A stretch of DNA of 64,000 nt from an uncultured Chloroflexia bacterium (GTDB lineage Bacteria; Chloroflexota; Limnocylindria; Limnocylindrales; CSP1-4): the NCBI GenBank assembly GCA_963719285.1, contig CAVRBO010000001.1:966918-1030917 (forward strand), in the 5' to 3' direction. How positions within the stretch are numbered: position 1 is the stretch's first letter; each line of letters begins with the position of its first letter. The notes beneath the pieces are model-generated. The model made no database searches. It was given only the letters and a program-made list of their open reading frames with translations, and was not told the DNA's origin. The translations under genes were made by a program, and so were the position numbers. Positions 1 through 64,000 of the stretch are shown here, in pieces.

Positions 1-151
1 CCAGGTCGGACAGCATCACGGTCATCACGGTCGGCAAATTCAGGTTGTCCTCGACGATCACTTCCTCGATCAATTCAAGCATCCCATCGGGCGCGTCGGT
101 GCCCCCGAACTTCAAGGTGCACCGATCGACCAGCAGCGACGCGACGGGCAT
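1..151 (-). CDS. partial CDS, N-terminus only (continues beyond window start): putative VgrG/gpD/Afp8-like spike-hub protein of the contractile-injection locus
   Basis: ATG at 151-149 overlaps the stop of the upstream gene (ATGA coupling); translation MPVASLLVDRCTLKFGGTDAPDGMLELIEEVIVEDNLNLPTVMTVMLSDL resembles N-termini of phage late-control-D/VgrG proteins; position right after the LysM hub gene fits eCIS/P2-like order. Confidence 0.3.
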   Translation of the reverse strand, partial: MPVASLLVDRCTLKFGGTDAPDGMLELIEEVIVEDNLNLPTVMTVMLSDL

Positions 152-152
152 G

Positions 153-860
153 TCAGGCGAGCGCCTTCAGGTCATCGATACTGGCCGGCAGCAGGATCGC
201 GTCGCCGGCCTGGATCCTCATGGGATCGTCGATCCCATTGAAGGCGGCCAGGGCGCGCCACAGGCCGGTCCGGCCGAAGTTCGCGTAGGCGACCTGGTCG
301 AGCGTCTCGCGCGGCGCGAGCCGATGGACCCGCTCTCCCGTCCGTCCGCCCGACGTCGGGTTCTGAGTCGGGAATGCGTTCTCGTCGGCGATCTGCATGA
401 ACGTCACGTCGACCGAGGCCCGGACGGGCGTTCCGTCGTCGAGGAACATGCTGAACCGGCTGATGACCTTCTGGACGACCGCATCGAACGACAGGTAGTT
501 GCCCCAGTGGAACCGGACCGTCGGCGGGCGACCCTGGAACGAGTTCGATGGCGCGTCGCCGCCGTTGGCACTGCTCCGACGACCCTTGAGGTCCTTGTTG
601 ACCTTGGTGAGCTCGGTCAGCCTGTTGATGATCTTGGCGACGTTCTGGCCATCCTCCGTTCCGTCGAACAGGAGGGTCACCGCCAGCGTCGCCGGGACTC
701 CACTGGCGAAGGACACTTCGGGCAGGTTCTGACCGTTCGTGTGATGGAGGTTCCAGGTGTTGCTCTTCGTGTAGGTGATCTGGTCGGGGTTGAACATCGC
801 CGTGATCTCGGCCGTGTTCCCTCCCTCCAGGGGCTTGATGTAGGCCATCTCGAGGCTCAT
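153..860 (-). CDS. phage-tail/eCIS baseplate hub or tube-initiator-like protein (Afp7/gpX-like) with C-terminal LysM-like motif
   Basis: 235-aa ORF; C-terminal HRLAPRETLDQVAYANFGRTGLWRALAAFNGIDDPMRIQAGDAILLP fits LysM consensus; located directly downstream of the tape-measure candidate. Confidence 0.55.
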   Translation of the reverse strand: MSLEMAYIKPLEGGNTAEITAMFNPDQITYTKSNTWNLHHTNGQNLPEVSFASGVPATLAVTLLFDGTEDGQNVAKIINRLTELTKVNKDLKGRRSSANGGDAPSNSFQGRPPTVRFHWGNYLSFDAVVQKVISRFSMFLDDGTPVRASVDVTFMQIADENAFPTQNPTSGGRTGERVHRLAPRETLDQVAYANFGRTGLWRALAAFNGIDDPMRIQAGDAILLPASIDDLKALA

Positions 861-3352
861 CGCAACAGTCCTCCCAAGCCGCCCATGCGCTCACGTTCCT
901 CGAGCATGCGCCGCTGGACGGCGTGCACGAGATCGCGCTCCTCCCGGCGCCGGCGCTGGTCCCTGCCGACGGGCAGGGTCCGATCCTCACTCGCCGCCTG
1001 CTCGCCGGGTTCAGCCCCGTGGGTCTCGGAGGCGCCCTGGCCCGATCCCGGGATCCACTCACCGACGTGCACTCGGGATCCGAAATCCGGCGATGGGCTG
1101 GCCGCAGTGCCGGGGAGAGAGAAGGTCGCCGGCGGTCCGGGTGTGAAGGCGAGCGGGGCAAACGCCGGTTCCGGAGGCGCGCCGCTCTCTCGGTCGGGAC
1201 CCTCGGTCGGGGTCGGGCCGGGCCCTTCTCCTTCGTCGATCCGGGTGACAACCTCGGGCGCTCGGGCAGCCAGGTGCTCCCCGGGTGCCTCGGCCGCGGT
1301 CGCTGGGCGCGCGGCGCTCGCCTGCAGCCCGCCGATCAACGTCGCCAGCGGGCTGTCAGCCTCGGCCTGGCCGGGACCACCTGCCGCCGCCTGACCGATC
1401 GCCTCGGCGATGCCGATCAGTCCGGGCGATCCGCTCCCGGCACCGCCGGGAGTCTCGGCGCCCGCGGGTCCTCCCGCCACGGTCGCTCCGCCGGCCGACG
1501 CCTGCGCTGAGGCGATCTCGGTGGCCGATCCGCCGGCAAGCAACTCGCGGATCGTGGGGCTCGTTCCCGGTCCGGCCGTGCCGGTACTCCGGTCCTCGAG
1601 ACCCGACCCTTGGGGTGCACCGCCCTCGGGCACCGGGGTCGAGGCACGGAGCGCGGCGACCGATCCCTCGGGTCCGGGCTGCGACGAGGATGGTGCCGTC
1701 TCGGCCAGCTCGGCCGCACCGCCACCGGCGGCCCGTTCGACCGCGGCGAGATGGCCGACCGCGCCTTCGGCCAGCTCCGTGCCGTGGTCGACGGTCGAGC
1801 GGGCGAGCGTCTCGCCGTGGGCGAGGGCCTGTCCGGCGAGCGTCTCGCCGTGGCTCGTGGCGGCCTGGCCGAGCGCCTCCGCGTGGGCGGCCGCCTCGCC
1901 GGCCAGGGATTCGCCATGGTCGACGACGGACCGCTCCATCGCGCCGAGGTGGCCGGCCGCGGTCTCGGCCAGCTGGGCCGCACCGCCGCCGGTGGCCTGT
2001 TCGATCGCGCCGAGATGGCCGCTCGCCTCCCCCGCCAGGGTCTGGGCGTGGGTCACCGCGGCGTCGCCCAGGGCGGCCGCCTGGGTCGTCGCCTCGCTCG
2101 CCAGGTCGCCGGCATGGCCGACCGCGGCCTGCTCGAGCGCCTCCGCGTGGGCGGCCGTCTCACCGGCCAGGGATTCGCCATGGTCGACGACGGACCGCTC
2201 CATCGCGCCGAGGTGCCCGGCCGCGGTCTCGGCCAGCTCGGCCGCACCGCCACCGGCGGCCCGTTCGACCGCGGCGAGATGGCCGACCGCGCCTTCGGCC
2301 AGCTCCGTGCCGTGGTCGACGGTCGAGCGGGCGAGCGTCTCGCCGTGGGCGAGGGCCTGTCCGGCGAGCGTCTCGCCGTGGCTCGTGGCGGCCTGGCCGA
2401 GCGCCTCCGCGTGGGCGGCCGCCTCGCCGGCCAGGGATTCGCCATGGTCGACGACGGACCGCTCCATCGCGCCGAGGTGGCCGGCCGCGGTCTCGGCCAG
2501 CTGGGCCGCACCGCCGCCGGTGGCCTGTTCGATCGCGCCGAGATGGCCGCTCGCCTCCCCCGCCAGGGTCTGGGCGTGGGTCACCGCGGCGTCGCCCAGG
2601 GCGGCCGCCTGGGTCGTCGCCTCGCTCGCCAGGTCGCCGGCATGGCCGACCGCGGCCTGCTCGAGCGCCTCCGCGTGGGCGGCCGTCTCACCGGCCAGGG
2701 ATTCGCCATGGTCGACGACGGACCGCTCCATCGCGCCGAGGTGCCCGGCCGCGGTCTCGGCCAGCTCGGCCGCACCGCCACCGGCGGCCCGTTCGACCGC
2801 GGCGAGATGGCCGACCGCGCCTTCGGCCAGCTCCGTGCCGTGGTCGACGGTCGAGCGGGCGAGCGTCTCGCCGTGGGCGAGGGCCTGTCCGGCGAGCGTC
2901 TCGCCGTGGCTCGTGGCGGCCTGGCCGAGCGCCTCCGCGTGGGCGGCCGCCTCGCCGGCCAGGGATTCGCCATGGTCGACGACGGACCGCTCCATCGCGC
3001 CGAGGTGGCCGGCCGCGGTCTCGGCCAGCTGGGCCGCACCGCCGCCGGTGGCCTGTTCGATCGCGCCGAGATGGCCGCTCGCCTCCCCCGCCAGGGTCTG
3101 GGCGTGGGTCACCGCGGCGTCGCCCAGGGCGGCCGCCTGGGTCGTCGCCTCGCTCGCCAGGTCGCCGGCATGGCCGACCGCGGCCTGCTCGAGCGCCTCC
3201 GCGTGGGCGGCCGTCTCACCGGCCAGCCGGAGGCTTGCGTCCGCGAGGTCGCGGCTCGGACCGGCCAGCTCGTCCGCTATCCCGCGCGCCCGCGCGAAGA
3301 TGTCGTCCGCGAGTCGGCTGGCCTCGTCGAGGATGTCCCGGGGATCCGCCAC
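857..3352 (-). CDS. repetitive Ala/Gly/His/Glu-rich protein; candidate tail tape-measure protein
   Basis: 831-aa ORF; about 2.9 tandem copies of a 176-aa unit, each made of two diverged 88-aa sub-repeats (ETAAGHLGAMERSVVDHGESLAGE...); sits between tube/chaperone genes and baseplate hub gene, the classical tape-measure position. Confidence 0.5.
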   Translation of the reverse strand: MADPRDILDEASRLADDIFARARGIADELAGPSRDLADASLRLAGETAAHAEALEQAAVGHAGDLASEATTQAAALGDAAVTHAQTLAGEASGHLGAIEQATGGGAAQLAETAAGHLGAMERSVVDHGESLAGEAAAHAEALGQAATSHGETLAGQALAHGETLARSTVDHGTELAEGAVGHLAAVERAAGGGAAELAETAAGHLGAMERSVVDHGESLAGETAAHAEALEQAAVGHAGDLASEATTQAAALGDAAVTHAQTLAGEASGHLGAIEQATGGGAAQLAETAAGHLGAMERSVVDHGESLAGEAAAHAEALGQAATSHGETLAGQALAHGETLARSTVDHGTELAEGAVGHLAAVERAAGGGAAELAETAAGHLGAMERSVVDHGESLAGETAAHAEALEQAAVGHAGDLASEATTQAAALGDAAVTHAQTLAGEASGHLGAIEQATGGGAAQLAETAAGHLGAMERSVVDHGESLAGEAAAHAEALGQAATSHGETLAGQALAHGETLARSTVDHGTELAEGAVGHLAAVERAAGGGAAELAETAPSSSQPGPEGSVAALRASTPVPEGGAPQGSGLEDRSTGTAGPGTSPTIRELLAGGSATEIASAQASAGGATVAGGPAGAETPGGAGSGSPGLIGIAEAIGQAAAGGPGQAEADSPLATLIGGLQASAARPATAAEAPGEHLAARAPEVVTRIDEGEGPGPTPTEGPDRESGAPPEPAFAPLAFTPGPPATFSLPGTAASPSPDFGSRVHVGEWIPGSGQGASETHGAEPGEQAASEDRTLPVGRDQRRRREERDLVHAVQRRMLEERERMGGLGGLLR
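1703..3214. repeat. near-perfect 528-bp tandem repeat array (about 2.9 copies) inside the tape-measure candidate
   Basis: identical strings recur with period 528 nt (tcggccagctcggccgcaccgccaccggcggcccgttcgacc at about 1703, 2231 and 2759); antisense ORFs 2053-2511 and 2581-3039 translate identically. Confidence 0.85.
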
Positions 3353-3353
3353 C

Positions 3354-3833
3354 TCAGATCACCCGCTCGATGCCCTTGTGGGTCAGCTCGATCGTCTCGA
3401 ACGCGAGCAGGGTGCTGTGCGTGTCGAGGAGGGGGCCGTTGTACTTGACCGGGAATGCGCCGGTGAACGTCCAGGTCGCCACGGGTGAGGGCGACTCACC
3501 GTTCATGAGCGTGATCATGCCGTCCGAGCGGGCCTGACCGATCTTGCCGATCTTGACGCTGTCGAACCAGTCGAAGAAGGCCGTTTCCTTGAGGGCGACG
3601 ACGCCTTGCAACACCAGGTTCGGCCAGCTCTTCCTGCCGGGCAGCATCCGGTACTGGCCGGAGGCGCCGCCCTCCCAGATGGGGGTGGTCTCCATGGTCT
3701 GGTCGAGTCCCTTGATCGATCGGCACAGCAGCCAGGTGGACACACCCCACACGGGGACGTAGCCGACCGGCGGATCCACGAGGACCTCGAACCAATGGGC
3801 GCCCGATCCATCGACCAGGCTGCGTTCGCTCAT
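3354..3833 (-). CDS. phage tail tube-like protein (third tube-family paralog, T4 gp19/Afp1-5 family)
   Basis: 159 aa; HWFEVLVD...IKGLDQTMETTPIWEGGASG matches the F-x-V-x-IDG ... vsGl..e.ev.eyrEGG pattern of contractile-tail tube proteins. Confidence 0.45.
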   Translation of the reverse strand: MSERSLVDGSGAHWFEVLVDPPVGYVPVWGVSTWLLCRSIKGLDQTMETTPIWEGGASGQYRMLPGRKSWPNLVLQGVVALKETAFFDWFDSVKIGKIGQARSDGMITLMNGESPSPVATWTFTGAFPVKYNGPLLDTHSTLLAFETIELTHKGIERVI

Positions 3834-3836
3834 GGG

Positions 3837-4163
3837 TCAGCGCCGCCGGTGGTTGAGCTCTTCGTGGAGCTCCAGCAGGCGGGCGCGACGCTCGGCGTCC
3901 GTGCTCATCCGGGGCGCCGGCGGTGCGGTCGGCACGGATACGCCGGCCGCCGGCGCAGCCGCGCCCGGTGCGGACTCGGCGCGTCCGGCGGCCGCGAGCC
4001 AGAGGCGCCGCTCGGCGCCGGGCATGGACATGAGCGTCTCGTAGCTCCAACCGAAGCTCTTCGCCAGGCTGGCCACCTCCTCCACGGTCACGTGCGAGGG
4101 GTGGCCGGCGCTCCCCCCAGGCCACCGACCTCCGGCGGAAGGAGCTCCCCGCAATGGGGACAC
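3837..4163 (-). CDS. small hypothetical protein; candidate downstream (-1 frame) part of a frameshifted tail-assembly chaperone
   Basis: ORF overlaps the preceding 141-aa ORF by 76 nt in the -1 frame; no recognisable domain; likely own start further in (VTVEEVASLAKSFGW...). Confidence 0.35.
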   Translation of the reverse strand: MSPLRGAPSAGGRWPGGSAGHPSHVTVEEVASLAKSFGWSYETLMSMPGAERRLWLAAAGRAESAPGAAAPAAGVSVPTAPPAPRMSTDAERRARLLELHEELNHRRR

Positions 4164-4513
4164 ACGGGCTTCGCCTCGAGGGGGTCGAGGTTGAGCCGGC
4201 GATACAGGCGCTGGAGATAGCTGAAGTCCGAGGCGTAGAGACCCTCGACGACCTCGGGCGTGACGGCTGGCACGGTGCCGAGCCGGGTCACGACCCGAGC
4301 GAGGAGGAGGACCACGAGATACGCCCGGTTGCGGGCGACCCGCGGATCCGTGAGCGGCGCCAGCTCGTCGCGAGCCGTGGCCAGGCGCATCCGGCCGTCC
4401 CGGTGGACGGTCCCGGCTGCGTCGAGATAGCCCTGGGGCAGGCTGAAGTGGACCTCGCTCGCGAGGACCCCTCCGACGCCCGCGACCTCCGCCGGGTCAG
4501 CCATGGCCACCAT
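4088..4513 (-). CDS. small hypothetical protein with C-terminal CPHC motif; candidate tail-assembly chaperone (upstream frame)
   Basis: 141-aa ORF directly after the tube genes, ends ...KPVCPHCGELLPPEVGGLGGAPATPRT; position equals gpG/gpE chaperone slot before tape measure. Confidence 0.4.
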   Translation of the reverse strand: MVAMADPAEVAGVGGVLASEVHFSLPQGYLDAAGTVHRDGRMRLATARDELAPLTDPRVARNRAYLVVLLLARVVTRLGTVPAVTPEVVEGLYASDFSYLQRLYRRLNLDPLEAKPVCPHCGELLPPEVGGLGGAPATPRT

Positions 4514-4516
4514 GGC

Positions 4517-4960
4517 TCAGACCCACTCGAATTTCACGGATTCGCACTGGAAGACCACGGTCTCGACCCACAGGATGCTCTTCTGGATCGACAGGTCGCT
4601 GGCGCTCCACTTGGACGGCCAGGCGTCCGACAGGACGACGATGAGGACGGGCTTCTTGGACGTGTCCCAGAAGGTGATGGTGCAGTCGGCGCGGGCGGAC
4701 CCGATCTCCCCTTCCTGGATCTTCTTGAGGCCGGCCCACCACGGCCCTTCGGCCTGGAGCTGCTCCATGTACCCGGCCGACAGGGTCACCGGGTAGCAGC
4801 CGTACTTGCCGGGGATCTTGAGGATCTTGGGGCTGCCCTTCTCCGAGGACACGTTCTGCTCGAGGACCTTCGTGTCGCTCCTGATGCCGGTGATCCTCGA
4901 GAAGACCCCGGCCGCGGCACCCCAGTTGACGGTGATGGCGTATCCGCCGAGTACTGGCAT
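4517..4960 (-). CDS. phage tail tube protein (Afp5/Pvc5-like paralog)
   Basis: 147 aa; YAITVNWGAAAGVFSRITGIRSDTKVLEQNV fits tube-family N-terminal motif; adjacent to second tube gene and sheath. Confidence 0.6.
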   Translation of the reverse strand: MPVLGGYAITVNWGAAAGVFSRITGIRSDTKVLEQNVSSEKGSPKILKIPGKYGCYPVTLSAGYMEQLQAEGPWWAGLKKIQEGEIGSARADCTITFWDTSKKPVLIVVLSDAWPSKWSASDLSIQKSILWVETVVFQCESVKFEWV

Positions 4961-4963
4961 CGG

Positions 4964-5410
4964 CTACAACCTCGTTCGGGTGATGCCCTCGTGGGCAAGG
5001 GTGACGTCGACCTGGATCCAGCCCTCACCGCCCTGGGGGACGCTCCCGACGGAGATGGCGGACGGCCAGGCGGCCTCGAGATCGAACGACATCACGGGCA
5101 TGTGCGTGGCGTCCTGCATGATGATCGAGACGTGCTTGCGCTCCATCGTCCCGGCCTCGATCTTGTTGCGCCACATGCCGAGCTGGGCGGCCTTCTCGAG
5201 CTCCATGGTCGAAACCGTGACCGTCGAGTTCTTGTTGACGCCCGGGGAGCGGTGCGGGGCGCGGCCCGCACCGCCCCGCGCCTCGGCGTCCTCGAGGACG
5301 GCGACCTCGAACCCGATGCCGGTGACCGAGGTCATGGACATCGGTTCGAGCCCGTCGATGAGGACCTGGAAGTTCCCCATCGTGAGATCGGGGATCCGGG
5401 GAAGTGCCAT
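4964..5410 (-). CDS. phage tail tube protein (Afp1/Pvc1-like)
   Basis: 148 aa; MGNFQVLIDGLEP...VTGIGFEVAVLEDAEARGG is a close match to the gp19/tube family signature; immediately downstream of sheath. Confidence 0.7.
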   Translation of the reverse strand: MALPRIPDLTMGNFQVLIDGLEPMSMTSVTGIGFEVAVLEDAEARGGAGRAPHRSPGVNKNSTVTVSTMELEKAAQLGMWRNKIEAGTMERKHVSIIMQDATHMPVMSFDLEAAWPSAISVGSVPQGGEGWIQVDVTLAHEGITRTRL

Positions 5411-5454
5411 GGTTGTCTACCTCCGTTGGGTGACGATGGCGGCCGCGCGGGGCA

Positions 5455-6981
5455 TCAGCCCTCGCCGCCCCCGCCGCCCTCGCCGGGCGCGATCTGGCGG
5501 ATGTTGAAGATCACGAACTCGGCCGGACGGACCGGGGCGAGCCCGATCTCGACGACGACCTGCCCCGCCTCGATCACGTCCTGGGGATTGGTCTCTGCGT
5601 CGCACTTGACGTAGAACGCCTCGTCCGGGGTCACCCCGAACAGCGCGCCGTCGCGCCAGACCCGGTTGAGGAACGCCGACGTGTTCCGTCGCAACTTGGC
5701 CCACAGGATGATGTCGTTCGGTTCGAAGACCGACCACTGCGTGCCCTGCATGATCGAGCTCTTGATGAAATTGAACAGGCGGCGCACGTTGAGGTACTTG
5801 AACTCGGGGTCGACCTGGGCGAGCGTGCGGGCGCCCCAGACGCGGACACCGCCGCGCGGGAAGACCCGGATGCAGTTGATGCCGGCCGGGTTGAGCAGGC
5901 CCTGCTCGGCGCTCGTCAGCTGGAGCTGGACGTCGAGCGCGCCGCGGACCGTCTCGTTGGCCGGGGCCTTGTGGACGCCGCGGGTGTCGTCGTTGCGGCC
6001 CCAGATCCCGCCGAGGTAACCCGACGGCGGCATGAACACCGGCTGTCGGCTCAGGGGATCGATGACCTTGACCCACGGGTAGTACAGCGCGGCGTACGAG
6101 CTGTCGACCTTGAGCTGGTCGCGCCGCCAGTCGAAGACCTCCTGGGCGCCCAGGCCCGGGGGCGTGTCGAGGATGGCGACCCGGTCGGCCATCCGCTCGG
6201 CGTGCGACACCAGCGCCAGCTGGATGCCGATCGCCTGGTCCATCGAGATGGCACCCATCGCCTGCATCGGCATGACGTCGGGGGCGAGGACCATCGTGAC
6301 TTCCTCGATCGCCTCGAGGCCGGCGACGCCGGTCCGATCCGCGACGTCGCCGGCGAAGGCGCTCGTCTCGACGTCGGCCGGAGCCGCATCGGCGGCGGCG
6401 AAGGCGTACGTCCCGTCGGCCGGCCGACGCTCGACGAGGCTGCCCTCCGTCGAGACCTCGTCGAGAGTGATGAGCTTGGACCGCGACTTCACCTCGGTGA
6501 GGACGTTGCCCTTGCCCTTCTTGAGCGTGACGTTGTCGTATTCCTCGGTCGCTCCCGCCGGCCCGTGGACGGTCAGCTTGAACGTCTCCTCGGTCGGCTC
6601 GCTGGCCGGCCCGATGTCGACCGACACCTGGGCGGCCGGATCGATGGCGCGGGCGCGCAGGCTCTTGAGCGCGGGATTGGCGCCCGGCAGCAGCGCCTGC
6701 GGGGCGGGCACCGAGCTGTCGCTGTTGACCCGCACGATGTAGGCCCGGCCACCGCCGTTGTCGAAGTAGCCGTAGACGGACAGCGGGGTGGCGTAGCCGG
6801 ACACGAACCCGCCGAACGTGCGCGAGTAGTCGCCCCAGTTGCTGACCATGGTGGCGACGCCGGTGGGACCCTTCTCGGTCATGCCGATGAACGCGGCGAT
6901 CGCCGTGCCGACCCCTTCGATCGGCTTGCTTCCGCCCGGGAGCTCTTTGACGTAGACGCCTGGGGACTGATAGACGGCCAT
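5455..6981 (-). CDS. contractile tail sheath protein
   Basis: 508 aa; N-terminus MAVYQSPGVYVKELPGGSKP... is the canonical sheath start (MAxYxSPGVYVxE); size and position upstream of tube genes. Confidence 0.85.
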   Translation of the reverse strand: MAVYQSPGVYVKELPGGSKPIEGVGTAIAAFIGMTEKGPTGVATMVSNWGDYSRTFGGFVSGYATPLSVYGYFDNGGGRAYIVRVNSDSSVPAPQALLPGANPALKSLRARAIDPAAQVSVDIGPASEPTEETFKLTVHGPAGATEEYDNVTLKKGKGNVLTEVKSRSKLITLDEVSTEGSLVERRPADGTYAFAAADAAPADVETSAFAGDVADRTGVAGLEAIEEVTMVLAPDVMPMQAMGAISMDQAIGIQLALVSHAERMADRVAILDTPPGLGAQEVFDWRRDQLKVDSSYAALYYPWVKVIDPLSRQPVFMPPSGYLGGIWGRNDDTRGVHKAPANETVRGALDVQLQLTSAEQGLLNPAGINCIRVFPRGGVRVWGARTLAQVDPEFKYLNVRRLFNFIKSSIMQGTQWSVFEPNDIILWAKLRRNTSAFLNRVWRDGALFGVTPDEAFYVKCDAETNPQDVIEAGQVVVEIGLAPVRPAEFVIFNIRQIAPGEGGGGGEG

Positions 6982-7010
6982 CGGACCTCCTTGTGGACCT
7001 CCCTGGTTGA

Positions 7011-7658
7011 CTAGCGCTCGACGGTTTCGCGGACCCGCGTCCGCAGGTCATCGGTATGGAGTCGGCGGCTCCGGACGATCCCGACCGGGGCGAGCTCGAA
7101 CGGCTGGACAGCCATCGTCATGACCGCCTTGAGGGCCGCCCGCGGCAGCCGCACGAGGCCGTACTCCCACCATGCGTGGAGTTCCGCCTCGGTCGGCGTG
7201 TCGATGACGGCGTAGACCGGGTACTCGCTCTCGATGCCGAGCGCCCGCGCGAGGTCGCCGGCCCGGATACCGGCGGACAGCAGTCGCTCGAGGGCATCGG
7301 CGGCCGCGATCTCGTCACCGCCGGCCTCGAGGGCCACGGTGAGGTCGTACCAGCCGGGCCCGGCTCGCACCGCCATGCCCGTACCGGTGGGATCCCGCGA
7401 GACTTCCCGGGCGGCGGCCTGGAACCGCTCGGTCCGGACGATCGAGACGAGGTGAAGGGTCACCGCGCCGGCCGGATCATCCGCGGCCCGGTCGGCCGTG
7501 GCCGGGCCATCCGAGGCGGACGCCGCGCCGGACCCGGTCAGGGCCGCGGCGGCCGCGCCGGGTCGCCCGACCCGGGCCGGCTGGCCGGTCGCCTCCTGGG
7601 CGAACGTGGCGAGGGCGGTCAACGCTTCAGGAAACACCGGGCGCTCCCGGGCGCTCAT
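7011..7658 (-). CDS. hypothetical protein at head of the sheath operon; possibly tail-terminator-like (DUF4255/Afp16-like), unverified
   Basis: 215-aa ORF, 30 nt upstream of sheath; weak resemblance of VTLHLVSIVRTERF...WYDLTVALEAGG to DUF4255 pattern; many eCIS loci carry that family immediately before the sheath. Confidence 0.3.
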   Translation of the reverse strand: MSARERPVFPEALTALATFAQEATGQPARVGRPGAAAAALTGSGAASASDGPATADRAADDPAGAVTLHLVSIVRTERFQAAAREVSRDPTGTGMAVRAGPGWYDLTVALEAGGDEIAAADALERLLSAGIRAGDLARALGIESEYPVYAVIDTPTEAELHAWWEYGLVRLPRAALKAVMTMAVQPFELAPVGIVRSRRLHTDDLRTRVRETVER

Positions 7659-8007
7659 CGCCGGTCAGGGCCTCGCGCAGGGTGCTCGCCGTGACGGGCT
7701 CAAGGGTGAAGCTCGCACCGCTCGCCGGATGCACCCGCAAGCGCGGCCGATCGTCGTCGCACTCGACCACCTGGAGGGCCGGCTGGCGGGCCCGCAACGC
7801 GCGCACGATCGCGTCGGCCTCCGGACCCATCCGCACGATCACGGCGTCCGGATGGAGGCGGACGACGGCGTCGGTGAGGACCCGCGGATCGGCGAGACCA
7901 TCGGCCGCCGCCGCGTCGAGGACGTCGAAGTGCTCCTCGATGAGGGTCTGGGTCAACCCCCGGGCGACCAGGGGGTCGAGGTCTCCGATGAGGACACGGC
8001 TCGCCAC
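7627..8007 (-). CDS. small receiver-domain-like protein lacking the canonical phospho-acceptor Asp (atypical/pseudo receiver), hypothetical
   Basis: 126 aa; VLIGDLDPLVARGL...HPDAVIVRMG aligns with REC motifs (VLIVDDHPLVR ... PDVVLMDL) but R replaces the phosphorylated D; first gene after the promoter region. Confidence 0.35.
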   Translation of the reverse strand: MASRVLIGDLDPLVARGLTQTLIEEHFDVLDAAAADGLADPRVLTDAVVRLHPDAVIVRMGPEADAIVRALRARQPALQVVECDDDRPRLRVHPASGASFTLEPVTASTLREALTGDERPGAPGVS

Positions 8008-8224
8008 CGGCCGAGTGTCGAGCGTGGCGGCTGCGGACCGGTAGCCACCCGAGGGCAGTCATGTGGGCCGGAATGGGCAACCGCCCCGTGCGCGTCGCTG
8101 CCCGAAGGTGCCACCGATGGTGCCCGGACGGGTAGCGGCGGTCGGCGCGCGGAACCATGCGCGGGTCGAGGCGTGGCGGGGTCGCGATGGGCGTGCGACA
8201 GCGGCCAAGGTCGGGCCCCGAGAT

Positions 8225-8244
8225 GGCAAGACGTGCGTCTTGCC
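8225..8244. promoter_or_regulatory. perfect 9-bp inverted repeat with 2-nt spacer (GGCAAGACG tg CGTCTTGCC); hairpin or operator candidate
   Basis: read directly from sequence in the 305-nt region between regulator gene and eCIS operon. Confidence 0.4.
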
Positions 8245-8261
8245 GGGATGGAGCCGGCTAC

Positions 8262-8301
8262 CGATGCCGCGGTCAGGCGAACGATGCCGCGGTCAGGCGA
8301 A
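8262..8301. promoter_or_regulatory. 20-nt tandem direct repeat (cgatgccgcggtcaggcgaa x2, partial third copy to about 8311); candidate regulator binding site
   Basis: exact duplication visible at 8262-8281 and 8282-8301, lying between the LuxR-type regulator gene and the eCIS operon start. Confidence 0.4.
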
Positions 8302-8312
8302 CGTCAGGTCGC

Positions 8313-8996
8313 TCAGATGAGGTTCTTGCGCAACGCATAGGCGACCGCGTGGGTGCGGTTGCGCAGGCCGAGCTTGATCACCACGTCGTGGATCGCGTTC
8401 TTCACGGTCCGCTCGGAGTACGACAGCTTGAGCGCGATCTCGCGGGTGTCGTCGCCCTCGGCGGCCAGTCGGAGGATCTCGACCTCGCGCGGGGAGAGCC
8501 CGCTCAGGCCCACGCCCCGGGGCGTCCAGACCTCGCGACTCATCCGGCCGATGTGCTCGACGAGGTCGCCGAGCATGGCCGGCGGGATGAGCCCGTCCCC
8601 GCAGGCGATGGCCCGCAGGCTCGCGGCGAGGGTCTCGGTCCGCATGTCCGCCTTGAGCAGATAGCCGACCGCGCCCGCCTCGATGGCGCGGTACAGCTCG
8701 AGCGTGTCCGGCTGTGCGGCACAGACGACCGCGCGGGTGCCCGGGGCGGCTTCGCGCAGGGCGTTCACGACCCGCAGGCCGTCCCCATCGGCGAGGTGCA
8801 TGTCGATTAGGGCGAGCGTGGGCTGCTCCGCCATGCCGATCCGGACCGCGGTGTCGCCGTCCTCGGCCTCGCCAGCGACGACGAAGTCCGGTTCGCCCGC
8901 GAGGCACGATGCGATGCCCCGGCGGAACATGGCGTGGTCATCCGCGATGAGCGTCCGGATCACCCCGTCGGGGCGCGTCGAGTCTGGTCGTTCCAA
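8313..8996 (-). CDS. two-component response regulator, NarL/LuxR family (REC + LuxR-type HTH)
   Basis: VIRTLIADDHAMFRRGI...DMHLADGDGL receiver motifs with conserved DD and phospho-acceptor D; C-terminal LSPREVEILRLAAEGDDTREIALKLSYSERTVKNAIHDVVIKLG is the LuxR HTH signature. Confidence 0.85.
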   Translation of the reverse strand: MERPDSTRPDGVIRTLIADDHAMFRRGIASCLAGEPDFVVAGEAEDGDTAVRIGMAEQPTLALIDMHLADGDGLRVVNALREAAPGTRAVVCAAQPDTLELYRAIEAGAVGYLLKADMRTETLAASLRAIACGDGLIPPAMLGDLVEHIGRMSREVWTPRGVGLSGLSPREVEILRLAAEGDDTREIALKLSYSERTVKNAIHDVVIKLGLRNRTHAVAYALRKNLI

Positions 8997-9131
8997 CGGG
9001 GGGTGCCTCTCTCCTCCGTCCAGCGGCGGATCGTCGTCCGGTGGTCCGAGTATAGGGACGGGTTCGGGGCGGCTCTACTGCCTTATCCACAAGGACCGTC
9101 CACAAAGGGCATCCGGTCGTACACTCGGCGG

Positions 9132-10247
9132 GTGGTACGAGCGGCGATCCTGGAGCGGCCCGGCCACCCCCTGACCGTCGGCGACGTCGTCCTCGATCCG
9201 CCCGCGGCCGGCGAGATCCGGGTCCGTATGACGGCCAGCGGCGTCTGCCACTCCGACCTCCACGTCCGCGACGGTGAGTGGCCGAGGCCGGGCCCCTTCG
9301 TCATCGGCCACGAGGGCGCGGGCGTGGTCACCGAGCTCGGTCCGGGGGTCGATCCGTCCGCGACCGGCCTGCGTCCGGGCGGAGCGGTCGCGCTCAGCTG
9401 GATCGCCCCGTGTGGCGCGTGCCGGCAGTGCCTGGCCGGGCGGGCCTGGCTGTGCGTCGACAACGGGGCGGTGCGCCACCGGATGGCGGACGGGTCCACC
9501 CGCCTGCACGGGCCCGATGGGCGCGACCTGCTCGCCTACTGCGGCCTGGGCACGATGGCGGAGGAGGCCACGGTCGCGGCGTCGGCCGCGGTGCCGATGC
9601 CGGACGGGGTTGACCCGGCGGTCGCGGCGCTGATCGGCTGCTGCGTTTCGACCGGCGTGGGCGCCGCGCTCAAGACGGCGGCCGTGCCGGCCGGCTCGTC
9701 GGCGGTCGTCATCGGCCTGGGCGGCGTCGGCCTGTCGGTCGTGATGGGCCTGGTCCTGGCCGGCGCCGACCCGATCATCGCGGTGGACCGGATCCCGGCC
9801 AAGCTCGAGCTCGCTCGCGAGCTCGGGGCGACCCAGGCGATCCGGGCCGGCACCGACGCCGACGCGAGCCTGGCGGCGATCCGGGCGGCCACCGGCGGCG
9901 GACCGGAGTACGCGTTCGAAGCCATCGGCCTGCCGACGACGATCGAGCTCGCGATCGGCTGCCTGCCGCCGGGCGGGACGGCGACGCTCGTCGGCATGAC
10001 CCCGTTCGGCGAGCGGGCGAGCTTCGAGGTCTTCCCGTTCGTGGACGGCGGCCGGCGGATCCTGGGCAGCAATTACGGCTCGGCGGTGCCCGCCGTCGAC
10101 TTCGTGCGGTACGCCCAGCTCCACCTCGACGGCCGCCTGCCGATCGCCCGTCTCATCGAGCGACGGATCGGCCTCGACGAGGTGGAGGACGCCTTCGCCG
10201 CCATGCGCCGGGGCGACGGACTCCGCCGGGTCGTCGCCTTCGACTGA
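9132..10247 (+). CDS. zinc-dependent alcohol dehydrogenase (class III/mycothiol-formaldehyde dehydrogenase-like)
   Basis: GVCHSDLHVRDGEW, GHEGAGVV, CGACRQCLAGRAWLC zinc ligand motifs and GLGGVGLSVV Rossmann motif; GTG start chosen at VVRAAILERPGHPLTV. Confidence 0.8.
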   Translation: MVRAAILERPGHPLTVGDVVLDPPAAGEIRVRMTASGVCHSDLHVRDGEWPRPGPFVIGHEGAGVVTELGPGVDPSATGLRPGGAVALSWIAPCGACRQCLAGRAWLCVDNGAVRHRMADGSTRLHGPDGRDLLAYCGLGTMAEEATVAASAAVPMPDGVDPAVAALIGCCVSTGVGAALKTAAVPAGSSAVVIGLGGVGLSVVMGLVLAGADPIIAVDRIPAKLELARELGATQAIRAGTDADASLAAIRAATGGGPEYAFEAIGLPTTIELAIGCLPPGGTATLVGMTPFGERASFEVFPFVDGGRRILGSNYGSAVPAVDFVRYAQLHLDGRLPIARLIERRIGLDEVEDAFAAMRRGDGLRRVVAFD

Positions 10248-10275
10248 GGGCGGCCGGCGATCGTCCGGGCCACCG

Positions 10276-10294
10276 GACCCGGCAGCCGGGTCCG
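10276..10294. terminator. GC-rich hairpin (ggacccgg cag ccgggtcc) between convergent adh and ppdK; bidirectional terminator candidate
   Basis: 8-bp perfect stem, 3-nt loop, 29 nt after adh stop and about 30 nt after ppdK stop on the other strand. Confidence 0.45.
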
Positions 10295-10300
10295 CGACGC

Positions 10301-10324
10301 TCCCCTACTTGTCGCGTTGCTCCC

Positions 10325-10340
<16 letters not shown>
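10301..10340. repeat. 20-nt tandem duplication of the ppdK 3' end (ctcccctacttgtcgcgtt g/c)
   Basis: two adjacent identical 19/20-nt copies; the second copy contains the last codons (ERDK-stop) of ppdK. Confidence 0.7.
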
Positions 10341-13102
<2,762 letters not shown>

Positions 13103-13348
13103 GGGGACAGGCTCCTTCGGGAGTGTTCCGTGCGTCGCGGGCTGCGCGGCACGTTCGCCCGGGAGTCTCCGTGCGCCGCTTCATGGCGGCGTCTTCGCGC
13201 GGGAGTCGTGAGCCCGGCGCTCGATCGTACCACCGGTCGTCGGATGGGGACCATTGCGGACGGGTTGCGGGAGGGGACAGAGCCGGTCCCGGGCGCGACC
13301 TCCCCGCTACCCGGTCGGGCGGTCCCGTGACGCCCGTCGGGCTACACT

Positions 13349-13363
13349 GGGGACGTCGTCCCC
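13349..13363. promoter_or_regulatory. perfect 7-1-7 palindrome GGGGACG t CGTCCCC about 60 nt upstream of fpr; operator candidate
   Basis: seen directly; preceded by TACACT (-10-like) in the 320-nt divergent ppdK/fpr intergenic region. Confidence 0.3.
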
Positions 13364-13422
13364 GGCTGCCCGCCTGGCCGATCGCCGATGTGCCGAGAGG
13401 AGACGCCCGACCCGTGATCGAG

Positions 13423-14244
13423 ATGCCGCCGGACGAGCGCGTCATCGACCCGGCCGCGCCGGTCTACAACGCCCGGCTCGTGCGCCGTGTCGACGAGACG
13501 GACAGCCTCGCCTACTTCTGGGTCCGCTTCGACGGCGAGCCGACCCCGTTCGAGCCCGGCCAGTACATGACGACCGGCGTGTTCGCCGACGGCCGGCTCG
13601 TCCAGCGGCCGTACTCCGTCGCGTCGTCACCCCGGGTCGCCGGCACGGAGGGCTACGAGTTCTATGTCCGCCTCGTCCAGGGCGGACAGTTCACCCCGCT
13701 GCTGTGGCGCCTGCCGGTGGGCCACAGGATGCGGATGATCGGCCCGAAGGGCAAGTTCATGCTCGAGCCGGACGACGACCGGATCCACCTGTTCATCTCG
13801 ACCGGGACCGGCAATGCGCCGTTCGTCTCGATGATGAAGACGATGCTCCTCGACGGAACACCGCGCCGGGCCGTCTTCGTCAACGGCGTGTCGTACGCCG
13901 ACGAGCTCGGCTATCGGGGCCTCGTCCAGGACTGGGAGGCGTCGGGGACATACCCGGTCCACTACGTGCCCACGGTGTCGCGACCGGCCGACCCGCGCAA
14001 TGTCGGCTGGAAGGGTCGGGTCGGGCGAGCCGAGACGGTCCTCGCGTCGATCTGCGAGGACCACGGCCTCACGCCCGACAACGCCATCGCCTACATCTGC
14101 GGCAATCCGGACATGATCCTCGCGGCCGAGGCGATCCTGCTCGAACGCGGGTTCCCCGAAGCGCAGGTCAAGAAGGAGCTCTACTGGCCGAAGGGCAAGG
14201 AGCCTCGCGGCGCGGCCGTCATCGAGCGGCCCGAGGACGACTAG
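13423..14244 (+). CDS. fpr: ferredoxin-NADP(+) reductase-type flavoprotein (FNR family)
   Basis: RPYSVAS FAD-binding motif (RxYS), GPKG and ISTGTGNAPF NAD(P)-binding motifs; GAGGAG-like RBS before ATG at 13423. Confidence 0.75.
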   Translation: MPPDERVIDPAAPVYNARLVRRVDETDSLAYFWVRFDGEPTPFEPGQYMTTGVFADGRLVQRPYSVASSPRVAGTEGYEFYVRLVQGGQFTPLLWRLPVGHRMRMIGPKGKFMLEPDDDRIHLFISTGTGNAPFVSMMKTMLLDGTPRRAVFVNGVSYADELGYRGLVQDWEASGTYPVHYVPTVSRPADPRNVGWKGRVGRAETVLASICEDHGLTPDNAIAYICGNPDMILAAEAILLERGFPEAQVKKELYWPKGKEPRGAAVIERPEDD

Positions 14245-14248
14245 CGGC

Positions 14249-14377
14249 TCAGCCGAGGTTCGGCGGCGCCGGGGGTGGGCCGGCGGCCACCCCGGCCAGC
14301 CAGATCGCGGCCACGATCCCCAGCCCGATCGCGACGATCACGCCGATCCACAGGTATCGGTGCAACAGGGCGCTCAT
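14249..14377 (-). CDS. very small predicted membrane protein (single TM helix), hypothetical
   Basis: MSALLHRYLWIGVIVAIGLGIVAAIWLAGVAAGPPPAPPNLG; hydrophobic helix; weak evidence only. Confidence 0.25.
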   Translation of the reverse strand: MSALLHRYLWIGVIVAIGLGIVAAIWLAGVAAGPPPAPPNLG

Positions 14378-14402
14378 CGTCGTCGATCCCTTCCGGTCCC
14401 GG

Positions 14403-15158
14403 TCACGGGACGCTCGCAGTGCCGGCGACCGAGGTGAGCAGCGCGGCCTTCGCGGCCGCGAACTCGTCATCGGTCAGGTCGCCGCGCGCATGGAGATCGG
14501 CGAGGCGTTCGAGTTCATGGGCGAGGTCGGGCCCGGCGTCCCGGCCGGTCGGGGCGTCGGAGACTCCAGCCGGCGCGTGCTCGAGCGACCGGTCGGCGTG
14601 CGCCGTCGGGCCCACGCCGGCCGCGAGCTGGGCGGCCCGGAGGCGCTCCCTGGCCGCGCTGTCGCCCGCTCCGCCGAACTTGAGCCCGAGGACGAGCGGG
14701 ATCCCGCCCATGAGCTCGAACAGGATGCCCGGGATGAGGAAGCCGAGTTCCAGTCCGCCGCCGCCGGGCGGCGAGACGCCGTACTGGAGGAAGTTGAACC
14801 CGAGCGTGCAGAAGAGGGCCGGCCAGGCCAGGAACGGGACCGAGCTGTAGCGCCCTCCGATGCTGGCTCCGGCCCAGAACGCGAGCGCGCCCCAGCCGAA
14901 CCCGCCGAAGATCGCGAGGAACATGAGCCAGGTGCCCTGGGGGCAGGGCTGGGCGCTGACGTACGGCCCACCGTCCGCGCACGAGCCGCCGACGTCGAGC
15001 ACCGCCCGCATCTCGATGAACATCAGCGCGATCGAGAATGCGAGGCCGGCGATGCCGACGAGATAGAGCAGGACCGTCCGGGACGACGGACCGGTCGTGG
15101 CGCCGGCGTCGCTTTCCGCGTCACCGCTGCGGCCCGTCACGGACGCGTCGCTCGTCAT
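14403..15158 (-). CDS. membrane protein with C-terminal SHOCT domain
   Basis: four hydrophobic segments and C-terminal LERLADLHARGDLTDDEFAAAKAALL typical of SHOCT (short C-terminal) domains. Confidence 0.5.
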   Translation of the reverse strand: MTSDASVTGRSGDAESDAGATTGPSSRTVLLYLVGIAGLAFSIALMFIEMRAVLDVGGSCADGGPYVSAQPCPQGTWLMFLAIFGGFGWGALAFWAGASIGGRYSSVPFLAWPALFCTLGFNFLQYGVSPPGGGGLELGFLIPGILFELMGGIPLVLGLKFGGAGDSAARERLRAAQLAAGVGPTAHADRSLEHAPAGVSDAPTGRDAGPDLAHELERLADLHARGDLTDDEFAAAKAALLTSVAGTASVP

Positions 15159-15162
15159 CGGG

Positions 15163-16569
15163 TCACGGCCGGGCGGCGGCCAGCCGATCGAGGATCGCCC
15201 GCTTGACGCCCTCGACGGGGATCCGTTCCTGGGCCATCGAATCGCGGTCCCGCACCGTCACCGCCCCGTCCTCGAGGGAGTCGACATCCACCGTGATGCA
15301 CCACGGCGTGCCGATCTCGTCCTGACGACGATAGAGCTTTCCGATGGCCGCCGTGTCGTCGTAGACCGCCATGATGTCGCGCTTCAGGTCCGCCTTGATG
15401 CGGTGGCACAGCTCGACGATCTCGGGTCGCTTCTTGAGCAGCGGAAGGACGGCGACCTTGTACGGCGCGAGCTCCGGGTGGAGGGCCAGCGAGACGCGGG
15501 TCTCGCCGCGGACCTCCTCCTCGCGATAGCTGTCGATGAGGAACGCGAACGCCGCCCGGTCGGGCCCGCCGGCGGTCTCGACGATGAACGGCGTGTAGTG
15601 CTCCTCGGTCGCCGGATCGAAGTAGTCGAGGTTCTCGCCCGACGCCTGGGCGTGGCGCGACAGGTCGAAGTCGCCCCGGTTGTGGATGCCCTCGAGCTCC
15701 TTCCAGCCGAACGGGAAGCGGTACTCGATGTCGACCGCCTTCCTGGCGTAGTGGGCGAGCTCGTCCGGGGCGTGCTCGCGGAAACGCATCCGCTCGGCCG
15801 TGAGGCCGTAGCCGGTGTACCAGTCCCAGCGCCGCGGGAGCCACTCCTCGAAGATCGCGGCGGCCGTGTCCGGCCGGACGAAGTACTGCATCTCCATCTG
15901 CTCGAACTCGCGCATCCGGAACACGAAGTTCCCGGGGCTGATCTCGTTGCGGAACGACTTGCCCACCTGGGCGATCCCGAACGGGATCTTCTTGCGCGAG
16001 CTCTCCCGCACGTTCTTGAAGTTCACGTACGAGCCCTGGGCCGTCTCGGGCCGGAAGTAGACGATCGAGCCGTCGTCCTGGACGGGGCCCATCCACGTCT
16101 GGAACATCAGGTTGAACCGCCGGGGCGCCGAGAGCGGGCCGCCGTCGTTCGGGCAGACGAGTCCAAGCCGGCCGACGACCGTCGGGTCCATCAACTCGGT
16201 CGCGCTGAGGGCCTCGGCTCCGGCGAGCTCGTCCAGGCGGTAACGCCGCCGGCACGTGCCGCACTCCACGAGCGGATCGGTGAAGCTGCCGACGTGGCCG
16301 GAGGTCACCCAGACCTGGGGGTGCATGATGATCCCCGCGTCGAGGCCCACGATGTCGTCGCGGTCCTGGACCATCGCCCGCCACCACGCCCGCTTCACGT
16401 TGTTCTTGAGCTCCACGCCGAGCGGTCCGTAATCCCACACGGCGTTGATGCCGCCGTAGATCTCGCTGCTCGGGAAGACGAAGCCACGCCGCTTCGACAG
16501 GGACACGATCGTGTCCAGATCGGCGACGGCGGGCGCGACATCGTTCGGGTTCGCGGGGGTCTCGGTCAC
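15163..16569 (-). CDS. glyQS: glycine--tRNA ligase (homodimeric type)
   Basis: DTIVSLSKRRGFVFPSSEIYGGINAVWDYGPLG N-terminus and class II aaRS motifs (FRNEISPG, FRMREFEQMEMQYF); GTG start at VTETPANPND. Confidence 0.85.
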   Translation of the reverse strand: MTETPANPNDVAPAVADLDTIVSLSKRRGFVFPSSEIYGGINAVWDYGPLGVELKNNVKRAWWRAMVQDRDDIVGLDAGIIMHPQVWVTSGHVGSFTDPLVECGTCRRRYRLDELAGAEALSATELMDPTVVGRLGLVCPNDGGPLSAPRRFNLMFQTWMGPVQDDGSIVYFRPETAQGSYVNFKNVRESSRKKIPFGIAQVGKSFRNEISPGNFVFRMREFEQMEMQYFVRPDTAAAIFEEWLPRRWDWYTGYGLTAERMRFREHAPDELAHYARKAVDIEYRFPFGWKELEGIHNRGDFDLSRHAQASGENLDYFDPATEEHYTPFIVETAGGPDRAAFAFLIDSYREEEVRGETRVSLALHPELAPYKVAVLPLLKKRPEIVELCHRIKADLKRDIMAVYDDTAAIGKLYRRQDEIGTPWCITVDVDSLEDGAVTVRDRDSMAQERIPVEGVKRAILDRLAAARP

Positions 16570-16681
16570 GGGGACTCCGGTGGGGACTGGGCTGCCGATG
16601 CTATCAGAGCCCGCCGTCCCGGCCCGCCCGGTCGCGCGGGTGGTCGACCCGGAGCCGCCGGCGCTCGTCCGACGGTCGCGG

Positions 16682-17455
16682 TCAGCGCGGCAGCGGGGCG
16701 ATCCGGACCTCGTCGAGGAAGGCAAGGGAGCGGGCCTCGCGTTCGAGGGCGTCGGCCACGAACGCGCGCATCGCCGTCTCGACCTCGCGCTCCACCGAGG
16801 GCGGCAGGCGCAGATCCGAAAGCGCCTCGGCATCCAGGCGCTGGTACGCCCGCAGGACCTTGAGGGCCTCGAGGGAGAGGCCGGACCGCGACGCCGGCGG
16901 CCCCGGGTCGCGCTGGCACAGGACGCCGCCGAGCGGTGGCACCCACCGGAAAGTGTCGCCGGGTTCGAGCAGGCGATCGCACTCCACGCACCGCTCGAGC
17001 TCCGGGCGGACGCCCAGCTCGGCCGCCAGGTGCATCTCGTACCAGCGGGCGACCCGCCCGGGGCCCATCCCCGCATCGAGCAGCTCGTACGCCCGGTGGA
17101 GCAGCGCATACAGCGGCTCGGCCGCGTGGCGCTCCTCCAGGCTTCGGTCGGCGAGCTCGGCGAGATACCAGGCCGTGGCGGCCAATTCGAGGTTGTCGCG
17201 GAGGCGGAGCCAGGCGTGGCCGACCGTGACCTGGGTCACGACATCGAACGTCCGGCCGCGGGCCAGCTGGACGCGCAGCTCCGCGAACGGCTCGAGGCTG
17301 CCGCCGATCCGGCTCTTCTGCCGGCGGATGCCCTTGGCGATCGCCTTGAGCTTGCCGTACTCGGGCGTGATGAGGGTGAGGATCCGGTCGGCCTCACCGA
17401 AGTCGAACCGCGACAGGACGATCGCGTCGGTGACATAGATGCGGCGCTCGGGCAT
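16682..17455 (-). CDS. recO: DNA repair protein RecO
   Basis: 257 aa, N-terminal OB-fold region AIVLSRFDFGEADRILTLITPEYGKL and C-terminal CVECDRLL zinc motif typical of RecO. Confidence 0.8.
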   Translation of the reverse strand: MPERRIYVTDAIVLSRFDFGEADRILTLITPEYGKLKAIAKGIRRQKSRIGGSLEPFAELRVQLARGRTFDVVTQVTVGHAWLRLRDNLELAATAWYLAELADRSLEERHAAEPLYALLHRAYELLDAGMGPGRVARWYEMHLAAELGVRPELERCVECDRLLEPGDTFRWVPPLGGVLCQRDPGPPASRSGLSLEALKVLRAYQRLDAEALSDLRLPPSVEREVETAMRAFVADALEREARSLAFLDEVRIAPLPR

Positions 17456-17584
17456 CGCCCGACGGTAGCACGAGGCGGTCGTGCCGGCCGCTCACGGTCG
17501 AGCCTCTCGCGTCCCCGGCCCCTCGGGTCAATCCGCTACCATGGTCGCGCAAGTTTGTGCCGGAGCGGATACACTCTGCCCACG

Positions 17585-18610
17585 ATGACCGCCACACCGA
17601 CTTCGCTCGACCTCGCGGAGCTCGTCGCCGCAACGGAGGGCGAGATCCTCCGTCTCGTGGCCGACCGGGACGACTCGACCCGCGGCCTGTACGAGCAGGT
17701 CCGCTACCACCTTGGCCTGGACGGCCCCGATGCGCCGGCCGGCAAGCGGATGCGCCCGCTCCTCGGTCTGCTGGCGTACGCGAGCATCACCGGGAGGTTC
17801 GAGCCGGCGCTGCCCGGCGCGGCGGCCGTCGAGCTCGGCCACAACTTCAGCCTCGTCCACGACGATATCGAGGACGGCGACACCGAGCGCCGCCACCGGC
17901 CCACCCTCTGGTCCATCCACGGGGTCCCGCAGGCGATCAACACCGGCGACACGCTCTTCACGCTGAGCCGGATCGCGCTCCATCGCCTCACCGATCTCGG
18001 GTTCTCCGACGCCAAGGTCCTCCGCCTGATGCGGCTGTACGACCTGACCTGCCTCGCCCTGTGCGAAGGCCAGTACATCGACATCTGGACCTCCGAGCAC
18101 GACACCGCGATGTCGGTCGAGCTGTACTTCGACATGATCGGCCGGAAGACCGCCTCGCTGATCGCCGCCTCGATCGAGGCGGGAGCGCTCCTGGCCACCG
18201 ATGACGAGGAGGTCATCGCCCGGTATCGGGGCTTCGGCTGGGCCCTCGGGCTCGCCTTCCAGCTCAACGACGACCTGCTCGGGATCTGGGGCGCCGAGCC
18301 GTCGACCGGCAAGGAGCCGTCCGACCTGGCCCGCCACAAGAAGACGCTGCCCGTCCTGTACGCGTTCGAGCACGGGACGGCCGAAGAGCGCGACCGCCTG
18401 GTCACGATCTACTCCACGTCGACGCCCAGCCGCGCCGAAGTGGACGAGGCGGTCGCGATCCTGGAGCGCACCGGCGCCCGCGACTACACGCGCGACCAGG
18501 CCCGCCGCTACCGCGACGAGGCGCTGGCCGAGCTCGATGCGGCCGGGGTCGTGCTGCCCGAGGCACGCGAAGCGCTCGAATCGATCATCGTCCGCGTCAT
18601 CAGCGCATAA
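17585..18610 (+). CDS. polyprenyl diphosphate synthase (trans-isoprenyl diphosphate synthase family, GGPP/long-chain)
   Basis: two aspartate-rich motifs LVHDDIEDGD and NDDLLGIWG; ATG at 17585 (MTATPTSLD). Confidence 0.8.
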   Translation: MTATPTSLDLAELVAATEGEILRLVADRDDSTRGLYEQVRYHLGLDGPDAPAGKRMRPLLGLLAYASITGRFEPALPGAAAVELGHNFSLVHDDIEDGDTERRHRPTLWSIHGVPQAINTGDTLFTLSRIALHRLTDLGFSDAKVLRLMRLYDLTCLALCEGQYIDIWTSEHDTAMSVELYFDMIGRKTASLIAASIEAGALLATDDEEVIARYRGFGWALGLAFQLNDDLLGIWGAEPSTGKEPSDLARHKKTLPVLYAFEHGTAEERDRLVTIYSTSTPSRAEVDEAVAILERTGARDYTRDQARRYRDEALAELDAAGVVLPEAREALESIIVRVISA

Positions 18611-18672
18611 CCGGACTGCCGCGCGAGGCCCCGCCGGCGACGGCGCCGGGCGACCCGGCGCACGGAGGGACG

Positions 18673-19137
18673 ATGACGTCTGAGCTTGTCCACCTACGGG
18701 AGATCACGGACGCCGACCGCGCCGCGGTCCTCGCGCTGCACGTCGCGCCGGGCCAGGAGCGCTTCGTGGCCGGGGTGCGCGAATCCATCGAAGAGGCTGC
18801 CGTCACGCCCGAGGCCAACCCCTGGTACCGGGCGATCTACGCGGGCGACGAGCCGGTCGGCTTCCTGATGCTCAGCTGGGACGTGACACCCGCGCCGGGC
18901 CTCTTCGGGCCGTGGTTCCTGTGGCGGCTCCTGATCGACGCCCGCCACCAGCGCAGGGGCTACGGCTGGGCCGCCCTGGAAGCCATCGCGGACCTGGTCC
19001 GCGCGGAGGGCGGTACCGAGCTGCTCACGAGCTACCAGCCGGGCGATGGCGGACCGTGGCCGTTCTACGAGAAGTTCGGGTTCCGTCCAACGGGCGAGCT
19101 CGACGGCACGGAGGTCCTCGTCAGCCTCGGCCTGTGA
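18673..19137 (+). CDS. GNAT family N-acetyltransferase
   Basis: 154 aa; motif A region QRRGYGWAALEAIADL and overall GNAT size. Confidence 0.7.
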   Translation: MTSELVHLREITDADRAAVLALHVAPGQERFVAGVRESIEEAAVTPEANPWYRAIYAGDEPVGFLMLSWDVTPAPGLFGPWFLWRLLIDARHQRRGYGWAALEAIADLVRAEGGTELLTSYQPGDGGPWPFYEKFGFRPTGELDGTEVLVSLGL

Positions 19138-19234
19138 CGTCCGGTCGGCCGGGACCAGGACCGGACCGCCGAGCATGGCTCCCGAGCGAAGGCGCCGCGC
19201 TGACCCGGCCCACGGGAAGGGCGTAAGAGCCGTC

Positions 19235-20260
19235 CTAGTACGTCACCGTGATGGTCCGGCCCGGGCCGTCCACCCGGATGTGGCCGCCGATCGGGATGAC
19301 CAGCTGCGGGTCGGTGTGCCCGAGGTCCACGTCGAACACCATGACCGGCTCGCGCCCGTATGCCGCGAAGGCCGCCAGGACCGCGTCGCGCTGGTCGCGC
19401 CGGAACACCCGGCGCGACGCGGCGTCCAGCGGCTGCTCGAAGCTCCACGCCTTCGGACGGCCCGCCAGGACCGCGTCGAACGCCGCCAGGAGCCCGCGCT
19501 CGCCGAAGCTGCGCAGGACGCGACCGACGTCGGTCGCCGACGGCATCTCCTCGGAGGTCTCGATGACGAGGACGCCTCCGTCCAACGCCCCGGGCGGCGG
19601 GATCCCCCGCCCCGCCATCGCCAGCCACGAGAGGATCTCGAGGTTGCCGCCCCAGGCGATCCCCTCGACGACCCGGTCGGCACCCTGCCACGTCCACGGG
19701 TCGGCCGGCTCGAGGGTCGGCACGGACGCGAACGTCGCGGGGTCCGACCAGGGGCGATCCATCTCGCCGAACGCCTCCGCCTGCGTCAGCGCGTAGGGCC
19801 CGGACGTGAACAGGGCGGCCTCGAGCGATCCCCGCGTGAGCGGGTGCATCGCTCCGGGACGGCCGAACTGGACCATGACCGACCCGCCGTGGAAGGCGAC
19901 CACGCCGCACTCCCACAGCAGCGCGAGCAGGTTCGTATTGTCGCTGTAGCCGAAGAACGGCTTGGGATTCGCCCGGATCAGGGCGCGATCGAGGTGCGGC
20001 AGCACCGCGATCTGGTCATCGCCGCCGATGCTGGTCAGGATGGCGGCGATCGTCGGGTCGGCGAAGGCCGCGTGGATGTCGGCCGCGCGATCGGCCGGCG
20101 AGGATCCCATCCGGCGAGTCGTCGGGTACTCCACCGGGACGAGACCGAAGTCGTCGCGCAACCTGGTCAGGCCGAGCTCGAACGGCAGCGGGAACAGGCC
20201 TGGCAGGCCCGAGGACGGCGAGAGGACGGCTACGCGGTCGCCCCGTTTCGGCTTGGCCGG
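19235..20260 (-). CDS. ldcA: LD-carboxypeptidase (peptidase S66; LdcA/MccF-like); start uncertain
   Basis: GDRVAVLSPSSGLPG upstream of listed ORF, then DPTIAAILTSIGGDD, FFGYSDNTNLL (Ser nucleophile region) and VDLGHTDP (His) motifs; no ATG/GTG found for the extended N-terminus so the 5' end is approximate. Confidence 0.55.
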   Translation of the reverse strand, partial: PAKPKRGDRVAVLSPSSGLPGLFPLPFELGLTRLRDDFGLVPVEYPTTRRMGSSPADRAADIHAAFADPTIAAILTSIGGDDQIAVLPHLDRALIRANPKPFFGYSDNTNLLALLWECGVVAFHGGSVMVQFGRPGAMHPLTRGSLEAALFTSGPYALTQAEAFGEMDRPWSDPATFASVPTLEPADPWTWQGADRVVEGIAWGGNLEILSWLAMAGRGIPPPGALDGGVLVIETSEEMPSATDVGRVLRSFGERGLLAAFDAVLAGRPKAWSFEQPLDAASRRVFRRDQRDAVLAAFAAYGREPVMVFDVDLGHTDPQLVIPIGGHIRVDGPGRTITVTY

Positions 20261-20286
20261 ATAGCGCGGTGACGGGGCGGACGCCG

Positions 20287-21632
<1,346 letters not shown>

Positions 21633-21636
<4 letters not shown>

Positions 21637-23045
21637 CGCTCCGTGCCGCCGTCGTCGAGGACGCGCGATCGCGGTTCGCGGATCCGGGCCGGCACCCCGA
21701 CGGCGAGCTTGCCGGGCGGGACGTCGTGGGTGACCACCGCGCCCGCGCCGGTCTTGGCCTCGTCGCCGATCTCGAGGGGCGCCACGAGCATCGAATCGAC
21801 GCCCAGGAAGACGTGCTCGCCGATGCGGGTCCGGTGCTTGCGCTGCCCGTCGTAGTTGGCGGTGATCGTGCCCGCCCCCACGTTCGTCCGGGCCCCCACG
21901 TCCGCGTCGCCGAGGTAGCTCATGTGGTGCTGCTGGACGCCCTCGCCCAGGCGGGTGTTCTTGATCTCGGCGTAGTTGCCCATCTTGACCCGGTCGCCGA
22001 TCGTGCTGCCCGGGCGGACGTGGCTGAACGGCCCGATCTCGACCTCGTCGCCCACGGTCGAGGACTCCACCACGCTCTGGACGATCCGGCAGTCGCGGCC
22101 CACGGCGGTGTCGACGATGTCCGAGCCCGACCCGACGAGCGTGCCCTCCCCGATCCGTGTCCGGCCGCGCAGGCGGACGTTCGCCTCGAGGGTCACGTCC
22201 CGGGCCAGCTCGACCGACGGCTCGATGTACGCCGTCGAGGGGTCCTGCATCGTCACCCCGGCGAGCAGGTGGCGCTCGTTGATCTCCGCCCGCAGATCGC
22301 CCTCCGCCTCGGCCAGCTGGAGGCGGTCGTTGATGCCGAGCAGCCGGCCGTCGTCCTCCACGACGATCGCGGTCACCCCTGCCCCGTCCTCGTGGGCGAA
22401 CCGGACGAGGTCGGTCAGGTACAGCTCGCCGCTGGCCGGCGATGGGCGCAGGTCGCCGATGCGCCGGCGCAGCCACGCGGCGTCGAAGGCGTAGATGCCG
22501 GCGTTGATCTCGGCGATGTCCAGCTGCTCGTCCGTGGCGTCCTTGGCCTCGACGATGCCGGTCACGGCCCCGTCGGCGTCCCGGACGACCCGCCCGAGCG
22601 ATCCCGGCTCACCGGTCTCCACGCTCGTGATCGCGACCGCCGCGCCGGCCGCCCGTCGTTCGGTGAGGAGCGCGCCGGGCAGCTCCGGATGCATCCGTGG
22701 CACGTCGCCGTTCAGGACGAGGACCACGTCCGCGCCGGTCGGGACCGCCGCGAGGCCGGACCGGACCGCGTCGCCGGTCCCGATCGGTGTGGCCTGCAGC
22801 GCGAAGTCGGCGACCTCGGCGAAGACGTCACGAGTCGCCTCGGTCGCGGGCGAATAGACCACCACCGGGCGGCCGCCCGTCGACGCGACCGCGACGTCGA
22901 GGACGTAGCCGAGCATCGGCCGGCCGAGGAGCGGATGGAGGAGCTTGGGCAGGCTCGACCGCATGCGCGTGCCCAGCCCGGCGGCCAGGACGACCGCGAC
23001 CGCCCGTTCGCCCGACGCGGCGGGTTCAGCCATATCGGTGTTCAC
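21633..23045 (-). CDS. glmU: bifunctional UDP-N-acetylglucosamine pyrophosphorylase/glucosamine-1-phosphate N-acetyltransferase
   Basis: AVVLAAGLGTRMRSSLPKLLHPLLGRPML nucleotidyltransferase N-terminus plus C-terminal hexapeptide-repeat acetyltransferase region. Confidence 0.85.
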
Positions 23046-23266
23046 GCCGGTCGGTGAGCGGTGAGGCCGGCGAGGGGGGTTCGATGGTCATCGTTGGGTC
23101 GTGAAGCGTAGGAGCGGCCCGACGGGAGTGTCAACCGCGGCTTCCCGCTCCGGACGGCACGCCCGGCGTGCGAGACAGCGGGCGTAGACCAATTCCGCCA
23201 TCCCCGACCTCCCGTCGGCACGCCCGGCGTAGCGCCAGGTCCGGCGAGCGGAACCAGGGTCGCGCC

Positions 23267-23794
23267 TCAGCGGGAGCCGGGTCCGCTCGCCGTACGCCCG
23301 GTCGAGATGGCCCGCCGGATCTGATCCGCATGGTCGTGGCAATGGGCGGCATAGATCTGCAGCCAGTCCTCCACGCCGTAGCGGCCCGACTCGGTGTGGA
23401 CGCCCTCGCGGCCCCATTGCTCCTCGGTCAGGTGCTCCAGGATCTGGAGCGTGGTCTCGCGGGCGGCATCGACCGCGGCGAGCGACGGAGCGATCGCGCG
23501 GTCGTCGTAGAACAGGCGCCGGGCGAACGTCGGTTCGTCATAGCCCTCGATGACCGGGTGGTCCTCCGCGATGAGCCGGCGCAGCCGCATCGCCGACATC
23601 ATCTCGCTGTCGGCCAGGTGGTGGACGACCATCCGGGCGGTCCACGCGTCCGGTGCGGCCGGCGGCGCGTCCAGGTCGGCCTCGGTCGCGCCCTCGAGCA
23701 CCTCGAGCACGGCCCGATGCCCGTCCCGGTACCTGGCGATGAGCGCGTCGCGCTCGGCCCCCGTGAGGCGGATGGCGGACGGCTGGTCGCTCAT
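23267..23794 (-). CDS. DinB_2/DUF664 family protein (DinB/YfiT-like metal-dependent four-helix bundle)
   Basis: VHHLADSEMMSAMRLRRL and AHCHDHADQIRR His-rich motifs; internal ATG (MSDQPS) gives ATGA overlap with ridA stop. Confidence 0.55.
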   Translation of the reverse strand: MSDQPSAIRLTGAERDALIARYRDGHRAVLEVLEGATEADLDAPPAAPDAWTARMVVHHLADSEMMSAMRLRRLIAEDHPVIEGYDEPTFARRLFYDDRAIAPSLAAVDAARETTLQILEHLTEEQWGREGVHTESGRYGVEDWLQIYAAHCHDHADQIRRAISTGRTASGPGSR

Positions 23795-24177
23795 GACCGG
23801 CGGATCGCCGTCGCTTCGATCTCGATCCGGGCGCCCTTGGGCAGCGCCCCGACCGCGAACGTGGAGCGGGCGGGCGGCGGGTCCGGCATCCGCCGGCCGT
23901 AGACGGCGTTGACGGCGGCGAAGTCGGCGATGTCCGCGAGGAAGAGCGTCGTCTTGACGACATCGGCCCACGTGCAGCCGCCGGCCTCGAGCACCGCCGT
24001 GAGGTTCAGGAGGGCTCGCTCGGCCTGCGCTTCGACGCCGCCGTCGACGAGTTCGCCGGTCGCCGGGTCGAGGCCGATCTGGCCGGAGCAGAACACGAGG
24101 CCATCGGTGAAGATGCCCTGGCTGTACGGCCCGATGGCGGCCGGGGCGTCGGGCGTGCGGATCGCGTCGCGGATCAT
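23791..24177 (-). CDS. ridA: RidA/YjgF family reactive-intermediate deaminase
   Basis: 128 aa MIRDAIRTPDAPAAIGPYSQGIF...RIEIEATA typical RidA; ATGA coupling with ispE stop. Confidence 0.75.
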   Translation of the reverse strand: MIRDAIRTPDAPAAIGPYSQGIFTDGLVFCSGQIGLDPATGELVDGGVEAQAERALLNLTAVLEAGGCTWADVVKTTLFLADIADFAAVNAVYGRRMPDPPPARSTFAVGALPKGARIEIEATAIRRS

Positions 24178-25180
24178 GCTCCCTCCTCGGGGCTGTCTGG
24201 GGCCGTGGCCGGTGTCCTGGCGAGGGTCGTCGCGATGACCGACGGTGCGCCCCCGGGGAATGTCACCGTGCCATCGCCGACGGCGGCACGGACGACATCG
24301 GCGGCCGTGCCGGCCTCCGCCAGCGAAGGATAGAGCGCCCAGGCCGTGGGCCCCGAGCCGGATTGACCGATGGGACGGCCAAGGAGCCGGCCGAGCGAAC
24401 GACGGAACCCGATGAGCTCCGGCAGCACCGCGGCGGTGGCGGGGAACAGGTCGTTGGCCACGGCGAGGACCCCCGCCCGCTCGACGAGACGGGCCGAGCT
24501 GAGCCCGCCCGCCAGCTCCGAGGCGAGATGGGACGACGAGCGCCGCGTCGCGCCAGGGTCGCGTGGACCGGCACCTTCGTCGAAGGCCGCGAAGACCGCG
24601 CCCGTCGAGACCGCGACCGACGGCGTCACGAGGAGGACGCCCGGCGGCGGTCCGGTGACCGGGGCCAGCGGGGTGCACCGTTCGCCGCGGCCCTCGACCA
24701 GCGCCGGGCCGCCCGCGAGGAAGAACGGCACGTCCGACCCGATCCGGGCCGCGATCTCGAGACGGGTCGTCGGGTCGAGCTCGGCACCCCAGGCCTCCAG
24801 GGCACCGTCCAGGGCGGCCGCCGCGTCACTGCTGCCGCCGGCGAGTCCGGCCGCCACGGGGATGCGCTTGTCGAGCCGGACCGCCAGCGCCGGCGCCGGC
24901 CCGGACGCGGGGCCTGCCGGTCCGCCGAGATCGACCCAGCCGGCCCCCACGGCCCGGCGCGCCTCGGCGATCGCGCGCAGGACGAGGTTGTCCGCCGCGG
25001 GACCCGGGTCGTGGCCCTCCACGTGGAGGGTGTCCGTCCCGGCCGGCGCTCGGGCGAGGGTGAGCACGTCGGCGAGGTCGAGCGGGACCATGACCGAGTG
25101 GAGGTCGTGGAACCCGTCCCGGTTCCTGCCGAGCACTGCGAGGGTCAGGTTGAGCTTGGCCGGCGCGAGCCGGATGACCG
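24174..25180 (-). CDS. ispE: 4-diphosphocytidyl-2-C-methyl-D-erythritol kinase
   Basis: APAKLNLTLAVLGRNRDGFHDL and PVAAGLAGGSSDAAAAL GHMP-kinase motifs; start approximate. Confidence 0.75.
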
Positions 25181-25222
25181 GTGCGAGTCGCCGCGCGGCA
25201 TCCGGAGCGCCGGGCTGCCCGA

Positions 25223-26206
25223 TCACCGCCCGGGCCCATCGCCGGACGCCGGGCCCGTCGCGTCCGGTCCGGGGTCGTGCGGATGGCGCCGGCCGCGCCG
25301 ATCGGGACCGATCGGACCGAGCGTGGACCGGAGGGCCAGCCACTCCCCGACCGAGAGCGTCTGCGGTCGCCGGGTCGGGGCGATGCCGGTCGCCGCGAGC
25401 GCGGCGTCGACACGCGCCGGCGCGATCGGGAGCTGCCGCGTCAGCACGTTGTGGATCATCTTGCGCCGCTCGCGGAACGAAGCCTGGACGAGGCGCCAGA
25501 AGTCGTCGACCTCCTCCGCCGAGAGGGCCGAGAGCGGGCCATCGCGGAGCGGCTCGACGGCGATGACCGCCGAATCGACGCTCGGCTCCGGCTCGAACGC
25601 GCCGGGCGGGACCCGGAAGGCGACGCGGACAGCCGCATGGGCCTGCACGAAGACCGACAGGTAGCTCATCGCCCCCGGAGGAGCGGCGATCCGCTCGGCG
25701 ACCTCGCGCTGGACCATGAGCACGGCCCGGGCGGGCCGAGGCTCGGCCTCGAGCAGCCGATGGAGGATCGGGCTCGTCACGTGGTACGGCAGGTTGGCGA
25801 CGACGTCGTAGGGCGGAGCAAGGAGGGCGGTCAGGTCCTGGTCGAGCGCATCGCCCTCGATGAGACGCAGCCCGCCGGGGGCCGCCGCGTCCGCGTCGGC
25901 CAGGGCGAGCTCGTCGACGAACGCCGAGCGCACCCGGGCCGCGAGCGCCCGGTCGAGCTCGACGGCCGTTACCGTGGCGCCGGCCGCGAGGAGGCCGCCC
26001 GTCAGGATCCCGAGTCCGGGCCCGATCTCAAGGACGCGCCGACCCGGGGTGGGAGCCGCTTCGGCGAGGATCGCGTCGAGCACGTCGATGTCGGCGAGGA
26101 AGTTCTGCGAGAGCGCGTGGCGGGCGTGGAGGCCCGCCTCCTTCAGGGTCCGCCGGACGGCATCTGCGTCGAGGCGGGGCGGGCGCGTGCCGATGGGGCC
26201 GGTCAT
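25223..26206 (-). CDS. rsmA: 16S rRNA (adenine1518/1519-N6)-dimethyltransferase
   Basis: LSQNFLAD and VLEIGPGLGILT SAM-binding motifs of KsgA/RsmA; ATG adjacent to tsaD stop. Confidence 0.75.
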   Translation of the reverse strand: MTGPIGTRPPRLDADAVRRTLKEAGLHARHALSQNFLADIDVLDAILAEAAPTPGRRVLEIGPGLGILTGGLLAAGATVTAVELDRALAARVRSAFVDELALADADAAAPGGLRLIEGDALDQDLTALLAPPYDVVANLPYHVTSPILHRLLEAEPRPARAVLMVQREVAERIAAPPGAMSYLSVFVQAHAAVRVAFRVPPGAFEPEPSVDSAVIAVEPLRDGPLSALSAEEVDDFWRLVQASFRERRKMIHNVLTRQLPIAPARVDAALAATGIAPTRRPQTLSVGEWLALRSTLGPIGPDRRGRRHPHDPGPDATGPASGDGPGR

Positions 26207-27267
26207 GGGTGGGCCAGCGGCAGCGACGGGCGGGCGTCGAGCTCGAGGCCTGCCCGCTCGCCCGCGGCGAACCGGCGCGCTCCGGCCGCCCCGATCATCG
26301 CCCCGTTGTCCGTGCACAGGCCGGGCCGCGGCACGATGAGCGGCAGGTCGGACTCCGCCGCCCTCGCGGCCAGGCGCCCGCGCAGCGCGCTGTTCGCGGC
26401 CACGCCACCGCCGAGCACGATCGACCGGGCGCCGGTCGCCTCGGCCGCCCGCATGGTCTTCGCGACGAGGACGTCCACCACCGACTCCTGGAACCCGAAC
26501 GCGAGCTCGGCGACCGTCGCGTCGTCGAGGCGCGCTTCGGGGTCGCCGGGTGGCAGCCCTTCGTCCGCGCGGGCCGCATCGACGATCCGGCGCGCCGCGG
26601 TCTTGAGCCCGCTGAAACTGAAGTCGTAGCTGTCGCCGAGCCAGGCGCGCGGGAACGCGACATCCCGGCGGACCGCGCCCGCGGCCGCCTTCTGGATGGC
26701 CGGGCCGCCGGGGTAGCCGAGGCCGAGGAGGCGGCCGACCTTGTCGAACGCCTCGCCCGCGGCGTCATCGACGGTCGTGCCGAGCAGGCGGTAGGTCAGG
26801 TGGTCGCTCATCGTGACGAGGAACGTGTGGCCGCCGCTCACGACGAGCGCGACGAGCGGGAACGTCGGCTCGGGCGGATCGGTCCCGCGGTCGGCCAGCC
26901 AGGCGGCGTACACGTGGCCCTCGAGGTGGTTGACCCCGATGAGCGGCTTGTCGTGGACCCACGCGAGCGCCTTGGCGAAGTTGATGCCGACGAGGAGGGA
27001 GCCCGCCAGGCCCGGGCCGTAGGTCACCGCCACGGCGTCGATGTCGGGCCAGCCCACGGCGGCGTCGGTCAGTGCCGCGTCGAGGACCGGCACGATCCAG
27101 CGCAGGTGCGCTCGCGCGGCCACTTCGGGAACGATCCCGCCGGTCGCCGCGTGGAGCGCGACCTGGCTCGCCACGACGTCGGCCAGGATCGCCCGGCCGC
27201 CCTCGACGAGCGCGATGCCGGTCTCGTCGCAGCTGCTCTCGATGGCCAGGAGCAGGGGGCCGGTCAC
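26203..27267 (-). CDS. tsaD: tRNA N6-adenosine threonylcarbamoyltransferase
   Basis: MTGPLLLAIESSCDETGIALV and HLEGH metal motif of Kae1/TsaD. Confidence 0.85.
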   Translation of the reverse strand: MTGPLLLAIESSCDETGIALVEGGRAILADVVASQVALHAATGGIVPEVAARAHLRWIVPVLDAALTDAAVGWPDIDAVAVTYGPGLAGSLLVGINFAKALAWVHDKPLIGVNHLEGHVYAAWLADRGTDPPEPTFPLVALVVSGGHTFLVTMSDHLTYRLLGTTVDDAAGEAFDKVGRLLGLGYPGGPAIQKAAAGAVRRDVAFPRAWLGDSYDFSFSGLKTAARRIVDAARADEGLPPGDPEARLDDATVAELAFGFQESVVDVLVAKTMRAAEATGARSIVLGGGVAANSALRGRLAARAAESDLPLIVPRPGLCTDNGAMIGAAGARRFAAGERAGLELDARPSLPLAHP

Positions 27268-27839
27268 CGGGTGGGGTCCTCGGGACCGGGGCCCGGGCCA
27301 ACGCCGGCTCCGCGGGACGCGCCGGCGTCCAGCTCGCGACCGTCGTCCAGGCTCGCCCGGAGCCGGGCGATGCGGGCCCGCATCGACGGCTCGCCGAGCG
27401 GTTCGGTGGTCATGATCAGGGCGTCCTCGTTGTCGTCGCTGTAGTAGCGCGGCCGCAGCCCCACCGGCCGGAAGCCGTACTTCTCGTAGAGCTTGCGGGC
27501 GGCCACGTTCGACAGGCGGACCTCGAGGGTGGCCTCGCGGGCGCCGTTCGCGACCGCCACGTCCAGCATCGCGAGCAGGAGCCGCTCCCCGATCGAGCGA
27601 CGCCGGAAGTCCGGATGGACCGCGAACGTCGTCACGTGGGCCTCGTCGAGCATGAGCCAGATGCCGGCGAACGCGACGATGCGGCCGTCGAGCCGGGCGA
27701 CCCGGTAGTGGGCCAGCCGGTTCGTCTCGATCTCGGCCGGGTAGGCGTGGGCCGGCCAGGGCGTCGAGAAGCTCCGCCGCTCGATCTCCCGGACCGCGTC
27801 GAGATCCGGGAGCCCCATCTGCTCGATCTCGAGCCTCAC
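27264..27839 (-). CDS. rimI: ribosomal-protein-alanine N-acetyltransferase
   Basis: GNAT core (RRRSIGERLLLAMLD) between tsaB and tsaD as in the conserved tsaEB-rimI-tsaD cluster; GTGA overlap with tsaB stop. Confidence 0.7.
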   Translation of the reverse strand: MRLEIEQMGLPDLDAVREIERRSFSTPWPAHAYPAEIETNRLAHYRVARLDGRIVAFAGIWLMLDEAHVTTFAVHPDFRRRSIGERLLLAMLDVAVANGAREATLEVRLSNVAARKLYEKYGFRPVGLRPRYYSDDNEDALIMTTEPLGEPSMRARIARLRASLDDGRELDAGASRGAGVGPGPGPEDPTR

Positions 27840-28545
27840 CGGGGGTCGTGCGACCACGTCACCGTTCCCGACTCGCGCGCGACGCCTCGCGGCAGGGTCA
27901 CATACTCCGGCACGAGGCCGGCCAGATCGTCGACGTCGCCCGCCGCCAGGCGGCGCGCCCCGAGGCGCAGGAGCGCGGCGCCCAGGCCGGCCAGCGCCCG
28001 GTCGCCGAGTGCGCTCGCCGCGTCCGGCGCCCGTCCGGCCAGATCGACCGCCACGAGTGTCGTCGAGGCCGGCAGGTCCGGATCCGTCCCGGCCGCCAGG
28101 CGCACCGGGCCCGCCGCTGTGACAAGGACCCGGTCCTGCGGACCGGCCGGCACGACGAGGGCCAGGTCGACCGTCGAGGGCGCCCCGAGCGCGGACGCCG
28201 CGGCGTCGAGCAGGGCCGCGCTCGTCGCGACACCCACGATCGGGATGCCGAGGCCGAGGGCGAGTCCCTTGGCGGTGGCGAGGCCGACCCGCAGCCCCGT
28301 GAACGTGCCCGGTCCGGTCCCCACGACGATCCCCCGCAGGCGCGACCGCCGGACGTTGTTCTCGCCGAGGACCCGACCCAGCGTCGGCAGCAGCGTCTCC
28401 CCGTGGCGATGGCCGGCCAGCCAGGTCGTTTCGCCCACGGGCGTGCCGTCCGGGCGGCCCAGCGCGATCACGACCCGCGACGTGGCCGTGTCGAGGGCGA
28501 GGATCGCCGGCGTGCGACCGTCGTGCCGGCCGGGACCGCTCACCG
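27836..28545 (-). CDS. tsaB: tRNA threonylcarbamoyladenosine biosynthesis protein TsaB
   Basis: ILALDTATSRVVIALG ... IVVGTGPGTFTGLRVGLATAKGLA, inactive Kae1 paralog; start approximate. Confidence 0.7.
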
Positions 28546-29010
28546 GATCGCCTCGAGGTACCGGACGAGGCGTCCGTCGGTCGGGCCGAGGCGGACGGTC
28601 CGTGGCCCCTCCCCGGTGCCGTCGATCGTGACGTCGAGGCGGGCCGCCGGGAGGCCGGGGGCCAGGCGATCCGCCCACTCGATGAGCGTGACGCCGTCGG
28701 CCTGGCGCTCGTCGAGCAGTCCGTCCGCGATCGCGGCGCCATCCCCGGCGAGCCGGAACAGGTCGATGTGGAAGAGAGGCAGCCGGCCCCGGTACTCGGC
28801 CATGAGGACGAAGCTCGGCGAGATCACCGTGTCGGTCACGCCCAGGCCGAGCCCGAACCCCTTCGCGAACTGGGTCTTGCCCGCCCCGAGCTCCCCGAAC
28901 AGGCACACCAGGTCACCGGGCGCGGCGACGACCGCGAGTGCGGCCCCGAGCGCGCGCATGGCCCCGGGGTCCGGCACGGTGACGTCACGGACACCGTGGG
29001 CGACGGCGTG
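28540..29010 (-). CDS. tsaE: tRNA threonylcarbamoyladenosine biosynthesis ATPase TsaE
   Basis: LFGELGAGKTQFAKG Walker A and SPSFVL motif; start approximate. Confidence 0.65.
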   Translation of the reverse strand, partial: HAVAHGVRDVTVPDPGAMRALGAALAVVAAPGDLVCLFGELGAGKTQFAKGFGLGLGVTDTVISPSFVLMAEYRGRLPLFHIDLFRLAGDGAAIADGLLDERQADGVTLIEWADRLAPGLPAARLDVTIDGTGEGPRTVRLGPTDGRLVRYLEAIR

Positions 29011-29048
29011 GGCACCGGTCGATGGTGAGATGGGCGCCACCGGAGGGC

Positions 29049-30068
29049 TCAGGCGAACCGCTCGAGGTCGCCCAGCGGGACGACCGCGGCCGTCCCGTCG
29101 TCGAAGCGGATCCGGCCGGCCTCCAGGTGGGCGCCGGCGCGGAATCGGCGCAACCCGGCGAGGCCCTCCCAGCGGCCCTCGCGACCGGCCCACGGTCCGT
29201 GGGCGATGCGCACGTGGACCGGATCGAGCTCCGGCACCTCGGCCGGGGCGAACCCGAACAGCAGGCACGGCGGATCGGCGGCGATGCCGACCTCACGACC
29301 CGCATGGGCGCGCAGGAGGGCGAGGGCCGGTTCCGCGATCGGGCGGCGGAGGTGGCCGTCGAGGACGAGGACGCCGAACGGGGCGGCCCGATGCAGGCTC
29401 GCCCGCTGTCGCGCCTCGGATGCGGCGAAGTCACGGCCGTCCTTGTCCGACAGCGCGGCGACGACGATGCCCCGGACGCCCATCGCCCGGGCCCGGCTCA
29501 GCGTCTCCGCGTCGACCCGGGCGTCGAACACGAGGATCGTCCCCGCACGCCCCACGTCGATCGCCCCGGGCCGCGCCTCCCCATCGCCGGTGGCCGCGAT
29601 CTCCAGCCGGCCGCGGGCCGGGCCGCCGAGCGACTGGACACCCAGGAGCGCGAGGCCGGGCACATCGACCGACAGGGCGATCCCCGGCCGGACATCGCGG
29701 ACGACTCCCGCCGCCGGCGCCTCGAGCGCGTCGACGGCCGTGCCGACGGCCATCCGCCAGCGACCGTCGGCCCGGGTGACGAGCTCACCGCCGGATCCAT
29801 CGGCCGCCGCGACCCAGGCCCCCGACCGCGACGCCGCGCCCGTCGCGGCGGTGCCGGCGTCCACCAGGGTCGCCTCGGCCGTCCGCTCGGCCAGCGGCGC
29901 CCCGGGGGAGACGACGTCGCCGGCGCGCACGAGGGGCCGGTCCCCGACGGCGAGCGGGAACCGGACGAGCGGATCGTGGAGGGTCAGACGGTGCACCCGG
30001 ACGAGGGCGAGGCCCGGTGCGAGCTCCTGCGGGGCACGGCGGGCGCCCGGCGGCGGCGTCCCGATCAA
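29049..30068 (-). CDS. hypothetical protein (339 aa), no confident family assignment
   Basis: long ORF co-directional and 30 nt downstream of the 544-aa gene; N-terminal VRVHRLTLHDPLVRFPLAVGDRPLVRAGDVVSPGAPLAE resembles a barrel-sandwich/lipoyl-like segment. Confidence 0.4.
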   Translation of the reverse strand: MIGTPPPGARRAPQELAPGLALVRVHRLTLHDPLVRFPLAVGDRPLVRAGDVVSPGAPLAERTAEATLVDAGTAATGAASRSGAWVAAADGSGGELVTRADGRWRMAVGTAVDALEAPAAGVVRDVRPGIALSVDVPGLALLGVQSLGGPARGRLEIAATGDGEARPGAIDVGRAGTILVFDARVDAETLSRARAMGVRGIVVAALSDKDGRDFAASEARQRASLHRAAPFGVLVLDGHLRRPIAEPALALLRAHAGREVGIAADPPCLLFGFAPAEVPELDPVHVRIAHGPWAGREGRWEGLAGLRRFRAGAHLEAGRIRFDDGTAAVVPLGDLERFA

Positions 30069-30098
30069 TGGGTGCCCCCTATCATCCGGTGCCCCCGC

Positions 30099-31733
30099 TC
30101 ATCCGATGCCCCCGGTCCACAACGCGTCCTGCCAGGCGATGAGCAGCTCGCGCCGATGCTCGGGGCGATCCGGCAGGCGCAGCGGCACGTCGCGCAGGTC
30201 GACGAGCAGCCCACCCAGGCCGCCACCGACCTCGACCGAGAACTTCCGGCCGCGGGTTCCGAGCACGACGGGCTCCGAGAACGCGAATTCGGCGGTGGCG
30301 ATCTGGCCCGGCGGCAGGTCGACCAGCTGGAGCGCGCCGGGGACGAGATCGAGCTCCGAGAGGCCCGCCCCGGCCCGGATCGTCAGGCGGCCCGCGCTCC
30401 GCCCGGCACGCAGGCCCCGGGGCGAGATGACGCTGCCGAGCGGCGCCAGCAGGTCGTCCGCGAGGTCCTCCATGAGGCGCCGGCGTTGCGACTCCTCCGG
30501 CACGACCCCCAGCGGGGCGAGGAGCCGGGCGTGATCCAGGGTGAGTTGGCAGGCGGCCGGCCGGCGGATGGTGTCGGCGAGGGCCAGGGCCACCGCCGGG
30601 CCGGGGGCCACCGCGAACGCCCCGCCCGTCGCCACGATGAGATCCGGTGGTGGCAGCTCGTCGATCGCAGGGGTGGCGTCCACGAGCCGGACGAGCGCGG
30701 CCCGGGCCGCGGCCAGGCGGAGCGCGGCGCCGTCGCCGTCCGCGTCGCCCCACGGAGAGCGTCGCAGCTCGGCCAGCCGGTCGCGCATCCGGATCCGGTC
30801 CATCGCCACGGTCGACCAGGCCATCACGCCGCCCACGATCTCCTCGTCGAGCGTCTCCGGCACGAGGCCGGCGTCGGGCACGATGGCCGCCCGCCAGGTG
30901 GTCCCGCCCGGTTCGTCCGTGTCGGTCGGCGGCGTCGGCCAGGCCGCCACCCGGGCGCCCGAATCGAGGCCGATCGAGACCGTCTCCACCCGCCGGCCGA
31001 CGACACCCGCGAGGGTCGCCGTCGCCCGCACGATCCCGCCGATCGCGTCATTCGGTCGTGCCCGCAGGCGGTCCAGGAACGCGACGAGCGGGTCGTCGAG
31101 GAGACCCTCGGACCCCGGACCCGGGGCGAACAGCCGGGTGACCGGTGCGGCGCCGTCGAGCGGGTCGGCGGAGGCCGGCTGGCCGGCGCCACTCGCCAGG
31201 CCGCCGCTCGCGACGATCGTCAGCTCGGGACGCCGGTCCTCGATCGCGGCGAGGAGGGCGCCGAGCTGGCCGAGACGGCTCCGCTCGGCCCCGGCGGGCG
31301 GATCGAGCGTCCCCGCGAGCACGGCGTGGACGGCCGACCCGAGGGCGAGCCGGAGCAGCTCGAGCGGGCCGTCGCGCTCGACACTGCCCGACGAGGTGCG
31401 CCAGCCGGCGGCCGCCGCGGCCCTGACCAGCCGATCGCGGGTCGCTTCGGTGGCGGCGAGCACGGCCAGCCACGGCGGGACGGCACTCCGGGCGACGAGC
31501 CGCGGCCAGCTCGCGACAGGCCCGAGATCGGACGCGCCGATCTCCCTTCCGATGGCGGCATCCGCCGCCAGGACACGCTCGAGCAGGCGATCGAGGATCG
31601 CCTCGAGCGGGATGCCCGTCGGCAGGGCGAGGGCGCCGAGGAGGCGCCAGTGGCCGGACGCGTGCCCGACGAGCGCGGCGGACGTCGTCGCGGCGCCCTG
31701 GTCGATCGCGAAGAAGGCTCGGGGTTCGCTCAC
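30099..31733 (-). CDS. hypothetical ASKHA-fold (actin/EutA/MutL-reactivase-like) protein
   Basis: 544 aa; N-terminal AFFAIDQGAATTSAALVGH and LIVATGGAF resemble phosphate-1 and adenosine motifs of actin-like ATPases; family not resolved. Confidence 0.4.
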   Translation of the reverse strand: MSEPRAFFAIDQGAATTSAALVGHASGHWRLLGALALPTGIPLEAILDRLLERVLAADAAIGREIGASDLGPVASWPRLVARSAVPPWLAVLAATEATRDRLVRAAAAAGWRTSSGSVERDGPLELLRLALGSAVHAVLAGTLDPPAGAERSRLGQLGALLAAIEDRRPELTIVASGGLASGAGQPASADPLDGAAPVTRLFAPGPGSEGLLDDPLVAFLDRLRARPNDAIGGIVRATATLAGVVGRRVETVSIGLDSGARVAAWPTPPTDTDEPGGTTWRAAIVPDAGLVPETLDEEIVGGVMAWSTVAMDRIRMRDRLAELRRSPWGDADGDGAALRLAAARAALVRLVDATPAIDELPPPDLIVATGGAFAVAPGPAVALALADTIRRPAACQLTLDHARLLAPLGVVPEESQRRRLMEDLADDLLAPLGSVISPRGLRAGRSAGRLTIRAGAGLSELDLVPGALQLVDLPPGQIATAEFAFSEPVVLGTRGRKFSVEVGGGLGGLLVDLRDVPLRLPDRPEHRRELLIAWQDALWTGGIG

Positions 31734-31803
31734 CCGCCTATGCTACCCGCGGCACCGGGTCCGGGCCGCGGGGCAGCGGGGCGATCCGGGCCGGGCGACG
31801 CCC

Positions 31804-32094
31804 TCAGGCGTCCCAGCCGGTCTCGCCCTCGAGCTCCTCGAGGCGCTCGATCAGCTGTTCGATGCCGTCGTCGTCGGCGAGGATCTCGCTGGCGGTGGCC
31901 AGCTCGCCGCCGAAGAACCCGCGCAGGACCGGGTCGAAGAAGAGCATCGCGTTCGCGCCCAGGGGTCGATAGGGCCGGCTGGCCTGGAGAAAATGGACGG
32001 CCGGGGTCGTCAGGCCCCGCAACTGGATCTCGCGGGCGAGCTCCTCCACGAGCTCGTCGCGCTGCTCCTCGGGCGATGTCAGCGGACCGGTCAA
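31804..32094 (-). CDS. small hypothetical acidic protein (96 aa)
   Basis: ORF with ATGA-type 4-nt overlap with macro-domain gene stop; no recognisable motif. Confidence 0.35.
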   Translation of the reverse strand: MTGPLTSPEEQRDELVEELAREIQLRGLTTPAVHFLQASRPYRPLGANAMLFFDPVLRGFFGGELATASEILADDDGIEQLIERLEELEGETGWDA

Positions 32095-32633
32095 GGGGCG
32101 CTCCCGACCCGACCCGGCTCGGTCGCGGCGATGGCCGCCTCGAACGCCCGGTACGTCGCGGCGCCGCGCAGGGCGAAGATGACGTGACCCAGCGAGGGCG
32201 CGTCCGCCAGCGCCGCGCGGACCCCCGAGACCGTGATGCGCGCGGCCTCGTCGAGCGGGAAGCCACCCACGCCCGTGCCGAGCGCCGGGAACGCGATGCT
32301 CGTCACGCCGTTCTCGCGGGCGCGGTCCATCGCGCTGCGCACCGCCTCGGCGATCGCGGGGCCGCTCGTCCGCCGGTCCGCGTCGATCGAGACCGCGTGG
32401 ATGATGAAGCGGGCGGCCAGTTCACCGGCCTTGGTCACGATCGCGCCGCCGACGGGCACGGGGCCCTGGCGCACCGCCTCGAACTCGATGGCGTCCCCGC
32501 CCCGCCGCTTCAGGGCGCCGCCGACCCCGGTCGACATCCAGAGCGTCGTGCTCGCGGGGTTCACGATCGCGTCGACTTCGAGGTCGACGATATCCCCGTT
32601 CCAGCATTCGATTCGGGCGGCCACAGGCGGAAC
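32091..32633 (-). CDS. stand-alone macro domain protein (ADP-ribose/O-acetyl-ADP-ribose hydrolase-like)
   Basis: GDIVDLEVDAIVNPAS...GGVGGALKRRGG...SIAFPALGTGVGGFP macro-domain motifs; 5' end overlaps alr 3' end, start uncertain. Confidence 0.6.
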   Translation of the reverse strand, partial: VPPVAARIECWNGDIVDLEVDAIVNPASTTLWMSTGVGGALKRRGGDAIEFEAVRQGPVPVGGAIVTKAGELAARFIIHAVSIDADRRTSGPAIAEAVRSAMDRARENGVTSIAFPALGTGVGGFPLDEAARITVSGVRAALADAPSLGHVIFALRGAATYRAFEAAIAATEPGRVGSAP

Positions 32634-33880
32634 TCCTCCGTGAGCGTCCTCACACCCACCGGTACGGCCGCCGCATGGTACACCCGGGGCAACCGCCGAG
32701 CCATCTGGGTCACGACCTCCCACGTGATCGTGGTGCGCTCGTGCGCCAGCTCGGCCGCGCCGATCGCCGCGCTCCCCAGGGGTCCCGTCTGCTCGCCCAG
32801 GAGCACGAAGGCGTCGTCGACGGTCACCGGCGGCCCGGGCACGTCCGTGACGTCGGCCATGACGGCGTCCATGGCCACGGTCCCCACGAGCCGGACGCGC
32901 CGGCCCCGGACGATCGCCTCGGCGCGGTTCGAGAGGGACCGTGGCCAGCCGTCGCCATAGCCGAGCGGCAGGGTGGCGATGCGCGACGGCCGGTCGGTGG
33001 TGAAGCTCGGCCCATAGCTCAGGCCGTGGCCGGCCGGCAGGTCCGCCACGCGCACCGGCCGGGCGTGCAGGGACATGACCGGCCGCAGGGCCGTCGCGAT
33101 CGCGGCCGCCCGGGAGGCCGGGGTGGCCTCCGGCTCGCGGCCGCCTGCCGCCGGGTCGTCGCCGGCCGCCACGTGATCGTCCGGTACGAGCCCGTACAGC
33201 CCGAGCCCGAGGCGCACCCGCTCGTAGGCGGGCACGGTCGCGGCGAGGAGGGCGCCGGTGGCGGCGAGGTGGCGGATCGGCCGGCTTTCGCCGGGCCAGG
33301 CCGCCGCGACGGCCGTGTCGAAGGTGGCGACCTGGCGGCCGGTGCGTCCGGCGTCACCCGGGGCCGCGAGATGCGACCAGACCCCGGCGAGCTCGACGCC
33401 GGGCGTCGCCCGGATCGCCGCGACCGCAGCCGGCAGGTCGGCCGGGGCGATGCCCGCGCGGCCAAGGCCGGTCTCGACCTCGAGCTGGACGACGAGCGGC
33501 GGGGCGGCGGCGGCGCCGATCGCCCTGCGCGCGGCCAGCGTCCGCTGGAGCAGGGTCGTGTCCGCCGCCGTGATGGCGAGCCGGGCGGCGAGTGCGGCCG
33601 CCACACCATCGGGCGGGATCGCGTACAGGACGAGGATGGGCACGCCGACGCCGACGGCCCGCAGCTCGAGGCCCTCGTCGAGCGTGGCGACGCATAGCCC
33701 GGTGGCACCGGCCCGCTCCAGCCATGGCCCGATCATGGTGGCTCCGTGGCCGTACGCGTCGGCCTTCACGACGGGCTCGACGCGGACGCCCGGGGGCAGC
33801 AGGGCACGGACGGACGCGAGGTTGGCGTCGAGGCGATCGAGATCGATCTCGAGCCAGGCGGTCCGCGGCAGACGCGGCAG
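32561..33880 (-). CDS. alr: alanine racemase
   Basis: PLP-lysine motif MKADAYGHGA and C-terminal ...QMARRLPRVY; carries an extra about 40-aa C-terminal tail; start approximate. Confidence 0.75.
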   Translation of the reverse strand: MPRLPRTAWLEIDLDRLDANLASVRALLPPGVRVEPVVKADAYGHGATMIGPWLERAGATGLCVATLDEGLELRAVGVGVPILVLYAIPPDGVAAALAARLAITAADTTLLQRTLAARRAIGAAAAPPLVVQLEVETGLGRAGIAPADLPAAVAAIRATPGVELAGVWSHLAAPGDAGRTGRQVATFDTAVAAAWPGESRPIRHLAATGALLAATVPAYERVRLGLGLYGLVPDDHVAAGDDPAAGGREPEATPASRAAAIATALRPVMSLHARPVRVADLPAGHGLSYGPSFTTDRPSRIATLPLGYGDGWPRSLSNRAEAIVRGRRVRLVGTVAMDAVMADVTDVPGPPVTVDDAFVLLGEQTGPLGSAAIGAAELAHERTTITWEVVTQMARRLPRVYHAAAVPVGVRTLTEEFRLWPPESNAGTGISSTSKSTRS

Positions 33881-33915
33881 TCCGGCCGCGGCCAGGCGTG
33901 CCTCGATCGGCAGGC

Positions 33916-35070
33916 TCAGGAGGGGGCTCCCGGCCCGACCTCTGGGGCGGTATCGCCCGGACCCTCGCCGGTGCCCGTCCCGGAGCCGGGGCCGACGACC
34001 TTCGGCCGGATCTCACCAGCCACCGCGAATCCGAGGCGCCGATCGCGCCGGTTCCGCTCGGCGAGGTCGGCCAGGCGGTGGCGGGCGAGGGCGATCTCGA
34101 TCGGCAGGTCGGAGGCGATGAGCCCGGCATCGCCCAGGCGCTCCCGGACCGCGTCGCCGGCGAGGCCGTGCAGGTAGACCCCCAGGCACGCCGCGTCGAA
34201 CGGACGCAGGCCCTGGGCGAGCAGGGAGCCGATGGCTCCCGCCAGCACGTCGCCGGTCCCGCCGGTCGCGAGGGCCGGGTTCTCGAACGGCGCCACGGCA
34301 ACTTCCCCGGTCCCGGATGCGATCACCGTCCGGGCGCCCTTGAGCACGACGACATGGCCCCACTCGAGCGCCGCCGCCGCAGCCGCCTGCGCCCGGGCCG
34401 GATCGTCGTCGACGAGGTCGCCGTCCTCGTCCGGTGCGTGGCCGCTGCCCGCGCGCAGGCGCCGGAACTCGCCGACGTGCGGGGTCAGGACGGCCGGCCG
34501 GCGGACGCCGTCCCACCAGTTGTCCGTGGAAGCGAGCCCGCGCAGGGCCTCGGCGTCGAGCACGATCGGCGCGGCCGACGGCTCCTCCGCCGCGACGAGC
34601 AGGTCCTCGATGAACGCCCGGGTCGCCAGGCCGGGCCGCAGTCCCGGACCCACGACGATCGCGTCGTGCTCGTGGTCGAGGATCCGGGTCAGGGCGTCCT
34701 CGGGCTCGAGCTCCTCCACGTCATCCTCGGGCAGGCCCATCGTCGTCGCCTCGACGACCTTGGCCGCGAAGAGTGGCTGGAGCGATTCGGGGACCGCGAG
34801 GGTCACGAGACCGGCCCCGGTCCGTGCCGCGGACGAGCAGACCAGGAACGCGGCGCCAGCGTAGTCGAGCGAGCCGGCGAGCACGAGGAGCTTGCCGAAC
34901 GAGCCTTTGTGGCCTCGCTCGGCCCGGTCCGGCAGGAGGGCGGCGGCGGCGTCGTCGCCGAGTTCGATGAGACCGGGCACGGCCGGCAGCGCGGGTCCGC
35001 CGCCGGTTCCCGCCGTCGGCGTGGCGCTGCCGCCGGTGGACCGGCCGAACCCGACGGCGCGCTCAGGCAC
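33916..35070 (-). CDS. nnrD: ADP-dependent NAD(P)H-hydrate dehydratase (YjeF C-terminal domain only)
   Basis: GHKGSFGKLLVLAGS and GTGDVLAGAIGSLLAQG carbohydrate-kinase-like motifs; no YjeF_N epimerase domain upstream (acpS abuts). Confidence 0.7.
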   Translation of the reverse strand: MPERAVGFGRSTGGSATPTAGTGGGPALPAVPGLIELGDDAAAALLPDRAERGHKGSFGKLLVLAGSLDYAGAAFLVCSSAARTGAGLVTLAVPESLQPLFAAKVVEATTMGLPEDDVEELEPEDALTRILDHEHDAIVVGPGLRPGLATRAFIEDLLVAAEEPSAAPIVLDAEALRGLASTDNWWDGVRRPAVLTPHVGEFRRLRAGSGHAPDEDGDLVDDDPARAQAAAAAALEWGHVVVLKGARTVIASGTGEVAVAPFENPALATGGTGDVLAGAIGSLLAQGLRPFDAACLGVYLHGLAGDAVRERLGDAGLIASDLPIEIALARHRLADLAERNRRDRRLGFAVAGEIRPKVVGPGSGTGTGEGPGDTAPEVGPGAPS

Positions 35071-35605
35071 GGGTCTCGGCCTCGGCGAGCGCCTGCAGGC
35101 GAGCGATGCGGTCGAGGATCCGGCGCTCTCGGTCGTCGAGCCGCGCCTCGATGTCGAGCGGGAAGACGTAGGCGCCCGCCGTCGTGCGGACGCCGAACGC
35201 GATGGCGACCGCGTAGTCCAATTCGTGACTGATCGAGACAGCCACCCGGCCCATCCCGAGTTGGGTCGCCCGGGCCGCGGCCCGGCCGTGGAGCCGCACC
35301 GACGGCTGGCCCGTCGGCAGGCGTTCGATCTCGATGTCGCGCCAGCCGATGCCCCGGACGCCCAGGCCGAGGACCTTCGAGACGGCCTCCTTGGCCGCCC
35401 AGCGCCCGGCCATCGTCTCCGGGCGCCCGCGGACGTGGCGCTGCTCGTGCGGGGTCAGGACGCGCTTCGTGAAGCGGTCGCCGAACCTCGCCAGGGACGC
35501 GGCGATGCGCTCCACCTTGATGATGTCGATGCCGAGCTCGGTCGTGCCCGGGGGCACGAGGCCCGGCGGCGATGCCGGGTCGACCCGTTCGTCGGGGGCG
35601 GTCAT
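35063..35605 (-). CDS. acpS: holo-[acyl-carrier-protein] synthase with C-terminal extension
   Basis: GIDIIKVERI...WAAKEAVSKVLG 4'-phosphopantetheinyl transferase motifs from internal ATG (MTAPDERV); about 50-aa extra C-terminal tail. Confidence 0.65.
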   Translation of the reverse strand: MTAPDERVDPASPPGLVPPGTTELGIDIIKVERIAASLARFGDRFTKRVLTPHEQRHVRGRPETMAGRWAAKEAVSKVLGLGVRGIGWRDIEIERLPTGQPSVRLHGRAAARATQLGMGRVAVSISHELDYAVAIAFGVRTTAGAYVFPLDIEARLDDRERRILDRIARLQALAEAETRA

Positions 35606-35619
35606 CGGGCCCGGCCGGG

Positions 35620-37449
35620 CTACTCGACCGTCACTGACTTGGCGAGGTTGCGCGGCTGGTCCACGTCCGTGCCGCGAGCCACCGCCATGTGGTAGGCGAA
35701 GAGCTGGAGCGGGATGACCGCCAGCACCGGGCTCAGGACCTCGTGCGTGTCGGGCACCCAGCAGACCTCGTCGGCGAAGCGCTCGATCTGCTCGTCGCCC
35801 TCGGACGCGACCGCGATGACCCGGGCGTCGCGGGCCCGGCCCTCCATCACGTTGCTGATGATCTTCTCGTAGACCGACGAGCGGGTGGCCACGGCCACGA
35901 GCGGGCATTCGGCGTCGAGCAGGCTGATGGGGCCGTGTTTGAGCTCACCGGCCGCGTAACCCTCGGCGTGGATGTAGCTGACTTCCTTGAGCTTGAGCGC
36001 GCCCTCCATGGCCGCCGGGTAGGTGTAGCCCCGACCCACGAACATGAAGCCCCTGGAGTTCACGTAGCGGCGGGCGAGGAAGGCCGCTCCGGCGGCATTG
36101 TCGAGCGCCTTCTGGGCCGCGTCGGGGAGGGCCCGGAGGGCGCTCCCGAGCTCCATCTCGGCCTCTTCGCTGAAGGTGCCCCGGGTCTTCGCGATCGCGG
36201 CCGCGAGGATCACGAGGGTCGTCACCTGGGTCACGAACGTCTTCGACGCCGCGACCGCGATCTCCGGCCCTGCCTGCAGGAACAGGACCGCGTCGGCCTC
36301 GCGGGTGATCGCCGATCCGACCGTGTTGGTCACCGCGATGACCGGGCAGCCACGCTCGCGGGCGAGGCGGGTCGGGGCGATGGTGTCGGCCGTCTCACCG
36401 GACTGGGTCACGGCGATGACGAGGGTGCGCGCGTCGAGCGGTGGCGGCGCATAGCGGAACTCCGAGCCCACGTTCGCCCGTGCCGGCAGGCCGGTCCAGT
36501 CCTGGAGCGCGGCCGCGCCGACGAGCGAGGCGTAGTACGCGCTGCCGCAGGCGATGAGCTCGATCCGGTCGATCTCGCCGAGCGTCTTCGCGAGCGAGGC
36601 GATCTCGTCGACCTCGATCCGGCAGTCGCGGGTGACCCGGCCGGTGATGGCCGCCCGGAGCGCCAGCGGCTGCTCGTGCATCTCCTTGAGCATGAAATGG
36701 TCGAACCCGCCCTTTTCGGCGGCCTCGAGCGACCACTCGATCCGGGAGACCACGCGCTCACGGGGGGCGCCGTCGACGCCGGTGATCTCGACGCCGGAGG
36801 GATGGAGGTCGACCACATCGCCCTCCTCGAGGAAGATCACCCGGTCCGTGTGGGCCAGGATCGCGGCGACGTCGCTGGCGAGGAAGGTCTCGCCGTCCCC
36901 GATGCCGACGACGAGGGGCACGTTCATCCGGGCGCCGATGAGCCGGTCGTTCTCGCCCTGGTGCATGACCGCGAGGGCGTACGCGCCGTCGACCTGGCGG
37001 AGGGCGACCCGGGTCGCCTCGGCGATGTCGCCGGCGTAGGCCTCCTCGATGAGGTGGGCGATCGCTTCCGTATCGGTGTCTGAGCTGAGGCGGTGGCCGC
37101 GCTCGGCGAGGCCGTCGCGGAGCTCGCGGAAGTTCTCGATGATCCCGTTGTGGATGACCGTGATCCGGCCCGAGCAGTCGATGTGGGGGTGGGCGTTCAG
37201 GTCGTTCGGCCGGCCGTGGGTCGCCCAGCGGGTGTGGGCCAGACCGATGGCGGCGTGCGGGGTCCGGTCGGCGATCGCCGTCTGGAGGTTCACGAGCTTG
37301 CCGGCCCGCTTCTCGACGAACATGTCGCCGCGCTCATCGACGAGGGCGATCCCGGCCGAGTCGTAGCCGCGGTACTCGAGCCGCTTGAGCCCCTCGATGA
37401 GGATGGGTCCCGCCTCGCGAGGTCCCGTGTACCCGACGATCCCGCACAT
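35620..37449 (-). CDS. glmS: glutamine--fructose-6-phosphate aminotransferase
   Basis: MCGIVGYTG Ntn-amidotransferase start, two SIS domains, C-terminal ...KSVTVE. Confidence 0.9.
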   Translation of the reverse strand: MCGIVGYTGPREAGPILIEGLKRLEYRGYDSAGIALVDERGDMFVEKRAGKLVNLQTAIADRTPHAAIGLAHTRWATHGRPNDLNAHPHIDCSGRITVIHNGIIENFRELRDGLAERGHRLSSDTDTEAIAHLIEEAYAGDIAEATRVALRQVDGAYALAVMHQGENDRLIGARMNVPLVVGIGDGETFLASDVAAILAHTDRVIFLEEGDVVDLHPSGVEITGVDGAPRERVVSRIEWSLEAAEKGGFDHFMLKEMHEQPLALRAAITGRVTRDCRIEVDEIASLAKTLGEIDRIELIACGSAYYASLVGAAALQDWTGLPARANVGSEFRYAPPPLDARTLVIAVTQSGETADTIAPTRLARERGCPVIAVTNTVGSAITREADAVLFLQAGPEIAVAASKTFVTQVTTLVILAAAIAKTRGTFSEEAEMELGSALRALPDAAQKALDNAAGAAFLARRYVNSRGFMFVGRGYTYPAAMEGALKLKEVSYIHAEGYAAGELKHGPISLLDAECPLVAVATRSSVYEKIISNVMEGRARDARVIAVASEGDEQIERFADEVCWVPDTHEVLSPVLAVIPLQLFAYHMAVARGTDVDQPRNLAKSVTVE

Positions 37450-37497
37450 CCTGGTGTGTCTCCTCGCGAACCCCGCGAAGGCGCGCCGGGGGTCGGG

Positions 37498-38829
37498 TCA
37501 GTTTAGTCGTTCTCCGGCCAGGGCGGCCAAACGATCGGCCAATTCGACGACTAGTGGTGCGTCGGCGCCCTCGACCATCACCCGCAGCGCCGGTTCGGTC
37601 CCGGATGGGCGGACGAGGATCCGGCCGCCCGGGCCCAGGCGCGAGCGGGCCTCCCGGATCGCGCTCTGGAGGACGCTGTCGCCCTCCCACTGGTCCCGAT
37701 GACGGGCGGGCACGGCCCGCTGTTGCTGGGGCAGCATCGGGATCTCGGACGCGAGATCGCGGATGGCCTTGCCCTTGCCGGCCATCACCCGCAGGACCTC
37801 GAGCGCGGTGACGACACCGTCCCCGGACGTGGTGTGCTCGAGCACGATCACGTGGCCGCTCTTCTCGCCGCCGAGGGACGAGCCGCTCACCTGCATCCCC
37901 TCGAGGATGTACTTGTCGCCGACCGGGGTCCGGACGATCCGGCCACCGGCCGCCTCGACGACCGTCTGCAGCCCGCCGTTCGACAGGACCGACACGACGA
38001 GCCCGCCGTTCGGCAGCGCCCCCCGCGCCAGCCGGTCCAGGGCGAGGATGCCGAGGACCTGGTCGCCGTCCACGATCGCGCCCGCGGCGTCGACCGCGAT
38101 GAGCCGGTCCGCGTCGCCGTCGAGGGCGAACCCGACATCGGCGCCGCGGGCGACGACCTCGGCCGCAAGGGCGGCGGGCGCGGTCGCGCCGGCCTTCACG
38201 TTGATGTTCACGCCGTCCGGGTCGTTGTGGATGACGTCGACGCTGGCGCCGGTGGCGGCGATGATCTCCGGGCCGACCACGCCGCCGGACCCGTTGGCAC
38301 AGTCGAGGACGATCCGGACGTCCGTCGAGATCGTGCGGGCGAGGGCGAGGCGCGAGGCGCGGTAGCGCTCGAGGAGCGCGCGCGCGTCATGGATCCGGCC
38401 GAGCCCGGCGTTGCCGAGGCCGGCGAGCTCCTCGGACCGCCAGATGAGCGCCTCGAGCTCGTCCTCGATGTCGTCGTCGAGCTTGAGCCCCCGCCGATCG
38501 AGGACCTTGAGCCCGTTGTCGTCGGCCGGGTTGTGCGAGGCGGAGACCATGATCCCGGCCGCGAACTCGCCCTGACCGGCGAGGAACGCGAGGGCCGGGG
38601 TGGGCACGACGCCGACCTGGTGGACGTCCACGCCCATGCTCGTGGCGCCGGCCGAGATGGCCGCCACGAACATGTCGCACGAGCGACGCGTGTCCTGGCC
38701 CACGACGAGCGCGCCGCCCACGCCGATGAGCCGATGGGCCGTCGCCCGGCCGAGCGCGTAGGCGATGGTCGGCTTCAGGTCCACGTTCGCGACGCCGCGG
38801 ATCCCGTCGGTTCCGAACAGTCGGGCCAT
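37498..38829 (-). CDS. glmM: phosphoglucosamine mutase
   Basis: MARLFGTDGIRGVAN and SASHNPADDNG phosphoserine motif. Confidence 0.9.
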   Translation of the reverse strand: MARLFGTDGIRGVANVDLKPTIAYALGRATAHRLIGVGGALVVGQDTRRSCDMFVAAISAGATSMGVDVHQVGVVPTPALAFLAGQGEFAAGIMVSASHNPADDNGLKVLDRRGLKLDDDIEDELEALIWRSEELAGLGNAGLGRIHDARALLERYRASRLALARTISTDVRIVLDCANGSGGVVGPEIIAATGASVDVIHNDPDGVNINVKAGATAPAALAAEVVARGADVGFALDGDADRLIAVDAAGAIVDGDQVLGILALDRLARGALPNGGLVVSVLSNGGLQTVVEAAGGRIVRTPVGDKYILEGMQVSGSSLGGEKSGHVIVLEHTTSGDGVVTALEVLRVMAGKGKAIRDLASEIPMLPQQQRAVPARHRDQWEGDSVLQSAIREARSRLGPGGRILVRPSGTEPALRVMVEGADAPLVVELADRLAALAGERLN

Positions 38830-38831
38830 CG

Positions 38832-40091
38832 TCAGGGCACCGGCGACTGGGGCGGGAACGACGGCGACGACGACGGGGTCGGCTCGGGGACCGTGATCGT
38901 CACCGTCACCCGGGGCGGGCTGACCGCGATGAGCGTGATCCCCGCCGGGAGCGTCGTCTTGAGGGCCAGCTGGTGCGACCCGGCGCCCAGGCCGTCGACG
39001 TCCGCGGTCACCACGAGCGCGTCGCCCCGCAGACCGCCCAGCGCCGCGGCCGTGCCGCCCAGCGTGACGAGGACCTGGTCGGTCGTGAGGGCGTAGATCC
39101 GGTCGGCCTGGGCGCCGGACAGGACGACGCCCACGCTGAACGTGCGCGTCGCCTGGGTCGCCTCGATCGTGGCGGTGATCCGGACCGTCGAGATGCCCAG
39201 CACGTCGACCCCGTCGGGCAGCACGAGCCCGACGCTGCCGGTGACGTTGGCCCGGGCGCCGCTGATCGACAACGGGAGCGTGTCGATCTTGGTGAGCGCG
39301 TCGAGGATCTCGGCATCACCCTCGAGGGTGACCGTCGGCGTGTCGAGGGTCACGCCGGTCAGCTCGAATCCGTTCGCCGGCGTGCCGGTCACGATCGCGT
39401 TGATCGGCAGCGGCCGGCTCGTCAGCAGGCTGCCGATCCGGATCGTCACGTGGACGCTGGAGGGCTTGAGGGTGACCGGGCTGACCTCGACGCCGCGGAC
39501 GTCCACCGCCACGAGGTCGACCTGCTGGTCGACCTTCAGCCCGCTCGGATCGATCCGGACACGGGCGACGGCGGCCACGACCTGGTTCACCGCGGACTGG
39601 GTACCCGAGACCGTGACCTGGCTCGTGTCCAGGACCGGATCGCGCACGTCGAGGCCGGGCGGCTTGGTCCCACTGTCGACCTGGACGGGGACGGTCTTCG
39701 AGGTGAGCGGATCGAGCCGGACGGAGATCTGTCGAGGCGTCCAGTCGAGCACCTGGATCTGGGGGTCGGCCGCGCTCACGTTGACCTTGACGACGAGGTC
39801 GTTCGAGCTGTCCGGGGTCGTGCTCGCGAGGTCGATCCAGGCCGTGAACGAGGTACTCCCGACGCGGCTGGCCAGGTCGGCCGGGGCGAAGTAGCGGACG
39901 CTCGTCACGTACTGCACGCCGCTCAGATACGCGGTCTGGGCGGGCTGGTTGCGGACGTCGATGGGGATCTGGACCCGCGCCTCCTTGGAGTTCTGGGCGA
40001 GCACGAGGCCCACATACAGGAGCGAGGCGAGCGCCACTGCGGCCACCTTCAGCGGCCAGTTATGGGTGATGATCGAGAGGGCGCGCGTCAC
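38832..40091 (-). CDS. cdaR: YbbR-domain protein, CdaA regulatory protein CdaR
   Basis: 419 aa with N-terminal TM helix and repeated YbbR-like beta modules; between cdaA and glmM as in B. subtilis. Confidence 0.7.
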   Translation of the reverse strand: MTRALSIITHNWPLKVAAVALASLLYVGLVLAQNSKEARVQIPIDVRNQPAQTAYLSGVQYVTSVRYFAPADLASRVGSTSFTAWIDLASTTPDSSNDLVVKVNVSAADPQIQVLDWTPRQISVRLDPLTSKTVPVQVDSGTKPPGLDVRDPVLDTSQVTVSGTQSAVNQVVAAVARVRIDPSGLKVDQQVDLVAVDVRGVEVSPVTLKPSSVHVTIRIGSLLTSRPLPINAIVTGTPANGFELTGVTLDTPTVTLEGDAEILDALTKIDTLPLSISGARANVTGSVGLVLPDGVDVLGISTVRITATIEATQATRTFSVGVVLSGAQADRIYALTTDQVLVTLGGTAAALGGLRGDALVVTADVDGLGAGSHQLALKTTLPAGITLIAVSPPRVTVTITVPEPTPSSSPSFPPQSPVP

Positions 40092-41062
40092 CGCGGAGCG
40101 TGGACCACCGGCGTCACGGCCGGATCGTCATCGGGCCGGTCGGGGCCGCGATCCGCGGGCCGGTCCGGGCCCTTCGGCCGCCGGCGCACGGCCCGGCCGA
40201 GCTCGGTCAGCCGGGGCGCCCGACCGCCGCCAACGGAACCCTGACCGGTGGCCGCCCGGAACCCGAGGATCGAGCGGCGACCGGCCGATGGATCGAGGAG
40301 CGCGGTCAGGGCGCGGGCGAGCTGGCCCTCGGACAGGTTGCGGACGATCCGGGCACGCTCCACGAGGCTGACCTGACTGTTCTCCTCGGACACGACGACG
40401 ACGACCGCGTCGGTCTGCTCCGTGATGCCCAGGGCGGCCCGGTGGCGGGTACCGAAGCGCTCGGTGTGGATCGTCGTCTCGGCCAGCGGCAGGAGCGCGC
40501 CGGCGGCGAGGACGGTCTCGTCGCGCACGATGACGGCGCCGTCGTGGAGCGCCGTGCGGGGCATGAAGATCGTCTGGAGCAGGTCGACCGACAGGTCGCC
40601 ATGGATCATGACCCCGGTCTCGGCGATCTCCTCGAGCCCGGTCTCCCGTTCCAGGACGATGAGCGCGCCGTGGCCGTCGGCCGACAGGCGGATCGCGGCG
40701 TGAGCGACGATCCCGGCGACCTGCTCGGCGCTCCGGCGCTCGGCCGGCGACATGAGCCAGGCGAGCGAGCCCACGCGGCCGATCCGCTCGAGGGCGCGCC
40801 GCAACTCGGGCTGGAAGACCACGACCAGCGCGAACAGGCCGACGACGGCGCCCGTCTGGAGGATCTGGGACAGCAGGCGCAGGTCGAACGCCTGGGCCGC
40901 CGCGTACACCGCGAACAGGACACTCACCCCGATGACGAGCCGGACGGCGCGTGTCCCGCGGATCAGGCTGAACAGCCAGTAGATGAGGACCGCGGTGATC
41001 CCGACGTCGACCAGGGTCGCCGGTCGGACCTGATCGAGGATCGACTGGACGAGTTGGGACAT
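40088..41062 (-). CDS. cdaA: diadenylate cyclase CdaA (DacA)
   Basis: three N-terminal TM helices then DAC domain with HDGAVIV (DGA) and GTRHRAA (RHR) motifs. Confidence 0.85.
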   Translation of the reverse strand: MSQLVQSILDQVRPATLVDVGITAVLIYWLFSLIRGTRAVRLVIGVSVLFAVYAAAQAFDLRLLSQILQTGAVVGLFALVVVFQPELRRALERIGRVGSLAWLMSPAERRSAEQVAGIVAHAAIRLSADGHGALIVLERETGLEEIAETGVMIHGDLSVDLLQTIFMPRTALHDGAVIVRDETVLAAGALLPLAETTIHTERFGTRHRAALGITEQTDAVVVVVSEENSQVSLVERARIVRNLSEGQLARALTALLDPSAGRRSILGFRAATGQGSVGGGRAPRLTELGRAVRRRPKGPDRPADRGPDRPDDDPAVTPVVHAPR

Positions 41063-41182
41063 CGGCCAGAGTGTAGCATCGCCCATTCGGCCGACCGCCC
41101 GCTCCCGCTCGGTCGGCACGCCCGGATCGCATCGTCTCCCCGCACCGTCCGGCGCCCCGGCCGGGCATCCGCGTCGCGCCCG

Positions 41183-42151
41183 TCAGGCGCAGATGGCGGT
41201 GAGTCGGGGGTCGTCGGAGAAGCGCGCCGAGACCATCGAGCAGAGGCGCTCGCGGGCCGGACCGTCGCCGTCGAGATCGATCAACCGGCTGAGCAGGAGG
41301 AGCTTCTCCGCGGCCGGGGCGCGCCAGCCGCGCGAGAGATAGAGCTCGGCGAGCGCCAGGTGGAGGTCGGTGTCGGACGGGGCGACCGCCAGCGCGCCAT
41401 AGCACGCGTCCAGCGCGGCGGCGAACCGGCCTCCGGCCCGGTGGGCGGCCGCGACGGCCAGTAGCTTCTCGCGGGCCAGTTCGTTGTCGCCGGCGTCGAG
41501 CGCGGCCTCGGCCTCGAGGGCGAGCGCCGCGGCGTCGGCTGGCGGTACCTCGGGCGGAGCCTCCGGGGGTTCGACGGCGACGTCGGTGACCGGGGCGCCG
41601 GCCGCCTCGCCCGGCACGGCCGGGGCGGTCGGTCGGGCGAGTGCCGGCGCGGTCCCCTCGAGCACCCGCAGCGCGCGGGCGAGGGCCTGTTCGGCGGCCT
41701 TGTCGCCGACGGCCGACCGAAGGGCTTCGGTGAGCTCCTCGACGTGGCGGCGGCGGCTCTTGGACTCGGCCTGCTCGAGCGCCCGGCGGGCCGTGTCGCA
41801 GGCTTCGGCGACACGACCGGCCGCCTCATGGAGGTCGGCCAGGATATCGAACGCCTCCGCCGCGTCGGTCCGTCGGCCGAGCCTGGCCAGGGCCTCGGCG
41901 CGGCCGCCCAGTGCGCCCGCGTCGCGCGGCGCGAGCTTGAGCGCCACCTCGTAACCGGTCAGCGCCTCGTCGAGCCGGCCGAGCCGCACGAGGATGCCGG
42001 CCCGGCTCACGTGGGCGAGCGGCCGGTCCGGGGCAAGTTCGGCCGCCTCGCCGTACGCCTCCAGGGCCGCCTGGGGGTGTCCGCGGAGGGCGTTGACGTG
42101 GCCCCTTCGGAGGGCGTCCTTGTAGCGCTCGTAGAGGATCTCGGTCGTCAC
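41183..42151 (-). CDS. tetratricopeptide (TPR) repeat protein
   Basis: 322 aa of repeated A/L/Y-rich 34-residue TPR-like units (AEAYGEAAELAPD..., ALKLAPRDAGALGGRAEALARLGR...). Confidence 0.6.
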   Translation of the reverse strand: MTTEILYERYKDALRRGHVNALRGHPQAALEAYGEAAELAPDRPLAHVSRAGILVRLGRLDEALTGYEVALKLAPRDAGALGGRAEALARLGRRTDAAEAFDILADLHEAAGRVAEACDTARRALEQAESKSRRRHVEELTEALRSAVGDKAAEQALARALRVLEGTAPALARPTAPAVPGEAAGAPVTDVAVEPPEAPPEVPPADAAALALEAEAALDAGDNELAREKLLAVAAAHRAGGRFAAALDACYGALAVAPSDTDLHLALAELYLSRGWRAPAAEKLLLLSRLIDLDGDGPARERLCSMVSARFSDDPRLTAICA

Positions 42152-43113
42152 GTCCGGGGTCCCACGATCTCGGCCAGCAGGCCCTTCTGGGCGTGAAGCC
42201 GGTTCTCGCTCTGGGCCCAGATGAGGCTCCGGGGCCCGTCCATGACCTCGTCGCTGATCTCCTCACCGCGATGGGCGGGCAGGCAGTGCATCACGACGGC
42301 CTCCGGGCCTGCGTCATCGAGCAGCGCCGCGTCGACCCGGTACCTGGCGAACGCGTAGCGCCGGACGGCCGTCTCGGCCTCCTGGCCCATCGACGTCCAC
42401 GAATCGGTGTACACGACCGCCGCCCCGCGGACCAGGTCGCGCGGTTCGCGGCCGATGACGATCCGGCCGCCCGTCGCCGCTGCGAGTTCTTCCGCGCGAG
42501 CGACGATGGCCGGGTCGGGTCCGTAGCCCTCCGGATGGGCCAGCCGGACCTCCAGGCCGAAGGTCGCCCCGGCCAGGGCGAGCGAGTGGAACACGTTGTT
42601 CCCGTCCCCGACGAACGCCAGGACGAGGCCGTCCAGGCTGCCGAAGCGCTCGCGCAGCGTGAGCAGGTCGGCCAGCGCCTGGCACGGGTGCTCGCGCAGG
42701 GTCAGCGCGTTGATGACCGGGATCGACGCCTCCACGGCGAGCTGCTCGACGACGTCATGGGCGGTCATGCGGGCCATGATGCCCTCGACGAACCGCTCGA
42801 GGTTGTGGGCCACGTCGCCGACGGTCTCGCGCTTGCCGAGCCCCACGTCGCCGGCCGCGAGGTACACCCCGTGGCCCCCGAGCTGGGTCATCCCGGCCTC
42901 GAACGTGACCCGCGTGCGGAGGCTCGGGTGCTCGAACAGCATCGCCAGGGTCCGGCCGCGGAGCGGCGGGTCGGCATGGACACCGGCCGCGAGGTACTCG
43001 GCCTTGAGCTCGGTCGCGTGGGCGAACACCCGCTCGACCGCCGCCCGGTCGAGGTCGGCGAAGCTGACGAAGTCGCGTCCTCGGAGCGTGGCCGCCGCAG
43101 GGGCGGACGTCAT
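42148..43113 (-). CDS. argF: ornithine carbamoyltransferase
   Basis: SLRTR carbamoyl-phosphate motif, HCLPAHRGEE and DSWTSMG ornithine-binding motifs. Confidence 0.85.
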   Translation of the reverse strand: MTSAPAAATLRGRDFVSFADLDRAAVERVFAHATELKAEYLAAGVHADPPLRGRTLAMLFEHPSLRTRVTFEAGMTQLGGHGVYLAAGDVGLGKRETVGDVAHNLERFVEGIMARMTAHDVVEQLAVEASIPVINALTLREHPCQALADLLTLRERFGSLDGLVLAFVGDGNNVFHSLALAGATFGLEVRLAHPEGYGPDPAIVARAEELAAATGGRIVIGREPRDLVRGAAVVYTDSWTSMGQEAETAVRRYAFARYRVDAALLDDAGPEAVVMHCLPAHRGEEISDEVMDGPRSLIWAQSENRLHAQKGLLAEIVGPRT

Positions 43114-43171
43114 CGCCGAGCTCCCGGGAACGACACCCGAGCGAAGGCGCCGGGGGGGCCCGGCGCACGGA

Positions 43172-43192
43172 GCCCCGAGCCACGCTCGGGGC
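43172..43192 (-). terminator. GC-rich stem-loop downstream of rpsI (gccccgag ccacg ctcggggc)
   Basis: 8-bp perfect stem about 20 nt after the rpsI stop; no U-tract (typical for high-GC genomes). Confidence 0.35.
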
Positions 43193-43209
43193 CGGCCGTG
43201 CTCACGTCC

Positions 43210-43611
43210 CTAGCGCTTGGTGTACTGCGGCGCCTTGCGGGCTCGCTTGAGGCCGTACTTCTTGCGCTCCTTCATCCGCGGATCGCGGGTGAGCAGGCCG
43301 GCCTGGCGCAGCGGCACGCGGTGCGCGTCGGGATCGAGCTGGAGGAGGGCGCGGGCGATGCCGTGGCGGATCGCGCCGGCCTGGCCGGTCACGCCGCCGC
43401 CCTCGACCTTGATCATCGCGTTGTAGCGGCCCTCCGTGCCGGTGACCCGGAACGGCATCCGCAGGTCCGCCTCGTTGACGGCATTGCCGAAGTGCTCGAC
43501 CAGAGTCCGGCCGTTGACGACGATCTCACCCTCGCCCGGCAGGAGCCGGACGCGGGCGACGGCGGTCTTGCGGCGACCGGTCCCGAACGAGAAGGCGGTG
43601 GGGGTGCTCAT
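43210..43611 (-). CDS. rpsI: 30S ribosomal protein S9
   Basis: C-terminal ...RKAPQYTKR and [19 protein letters not shown]. Confidence 0.9.
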
Positions 43612-43627
43612 AAGGTCGGGCTCCTCG

Positions 43628-44059
43628 TCAGGCCAGTGGTTCCGGCCGCTGGGCCTGGTGCGGGTGGTCGGATCCGGGGTAGATCTTCAGCTTGCGGAGC
43701 TGCTGGGCGCCGAGGCGGTTGTGGGGCAGCATGCCCTTGACGGCGCGGCGCAGGACCTCCTCCGGCCGGCGGGCGAGAAGGTGACCGAGCGTCTCCTCCT
43801 TGTAGCCCTGGGGGTGTCCGCTGTGACGGGAGTAGATCTTCGTTTCGAGCTTGTCGCGGGTCACGGTGATCAGCGAGGCGTTGAGGATGATGACGTGGTC
43901 GCCGGAATCGAGATTGGGCGTGTAGGTGGGCTTGTCCTTGCCCTCGAGGACACGGGCGACCCGCGTGGCGAGGCGGCCGAGCGTCTGGCCCGTCGCGTCG
44001 ACGAGGTACCAGCGGCGGTCGATCTCGCTCTCGCGCAGCGTGTACGTCTTGGCGTTCAT
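43628..44059 (-). CDS. rplM: 50S ribosomal protein L13
   Basis: [31 protein letters not shown]. Confidence 0.9.
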
Positions 44060-44823
44060 CGGTCTCCGTGTTCTCCGTTCGATCCGGCGGCCCGGCGTCC
44101 CATGACGACCCGCCGCAGCGTGAGCCCTTTCGCCGGGGCCATCGCCCCGTCGAGCGCCGGTCGATCGGCGTCGAGCGCCGCGGCGACCGCCGCTTCATCC
44201 ATCTGTCCGCGGCCGACCTCCAGGAGGACGGCCATCATCCGGCGGACCATCCCGCGGAGGAAGGCGTCTCCCGCGACGTCGACCGTCACGAGCGACCCCG
44301 CCCGCCGCACCCGGACCCAGTGGAGGGTCCGGACCGGCTGCCGGTCCGCTGCCCCGAAGGCGGAGAAGTCGTGCCGGCCGATGAAGACCTGCCCGGCTCG
44401 CGCCATCGCGGCGATGTCGAGTGGGTCCCGCACCCCGAGCGCGAAGCGCTCGTGGAGTGGGCTCCGCGGCCCGTTCCAGACGGTGTAGCGGTATTCCCGA
44501 TACCGCGCCGCGAATCGAGGGTGGAACCCCGCCGGAGCCCGTCGCAATCCATGGATCGCGATGTCCGCCGGGAGGAGCGCTCCGAGCGCCCTGCCCAGCT
44601 CCGCCACCGAGAGCCGGCCGTCGTAGGTGAACGCGATCACCTGTCCGCTGGCATGCACCCCGGCGTCGGTCCGGCCGGCCCCGTCGACCCGAAGCCGCCG
44701 TCCGCCCGCCAATCGGGCGAGAGCCGCTTCGAGCTCCCCCTGGACCGTTCGAGCCCCAGGCTGGACCTGGAACCCGGCGAGATCCGTTCCGTCGTATTCC
44801 ACCCGTGCCCTGATGCGCACGAG
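44056..44823 (-). CDS. truA: tRNA pseudouridine(38-40) synthase
   Basis: VEYDGTDLAGFQVQPG and RTDAGVHASGQV catalytic Asp motif; start approximate. Confidence 0.75.
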   Translation of the reverse strand, partial: LVRIRARVEYDGTDLAGFQVQPGARTVQGELEAALARLAGGRRLRVDGAGRTDAGVHASGQVIAFTYDGRLSVAELGRALGALLPADIAIHGLRRAPAGFHPRFAARYREYRYTVWNGPRSPLHERFALGVRDPLDIAAMARAGQVFIGRHDFSAFGAADRQPVRTLHWVRVRRAGSLVTVDVAGDAFLRGMVRRMMAVLLEVGRGQMDEAAVAAALDADRPALDGAMAPAKGLTLRRVVMGRRAAGSNGEHGDR

Positions 44824-44857
44824 CGCGCCCTCTCGGACGCCCGTCACGTCGAGCCCG

Positions 44858-45211
44858 TCAGACGAGCTCGATCTGGACCATCTCTGCCGCATCGCCGAGG
44901 CGCGGGCCGATCCGGGTGATCCGGGTGAACCCGGAGCTCCGATCGGCGTACTTCGGGGCGATCTCGTCGAAGAGCTTGTCGACGACGAGTGGCTCGTTCG
45001 GGAAGGCCGCGACGACCGCCCGGCGAGCCGAGAGGTCGCCGCGCTTGGCGATCGTGATCACGTGGTCGACCTGGCCGCGGATCTCCTTGGCCTTCGCCTC
45101 GGTGGTCTTGACGCGTTCATAGCGCAGGACCGCCACGGTCAGGGCCTTGTACAGCGCGAGTCGCGGACCCATCTTGCGGCTGAGCTTGCGACCGTCGATC
45201 CGGTGGGCCAT
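44858..45211 (-). CDS. rplQ: 50S ribosomal protein L17
   Basis: MAHRIDGRKLSRKMGPRLALYKAL. Confidence 0.9.
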   Translation of the reverse strand: MAHRIDGRKLSRKMGPRLALYKALTVAVLRYERVKTTEAKAKEIRGQVDHVITIAKRGDLSARRAVVAAFPNEPLVVDKLFDEIAPKYADRSSGFTRITRIGPRLGDAAEMVQIELV

Positions 45212-45269
45212 GGGTCAGGCGTCCTCGCCCTCATCCTCGAACGGCTCGTCGGCATCGATGCCCTCGAGG

Positions 45270-46211
45270 TCATCCGATTTCGGAGTCGGGGACGATGAAG
45301 CCGCGCATCCGGAGGCGCTCCTTCATCTCGTCGAGCGACTTCTTGCCGAAATTGCGCATCCGGAGCAGGTCGTCGTCGGAGAGCTGGAGCAGCTGGCCGA
45401 CCTTGACGATGTTGTTGCGCTTGAGCGAGTTGTAGGCCCGCATCGGCAGATCGAGCTCCTCGATCGGCATGTCGAGCATGTTCGGAGGCAGGGCCGGGGC
45501 GCCGCTCGCGGCGCCGGCGACCGCGAGCGCCGGCATGCCGACCGCGACGAAGTGCTGGAACTCGTCGACCAGGCGTCCGGCGGCCCGCGACAGGGCCTCC
45601 TCCGGCGAGATGGTCCCGTCGGTCTCGATCTCGATCGTGAGCTTGTCGTGGTTGGTGTCCTGGCCGACCCGCACGCTGTCGATCCAGTAGTTCACCTTGC
45701 GGACCGGGGTGAAGATCGCGTCGACCGCGATCACGCCGATCGGCAGCGCCTCGGCGCGCTCGGCGCCGATGTAGCCGACGCCCCGCTCGACCGTCAGGTC
45801 GAGTTCGATCGTCACGTCGTCCTTGTCGATCGTCATGAGCAGCTGGTCGGGGTTCACGATCTCGACATCGGCCGACTCGGCGATGTCGGCGGCCACGACG
45901 GGCCCGGCGCCGCTCTTGATGAGCCGGAGCTGGACCGGGTGGCTGGCGAAGCTCTTGAGGCGCAGCTTCTTGACGTTCAGCACGATCTGGGTGACGTCCT
46001 CCTTGACGCCCGGGATCGTGGAGAACTCCTGGTAGACGTCGCGGATCTGGATCGACGTGACCGCGGCGCCCTCGAGCGAGGACAGCAGGACGCGCCGGAG
46101 CGCGTTGCCGATGGTGACGCCGTAGCCGGCTTCGAGCGGGCCGGCTTCGTACTTGGCGTAGAAGCCCATTTCCTCGATGGATTCGATCTGTGGGCTCTCG
46201 AGTTCGATCAT
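45270..46211 (-). CDS. rpoA: DNA-directed RNA polymerase subunit alpha
   Basis: 313 aa, N-terminal dimerisation domain and C-terminal ...PIEELDLPMRAYNSLKR CTD. Confidence 0.9.
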   Translation of the reverse strand: MIELESPQIESIEEMGFYAKYEAGPLEAGYGVTIGNALRRVLLSSLEGAAVTSIQIRDVYQEFSTIPGVKEDVTQIVLNVKKLRLKSFASHPVQLRLIKSGAGPVVAADIAESADVEIVNPDQLLMTIDKDDVTIELDLTVERGVGYIGAERAEALPIGVIAVDAIFTPVRKVNYWIDSVRVGQDTNHDKLTIEIETDGTISPEEALSRAAGRLVDEFQHFVAVGMPALAVAGAASGAPALPPNMLDMPIEELDLPMRAYNSLKRNNIVKVGQLLQLSDDDLLRMRNFGKKSLDEMKERLRMRGFIVPDSEIG

Positions 46212-46221
46212 GGTTCGGGGC

Positions 46222-46848
46222 TTACCTCGAGTAGTACTCGACGACGAGCTGCTCGTTGAGGTCGAGCGGCATCTGGTCTCGGCGGGGAAGGTCGGCGACG
46301 GATCCGGCGAGCTTCGCCGCGTCGACGGTGAGCCACTCCGGGCTCTGGTGGGAACGGAGGGTCTCCTTGGCGAGGGCGAACGGCTCGCGGGTCGCGCGGG
46401 ATCCGCGGACCTCGACCCGGTCGCCGGACTTGAGCTGGTAGGACGGGATGTCCGTGGGCCGGCCGTTCACCGCGAAGTGACCGTGGCACACGAGCTGGCG
46501 GGCCTGGGCGCGCGAGGTCGCGAAGCCCATCCGGAAGACGACGTTGTCGAGCCGGAGCTCGAGCATCCGGAGGAGGTTCTCGCCGGTGATGCCCGGGCGG
46601 GCATCGGCGGTCTCGAAGTAGTTCTTGAACTGGCGTTCGAGGACCGAGTAGACGCGCCGGACCTTCTGCTTCTCGCGCAGCTGCATCCCGAACTCACCGA
46701 CCTTGCGGCGGCGGACGCCGTGCTGGCCGGGCGGGGTGGGCCGACGCTCGAAGGCGCACTTCTTGGTATAGCAGCGGCTGCCCTTCAGGAAGAGCTTGGC
46801 GCCCTCCCGACGGCAGAGGCGGCAGACGGAACCGGTGTAACGGGCCAT
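46222..46848 (-). CDS. rpsD: 30S ribosomal protein S4
   Basis: MARYTGSVCRLCRREGAKLFLKGSRCYTKKCAFERR zinc-finger N-terminus. Confidence 0.9.
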   Translation of the reverse strand: MARYTGSVCRLCRREGAKLFLKGSRCYTKKCAFERRPTPPGQHGVRRRKVGEFGMQLREKQKVRRVYSVLERQFKNYFETADARPGITGENLLRMLELRLDNVVFRMGFATSRAQARQLVCHGHFAVNGRPTDIPSYQLKSGDRVEVRGSRATREPFALAKETLRSHQSPEWLTVDAAKLAGSVADLPRRDQMPLDLNEQLVVEYYSR

Positions 46849-46866
46849 GGGGTTCGGTGTCCTGGC

Positions 46867-47262
46867 TCAGACCCGGCGCCGCTTGGGCGCGCGGCAGCCG
46901 TTGTGGGGGATGGGGGTGACGTCGGTGATCGCGGAGACCTCGAGGCCGGCGGCCTGGAGCGAGCGGATCGCCTGCTCGCGGCCGGCGCCCGGGCCCTTCA
47001 CGAAGACCTCGACCTGGCGCATGCCGTGCTCCATCGCACGCTTGGCGGCGCCGTCGGCCGAGAGCGCGGCCGCGTACGGGGTGCTCTTGCGCGAGCCCTT
47101 GAACCCGGCCACGCCGGCCGAGCCCCAGCTCACCACCGCGCCACCGAGATCGGTGATCGTGATGATCGTGTTATTGAACGTCGCCTGGATGTGGACGTGC
47201 CCCTGGGGCACGTTCTTCTTCTCCTTGCGACGCTGCTTGAGCGCCCGCTTGCGTTCCGCCAT
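46867..47262 (-). CDS. rpsK: 30S ribosomal protein S11
   Basis: [18 protein letters not shown] signature. Confidence 0.9.
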
Positions 47263-47280
47263 ACGGTGCGTCCGTCCTCG

Positions 47281-47652
47281 CTACTTCTTGCGCCGCACGC
47301 CGACGGTCTTCTTGGGACCTCGGCGGGCGCGGGCATTGGTCTTGGTGCGCTGGCCGCGGACCGGCAGGTTGCGCCGGTGGCGCAGGCCGCGGTACGAGCC
47401 GATCTCGATGAGGCGCTTGATGTTCAGGGCGACTTCGCGACGGAGGTCGCCCTCGACCTTGTACCGGCGGTCGATGAGGTCGCGCAGGCGGTTGACCTGC
47501 TCGTCGGTGAGGTCGCGGACCCGGGTGTCCGGGTTGATGTTGGTCTGGGCGAGGACCTTCTGGCTGGTGGGCAGCCCGATCCCGAACACGTACGTGAGTG
47601 CGATCTCCACGCGCTTGTCGCGCGGGACGTCGACGCCTGCGATACGGGCCAT
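47281..47652 (-). CDS. rpsM: 30S ribosomal protein S13
   Basis: [26 protein letters not shown]. Confidence 0.9.
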
Positions 47653-47656
47653 CGGA

Positions 47657-47770
47657 TCAGCCCTGCCGCTGCTTGTGCTTTGGATTCGAGCAGATGACCA
47701 TGACCGTCCCGTGACGGCGGATCACCTTGCAGTTGTCGCAGCGCGCCTTGACGGAGGCTCTGACCTTCAC
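47657..47770 (-). CDS. rpmJ: 50S ribosomal protein L36
   Basis: GTG start giving (M)[36 protein letters not shown], zinc-ribbon L36. Confidence 0.8.
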
Positions 47771-47798
47771 CTGATCCTCGCGATGTCGGAGTGGGCGA

Positions 47799-48017
47799 TC
47801 ACTTGAGTCGGTATGTGATCCGGCCGCGCGTGAGGTCGTACGGCGACAACTCGACGCGGACACGGTCACCCGGCAGGATCCTGATGAAGTTCATCCGGAG
47901 TTTGCCGCTGATGTGAGCCAGGACCCGATGCCCGTTCTCAAGTTCGACGGCGAACATCGTGTTCGGGAGCGGTTCGACGACCGTACCCTCTACTTCGATC
48001 GCGTCCTTCTTGGCCAC
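47799..48017 (-). CDS. infA: translation initiation factor IF-1
   Basis: [41 protein letters not shown]. Confidence 0.9.
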
Positions 48018-48116
48018 GGGCTCGGTGGTTCCCTTTCTCGTGTCGAATGCCGGTCAAGGGACCGGCACACGAACGTGCAGCTTATCAAACCGGCGCCGAT
48101 GCGGCAACCGGCGTGT

Positions 48117-48905
48117 TCAGACGGTGGTCAGGATCTCTGCGCCGCCGTCGGTGATCGCGATGGTGTGCTCGAAATGAGCCGAGAGCGACCCGTCGGCGGT
48201 GACGACGGTCCACCCGTCCGGGAGCACCTTCGTCTCGAACGAGCCGAGGGTGAACATGGGCTCGATGGCGAGACACAGGCCGGGTTCGAGCTTGCGCCCG
48301 GTCCAGCCGGTCCGGTAGTTCGGGACCTGCGGTTCCTCGTGCATCCTGCGGCCGATGCCGTGACCCACGTAGTGGCGGATGACGCCGAAGCCCGCCGGGT
48401 CGGCGATGTCCTGGACGGCGGCGCCGATATCCTCGATATGGTTGCCCGGCCGGGCCGCGGCGATGCCGGCCATCATGGCCAGGCGGGTGCCGTCGACGAG
48501 GGCCCGGGTGGCCTCCGGCGGCTCGGACCCGACGTAGAACGTGCGCGCGCCGTCGCCGTGCCAATCGTCGACGATCGCGCCGGCGTCGACGGACACCACC
48601 ATCCCGTCCCGGATCGTCCGCTCGCCCGGGATGCCGTGGACGATCTCGTCGTCGATGGAGATGCAGATGCTGGCCGGGAACGGCTTGCGCGGGTTGGACC
48701 CCGGGTAGCCCTTGAACGACGGGGTCGCCCCGCTCGCCCGGATGTGGCGCTCGGCCAGGCGGTCGAGCTCGGCGGTCGAGACACCCGGCCGGAGCTCCGA
48801 TTCCACGAGCGCGAGGACCTCGGCGACGACCCGGCCGGCGCGCCGCATCTTGGCGATGTCCGAGGCCGACTTGACCGTGATCTGGCGCGTCCGGGTGAGC
48901 GCCAT
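48117..48905 (-). CDS. map: type I methionine aminopeptidase
   Basis: internal ATG MALTRTRQITVKSASDIAKMRRAGR; HGIGRRMHE and metal-ligand Asp/His/Glu pattern; ATGA overlap with adk stop. Confidence 0.85.
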   Translation of the reverse strand: MALTRTRQITVKSASDIAKMRRAGRVVAEVLALVESELRPGVSTAELDRLAERHIRASGATPSFKGYPGSNPRKPFPASICISIDDEIVHGIPGERTIRDGMVVSVDAGAIVDDWHGDGARTFYVGSEPPEATRALVDGTRLAMMAGIAAARPGNHIEDIGAAVQDIADPAGFGVIRHYVGHGIGRRMHEEPQVPNYRTGWTGRKLEPGLCLAIEPMFTLGSFETKVLPDGWTVVTADGSLSAHFEHTIAITDGGAEILTTV

Positions 48906-49567
48906 CAGGCGCTCTTCTGGATGGCGGCGACCCGGGCGACGAGCGCGGCGGTCACGGCGGTCACGCTGAGGGTCCCATCGACGGTGCTCAGCAGGCCGCG
49001 GTCGCGGTAGTAGGCGATGACGTCGCCGAGCGCACCGAGCTGCTGGGCCAGACGGGCCTTGATCGTCTCGGGCCGGTCGTCGTCGCGCTGGTACAGGGCG
49101 CTGGCGTCGATGTCGCACACGCCAGGCGTGCGGGGCGGGTGCTTCGACTCGTTGTAGACGTGGCCTTCCTTGCGGCAGATCCAACGCCCGGACAGGCGTC
49201 GGACCAGCTCGTCCGCGGCGACCTCGATGAGGATGGCCTGGCCGACTCGGGCACCCCGGTCGGCCAGGGCGCGGTCGAGCGCGGCCGCCTGCTCGCGGTT
49301 GCGCGGGAAGCCGTCCAGGACGGCGCCGGGCGCGGCGTCCTTGCGCCCGAGGCGTTCGAGGAGCATGTCGATCGTGATCGCGTCCGGGACGAGCTCGCCC
49401 CGGGACATGTACGCGCCCGCTTCCCGGCCGATGGTCGTGTCGTCCCGGACGGCGGCCCGGAACAGGTCGCCGGTCGCGATATGGGGCACGGCCAGTCGCT
49501 CGGCCAGGATCGCCGCCTGGGTCCCCTTCCCCGCACCCGGCGCGCCCAGCAGGACGACGACGGTCAC
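48905..49567 (-). CDS. adk: adenylate kinase
   Basis: MTVVVLLGAPGAGKGTQA P-loop and zinc-lid CRKEGHVYN... region. Confidence 0.9.
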   Translation of the reverse strand: MTVVVLLGAPGAGKGTQAAILAERLAVPHIATGDLFRAAVRDDTTIGREAGAYMSRGELVPDAITIDMLLERLGRKDAAPGAVLDGFPRNREQAAALDRALADRGARVGQAILIEVAADELVRRLSGRWICRKEGHVYNESKHPPRTPGVCDIDASALYQRDDDRPETIKARLAQQLGALGDVIAYYRDRGLLSTVDGTLSVTAVTAALVARVAAIQKSA

Positions 49568-50844
49568 CGGATGAAGCCCTCGTAGTTGCGCATCATCAGC
49601 TGGGCTTCGATCTGCTTCATCGTCTCCACCACCACGCTCACGACGATGAGCAGGCCGGTGCCGCCCAGGCCGATCCCACCAAGGGTGGGCACGATGGCCG
49701 CGACGAATTGCGGGGCGACCGCGACGACCCCCAGGAAGAGTGCGCCGGCGATCGTGATCCGGAAGACGACCTTGGACAGGTAGTCCTGGGTCGGTCGCCC
49801 CGGGCGGATCCCGGGGATGAAGCCGCCGTTCTTCCGTAACTGCTCGGCGGTCTCGTCGGGCTTGAACGTGAACGCGGTGTAGAAGTAGGTGAACCCGACC
49901 GTGAGCACGAAGTACAGGATCAGGTAGGGCGCGCCGTGCTGGTCGAGGAACGACACGATCGCCCTCGAGATGTCGGCGACCGGACCGATCGTGCTCGTCT
50001 GGAAGTACGCCGCGATCTGGCTCGGGAAGAGGAGGATGCTGATCGCGAAGATGATCGGGATGACGCCCGCCTGGTTCACCCGGAGGGGCAGGAACGTGGA
50101 GCCGCCCGAGTACTGGCGGCGACCGCGGACACGGCTCGCGTACTGGATCGGGATGCGCCGCTGGCCTTCCTGGATGTAGATGATCACGAAGATCGCGGCC
50201 AGGCCGATGAGCCCGAAGATGACGATCGCGGCCAGGTCCGGCGTCTCGAGGAATGAGCCGATCGCGCGCGGGACGCGGCCGACGATGCCCGCGAAGATGA
50301 TGAAGCTGATGCCGTTGCCGATGCCCTTCTCGGTGATGAGCTCGCCGAGGAACATCAGCAGGATCGAGCCCGCGGTCAGGGTGATGATCTGGGTGATGGT
50401 CTCCCAGTTCGACAGGCTGAACGTGGTCGTGAGCACGCCCTGCGAGGCGAGCAGGGCCAGGAAGCCGTACGACGACAGCAGCGCCATCGGCACGGCCAGG
50501 ACACGGGTGTACTGGTTGAGCTTGTTGCGCCCGTACTCACCCTCGCGGCTGAGCGTCTGGAGCGAGGGGATCACCCCCTGCATCAGCTGCATGATGATCG
50601 ACGCGTTGATGTACGGATTCATCCCCAGGCCCACGACCGAGAAGGTCGACAGGCCGCCGCCGCTGAACAGGTCGAGCAGGCCGAAGATGGCGTTGCCGTT
50701 GAAGAAGTTCGCCAGCGCCGTGTGGTCGACGCCCGGGACCGGGACGTGGGACAGGAACCGGAAGAGGATCAGGACCCCGGCGACATACAGCAGCCGTTTC
50801 CGCAGGTCCGGTGCCCGGAAGGCGTTGAGGAGCGACTCGAACAC
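49564..50844 (-). CDS. secY: preprotein translocase subunit SecY
   Basis: GTG start just after rplO stop; LLNAFRAPDLRKRLLYV... and ten TM segments; ends ...MMRNYEGFIR. Confidence 0.85.
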   Translation of the reverse strand: MFESLLNAFRAPDLRKRLLYVAGVLILFRFLSHVPVPGVDHTALANFFNGNAIFGLLDLFSGGGLSTFSVVGLGMNPYINASIIMQLMQGVIPSLQTLSREGEYGRNKLNQYTRVLAVPMALLSSYGFLALLASQGVLTTTFSLSNWETITQIITLTAGSILLMFLGELITEKGIGNGISFIIFAGIVGRVPRAIGSFLETPDLAAIVIFGLIGLAAIFVIIYIQEGQRRIPIQYASRVRGRRQYSGGSTFLPLRVNQAGVIPIIFAISILLFPSQIAAYFQTSTIGPVADISRAIVSFLDQHGAPYLILYFVLTVGFTYFYTAFTFKPDETAEQLRKNGGFIPGIRPGRPTQDYLSKVVFRITIAGALFLGVVAVAPQFVAAIVPTLGGIGLGGTGLLIVVSVVVETMKQIEAQLMMRNYEGFIR

Positions 50845-50845
50845 G

Positions 50846-51787
50846 TCAGGCGTCTTCGCCGGCCGGGGCGTCGGCTGACGGGGCGGAGGTCTCGGCGGTC
50901 TCGGCGGTCTCGTCCGCCTCTTCTGCCGCCGCCTTCGCCTTGGCCTTGACGGACTTTGCCGGCTTGGCCGGAGCGTCGCTATCACGGGCTTCGGCGTCAC
51001 CCGCCGGGGCAGGGCCCTCGGGCGAAGGCGCCGCGGTGGCGCGGCGCACGGGATCGGCAGTCTTCGCGCTCCGGGCTGGCTTGGTGGCCGGCCCGGCGCT
51101 CGTGTCGTCGTCGAGGTCCGCTGTCACCTCGATGTCGTGCTTCGCTGCCTTGGCCGGTTTCGCCGGAGCGTCGCTTTCGCCGGCGCCGGCCTTTTCGGCC
51201 GGGGCCTTCTCGTCGGCCTTCGGAGCGGCCTTCGGCTCGACGCCCAGGGCGGCCAGCGGTGCGGTCGGGATGACGATCAGCTGGACGGACCCGCCGGCCG
51301 CCTCGATCTTCGCCACGGCCGTCCGGCTGAACGCATCGGCGACCACGAACAGGGGCCGGTCGACCTCGCCCTGGCCGAGGACCTTGAGCGGCTTGTCGAG
51401 GGTGCGGACCGCGCCGACCGCCCGGAGCAGCTCCTGGTTGATCGTGATCGGGGCCGCCTTGGCCGGCTTGGCGCCGTCCTTGCCCTTCACGCCGGCGAGG
51501 TCGCCGGGCTCGAGCGCACCGAGCTCGACGAGCTCGGCGATGCGGCCCAGGTTCACGATCTCGAACTGGGTCTTGAACGGGTTCTTGAACCCGCGCAGTT
51601 TCGGGATGCGCTGGTGGAGCGGCGTCTGGCCGCCTTCGAACCAGGCCGGGATCGAGCCGCCGGCGCGCGCCTTCTGGCCCTTCGTGCCGCGACCCGCGGT
51701 CTTGCCGCCGCCGGCCGCGATGCCCCGGCCGACGCGGGTGCGGCGCGTGTGGGCGCCGTCCGCGGGGCGGAGGTCGTGGAGCTTCAT
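50846..51787 (-). CDS. rplO: 50S ribosomal protein L15 with about 165-aa C-terminal low-complexity tail
   Basis: [40 protein letters not shown]15 core (about 150 aa) followed by Ala/Pro/Lys/Glu/Asp-rich repeats (PAKPAKAAK, PAKPAKSVKAKAKAAAEEADETAETAE). Confidence 0.85.
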   Translation of the reverse strand: MKLHDLRPADGAHTRRTRVGRGIAAGGGKTAGRGTKGQKARAGGSIPAWFEGGQTPLHQRIPKLRGFKNPFKTQFEIVNLGRIAELVELGALEPGDLAGVKGKDGAKPAKAAPITINQELLRAVGAVRTLDKPLKVLGQGEVDRPLFVVADAFSRTAVAKIEAAGGSVQLIVIPTAPLAALGVEPKAAPKADEKAPAEKAGAGESDAPAKPAKAAKHDIEVTADLDDDTSAGPATKPARSAKTADPVRRATAAPSPEGPAPAGDAEARDSDAPAKPAKSVKAKAKAAAEEADETAETAETSAPSADAPAGEDA

Positions 51788-51999
51788 GCCTTCTCCTTGG
51801 ACGCCTCGGGAACCTCGGGAAGCTCCTCGACCGCCACCATGAACTGGACCTGGCGGACCATCCCCCGGGTCGCGGGGTTGTCCGGGATCTCGACGGTGTC
51901 GCCGATCCGGTGCAGACCGAGCGCGCGCACGGTCGCCCGGTTGCGCGCGATCTGGCTGATCGTGCTCTTGGTCTGGGTGACGCGCAGCTTACCGGCCAT
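51784..51999 (-). CDS. rpmD: 50S ribosomal protein L30
   Basis: [29 protein letters not shown]. Confidence 0.85.
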
Positions 52000-52531
52000 C
52001 GCGGACCTCCACTGGTTCGCCGTTCGACTGACCGGCGATGAAGCTGCGCAGCGGGATGCCGCGGCGCACGCTCAGCTCCTCGGCCGAGTGGAGGCTGCGA
52101 AGCGCCTCGATCGTGGCCCGGGTCACGTTGACCGGGTTCGTGGAGCCGTGGGTCTTGGTCAGGATGTCCCGGATACCGGCGGACTCGATGACCGCGCGGA
52201 CGGCGCCGCCGGCGATGACGCCGGTGCCCTGCGAAGCGGGCTTGAGCAGGATCCTGCTGGCCGAGTACTCGTGGCGGACCTCGTGCGGGATCGTCGTGCC
52301 GTACATCGGGACGCGGATGAGGTTCTTCTTGGCGTCCTCGACGCCCTTGCGGATGGATTCCGGCACCTCGCCGGCCTTGCCCAGCCCGACGCCGACGTGC
52401 CCGGCGCCGTCGCCGACGACGACGATCGCGCTGAAGCTGAACCGCCGCCCGCCCTTGACGACCTTGGCGACTCGGTTGATCTGGACGACGCGCTCTTCGA
52501 GCGTCAGCTTGTTGGGGTCGATCCTCGCCAC
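51989..52531 (-). CDS. rpsE: 30S ribosomal protein S5
   Basis: [27 protein letters not shown]. Confidence 0.9.
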
Positions 52532-52549
52532 GTGGTCAGCTCCTAACGA

Positions 52550-52912
52550 TCAGAAATCCAGGCCGGCTTCGCGGGCCGCCTCTGCGAGCGACTTGATCCG
52601 CCCGTGATACCGGAACCCGGCCCGATCGAACACGACGCGCTCGACGCCGGCGGACCTGGCCCGCTCGGCGACGAGGCGCCCGACGACCTTGGCCTCCTCC
52701 GTCTTGGTCTGCCTGGAGCCGCGAAGCTCCTTCTCGACCGTGGAGGCGGCGGCCAGCGTCTTGCCGGCCCCGTCGTCGATCACCTGGGCATAGATGTGGT
52801 TGAGGCTGCGGAAGACCGCGAGCCGTGGCCGGTCGGACGTCCCCTCGAGCGAGAGACGGATCCGTTCGTGCCGCTTGTGGCGCGCGGTGCCGCGGTTGGC
52901 GACCGACGTCAT
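52550..52912 (-). CDS. rplR: 50S ribosomal protein L18
   Basis: internal [39 protein letters not shown]. Confidence 0.85.
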
Positions 52913-52931
52913 CGTGCTCGTCCCTTCGTCA

Positions 52932-53484
52932 TCACTTCTTGCCGCCGATCTTGCCGGCCTTGCCGGCCTTGCGCCGGATGTACTCGCCCGCGTAGCGCAC
53001 GCCCTTGCCCTTGTACGGCTCGGGCTTGCGGGTGGCACGGACCCGCGCGGCGACCTGGCCGACGAGCTCCTTGTCGATGCCGACGATGGCCAGCCGGGTG
53101 GGGTTCTCCAGCTCGAACGTGATGCCGGCCGGCGCCTCGATCTCGATGGGGTGGCTGTAACCCAGGTTGAGCTGGAGGTTGTTGCCGATCTTCGTCGCCC
53201 GGTAGCCGACGCCGGTGATCTCGAGGCCCTTGCGGTAGCCGTCCGACACGCCGATGACCATGTTGGCCACGAGCGTCCGGGTCAGGCCGTGAAGCTGCTT
53301 GTGGACCTTCTGCTCGCTCGGCCGGCTCACGACGATCGTGTCGCCGTCACGGGCGACGAGCATGTCCGGGTGCAGGTCGCGGTGGAGGGTGCCCTTGGGG
53401 CCCTGGACCGTGACCGATCGACCGTCGATGGTGACGTCGACGCCGGCGGGGAACGGCGATGGGCAGGCGACCGATGCGTGACAT
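52932..53484 (-). CDS. rplF: 50S ribosomal protein L6
   Basis: ATG at 53484 gives [37 protein letters not shown]..., two L6 repeats. Confidence 0.85.
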
Positions 53485-53492
53485 CTATCGGC

Positions 53493-53891
53493 CTACCACA
53501 CGTACGCCAGGACTTCGCCACCGAGCTGGGCCTTGCGGGCCTGCGCGCCGGTCATGATCCCCTGGCTCGTGCTGATGATGACGACGCCCAGGCCGCCCAG
53601 GACGCGCGGGATGTCGGTCTTGCGGGCGTACACCCGCAGGCCGGGCTTGCTGATCCGCTTCAGCCCGGACACGACCGGCGCCTTGCCGTCGACGTACTTG
53701 AGGGTCAGGTGGAGGGTGAGCGCGGCGCCCACCTGGTCCTCGCGGACGTCGGCGATGAAGCCCTCGTCCTTGAGGATGCGGGCGATCTCGCGCTTCGTCC
53801 GCGACGCCGGCACGACGACCTCGAGGTGGCGGGCGCGCGACGCGTTGCGGATGCGGGTGAGCATGTCCGCGATCGGATCGGAGATGTTCAT
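53493..53891 (-). CDS. rpsH: 30S ribosomal protein S8
   Basis: MNISDPIADMLTRIRNA. Confidence 0.9.
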   Translation of the reverse strand: MNISDPIADMLTRIRNASRARHLEVVVPASRTKREIARILKDEGFIADVREDQVGAALTLHLTLKYVDGKAPVVSGLKRISKPGLRVYARKTDIPRVLGGLGVVIISTSQGIMTGAQARKAQLGGEVLAYVW

Positions 53892-53898
53892 CGGTGTC

Positions 53899-54084
53899 CT
53901 ACCAGCTCGACTTCGTCACGCCCGGCAGCTCGCCCATCAGGGCGCGCTCCCGGAAGCAGATGCGGCACAGTCCGAACCGGCGCATGTAGGCGCGCGGACG
54001 GCCGCACACGAAGCAGCGGTGATAGCCCTGCGACTTGTGCTTCGGCGGTCGCTTCTGCTTGGCGATGAGTGATTTCTTGGCCAT
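53899..54084 (-). CDS. rpsZ: 30S ribosomal protein S14 type Z (zinc-binding)
   Basis: 61 aa with [10 protein letters not shown]...CRICFRE CxxC-x12-CxxC. Confidence 0.9.
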
Positions 54085-54102
54085 CGGTCTCCCTCCCCGC
54101 GC

Positions 54103-54645
54103 CTAGACGGCGAAAGGGATGCCGAGGAGTTCGAGCAGACGCTTCGACTCCTCGTCGGTCTTCGCCGTCGTCACGATGCTGATCTCCAGCCCGCGGAGAC
54201 GGTCCACCTTGTCGTAGTCGATCTCCGGGAACGCGAGTTGCTCCCGGAAACCCAGTGAGTAGTTGCCCCGGCCGTCGAACGAGCGGCTCGGCACGCCGTG
54301 GAAGTCGCGGATGCGGGGCAGGGCGAGCGCCGTCAGGCGGTCGAGGAAGTCCCACATCCGCTGGCCGCGCAGGGTCACGACCGCGCCGACCGGATTGCCG
54401 GCACGGAGCCGGAACTGGGCGATCGAGCGCTTGGCCTTGGTCACGATCGGCTTCTGGCCGGTGATCGCGCTGAGGTCGCCCGTCGCGGCGTCGATCGCCT
54501 TGGCATTCGTGAGCGCCTCGCCCAGGCCGATGTTGACCACGATCTTCGAGAGACGTGGCACCTGCATCGGGTTGGCGTATTCGAATTGCTTGGTGAGCGC
54601 CGGCACGATCTCGGCCTTGTAGCGCTCGTGGAGTCGCTGCGTCAT
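54103..54645 (-). CDS. rplE: 50S ribosomal protein L5
   Basis: [40 protein letters not shown]. Confidence 0.9.
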
Positions 54646-55082
54646 GGCTTGGCTCCCAGCTGCTCGCCGCAGTGGCTGCAGGTGCGGACCCGCTTGCCGG
54701 AATCGAGGAGGGCATGACCCACCCTGGTCGGTCGCTCGCAGTGCGAGCAGACGACCATGACCCGGCTGATCGGGATCGGCTGGGCGAGGTCGATGATGCC
54801 GCCCTGCTGGACCTTGGGCATCCGGTCGTTGGCGCCCTGGGTCTGGCGCGGCTTCGTGTGGCGCTTGGCGATGTTGAGCCCGGTCACGATGACGGTCGCC
54901 TCCGACAGCGCCGGCCCGGTGGGGCCGCCGCGATGGGCGGTGATGATGGTGGCCCGTCGGGTCCGGGCGACGGACTCGACCTTGCCGCGCTTGCCGGCAT
55001 CCTTGCCGGACAGCACGACGACCGTGTCGCCGGTCCGGATCTCGGGCACCTTGGTGGTCCGGGTCACGACGGCGCGGGCCAT
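54642..55082 (-). CDS. rplX: 50S ribosomal protein L24 with C-terminal CxxC-x19-CxxC putative zinc ribbon
   Basis: internal [38 protein letters not shown] (KOW motif); C-terminus [33 protein letters not shown]. Confidence 0.85.
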
Positions 55083-55450
55083 CACAGCACCTCCGGGGCG
55101 AGGGACACGATCTTCATGTAGTTCTTGTCCCGCAGCTCGCGGGCCACGGGCCCGAAGATCCGGGTGCCCCGCGGATTGCCCTGGTTGTTGATGAGCACCG
55201 CGGCGTTCTCGTCGAACCGGATGTAGCTCCCGTCGGGGCGGCCGTACTCCTTGGCCGTCCGCACGACGACGGCCCGGACGACGTCGCCCTTCTTGACCGC
55301 GGCGTTCGGGATCGCCTGCTTGACGCTGGCGATGATGACGTCGCCCACGCCGGCCACCGTCTTCTGGGAACGACCCATCACCCGGATGCACTGGATGGTC
55401 CGGGCTCCGGTGTTGTCGGCGACCTTGAGGCGGGATTGAGGCTGGATCAT
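55082..55450 (-). CDS. rplN: 50S ribosomal protein L14
   Basis: [26 protein letters not shown]. Confidence 0.9.
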
Positions 55451-55857
55451 GCGTCGGTCCCGGACGCCTCGGCGGCTCCGGCTGCCTCCGCCGCCTCGGC
55501 GGCACGGTCACGCCCCGGATGGGCGGCCGCATGGATCGCTTCGGTCGTTGCGGCCTCCTCGACGACCAGGTCGGACGGACCGCCGTGATCGCCGGTCCTG
55601 GCCGTGATCTCGACCAGGCGCCAGCGCTTCGTCGCCGACAGCGGGCGGCTCTCCTCGATGAGCACGGTGTCGCCGACGCGGGCCTCGTTGTCCTCGTCGT
55701 GGGCCTTGAACTTGGTCGTCAAGCGGATGACCCGCTTGTAGAGGCGGTGGCGCGCCAGGCGTTCGACGGACACGACGATCGTCTTGTCCATCTTGTCGCT
55801 GACGACGCGGCCGACCTTGGTCTTCCGCTTGCCGTTCACGGTGCTTGCTCCTGTCAT
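55447..55857 (-). CDS. rpsQ: 30S ribosomal protein S17 with acidic Ala-rich C-terminal extension
   Basis: [25 protein letters not shown] core; about 50 extra C-terminal residues (…[35 protein letters not shown]). Confidence 0.85.
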
Positions 55858-55873
55858 CGCGTGATCTCCCGGG

Positions 55874-56080
55874 TCAGGCCGAGCGGGCGCGTCCGACGCG
55901 CCGCTCCAGCTGGACCGTCAGGATCCGCGCGATCGTCCGACGGGTCTGAGGGATCTTGGTGTAGCTCTTGAGCTGCCGGGTGGACAGGTCGAAGCGCGCC
56001 TGCCAGAGCTCCTGCTTCGCCTCGCGAAGCGCGACCTCCAGCTCGGCGTCGGTCAGCCCGCGGACCTTATCGATGTCCAT
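55874..56080 (-). CDS. rpmC: 50S ribosomal protein L29
   Basis: [30 protein letters not shown]. Confidence 0.9.
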
Positions 56081-56504
56081 CGGTCACCTCCCCCGCTCCG
56101 TCCCGCTGCACCACGCGCGTGGCGACCGGGAGCTTGTGGCTCGCGAGGCGCATCGCCTCGACGGCTTCGTCCTGGGGCACGCCGGCCATCTCGAACAGGA
56201 TCCGGCCGGGCTTCACGACGGCGACCCAGTGATCCGGGGCGCCCTTGCCGGAGCCCATCCGGGTCTCGGCCGGCTTCTTGGTCGCCGGCTTGTCCGGGAA
56301 GATCCGGATCCAGATCTTGCCGCCACGCTTGACCGAGCGGGTCATGGCCCGCCGGGCGGCCTCGATCTGGCGGCTGGTGATCCAGGCGGGCTCGGTCGTG
56401 GCGAGGCCGAAGTCGCCGAAGGCGACCGAGAACCCACCCTTGGCCTGGCCCGACATCCGCCCGCGCATCACCTTGCGATGCTTGACCCGGCGTGGCATCA
56501 GCAT
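56067..56504 (-). CDS. rplP: 50S ribosomal protein L16
   Basis: [24 protein letters not shown]. Confidence 0.9.
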
Positions 56505-56505
56505 G

Positions 56506-57192
56506 TCAGGCTCCCGCTGCCGCGACCGCGGCCGCCTGGGCCGGGGTCAGCTCGCGATTGCCGCGCTCGGGCGCGATGTCACCGCGGTAGACCCACACCT
56601 TGACGCCGATGCGGCCGTACGTGGTGTGGGCGTGGACCTGGCCGTAGCTGATGTCGGCACGGAGCGTGCCGAGCGGGATGCGCCCCTCGCGGTCCCACTC
56701 GCGGCGGCCCATCTCCGAGCCGCCCAGGCGGCCGGCGACGGCGATCTTCACGCCCTTCGCGCCGGCCTTCATCGTCCGCTGGATGGCCTGCTTCATCGCC
56801 TTCTTGAACGCGATCCGGCGGGCCAGCTGCTGGGCGATGTTCATGGCCACGAGATACGCGTCGAGCTCCGGCTGGCGGATCTCCTTGATCTCGAGCTTCA
56901 CCTTGCGCTTGGTGAGCAGGCCGATCTGGGTCCGCAGGATCTCGACGTTCGTGCCGCCCTTGCCGATCACGATGCCCGGCTTGGCGGTGTGGATCGTGAC
57001 CGTCACGTGGTTGATCCCGCGCTCGATCTCGACGCCGCTGACGCTCGCGTTGGCGAGCCGCTTGGCGACGAGCTTGCGGATCCCGATGTCCTCCTGGAGG
57101 AGGGCGGTGTATTCCTTGTCCGCGTACCACTTCGCGGTCCAGGTGCGCGAGACACCCAACCGGAAGCCGTACGGGTGAACCTTGTGACCCAT
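56506..57192 (-). CDS. rpsC: 30S ribosomal protein S3
   Basis: [30 protein letters not shown] domain. Confidence 0.9.
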
Positions 57193-57196
57193 CCGG

Positions 57197-57535
57197 CTAG
57201 GCCTCCCGCTCGGCGACGACGACCGTGATGTGGGTCATCGGCTTGTGGATGGCGAACGCCCGTCCCTGGGCGCGCGGGCGGAACCGCTTGATCGTGGGCC
57301 CCTCGTCGGCGCGGGCTTCCACGACGACCAGGTCCTCCGCTGACAGGTTGTGGTTGTTCTCGGCGTTCGCGGTCGCGCTCTTGAGCACGGCCGCGACGTC
57401 ACGGGCGGCGTGCTGGGGCATGAACCGGAGGTATGCCGCGGCCTCCTCCACCGGCTTGCCGGTGATGGCCCTGGTCACGAGTCCGATCTTGCGAGTGGAC
57501 CCGCGCTGGTACTTGGCGGTGGCTGAGACACGCAT
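57197..57535 (-). CDS. rplV: 50S ribosomal protein L22
   Basis: 112 aa, ...[28 protein letters not shown]. Confidence 0.9.
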
Positions 57536-57547
57536 CGTTCGGTGGAC

Positions 57548-57832
57548 CTACTTCAACGACGTCGAGCGCTCGGTGTGCCTGCCGTGCCCGCGGTAGTTGC
57601 GGGTGGGCGAGAACTCGCCGAGCCGATGCCCGACCATGTTCTCCGACACGTAGACCGGGATGTGCTTCTTGCCGTTGTAGACGGCGATGGTGTGGCCGAT
57701 GAAGTCCGGGAAGATGACGGACGCGCGGGACCAGGTCTTGACGACCTTCTTCTCGTTGCGCTTGTTCATCTCCTCGACGCGCCCCTTGAGGCGCTCCTCG
57801 ACGAACCAGCCCTTCTTGACGGATCGTGACAT
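57548..57832 (-). CDS. rpsS: 30S ribosomal protein S19
   Basis: [15 protein letters not shown] ... [12 protein letters not shown]. Confidence 0.9.
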
Positions 57833-57841
57833 CGCTCGCCC

Positions 57842-58669
<828 letters not shown>

Positions 58670-58671
58670 CG

Positions 58672-58995
58672 TCAGACTCCCTCGAAGAAGGTGATCTTCT
58701 GGCCGGCCGCCAGCGTCACGACCGCTTTGCGCCACGGCGTCGTATGACCGACCTGCCGGCCGCGGCGCGTCCCGCGCCGCTTCTCCTTCGACTTGGTCGT
58801 GAGCACGTTGACCCCGACCACGGTCACGCTCTCCTTGCGGTAGAGCTCCTCGATCGCCGCCTTGATCTGGATCTTGTTGGCGTCGCGGTGGACCTCGAAG
58901 GTGTAGCGGTGGTTCGGTTCCTGGTTCGAGAGGTCGATCGACTTCTCGCTGATGACCGGCCGCACGATCACCTCGTGCGCCGTGAGCGTGCTCAT
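58672..58995 (-). CDS. rplW: 50S ribosomal protein L23
   Basis: 107 aa, ...[42 protein letters not shown]. Confidence 0.9.
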
Positions 58996-59615
58996 GCGTA
59001 CACCTCGTCCATCCGGGCGAGGGCCGGCTGCTCGATGAGGACCACGTCCGCGTTGAGCAGGTCGACCACGTTGAGAGAGTCGGCGAGGATGACCTCGACC
59101 CTGGGCAGGTTGCGCGACGAGAGTTCGAGCTTCTGGTCGCGGCCCGGTGCCACGACGAGGACGCGGCCGCCCGCCTTGAGGGCGGCCAGCACGTCCACGA
59201 AGTCGCGGGTCCTGATCGCCTCGAGCCCGAATGTGTCGATGATCCGGATCGCGTCGTCGCCGAACTTGGCCGTGAGCGCGCCACGGAGCGCCAGGCGCTT
59301 CATCTTGCGCGGCAGCCGCTGCTCGTAGGAGCGCGGGTGGGGCCCGAAGACGGCGCCGCCGCCCCGGAAGTGCGGCGCGGTCCGGTGGCCCTGGCGGGCC
59401 CGGCCCGTGCCCTTCTGGCGGTACGGCTTGCGGCCGCCGCCGCGGACCTCGCCGCGGGTCTTGGTGTCGCTCGTGCCGAGATGGCGGCCGGCCAGCTGGG
59501 CGACGACGACCTGGTGGAGCACGGCGGCGTTCACCGGGGCCGCGAAGAGGTCGTCGTTGAGCTCCACGTCGCCCACCGAGGCGCCCGTCCTGTCGTACAG
59601 GGTCGTCTGCGGCAT
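58992..59615 (-). CDS. rplD: 50S ribosomal protein L4
   Basis: 207 aa, ...[32 protein letters not shown]. Confidence 0.9.
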
Positions 59616-59616
59616 G

Positions 59617-60228
59617 TCAGGCCTTCTTCACGAGGATGAGCGCGTGCTTGGACCCGGGCAGGGTCCCCTTCACGAGCAGCAGGTTGCGCTCGGCGTCCGT
59701 GCGGACGACGCGCAGCTTCTTGACGGTCGCTCGGTGGTCGCCCATGTGGCCGGCCATCTTCATGCCCTTGTAGACGCGACCCGGGGTCGTGCCCGGGCCG
59801 ATCGAACCGGGGGCGCGGTGGTGGTCCGAGCCGTGGGTCTTGGGACCGCGCTTGAAGTGGTGGCGCTTGATGTGCCCGGCGAAGCCCTTGCCCTTGGACA
59901 CGCCGGTCACGTCGACCAGATCGCCGGCCGCGAACAGCTCGGCGACGCCGAGCTGCTGACCGACTTCGTAGCCGTCGACGTCGTCGATCCGGAACTCGCG
60001 GATCGTGGCGACCTGGGGCAGGCCTTCGAGCTGGCCGGCCTCGGGCTTGGTGAGCCGCTTGCTCGGCTCGATGCCGAGCTGGACGGCCGTGTAGCCATCG
60101 CGGGCGGTGGTCCGGAGGCGCGTGACGGTATTCGGCTCGACGGCCAGGACGCTCACCGCGACCATGGTCCCGTCGGCCTGGAAGACCTGGGTCATGCCGA
60201 TCTTTCGACCGATGAGTCCGATCGCCAT
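59617..60228 (-). CDS. rplC: 50S ribosomal protein L3
   Basis: MAIGLIGRKIGMTQVFQADGTMVAVSVL. Confidence 0.9.
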   Translation of the reverse strand: MAIGLIGRKIGMTQVFQADGTMVAVSVLAVEPNTVTRLRTTARDGYTAVQLGIEPSKRLTKPEAGQLEGLPQVATIREFRIDDVDGYEVGQQLGVAELFAAGDLVDVTGVSKGKGFAGHIKRHHFKRGPKTHGSDHHRAPGSIGPGTTPGRVYKGMKMAGHMGDHRATVKKLRVVRTDAERNLLLVKGTLPGSKHALILVKKA

Positions 60229-60364
60229 CAGAGCCCTGCCTCGCCGCGCAACCGCGCCCAGTGCACGGCGGAGCCGAGCACGGGAGGGAGCGCACTTGAC
60301 GTGCGTGAGCGACCGCGCGCAGGCGACAACGCGGCAATGGGTCGGTCGAGCGAGTGAGGCGTCA

Positions 60365-60673
60365 TCACATCTTGATCTCGATGTCGACGCCCGCCGCCAG
60401 CGAGAGTCGCATCAGGGCGTCGACCGTCTTCGAACTCGGGTCCAGGATGTCGATGAGCCGCTTATGGGTGCGGATCTCGAACTGCTCCCGGCTGTCCTTG
60501 TCGATGAACGGGGAACGCAGGACGGTGAATTTCTCGATGCGCGTCGGCAGCGGCACGGGCCCGGCGACATCCGCGCCGGTCCGCTGGGCCGTCTCCACGA
60601 TCTGGGCCGCCGACTGATCGAGCAGCCGGTGGTCGTACGCTTTGAGGCGGATCCTGATCCGCTGCTTCGCCAT
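60365..60673 (-). CDS. rpsJ: 30S ribosomal protein S10
   Basis: [56 protein letters not shown]. Confidence 0.9.
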
Positions 60674-60677
60674 CGTC

Positions 60678-61874
<1,197 letters not shown>

Positions 61875-61920
61875 CGTGGCTTTCTCCTGGCTCCTCTCCC
61901 GTCCCGAGGGTCGGTCGTGA

Positions 61921-63996
61921 CTAGAACTTCGACTTCTGGACGAGCTCGGAGGCGACCCCGGCGGGTACCTCCGCGTAGTGGCTGAATTCCATCGACGAGC
62001 TGGCCCGGCCCTGGGACATGCTGCGCAGATCCGTGACGTAGCCGAACATCAGGGCGAGCGGGATGAACGCCCGGACGACCTGCGTGCCGCCCCGACTCTC
62101 CATCCCGTCGATCTGACCCCGCCGGCTGTTGAGGTCGCCGATCACGTCGCCCATGAACTCCTCGGGCATCGTGACCTCGACCTTCATGATCGGCTCGAGG
62201 ATCACGGGGTGGGCCTTGGGGACCGCGTCCTTGATGGCCAGCGAACCGGCGATCTTGAACGCCATCTCCGAGCTGTCCACTTCGTGGAACGAGCCGTCGT
62301 GGAGGGTGACCTTGACGTCGACCATCGGGAAACCCGCGTAGATGCCCGTCTCGAGCGTCTCGCGGATGCCCTGGTCGATCGGCTTGATGTACTCGCGCGG
62401 GATCGTGCCGCCGACGATCTTGTCGACGAACACGTAGCCCGAGCCCTTCTCGCCCGGCTCGAGCCGGATGACGGCGTGGCCGTACTGGCCCTTGCCGCCC
62501 GTCTGGCGGACGTGCCGGCCGTTACCCTCCGCCGCGCGGCGGATCGTCTCGCGATAGGAGACCTGGGGCTTGCCGATGTTGGCGGCCACCTTGAACTCGC
62601 GGACCATCCGGTCGACGAGCACGTCGAGGTGGAGCTCGCCCATCCCGGCGATGAGCGTCTCGGCGGTCTCCGGGTCGGTCTTGACCCGGAACGTCGGGTC
62701 CTCCTCGGCGAGGCGCTGGAGGGCGATCGCAAGCTTGTCCTGGTCGGCCTTGGTCTTGGGCTCGATCTTGACCTCGATGACCGGCTCCGGGAACGTCATC
62801 GACTCGAGGATGACCGGATGCTCGGGATCGGTGAGGGTGTCGCCCGTGAACGTGTCCTTGAGCCCGACGGCGGCGGCGATGTCGCCGGCGAAGACCTCGT
62901 CGATCTCCTCGCGGTGGTTGGCGTGCATCTGGAGGATGCGGCCGATCCGCTCGCGCCGGCCCTTGGTGGGGTTGAGCACGTACGAGCCGGCCTTGAGCGT
63001 GCCGGAGTAGACCCGGAAGAAGGCGAGCTTGCCCACGAACGGGTCGGCGGCGATCTTGAAGGCGAGCGCGCTGAACGGCTCGGAGTCGTCCGGCTTGCGC
63101 AGGACTTCGGCGCCGGTCGCCGGGTCGAGCCCGTTCATCGGCGGCACGTCGAGCGGCGAGGGCAGGTAGTCCACGACCGCGTCGAGGAGCTTCTGGATGC
63201 CCTTGTTCTTGAGCGCCGAGCCCGTGAGGACCGGGATGATCTTCGTCGCGAGGGTGCCCAGGCGCAGGCCCCGGCGGATCTCCTCGGTCGTGAATTCCTG
63301 GCCCTCGAGGTACTTGTGGAGGAGCTCGTCGTCCATCTCGGCGACGGCCTCGATGAGGGCGCGGCGGTGCTTCTCGGCCTCCTCGCGGAGCTCGGCCGGG
63401 ATCTCGATCACGTCGACCTGGTTGCCCAGGTCGTCGCGATAGTAGATGGCCTTCATCTCGACGAGGTCGATGACGCCCTTGAACTGGTCCTCGCGGCCGA
63501 TCGGGATCTGGATCGGCACGGCGTTGGCGCCGAGCCGGTCGCGGATGGACTCGACCCCGCGCCAGAAGTCGGCGCCGGTCCGGTCGAGCTTGTTGATGAA
63601 ACAGAAACGCGGCACGCCGTAGCGGTCGGCCTGGCGCCAGACCGTCTCGGACTGGGGCTCGACGCCGGCCACGCCGTCGAACACGACGACCGCGCCATCG
63701 AGGACGCGAAGGCTCCGCTCGACCTCGACGGTGAAGTCCACGTGCCCGGGCGTATCGATGATGTTGATGCGATGGTCGCCCCAGAACGCCGTCGTCGCAG
63801 CGGCGGTGATCGTGATCCCGCGTTCCTGCTCCTGGGGCATCCAGTCCATGGTCGCGGCGCCTTCATGCACCTCGCCGAGCTTGTAGATCTTCTTCGTGTA
63901 GAAGAGGATCCGCTCGGTGACGGTGGTCTTGCCCGCGTCGATATGGGCGATGATCCCGATGTTCCGCGTGCGTGCCAGCGGAACCTGTCGTGCCAC
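61921..63996 (-). CDS. fusA: elongation factor G
   Basis: [34 protein letters not shown]... 691 aa; start 4 nt from window end. Confidence 0.95.
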
Positions 63997-64000
63997 GGTG

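Follow-up and report, generated by a model that had tools for sequence, protein, structure and literature searches.

The minus-strand genes at the start of the DNA analyzed here, a window of 64,000 nt, raise the question of whether they encode a contractile injection system (CIS) or the tail of a prophage and, in the former case, what kind of CIS this is and how the length of its particle would be set. The initial annotation had favored a CIS, and this was borne out in every available test: the leftward continuation of the operon, the matches of the sheath, and the lack of head, integrase and att genes. Positions 1-8007 are one tightly packed minus-strand operon of a chromosomal CIS, and the best explanation, which we consider likely, is a Streptomyces-type system of subtype IId that is probably cytoplasmic. 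The host is an uncultured soil bacterium of high GC content, which most likely belongs to the class Limnocylindria of the Chloroflexota.

Gene content and surroundings of the CIS operon

All ten ORFs of the initial annotation were recovered on the minus strand at the coordinates it had given, with gaps or overlaps of -4 to +44 nt between them (Table 1). The operon runs from a degenerate receiver-like protein via a predicted cap/terminator, the sheath, two tube paralogs and a tail-assembly-chaperone homolog to an overlapping -1-frame ORF, a tube initiator, an 831-aa repeat protein, a LysM hub and the start of VgrG, and this portion inside the window is the promoter-proximal (front) two-thirds of the CIS operon. 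The GC content of the locus is that of its surroundings, with no anomaly.

Table 1. Features of the CIS locus and of the region in front of it, in window coordinates.
Feature	Position	Strand	Basis
Response regulator (REC + LuxR/GerE HTH)	8313..8996	-	Pfam Response_reg 7.6e-17, GerE 5.4e-14
Intergenic region between regulator gene and first operon gene	8225..8295	-	Direct repeats and hairpin
Receiver-like protein, 126 aa, phospho-acceptor Asp absent	7627..8007	-	Weak similarity to REC
Predicted cap / tail terminator (Cis16/Afp16-like)	7011..7658	-	Predicted fold
Contractile sheath (Cis2-like)	5455..6981	-	Pfam, PHROG, PDB
Inner tube protein (Cis1a-like)	4964..5410	-	Pfam Phage_T4_gp19 4e-17
Second tube paralog	4517..4960	-	Pfam Phage_T4_gp19 3.8e-12
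Tail assembly chaperone homolog, 141 aa	4088..4513	-	PHROG phrog_508 'tail assembly chaperone', E 1.1e-8
G GGG GGA heptamer, candidate -1 frameshift site	4112..4118	-	X XXY YYZ phase of the chaperone gene
-1-frame ORF, DUF6760-like	3837..4163	-	84 aa from GTG at 4091; open upstream to 4163
Tube initiator / adaptor (Cis1b/Cis5/Afp5-like)	3354..3833	-	Pfam gp19 5.5e-23
Tape-measure-like protein, 831 aa	857..3352	-	Repeats, C-terminal motif, gene context
Tandem array, 2.9 perfect copies of a 528-bp (176-aa) unit	1698..3226	-	1001-nt perfect self-match at shift 528
LysM-bearing baseplate hub / second tube-initiator layer (Cis7/Afp7-like)	153..860	-	Pfam CIS_tube PF19266 2.2e-25
VgrG-like spike start (Cis8/Afp8)	1..151	-	ATG at 151, 50 codons, cut by window edge

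The earlier sheath and tube calls held up in Pfam, where the Phage_sheath_1 and Phage_T4_gp19 profiles both matched. The sheath matched Phage_sheath_1 with 3.7e-23, Phage_sheath_1C with 4.8e-17 and the PHROG tail sheath with 6.6e-72, and among PDB entries it aligned to the S. coelicolor CIS sheath (8bky/9gtp) over residues 2-502 with an E-value of 6.6e-154, as compared to 8.6e-50 for Pvc2, about 1e-13 for T4 gp18 and 7e-8 for pyocin R2. The best PDB match of the inner tube was the S. coelicolor CIS tube (8bl4_v/9gtp, 6.8e-10), and the second paralog matched other CIS tubes (9r9h_B, Anabaena All3324 and AlgoCIS). A third protein had been called tube-like; it does match the gp19 profile but is a tube initiator (Cis1b/Cis5-like) rather than a plain tube, with a match to NCBIfam CIS5_fam (6.7e-17, under the equivalog cut-off) and PDB matches that include S. 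coelicolor Cis1b (9gtp_a, 6.8e-8), Pvc5 and Afp5. For the LysM hub, the CIS_tube domain and an end-to-end match to Cis7 of the S. coelicolor CIS ('LysM domain-containing protein' 9gtp_P, E 1.5e-23, residues 22-227) bear out the hub assignment, whereas the LysM profile alone stays below threshold (E 0.011, 16.1 bits against a Pfam cut-off of 20.9). The VgrG codons at the window edge had been read correctly: this start matches contig L002 exactly, and the full protein on contig L001 has 551 aa with Phage_GPD and Phage_base_V domains.

The two small proteins at the front of the operon are a predicted cap and a receiver-like protein. A DUF4255 check of the cap gene came out negative, with no DUF4255/Pvc16_N match in Pfam even at E<=5, and no Pfam domain was present in any of 47 homologs, each at least 51% identical. 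Foldseek comparison of an AF2 model (pLDDT 65.7, medium confidence) with the PDB gave CIS caps as the first five matches, namely PlPVC1 (9qgn_A, 1.1e-4), Anabaena (7b5i_AA, 2.1e-4), S. coelicolor Cis16 (9gts_0A, 3.5e-4), AlgoCIS (7adz_0A) and PVC (6j0f_A), at E 1e-4 to 1e-3, prob 1.00 and TM ~0.4-0.5. In two other loci (L003, L069) a Pvc16_N gene occupies the same position. The gene is thus a predicted cap/terminator recognized by fold only, its sequence being too divergent for Pfam. Translation probably begins from the GTG at 7634, the conserved start in the homolog alignment being at 'VFPEAL'. The other small protein has no sequence match in Pfam, PHROG or PDB and is weakly receiver-like: its in-register alignment with the adjoining regulator's REC domain (29% identity, E 0.018) shows Arg in place of the Asp, and its gene is kept as the first of the operon in L001 and in the relatives L089 and L090.

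L089 and L090 have the response regulator gene upstream of their CIS cluster as well. Regulators of the GerE type belong to the known eCIS 'shell' genes (PMC8213781), and the Streptomyces counterpart is SlpR/SCO4263 (PMC10286715). We infer that it is likely the regulator of the cluster. Between it and the operon, two perfect 20-nt direct repeats (8256-8295) and a hairpin with a 9-bp stem (8225-8244) form a possible operator or terminator.

As the initial annotation had predicted, the operon runs on past the window start. Metagenome contig L001, which is 99.935% identical to the window over 16,981 nt, continues leftward with VgrG, gp25, one Baseplate_J wedge (Cis11, 654 aa) and Tail_P2_I (Cis12), and no head, integrase or att genes were found in this continuation. 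On contig L087 (92.6% nt identity) there follow a CisA-like protein, two uncharacterized proteins, a histidine kinase with a LuxR regulator and then 6PGD, and L083-85 hold the same CIS cluster with metabolic genes at its borders. A Zn_ribbon, a single transmembrane segment and an NADase_transloc/F5_F8_type_C domain are found in the CisA-like protein of L087 (at least 328 aa) as well as in that of L084 (697 aa). In Streptomyces, the gene that follows Cis12 has this position and architecture, and its product is 22% identical between zinc ribbon and C-terminus (E 6e-7). The CisA-like gene is seen solely on related contigs, and everything left of VgrG codon 50 likewise lies outside the window.

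The leftward extension revealed gp25 and the baseplate wedge, but not the AAA+ ATPase and PAAR genes looked for near the locus. There is no PAAR gene between VgrG and gp25 in this lineage (L001), and no AAA+ (Afp15/Cis15) ATPase in the 64-kb window or the flanks of L001, L087, L084, L089 and L090, the sole Walker-A match in the window being TsaE-like at 28896. The ATPase gene is therefore elsewhere in the genome or absent; a copy elsewhere is conceivable, because 'split loci' are known. It is one of eight 'core' eCIS genes according to Chen et al. 2019 (PMC6899500). Of the same set the Afp1/5-type tubes, the Afp2/3/4-type sheath and Afp7 are present, together with Afp8 (mostly), Afp9 and Afp11 via L001.

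PPDK, ADH, RecO and a tRNA synthetase flank the locus on one side and 6PGD, an amidohydrolase and acetate kinase on the other, in agreement with the earlier remark that it abuts core metabolic genes. Neither the 64-kb window nor the flanks of near-identical and related contigs were found to contain a capsid, portal, terminase, integrase or tRNA gene, and the housekeeping context is kept in L089 and L090, which are only ~84% identical.

The chaperone pair and the 831-aa repeat protein

The initial annotation had noted a chaperone-like pair in phage-like order with a tape measure, and its 141-aa member proved to be a tail-assembly-chaperone homolog. By position it is the equivalent of Streptomyces SCO4251, and it is ~55% identical to the same-position gene in ~50 Streptomyces loci. 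Its family comprises 1086 50%-clusters, and phrog_508 was the only PHROG matched by 30 of 40 members. The AF2 model (pLDDT 86.9) has the HK97 tail assembly chaperone 2ob9_B as its top PDB fold match, a weak one (E 0.11, prob 0.90).

The small overlapping ORF pair is real as well. The stop of the chaperone gene overlaps the GTG start of the -1-frame ORF (GTGA), and the longer form of this ORF reaches 4163; it matches Pfam DUF6760 (E 6.7e-5, below cut-off) and PHROG 10636 (2.2e-4). The G6 run of the heptamer is unchanged in 6/6 divergent loci, in the form G GGG GG(A/G) and in phase, GGG-GGA is the sole such Gly-Gly codon pair among 7240 codons checked, and the -1-frame peptide right behind the heptamer is conserved from lineage to lineage. 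In L003 and L019 the ORF has no ATG or GTG start there (L003 has TTG). Streptomyces-type loci start their small ORF by a GTGA/ATGA stop-start overlap, and the window has such a GTG too. The product may be made either alone or as an extension of the chaperone through the candidate frameshift. The arrangement resembles the gpG/gpGT tail module of phages (lambda, HK97, P2 E/E') in its chaperone homolog, overlapping -1-frame ORF, in-phase slippery-type heptamer and long helical repeat protein near the chaperone pair. It differs in that the present system is a headless chromosomal CIS, the tube-initiator gene stands between the chaperone pair and the long protein, and the Streptomyces-type small ORF has its own overlapping start codon, the frameshift being a candidate here.

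The repeats of the long protein were confirmed. Behind a conserved N-terminus it has 46 hendecads at aa 50-553, 37 of them led by His, encoded by the tandem 528-bp copies; its C-terminal half is rich in G/P/A, with ..QRRMLEERERMGG as the closing motif. A match to Pfam Apolipoprotein (2.3e-17, below cut-off) arises because of the 11/22-residue amphipathic periodicity. The array is identical in the separately deposited L001, and its copies have diverged in L089 and L090. The C-terminal motif is conserved in 51 of 60 loci and is common to an overlooked, intact same-strand ORF of ~1000-1470 codons in ~50 Streptomyces clusters.

We infer a ruler function for this protein from its context beside the chaperone and -1-frame ORF, its motif and its conserved length, which stays within 803-831 aa in four relatives although the sequence itself has turned over heavily. 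Such conservation argues against reading it as a lumen-loaded cargo/effector or a baseplate-nucleating plug, a role proposed for Tme and Sle1, tape-measure-related effectors of Streptomyces, and so do its place directly beside the tail assembly chaperone within the structural operon and the lack of any enzymatic, transmembrane or DUF4157 domain; the Sle1 and Tme genes lie elsewhere, upstream of the sheath beside DUF4157 partners. On the other hand, other actinobacterial CIS eject tape-measure-related proteins as effectors (PMC11126660, PMC13277306), and the central region of the 831-aa protein is hypervariable between lineages. A simple length ruler also fits poorly with another CIS cluster (L092), in which the chaperone domain is fused to this C-terminal motif in a protein of only 294 aa. 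We regard the cargo or plug reading as a genuine possibility, albeit not the one we would favor.

Relationship to known systems

The system is not new as a kind, and we assign it to dbeCIS subtype IId, the S. coelicolor cytoplasmic CIS family described in Streptomyces and Chloroflexota, because its sheath, tube and hub match the S. coelicolor CIS far better than Afp/PVC, T4 or pyocin; the assignment is based on best PDB matches and pairwise identities rather than on a formal tree with outgroups. Synteny extends to ~50 Streptomyces loci and to Chloroflexota, Dormibacterota and Acidimicrobiia MAGs at 45-58% identity. Further IId traits are the single contiguous VgrG ORF and single Afp11 (L001) and the lack of an Afp13 fiber-like gene (L087, L083-85). 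Streptomyces and Chloroflexota/Deinococcota CIS have been placed in IId and shown to be intracellular (PMC10066040, PMC12998442).

With S. coelicolor CIS-Sc (cis/sco4242-4260) and S. lividans SLP the locus shares ~50% identity in the sheath and 45% in Baseplate_J, as well as the order sheath, tube, chaperone-like gene, small ORF, tube initiator, LysM hub, single-ORF VgrG, gp25, Cis11, Cis12 and CisA-like membrane protein; both are without a tail fiber and have a LuxR-family regulator near. In contrast to these systems, the present locus lacks both a Cis15 AAA+ ATPase and an effector block (sco4256-4258 equivalents) between cap and sheath, the cap gene being directly upstream of the sheath, and it has an extra tube paralog. 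Its large protein follows the tube initiator instead of preceding it, and is alpha-helical with His-hendecad repeats and 831 aa long, as compared to Pro/Ala/Ser-rich and ~1000-1470 aa there; the host phylum differs also. The Chloroflexota/Deinococcota clade (Roseiflexus castenholzii etc.; Gaisin et al. 2026, PMC12998442) has the subtype and probably the host phylum in common with it, and forms intracellular unanchored particles with Streptomyces-like synteny (PMC12998442). By published description that clade consists of extremophiles without close CisA homologs and with the ATPase gene in the cluster (PMC12998442), whereas the present lineage comes from mesophilic soil-type metagenomes and has a CisA-like gene (L087, L084) and no ATPase nearby. 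Afp/PVC (subtype Ia eCIS) share tube, sheath, Afp5, Afp7 LysM, Afp8, Afp9, Afp11 and, by predicted fold, an Afp16-like cap, but their sheath is much more distant (E ~1e-38 to 1e-50), the Afp13 fiber, Afp14-type tape measure, Afp15 ATPase and toxin genes are missing here, and the chaperone/tape-measure order is phage-like.

With seven of the eight eCIS core components present if the predicted cap is counted, the locus could also encode an extracellular (tailocin-like) eCIS, whose particles would be released by lysis of a sub-population and inject toxin into other organisms, and the F5/8-type-C protein downstream of the baseplate could then be a receptor-binding protein and not a membrane adaptor. 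We consider this unlikely: that protein has a transmembrane segment and the CisA architecture, no tail-fiber, holin/endolysin or toxin gene was found in the CIS cluster or its flanks (L001, L087, L083-85), and the closest characterized systems (50% sheath identity) are intracellular (PMC10066040, PMC10286715, PMC12998442). A decayed prophage tail module or a myovirus-derived R-type tailocin would account for the phage-like arrangement of the chaperone, -1-frame ORF and tape-measure-like gene and for the PHROG tail families matched by sheath and tubes, but is highly improbable given the lack of head, integrase, lysis and fiber genes and of a tRNA/att site, the native GC, the same housekeeping context in relatives only ~84% identical, the CIS features (LysM hub, CIS_tube domain, predicted Pvc16-like cap, CisA-like gene), and a sheath match to the Streptomyces CIS that is ~100 orders of magnitude better than to T4/pyocin.

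Proposed working and length control

For a cytoplasmic IId system we envisage that the baseplate (VgrG, LysM hub, tube initiator, gp25 and wedges) would nucleate first. The 831-aa protein, kept soluble by the chaperone and possibly also by a frameshifted chaperone fusion, would dock in the hub via its conserved C-terminal helix and extend up the tube lumen, and tube and then sheath subunits would polymerize round it until the cap closes the distal end. With no tail fibers, lysis genes or secretion genes, the loaded particle would stay in the cytoplasm until, upon a stress signal, the CisA-like protein recruits it to the membrane for firing, as in Streptomyces; the adjacent LuxR-type response regulator probably controls expression. 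Cytoplasmic localization and function are extrapolated here from Streptomyces and Roseiflexus (PMC10066040, PMC12237407, PMC12998442) to a system known from its genes.

According to the CIS-Sc and SLP papers no tape-measure gene exists in these systems (PMC10066040, PMC12237407, PMC10286715), and the Streptomyces IId particles, of uniform 268-nm length, are described as being without a tape measure. The present locus is notable because it has a phage-style chaperone and tape-measure-like pair, reported absent from this CIS family. Tentatively, and with somewhat less than even confidence, we propose that IId CIS including those of Streptomyces use a phage-type length module consisting of the chaperone (SCO4251-like), its -1-frame partner and a large low-complexity ORF that ends in a conserved ..ELRxDRERxG helix; ribosomal frameshifting at G GGG GGA may join the first two in several lineages.

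With this locus the range of the Streptomyces-type CIS, here probably cytoplasmic, comes to include mesophilic Limnocylindria-like Chloroflexota, together with a CisA-like membrane adaptor of the kind reported missing in the Roseiflexus clade; this is an incremental step. With its 46 largely His-led hendecads in three perfect 176-aa modules, the 831-aa protein is an unusually clean version of such a candidate and makes the ruler hypothesis directly testable. If the Streptomyces ORF is indeed a ruler or lumen protein, this would explain the uniform length of the particles and would give a handle for engineering it.

Gene content and relatives of the operon

The minus-strand ORFs at window 1-8007 show the codon-position GC of real genes, in a genome of 70-75% GC, and since they are separated by gaps of 1-44 nt or overlap by 4 nt they form one operon. 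Profile searches bore out the sheath, the three gp19-type tube proteins, the CIS_tube-domain protein and the VgrG start of the contractile injection system (CIS) proposed in the initial annotation. The third tube-like protein does belong to the gp19 family, but its role is that of tube initiator, as it matches Cis1b, Pvc5 and Afp5. The proposed LysM hub aligned end to end (residues 22-227, E 1.5e-23) with Cis7, the 'LysM domain-containing protein' of the S. coelicolor CIS baseplate structure 9gtp, although LysM itself scored under the Pfam threshold (E 0.011).

Features of the CIS locus, its right flank and its continuation on related contigs
Feature	Coordinates	Strand	Size	Basis or content
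REC+GerE response regulator	8313-8996			followed by alcohol dehydrogenase (ADH), then PPDK
Tentatively receiver-like protein	7627-8007	-	126 aa	alignment with regulator
Probable divergent cap, by modelled fold	7011-7658	-		fold search
Sheath	5455-6981	-		Phage_sheath_1 + Phage_sheath_1C (profile search)
gp19-type tube protein	4964-5410	-		profile search
gp19-type tube protein	4517-4960	-		profile search
Chaperone-like protein	4088-4513	-	141 aa	PHROG 508
Tube initiator (gp19-type)	3354-3833	-		profile search
Repeat protein	857-3352	-	831 aa	hendecads
CIS_tube-domain protein with LysM (hub)	153-860	-		profile search; PDB
VgrG-like gene, start	from ATG at 151	-	first 50 codons	
VgrG	left of window, on L001		551 aa	Phage_GPD + Phage_base_V
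gp25	left of window, on L001		188 aa	
Baseplate_J	left of window, on L001		654 aa	
Tail_P2_I	left of window, on L001		203 aa	
Membrane protein	L087, after Tail_P2_I			zinc ribbon, one transmembrane segment, NADase_transloc/F5-8-type-C domain
Further genes	L087, next			two proteins without Pfam domains, histidine kinase + LuxR regulator, 6-phosphogluconate dehydrogenase

When the sheath was compared with all PDB sequences, it matched the S. coelicolor CIS sheath over its full length (8bky/9gtp, E 6.6e-154; 8bl4/9gts, E 7.6e-151), followed by Pvc2 (8.6e-50), Afp3 (2.7e-45), T4 gp18 (about 1e-13) and Pyocin R2 (7e-8). The best PDB matches of tube protein A and the LysM hub were likewise in the S. 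coelicolor structure. A Baseplate_J scan of species-representative genomes returned at least 560 relatives, the top ones 44-48% identical; the best came from Chloroflexia, Limnocylindrales, Dormibacterota and Acidimicrobiia MAGs and dozens of Streptomyces, all syntenic. Published work assigns the Streptomyces CIS and a Chloroflexota/Deinococcota clade to dbeCIS subtype IId and finds them to be intracellular (PMC10066040, PMC10020575, PMC10286715, PMC12998442). Close homologs carry the source names 'Candidatus Limnocylindria bacterium' and 'Chloroflexota bacterium', which points to Limnocylindria (Chloroflexota) as the host class. The locus is thus a new subtype IId member in a new host class, of a kind of system already known and not categorically new.

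Both small proteins of the initial annotation are present, and neither was recognised in profile-library or PDB sequence searches. For the larger one (probable start the GTG at 7634, from the homolog alignment) we found 47 homologs, of at least 51% identity and all lacking Pfam domains; searching its sequence against Pfam, NCBIfam, PHROG and the PDB yielded no cap (Cis16/Afp16-like terminator) match, and the fold search alone succeeded. An AlphaFold model from the homolog alignment (pLDDT 65.7) had five CIS caps as top PDB fold matches, including S. coelicolor Cis16 (9gts_0A, 3.5e-4), and next the Mu terminator, the T4 neck and Afp16. From this modelled fold, and from the Pvc16_N protein at the same position in the related loci L003 and L069, the product is probably a divergent cap. 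The 126-aa protein had no matches in Pfam, PHROG or PDB searches; its alignment with the neighbouring regulator's receiver domain is weak but stays in register, an Arg occupying the position of the phospho-acceptor Asp, and it is tentatively regarded as receiver-like.

An Rfam scan of the whole window gave zero matches, and scanning 1-9200 for promoters and terminators revealed nothing beyond chance level. Two perfect 20-nt direct repeats (GTTCGCCTGACCGCGGCATC, minus strand) are located at 8225-8295, directly after the LuxR-type regulator gene, and followed by a hairpin (GGCAAGACG..CGTCTTGCC, stem 9 bp), upstream of the first CIS gene; together they could be an operator or terminator. In the window, the regulator and the 126-aa gene are separated by just 305 nt of intergenic sequence, whereas the related contigs L089 (8447-9205) and L090 (754-1383) have two additional small ORFs there, with a 45-nt tandem repeat.

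Chromosomal setting and leftward continuation

No capsid, portal, terminase, integrase, lysis or fibre genes were found in the window and the examined flanks, no tRNA adjoins the locus and no GC anomaly marks it, and the earlier reading as a CIS and not a prophage stands. The order PPDK, ADH, regulator, CIS cluster is kept in L089 and L090, which are only ~84% identical, and this argues for a stable chromosomal feature rather than a recent insertion. Beyond PPDK there are only housekeeping genes (GlmU, GlmS, GlmM, CdaA, alanine racemase, OTCase, SecY, Map, ribosomal proteins, EF-Tu/EF-G). The ribosomal-protein region (S10/spc/alpha-type), with SecY, Map, EF-Tu and EF-G, spans 43000-64000, which leaves ~35-40 kb between the CIS locus and the core cluster of translation genes. 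GC is raised to 0.75-0.77 at 24000-34000, and the sizeable ORFs 25181-26629, 29049-30068 and 30099-31733 have no Pfam match; a TsaE-like P-loop motif, at 28896, falls within this stretch as well. A 93-nt tRNA-Pro(GGG) called by ARAGORN at 43298-43390, inside a coding ORF, is probably a false positive, since no Rfam tRNA was found in the window at gathering thresholds.

The initial annotation had suggested looking leftward for the baseplate. Using the exact sheath sequence we found L001, a 2.04-Mb ENA metagenome contig whose reverse complement equals window 1-16981 with 11 substitutions and 0 gaps (99.935%), and on it VgrG, gp25, Baseplate_J and Tail_P2_I are all present; no PAAR gene was found among the L001 genes left of the window position. 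The JGI contig L087, which matches the end of L001 at 92.6% identity, extends the cluster beyond Tail_P2_I with a membrane protein. Its reading frame stays open as far back as the stop codon of Tail_P2_I and includes a second zinc ribbon. In the Limnocylindria MAG contigs L083-85 (Tail_P2_I 81% identical) the same cluster, flanked by metabolic genes, includes a PAAR gene and a 697-aa membrane protein. The CisA-like membrane protein of L087, L084 and the related loci L010 and L019 shares position and architecture with the Streptomyces gene in that place; the alignment of the two starts at the zinc ribbon and reaches the C-terminus (22% identity, E 6e-7). Two minus-strand ORFs called after Tail_P2_I, of 178 aa (L087 1868-2404) and 150 aa (L086 6639-7091), were rejected as genes: both are Gly/Ala-rich and look spurious, and because the plus strand opposite them is an open frame, encoding one more zinc ribbon and, leading into the CisA-like protein, a Pro-rich linker, they are probably artefacts antisense to that linker.

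Afp15 is one of eight core eCIS genes (PMC6899500), and this ATPase is found in the Streptomyces and Roseiflexus clusters but was not found near the window locus. Apart from a TsaE-like gene at 28896, no Walker-A/AAA+ gene was detected in the 64-kb window, nor in L001, L087, L084, L089 or L090; a copy may lie elsewhere in the genome. We recognised neither an effector gene nor a DUF4157 or toxin gene at the locus. Judged by homology and gene content, the mode of action would most likely be cytoplasmic and CisA-dependent.

The chaperone gene and its -1-frame ORF

The 141-aa protein is ~55% identical to its positional equivalent in every Streptomyces locus, which by gene order is SCO4251, listed in the literature as of 'unknown function'. 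It matches PHROG 508, 'tail assembly chaperone' (1.1e-8), the sole PHROG match in 30 of 40 diverse members of the family (1086 clusters at 50% identity), and its confident model (pLDDT 86.9) has the HK97 tail assembly chaperone as top, weak PDB fold match (E 0.11, prob 0.90). The chaperone stop overlaps the GTG (GTGA) of an 84-aa DUF6760-like ORF in the -1 frame, so that the overlapping, chaperone-like pair of the initial annotation is confirmed.

The -1 frame is open for 76 nt upstream of that GTG, and 28 nt before the chaperone stop lies the heptamer G GGG GGA (4118-4112, minus strand) in X XXY YYZ phase, the single such GGG-GGA Gly-Gly codon pair in 7240 codons checked. The G6 run is unchanged in six divergent loci while the bases around it vary, and the -1-frame peptide straight after it is conserved (GG-x-A-G-[HY]-P ... 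EEVA). In L019 no ATG, GTG or TTG start precedes this motif, and in L003 the sole candidate is a TTG without a nearby Shine-Dalgarno. These features suggest a putative phage-like G/GT frameshift at 4118-4112, whose predicted product would span ...GLGG|SAGHPSHVTVEEVA...; RNA structure downstream of the heptamer (z only -2.15) is indecisive as a stimulator. With no more than five Gs and with stop and start overlapping as GTGA/ATGA, Streptomyces-type loci can be read equally well as translationally coupled, and coupling is possible in the window locus too. On the long-read metagenome contig L089 the two ORFs were called as one 261-aa gene (13114-13899). We rejected a natural fusion, because VgrG is also fragmented there (17467-19141) and the junction is the G6 homopolymer; homopolymer indel errors are the likely cause of both.

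The repeat protein and its counterparts in subtype IId

The 831-aa protein consists of a conserved N-terminus of 45 residues, 46 hendecads (aa 50-553; His first in 37/46, position 5 nearly always Leu/Ile/Met/Val), a G/P/A-rich half with short conserved islands, and the C-terminal motif DLVHAVQRRMLEERERMGGLGGLLR. At the DNA level, 1698-3226 holds 2.9 perfect copies of a 528-bp unit, a module of 176 aa (perfect self-match 1001 nt), so the repeats of the previously proposed tape-measure candidate are real. L001, a separate deposit, carries an identical array despite 11 differences elsewhere, and collapse or expansion by the assembler therefore seems unlikely, the two assemblies possibly not being independent. 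In L089 (805 aa) and L090 (822 aa) the array is of the same type, but its copies have diverged (longest perfect self-matches 273 and 33 nt), and the array of the window strain has been homogenised recently. In the L084 homolog (803 aa) the centre is Pro/Ala/Glu-rich instead. Across the four relatives compared, total length is constant within 3% while the sequence changes fast. A homology search with the 831-aa protein returned no relatives, presumably because of low complexity.

In Streptomyces and other MAG lineages a large ORF follows the chaperone pair and precedes the tube initiator, whereas in the window lineage the tube initiator comes before the large protein. In 60 loci a same-strand ORF fills a median 90% of this gap (antisense ORFs are shorter, median 59%); its length is about 1013-1470 codons in Streptomyces, against 549-877 for other MAGs. 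It ends 10-13 residues past a [DE]RERxG motif in 51/60 loci, and the amphipathic stretch before the motif is conserved (Streptomyces: LxHRxIGRxTRLxRTELRxDRERIGRLRDPR); this stretch is clearly related to the C-terminus of the 831-aa protein. About 50 Streptomyces loci (within L003-L082; e.g. L018 2810-6352) have the ORF intact, at about 1000-1470 codons, between the SCO4251-like and Cis5-like genes, Pro/Ala/Ser-rich with recurring 'PVQR' motifs and a conserved C-terminal helix.

For the S. coelicolor (CIS-Sc) and S. lividans (SLP) systems a tape-measure gene has been stated to be absent, though particle length is uniform (PMC10066040, PMC12237407, PMC10286715), and sco4249 is drawn divergent from sco4248 in a supplement (PMC10020575). 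This published annotation appears to put sco4249 on the opposite strand and may be an antisense mis-annotation; on one NCBI Streptomyces contig the 3' end of the large ORF is annotated on the same strand.

Chaperone adjacency, helical repeats, conserved termini and conserved length lead us to favour a tape-measure or lumen protein as the reading of the 831-aa product. Particles of IId species measure 268 nm in S. coelicolor, about 300 nm for SLP, 238 nm in C. chliarophilus and 365 nm in D. aquatilis; under the ruler reading, and if the array is helical, each 176-aa module would account for about 26 nm. In another CIS cluster, L092, a single 294-aa protein (832-1716) between the tube and tube-initiator genes combines the chaperone domain, a short linker and the C-terminal ..RLRRELLVERERMG motif that also ends the 831-aa protein, and a separate long ORF is absent; the proteins P0158, P0202, P0267 and P0195 (266-300 aa) are built likewise. 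Given this fusion, the shared C-terminal motif may serve for docking to the hub, and it is not certain that the number of residues simply sets the length. The module of chaperone, -1 ORF and long protein is the most valuable lead from this locus, and may be the apparatus, so far overlooked, that sets length throughout the IId family.

What the first reader, a model, noticed from the sequence alone, without database searches (positions are those of the whole stretch)
1703..3214. Near-perfect 528-bp tandem repeats build the tape-measure candidate
The 831-aa protein is dominated by about 2.9 copies of a 528-nt unit that are essentially identical at the DNA level; identical strings recur at period 528. 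Each unit is an older, diverged duplication of an 88-aa Ala/Gly/His/Glu-rich helical motif. Tape-measure length sets tail length, so gain or loss of 176-aa units would change tail length in steps. The DNA-level identity implies very recent expansion, ongoing recombination, or an assembly artefact (collapsed or expanded copy number). The His-rich periodicity (HLGA, HAEAL, HGETL, HGTEL) is unusual for tape measures and could indicate metal binding.
Basis: seen in the sequence. Interest (0 to 1): 0.65.

Follow-up and report, generated by a model that had tools for sequence, protein, structure and literature searches.

The report
Repeat-built ruler protein of a nanosyringe
A gene in a bacterial phage-tail-like injection machine sits where the length-setting "tape measure" protein belongs and contains nearly three DNA-identical 528-base repeats of a histidine-marked 11-residue helix motif; four related lineages keep almost the same gene length, and three of them also carry near-identical repeats of their own diverged version, which fits a molecular ruler and is a new variation on a known theme.

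Summary
Window 1698-3226 is a perfect period-528 array: 2.90 copies, 0 mismatches over 1001 compared positions. It lies inside an 831-aa ORF (857-3352, minus strand).

The ORF lies in a chromosomal contractile-injection-system (CIS) operon whose sheath closely resembles S. coelicolor CIS-Sc Cis2. It occupies the tape-measure slot, after a tail-assembly-chaperone-like gene that carries a conserved slippery heptamer and hairpin, and directly before the tube initiator and spike.

Residues 1-550 form 50 hendecads in unbroken register. All 37 His of the array sit at one position. After that come a ~245-aa disordered linker and an invariant C-terminal helix.

No known tape-measure family, PHROG, NCBIfam, PDB chain or phage genome matches. 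Only about 20 mostly fragmentary relatives turned up among 1.8 billion representatives.

Five assemblies beyond the window (four further lineages plus a near-identical strain) show the same gene. Copies are 96-100% identical within a genome but only 70-73% between well-separated lineages (~90% between the two closest), and one lineage is not homogenised. Gene length stays at 2496-2626 nt. That indicates recurrent homogenisation under a length constraint, and it argues against assembly artefact. No stepwise length variation was seen.

Verdict: probable tape-measure-type ruler and a new protein family. It is a new variant of a known kind. The metal-binding idea is untested.

The parts
857..3352 (-). 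831-aa tape-measure-slot gene (GTG start; its stop overlaps the ATG of the next gene as ATGA)
   Evidence: called as an 831-aa gene in the near-identical L010
1698..3226 (-). Perfect period-528 tandem array, 2.90 copies, 0 mismatches. Each unit is two 264-nt half-units (76% identical), or eight 66-nt (22-aa) sub-repeats.
1703..3352 (-). Residues 1-550: 50 hendecads in unbroken register, predicted alpha-helix interrupted only at GGG every 88 aa. His at hendecad position 6 (37 of 50), L/M/I/V at position 10 (47 of 50).
3221..3352 (-). Conserved non-repeat N-terminal 44 aa (dN/dS 0.10 against L001)
968..1702 (-). Residues 551-795: Pro/Gly/Ala-rich, predicted-disordered linker with three short motifs shared by relatives (SPTIxELLA, GPLAxLIxxLQA, EWIPG)
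857..967 (-). Residues 796-831: invariant C-terminal helix AVQRR[ML]LEERERMGGLGGL[IL]R, the proposed hub/spike anchor
   Evidence: (pLDDT ~87)
4088..4513 (-). 141-aa tail-assembly-chaperone-like gene (phrog_508, E 1e-8), conserved at 46-51% aa identity in the actinobacterial and other distant CIS loci fetched
4112..4118 (-). G_GGG_GGA slippery heptamer in the chaperone's reading frame, 8 codons before its stop; conserved in L001, L015 and L010
4069..4109 (-). Strong hairpin starting 2-5 nt after the heptamer (the 82-nt segment folds at -41 kcal/mol, z = -2.8)
3837..4163 (-). ORF in the -1 frame overlapping the chaperone's end. It has a DUF6760-like core (PF20546, E 9e-5, below cutoff) and is called as an 84-aa gene (3837-4091) in L010.
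3354..3833 (-). 159-aa gp19-type tube adaptor (Cis5/Cis1b-like), immediately upstream of the repeat gene
153..860 (-). 235-aa CIS_tube (PF19266) tube initiator, Cis7-like; best PDB match is 9gtp_P of CIS-Sc
4517..5410 (-). Two gp19-type inner tube genes (147 and 148 aa)
5455..6981 (-). 508-aa contractile sheath; best PDB hits are the CIS-Sc Cis2 entries 8bky/9gtp (E 7e-154, full length)

Best explanation
The 831-aa protein is most likely the tape-measure-type ruler, and transient luminal component, of a chromosomally encoded contractile injection system related to Streptomyces CIS-Sc.

Proposed mechanism (every step is inferred):
1. The upstream chaperone, possibly made in a short form and a -1 frameshift-extended form as for phage G/GT or P2 E/E', keeps the protein extended.
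2. The invariant C-terminal helix docks in the hub formed by the Cis7-like tube initiator and the VgrG-like spike.
3. The 550-residue hendecad helix, probably as a parallel oligomer, extends from the hub while tube and sheath polymerise around it.
4. Polymerisation stops where the conserved N-terminus ends.

At about 1.5 Angstrom per helical residue, the helical part measures ~83 nm, a 176-aa unit ~26 nm (roughly 6-7 tube layers), and an 88-aa half-unit ~13 nm.

The DNA-identical repeats are not a special device. They are the footprint of recurrent unequal recombination or gene conversion between 528-nt units. Such events keep the reading frame and the 11-residue register, so they are tolerated as long as total length stays near the selected value.

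The His at hendecad position 6 lies at the edge of the narrow Ala/Leu stripe. It is under strong constraint and probably forms an inter-helix or helix-tube polar zipper.
For: Shown:
- Context: the operon order is sheath, tube, tube, chaperone-like gene, -1 ORF, tube adaptor, this gene, CIS_tube initiator, VgrG, gp25, Baseplate_J, P2_I. Start and stop codons abut or overlap.
- The sheath and the initiator match the solved CIS-Sc chains best.
- The chaperone-like gene hits phrog_508 'tail assembly chaperone' at E 1e-8. It carries a conserved G_GGG_GGA heptamer plus a hairpin, and the -1 ORF overlaps its end.
- Architecture: helix 4-550, disorder 551-795, C-terminal helix 796-829 (secondary structure only). 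Hydrophobic periodicity peaks sharply at 3.667 residues. There are 50 hendecads with no indel.
- About 5% of annotated phage tape measures have 11-residue units with a marker residue (PMC3271669).
- Constraint: hendecad position 6 (His) is 100% conserved between the window and L001, position 10 (Leu) 94%, and surface positions 31%. dN/dS is 0.10 for the N-terminus, 0.28 for the C-terminus and 0.57 for the repeat unit. The C-terminal 23 residues are invariant or nearly so in 9 relatives.
- Length: gene length is 2496, 2559, 2516, 2626 (noisy assembly) and 2547 nt in five lineages. Their arrays hold 2.90, 2.43, 2.46 and 2.46 homogenised copies, and one is unhomogenised.
- Concerted evolution: copies are 96-100% identical within a genome and 70-73% between well-separated lineages. 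The L001 and L015 units are ~89.5% identical although their sheaths are 96% identical. L016 has only 77% identity at offset 528.

Established knowledge: tape-measure length sets tail length at about 1.5 Angstrom per residue in lambda and T4 (cited in PMC13585406). Afp14 regulates the length of Afp, an extracellular contractile injection system (cited in PMC10066040).
Against: - There is no detectable homology to any tape-measure family. Pfam gives only Apolipoprotein at 63.8 bits, below the cutoff of 90. NCBIfam and PHROGs give nothing credible. PDB sequences give nothing. tblastn against 50,697 phage genomes gives nothing, and IMG/VR gives nothing.
- A 245-aa disordered linker between the helix and the C-terminal anchor is not typical.
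- The tube-adaptor gene lies between the chaperone and this gene, unlike in P2 or the pyocins.
- For the nearest characterised system, the authors state that no typical tape measure is encoded. They also report that the tube lumen looks mostly empty when the effectors Sco4256-58 are deleted. So a lumen-filling ruler is not evident in mature CIS-Sc.
- The length-conservation argument rests on only five lineages, three of them from noisy assemblies.
- The AlphaFold model has low confidence (mean pLDDT 47.6).
Confidence: 0.65

Rival explanations
1. The protein is a luminal cargo or effector, or a cargo-loading scaffold, comparable to the tape-measure-related effectors Tme and Sle1 of Streptomyces CIS. 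Length would then be set by something else.
For: Tme is likewise the largest ORF and lies immediately upstream of the tube initiator and spike, in a CIS clade that includes Chloroflexota. Sle1-type effectors have a long N-terminal coiled coil. In CIS-Sc, luminal density depends on effectors. There is no tape-measure homology.
Against: There is no DUF4157 domain in the protein or in its neighbours. It has no transmembrane hairpin and no enzymatic or otherwise globular C-terminal domain. Sle1/Sle2 are encoded upstream of the sheath on the opposite strand, not in this slot. Total length is conserved while the sequence turns over, which a pure cargo would not need. The two roles are not mutually exclusive.
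Confidence: 0.18
2. The three identical units are an assembly or polishing artefact, from an expanded or collapsed copy number or from homogenisation by multi-mapped reads.
For: A 1.5-kb perfect repeat cannot be resolved by short reads. All short-read-derived relatives are truncated inside the gene. Polishing can erase small differences between copies.
Against: A second assembly from a different sample, with 11 SNPs in 13.8 kb of flank, has the identical array. L001, L014 and L015 each have their own 2.4-2.5-copy array, with a few retained mismatches. All five lineages have the same gene length within 5%. The ORF stays open and in hendecad register throughout.
Confidence: 0.04
3. The identity reflects one very recent triplication in this strain only. 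There is no ongoing process and no length constraint.
For: Zero mismatches among the copies. The window lacks the ~60-aa unique helical segment (QTIGEAL...AGxREAA...) that follows the array in L001, L016 and P0033, as if the array had expanded over it.
Against: Three other lineages independently carry near-identical 528-nt arrays whose units are only 70-79% identical to each other. The close pair L001/L015 differ by ~10% between genomes but by at most about 4% within each genome. L016 keeps the same length without homogenisation. Recurrence plus constant length is better explained by repeated conversion, or by deletion and re-duplication, under selection.
Confidence: 0.1
4. It is an apolipoprotein- or LEA-like amphipathic-helix protein that binds membranes or lipids and is unrelated to tail assembly.
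For: The Pfam Apolipoprotein hit has E 2e-17. The only non-fragment hits in the exhaustive search are 22-mer apolipoprotein-like repeat proteins.
Against: The score is below the Pfam gathering threshold (63.8 against 90), and identity is only 19-24% and driven by periodicity. The gene is translationally coupled inside a tail operon, and its conserved termini are found only in this operon context.
Confidence: 0.03

Closest known systems
Phage tape measure proteins with 11-residue units (Staphylococcus phages and others; Belcaid et al. 2011, PMC3271669)
   Same: Long helical protein in the tail operon. Strict 11-residue period with a marker residue. Variable numbers of tandem units arise by duplication and loss, which keep the register.
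   Different: The marker is His, not Trp or Phe. The units are nested (11, 22, 88, 176 aa). There is no sequence similarity. The host structure is a contractile injection system, not a phage. The repeats are DNA-identical within a genome.
P2 gpT / R-type pyocin tape measure with the gpE/E+E' frameshifting chaperones
   Same: Gene order: sheath, tube, chaperone with a -1 slippery site, long helical protein, hub/spike, gp25 (W), J, I. Size is similar (about 800-850 aa, from my own knowledge).
   Different: No homology. A tube-adaptor gene is inserted between chaperone and ruler. There is a long disordered linker. The frameshift is inferred only.
Afp14/Pvc14 tape measures of extracellular contractile injection systems (eCIS)
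   Same: Presumed function: length control of a CIS particle (Rybakova 2015, cited).
   Different: No sequence match. In Afp and PVC the gene lies after the baseplate genes (own knowledge), not between tube and initiator.
Streptomyces CIS-Sc (PDB 8bky, 9gtp) and its 1327-aa slot protein
   Same: It is the nearest solved system for the sheath and the initiator. The TAC-like and DUF6760 genes are the same. A large no-Pfam protein with conserved termini, ending in ...RER.G...R, sits in the equivalent slot.
   Different: The Streptomyces protein is Pro/Ala-rich with irregular PVQR motifs and is not helical. It lies before, not after, the small tube adaptor. Profile-profile similarity of the C-termini, tested with the related actinobacterial slot proteins (L002-L007), is not significant. 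Published work says CIS-Sc has no typical tape measure.
Tme (S. davawensis) and Sle1 (S. lividans), tape-measure-related CIS effectors
   Same: Tme is the largest ORF and lies immediately upstream of the tube initiator and spike. Both have coiled-coil segments. The Tme clade includes Chloroflexota.
   Different: This protein has no DUF4157 domain or DUF4157 partner, no transmembrane helices and no nuclease or other functional C-terminal domain.
Apolipoprotein A-I/A-IV/E 11/22-mer amphipathic repeats (PF01442)
   Same: 11/22-residue helical periodicity, rich in Ala, Glu and Leu.
   Different: Below the Pfam threshold. Different context. The His marker is not a feature of that family.

Membership tests
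Tape measure protein (functional class of long-tailed phages and CIS) | Encoded in the tail operon between the tube/chaperone genes and the baseplate hub/spike genes | tested here: met
   Order established. The start abuts the Cis5-like stop, and the stop overlaps the Cis7-like start.
Tape measure protein (functional class of long-tailed phages and CIS) | Long, predominantly alpha-helical or coiled-coil polypeptide; largest ORF of the tail module | tested here: met
   Helix 4-550 in the AF2 secondary structure. Periodicity of 11/3 residues. At 831 aa it is the largest ORF in the cluster.
Tape measure protein (functional class of long-tailed phages and CIS) | Preceded by tail assembly chaperone gene(s) with a programmed -1 frameshift | tested here: inconclusive
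   phrog_508 hit at E 1e-8. Conserved G_GGG_GGA heptamer, hairpin and -1 ORF. The downstream ORF also has its own GTG in a GTGA overlap, and no frameshift product has been shown.
Tape measure protein (functional class of long-tailed phages and CIS) | Protein length proportional to tail length | not testable with these tools
   Needs EM of particles from unit-insertion and unit-deletion variants. The only indirect evidence is conserved gene length in five lineages.
Known tape-measure sequence families (Pfam, TIGRFAM and PHROG tape-measure models; Afp14/Pvc14) | Significant profile match | tested here: not met
   No tape-measure model hit in Pfam, NCBIfam or PHROGs. No PDB chain. No phage genome by tblastn.
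11-residue-unit tape measures (Belcaid 2011) | [FW]-x(10) repeated at least 7 times (or the 11-11-18 variant) | tested here: not met
   The period of 11 is met over 50 units, but the marker residue is His; there is no Trp or Phe in the array. It behaves like that class but does not fit its pattern.
Apolipoprotein A1/A4/E domain (PF01442) | Score at or above the gathering threshold of 90 bits | tested here: not met
   63.8 bits.
Tme/Sle1-type tape-measure-related CIS effectors | DUF4157 domain in the protein or in an adjacent partner; a functional C-terminal domain or transmembrane hairpin | tested here: not met
   No DUF4157 in the protein or in the 14-gene cluster. The C-terminal 280 aa have no family hit and are predicted disordered apart from one helix.
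CIS-Sc-class contractile injection system (the cluster as a whole) | Sheath, inner tube, CIS_tube initiator, VgrG-like spike, gp25, Baseplate_J-like and P2_I-like wedge proteins | tested here: met
   sheath and initiator match 8bky/9gtp best.
CIS-Sc-class contractile injection system (the cluster as a whole) | AAA+ ATPase (Cis15) and Pvc16_N terminator (Cis16) in the cluster | tested here: not met
   None in the 20-kb near-identical locus L010, which spans the cluster plus ~6-7 kb on each side, nor among the window ORFs scanned upstream of the sheath. Both are present in the Kribbella relative. The two ORFs upstream of the sheath (126 and 215 aa) have no match. These genes could lie further away.

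The most novel reading that the evidence does not exclude
The whole CIS-Sc class, which is published as lacking a tape measure although its particles are uniform in length, does encode a ruler. It would be a fast-evolving slot protein with conserved termini, served by a conserved chaperone whose DUF6760 extension is made by -1 frameshifting.

In most actinomycetes the measuring part would be a Pro/Ala-rich chain that gene callers truncate or that goes unrecognised. In this lineage it has been replaced by a His-zippered hendecad coiled coil. Its repeats are continually overwritten by recombination while selection holds the length. The invariant His ladder (one His every 16.5 Angstrom) would make its assembly or ejection sensitive to pH or metal ions.
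Probability: 0.25. Interest if true: 0.7.

Novelty: new variant of a known kind. Interest (0 to 1): 0.5.

Why it matters
If this is the ruler, it gives a natural experiment on how tail-like machines measure length. The sequence of the measuring region is repeatedly overwritten (identical repeats within a genome, ~30% divergence between genomes), while the 11-residue register, one His and one Leu per hendecad, and the total length are held. That pattern points to which features a tape measure actually needs.

It also bears on a stated puzzle for the closest characterised system. CIS-Sc particles are uniform at 268 nm, yet no tape-measure gene has been recognised. The equivalent slot is occupied in every relative examined here, including Streptomyces.

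Practically, in-frame 176-aa and 88-aa modules would be convenient handles for engineering particle length in programmable injection systems.

On its own, tandem repeats in a tape measure are a known theme, so the finding is of moderate interest and not surprising to specialists.

Tried and rejected
1. The word-indexed homologue search with the full protein found nothing, because low-complexity words saturated it. It was replaced by the exhaustive phmmer search.
2. The large 19-24%-identical hits from that search (P0034, P0039, P0040, P0047) are apolipoprotein-like, chitin-binding or other repeat proteins, not tail proteins. I rejected them as periodicity matches.
3. The PHROG 'tail tube protein' hit (phrog_1120) on the repeat region has no individual significant stretch, so I treated it as compositional.
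4. I tested whether the C-terminal ...RER.G...R motif is shared with the actinobacterial slot proteins. hhalign gave probability 0.4% and E 0.16 over 12 columns, so no homology is claimed.
5. The PDB profile hits to MamM and LpxD are chance.
6. The viral-contig scan found no relative. The metagenome scan found only three contigs truncated inside the gene.
7. P0031, a 246-aa 'fused' chaperone, looked like natural support for frameshifting. It comes from a noisy contig with many indels (L014), so I do not count it.
8. Regular spacing of VQR motifs in the Streptomyces-type slot proteins, as a possible per-layer ruler mark, is rejected. The spacings are irregular (16-184 aa) and Kribbella has none.
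9. I did not run a fold search on the AF2 model, because the mean pLDDT of 47.6 would make the matches meaningless.
10. Rfam found no RNA family anywhere in the window.
11. The module-by-module orthology scan between the window and L016 gave only mosaic 70-82% matches, so no clean donor module could be named.
Full report
**Observation.** The window is ~72% G+C. Comparing each base with the base 528 positions further on gives an unbroken run of 1001 identities, from 1698 to 2698. Window 1698-3226 is therefore a perfect array of 2.90 copies of a 528-nt unit. Tandem Repeats Finder and the repeat finder show older periods nested inside it: 264 nt at 80% matches and 66 nt at ~62%, with about 20 copies. 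The two 264-nt halves of a unit are 76% identical. The array lies in an ORF on the minus strand, 857-3352, with a GTG start, 831 aa and GC3 of 0.87.

**Is it an artefact?** The exact 831-aa sequence is not in the 15-billion-protein collection, but its neighbours are. Through them I recovered L010, a 2.04-Mb contig from another ENA analysis. L010 differs from the window at 11 of 13,833 aligned positions and carries the gene with identical sequence and copy number. Four further lineages were recovered:
- L001, a MAG labelled uncultured Chloroflexia
- L014
- L015
- L016

Their sheath genes are ~92% identical to the window's (L001 and L015 are 96% identical to each other), and all have the same gene in the same place. 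Measured between the conserved N- and C-terminal anchors, gene length is 2496 nt in the window, 2559 in L001, 2516 in L014, 2626 in L015 (a noisy assembly) and 2547 in L016. An assembly error in copy number is therefore unlikely.

**Context.** The rest of the window is housekeeping: a ribosomal protein operon with EF-Tu and EF-G, glmS/glmM/glmU, cdaA-ybbR, alr, tsaD and ksgA. The cluster is thus chromosomal and not a prophage. Read along the minus strand, and completed from L010, the operon runs:
1. 126-aa and 215-aa unknowns
2. sheath (508 aa)
3. two gp19-type tube proteins
4. a 141-aa protein
5. a small overlapping ORF
6. a 159-aa gp19/CIS5-like adaptor
7. the repeat protein
8. a CIS_tube (PF19266) initiator
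9. a VgrG-like spike
10. gp25, a Baseplate_J-like protein and a P2_I-like protein

The sheath matches the S. coelicolor CIS-Sc sheath (8bky/9gtp) over its full length at E 7e-154. The initiator matches 9gtp_P best. No AAA+ ATPase or Pvc16_N terminator was found in L010, which reaches ~6-7 kb beyond the cluster on each side, or among the window ORFs scanned upstream.

**The chaperone.** The 141-aa protein hits phrog_508, 'tail assembly chaperone', at E 1e-8. It is 46-51% identical to a protein at the same position in the actinobacterial and other distant CIS loci fetched. Eight codons before its stop lies G_GGG_GGA (window 4118-4112), in the correct phase for -1 slippage. The heptamer is conserved in L001, L015 and L010 and is followed after 2-5 nt by a strong hairpin (-41 kcal/mol, z = -2.8). 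The overlapping downstream ORF is in the -1 frame and has a weak DUF6760 match. This is the arrangement that precedes tape-measure genes in long-tailed phages. The downstream ORF also has a GTGA start-stop overlap, so frameshifting is not proven.

**Anatomy of the protein.**
- Residues 1-550 can be written as 50 consecutive 11-residue units without a single insertion or deletion. All 37 His of the array fall at unit position 6. Position 10 is Leu, Met, Ile or Val in 47 of 50 units, and position 3 is Ala in 32. The hydrophobicity spectrum has sharp peaks at 3.667 residues (11/3), the hendecad coiled-coil value, and at 5.5 (11/2), with little power at 3.5 or 3.6.
- A single-sequence AlphaFold model has low confidence (mean pLDDT 47.6). 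Its secondary structure is nonetheless clear: helix 4-550, broken only at the GGG motif every 88 residues; disorder 551-795 with a few short helices; and a helix at 796-829 with pLDDT ~87.
- On an 11/3 helical wheel, Leu10, Ala3 and position 7 form a narrow stripe, and His6 sits at its edge. This placement is my inference.

**Relatives and family status.** An exhaustive phmmer scan of 1.84 billion representatives gave 21 hits at E <= 1e-3. About eleven of these are true relatives, and all are fragments: one N-terminal piece, one array piece and nine C-terminal pieces, the longest (P0033, 407 aa) reaching back into the end of the array. They share three things:
- an N-terminal 44 residues
- three short linker motifs
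- an invariant C-terminal AVQRR[ML]LEERERMGGLGGL[IL]R

The remaining hits are apolipoprotein-like or unrelated repeat proteins. Pfam gives only Apolipoprotein, below threshold (63.8 against 90 bits). NCBIfam, PHROGs, PDB sequences, 50,697 phage genomes and IMG/VR give nothing usable. This is therefore a small, undescribed family, so far seen only in this operon.

**Evolution of the repeats.**

| Lineage | 528-nt copies | Identity between copies |
|---|---|---|
| Window (and L010) | 2.90 | 100% |
| L001 | 2.43 | 2 mismatches in 757 |
| L014 | 2.46 | 98-99% |
| L015 | 2.46 | 96-98% (indel noise) |
| L016 | same length and 88-aa module plan | only 77% at offset 528 |

Between well-separated lineages the units are only 70-73% identical in register and 73-79% at the best rotation. 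The alignment is gap-free, and half-unit A pairs with A and B with B. The close pair L001/L015 have units ~89.5% identical, although each is 96-99.7% homogeneous internally. L001 and L014 have N-termini 89% identical but units about 71-78% identical, as if different modules had been amplified.

In the window, the array abuts the Pro-rich linker directly. The ~60-aa unique helical segment present after the array in L001, L016 and P0033 is missing.

Taken together, this is recurrent and independent homogenisation, by gene conversion or by deletion followed by re-duplication, of an ancestral array of diverged 88-aa modules, with total length held nearly constant. Between the window and L001, hendecad position 6 is 100% conserved and position 10 is 94% conserved, while positions 1 and 8 are 31% conserved. 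dN/dS is 0.57 for the unit, 0.10 for the N-terminus and 0.28 for the C-terminus.

**Interpretation.** The slot, the chaperone, the long register-perfect helix, the conserved termini and the conserved length together make a tape-measure-type ruler the best explanation. I put this at about 0.65. The 11-residue unit with a marker residue is documented for about 5% of annotated phage tape measures, where the marker is Trp or Phe (PMC3271669); here it is His. At ~1.5 Angstrom per residue, a 176-aa unit would add ~26 nm. What I saw was turnover at constant length.

The main rival is a luminal cargo or effector role like that of Tme or Sle1 (PMC11126660, PMC13277306). However, the protein lacks DUF4157, transmembrane helices and any functional C-terminal domain. 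Evidence against the ruler reading:
- There is no homology to known tape measures.
- The disordered linker is long.
- Published work states that CIS-Sc and SLP clusters lack a typical tape measure.
- The CIS-Sc lumen looks empty without the effectors Sco4256-58.

**Wider context found on the way.** In actinobacterial relatives (L002-L007, Kribbella L017), the slot between the DUF6760 ORF and the small tube adaptor holds an uninterrupted ORF of 588-956 codons. This ORF has a conserved N-terminus and a conserved C-terminus (DLDELARRL..PL..RL..EL..DRER.G). Public annotation calls only its last 35-105 residues and leaves a 2.1-kb 'empty' gap in Kribbella. In a Streptomyces genome whose Cis7 is 92% identical to the solved CIS-Sc chain, the slot holds an annotated 1327-aa no-Pfam protein of the same type. 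Its VQR motifs are irregularly spaced, and homology of this family's C-terminus to the window family is not significant. In six distant loci the string CGC CTG GGG GAA T at the chaperone's end is invariant, including at synonymous sites. In three of them there is no start codon before the conserved DUF6760 sequence. This strengthens the case for a conserved recoding event in this class of systems. No paper in the library mentions DUF6760 or a frameshifting chaperone in CIS.

**Verdict.** This is a new variant of a known kind, and interest is moderate at 0.5.

Noticed in passing
window 4088-4513 (-), heptamer 4112-4118, hairpin 4069-4109, -1 ORF 3837-4163: The tail-assembly-chaperone-like gene carries an in-phase G_GGG_GGA heptamer 8 codons before its stop. 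A strong hairpin follows, and a DUF6760-like ORF lies in the -1 frame. This is a G/GT-like recoding arrangement that has apparently not been described for contractile injection systems.
   Followed up: partly
L017:7497-7600, L002:6330-6430, L003, L004, L006, L007 (ends of the chaperone genes): In six distant CIS loci the nucleotides CGC CTG GGG GAA T at the chaperone's end are invariant, including at synonymous sites. In L017, L002 and L006 no ATG, GTG or TTG precedes the conserved DUF6760 sequence (..TYAxDRL..). This suggests the DUF6760 part is made by frameshifting and not by separate initiation.
   Followed up: partly
L017:7712-10309; L002:6548-9418; L003:6546-9371; L004:6547-9411; L005:6646-9171; L006:6833-9391; L007:7801-9567: Actinobacterial CIS loci hold an uninterrupted low-complexity ORF of 588-956 codons with conserved N- and C-termini in the tape-measure slot. 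Public annotation calls only the last 35-105 aa (161 database hits, all listed ones short) and leaves a 2.1-kb unannotated gap in Kribbella.
   Followed up: partly
L018:5502-9485 (Streptomyces sp., GCA_044454745.1): A CIS-Sc-type Streptomyces cluster has a 1327-aa Pro/Ala-rich no-Pfam protein between DUF6760 and the small tube adaptor. It has 21 irregular [VILA]QR motifs and ends in ...ELRMDRERIGRLRDPR. Published work says this class lacks a typical tape measure although its particles are uniform in length.
   Followed up: partly
L001:8850-9500: The L001 orthologue has three frame changes and an in-frame stop within the linker region (runs of Arg-rich mistranslation). This could be nanopore indel noise or a decaying gene; which one was not resolved.
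   Followed up: no
window 7011-7658 (-) and 7627-8007 (-): Two conserved ORFs (215 and 126 aa) directly upstream of the sheath have no match in Pfam, NCBIfam or PHROGs; the 215-aa one also has no PDB match. They may be the terminator or cap of this system. No Pvc16_N or AAA+ ATPase was found in L010 (~6-7 kb beyond the cluster on each side) or among the window ORFs scanned.
   Followed up: partly
L010:19285-20271 (just beyond window position 1); L018:15668-17140: A Zn-ribbon plus NADase_transloc protein follows the baseplate genes, both in the window's near-identical strain and in Streptomyces. By position it is equivalent to the membrane adaptor CisA (Sco4242) of CIS-Sc.
   Followed up: no
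window 43298-43390 (+): ARAGORN calls a 93-nt tRNA-Pro(ggg) that overlaps a minus-strand ORF (43210-43611), and Rfam finds no tRNA there. It is probably a false positive.
   Followed up: partly
window 29049-31733 (-): Two ORFs (339 and 544 aa) in the most G+C-rich part of the window (~77%) have no Pfam match. Their sequences look globular and they sit among housekeeping genes.
   Followed up: no
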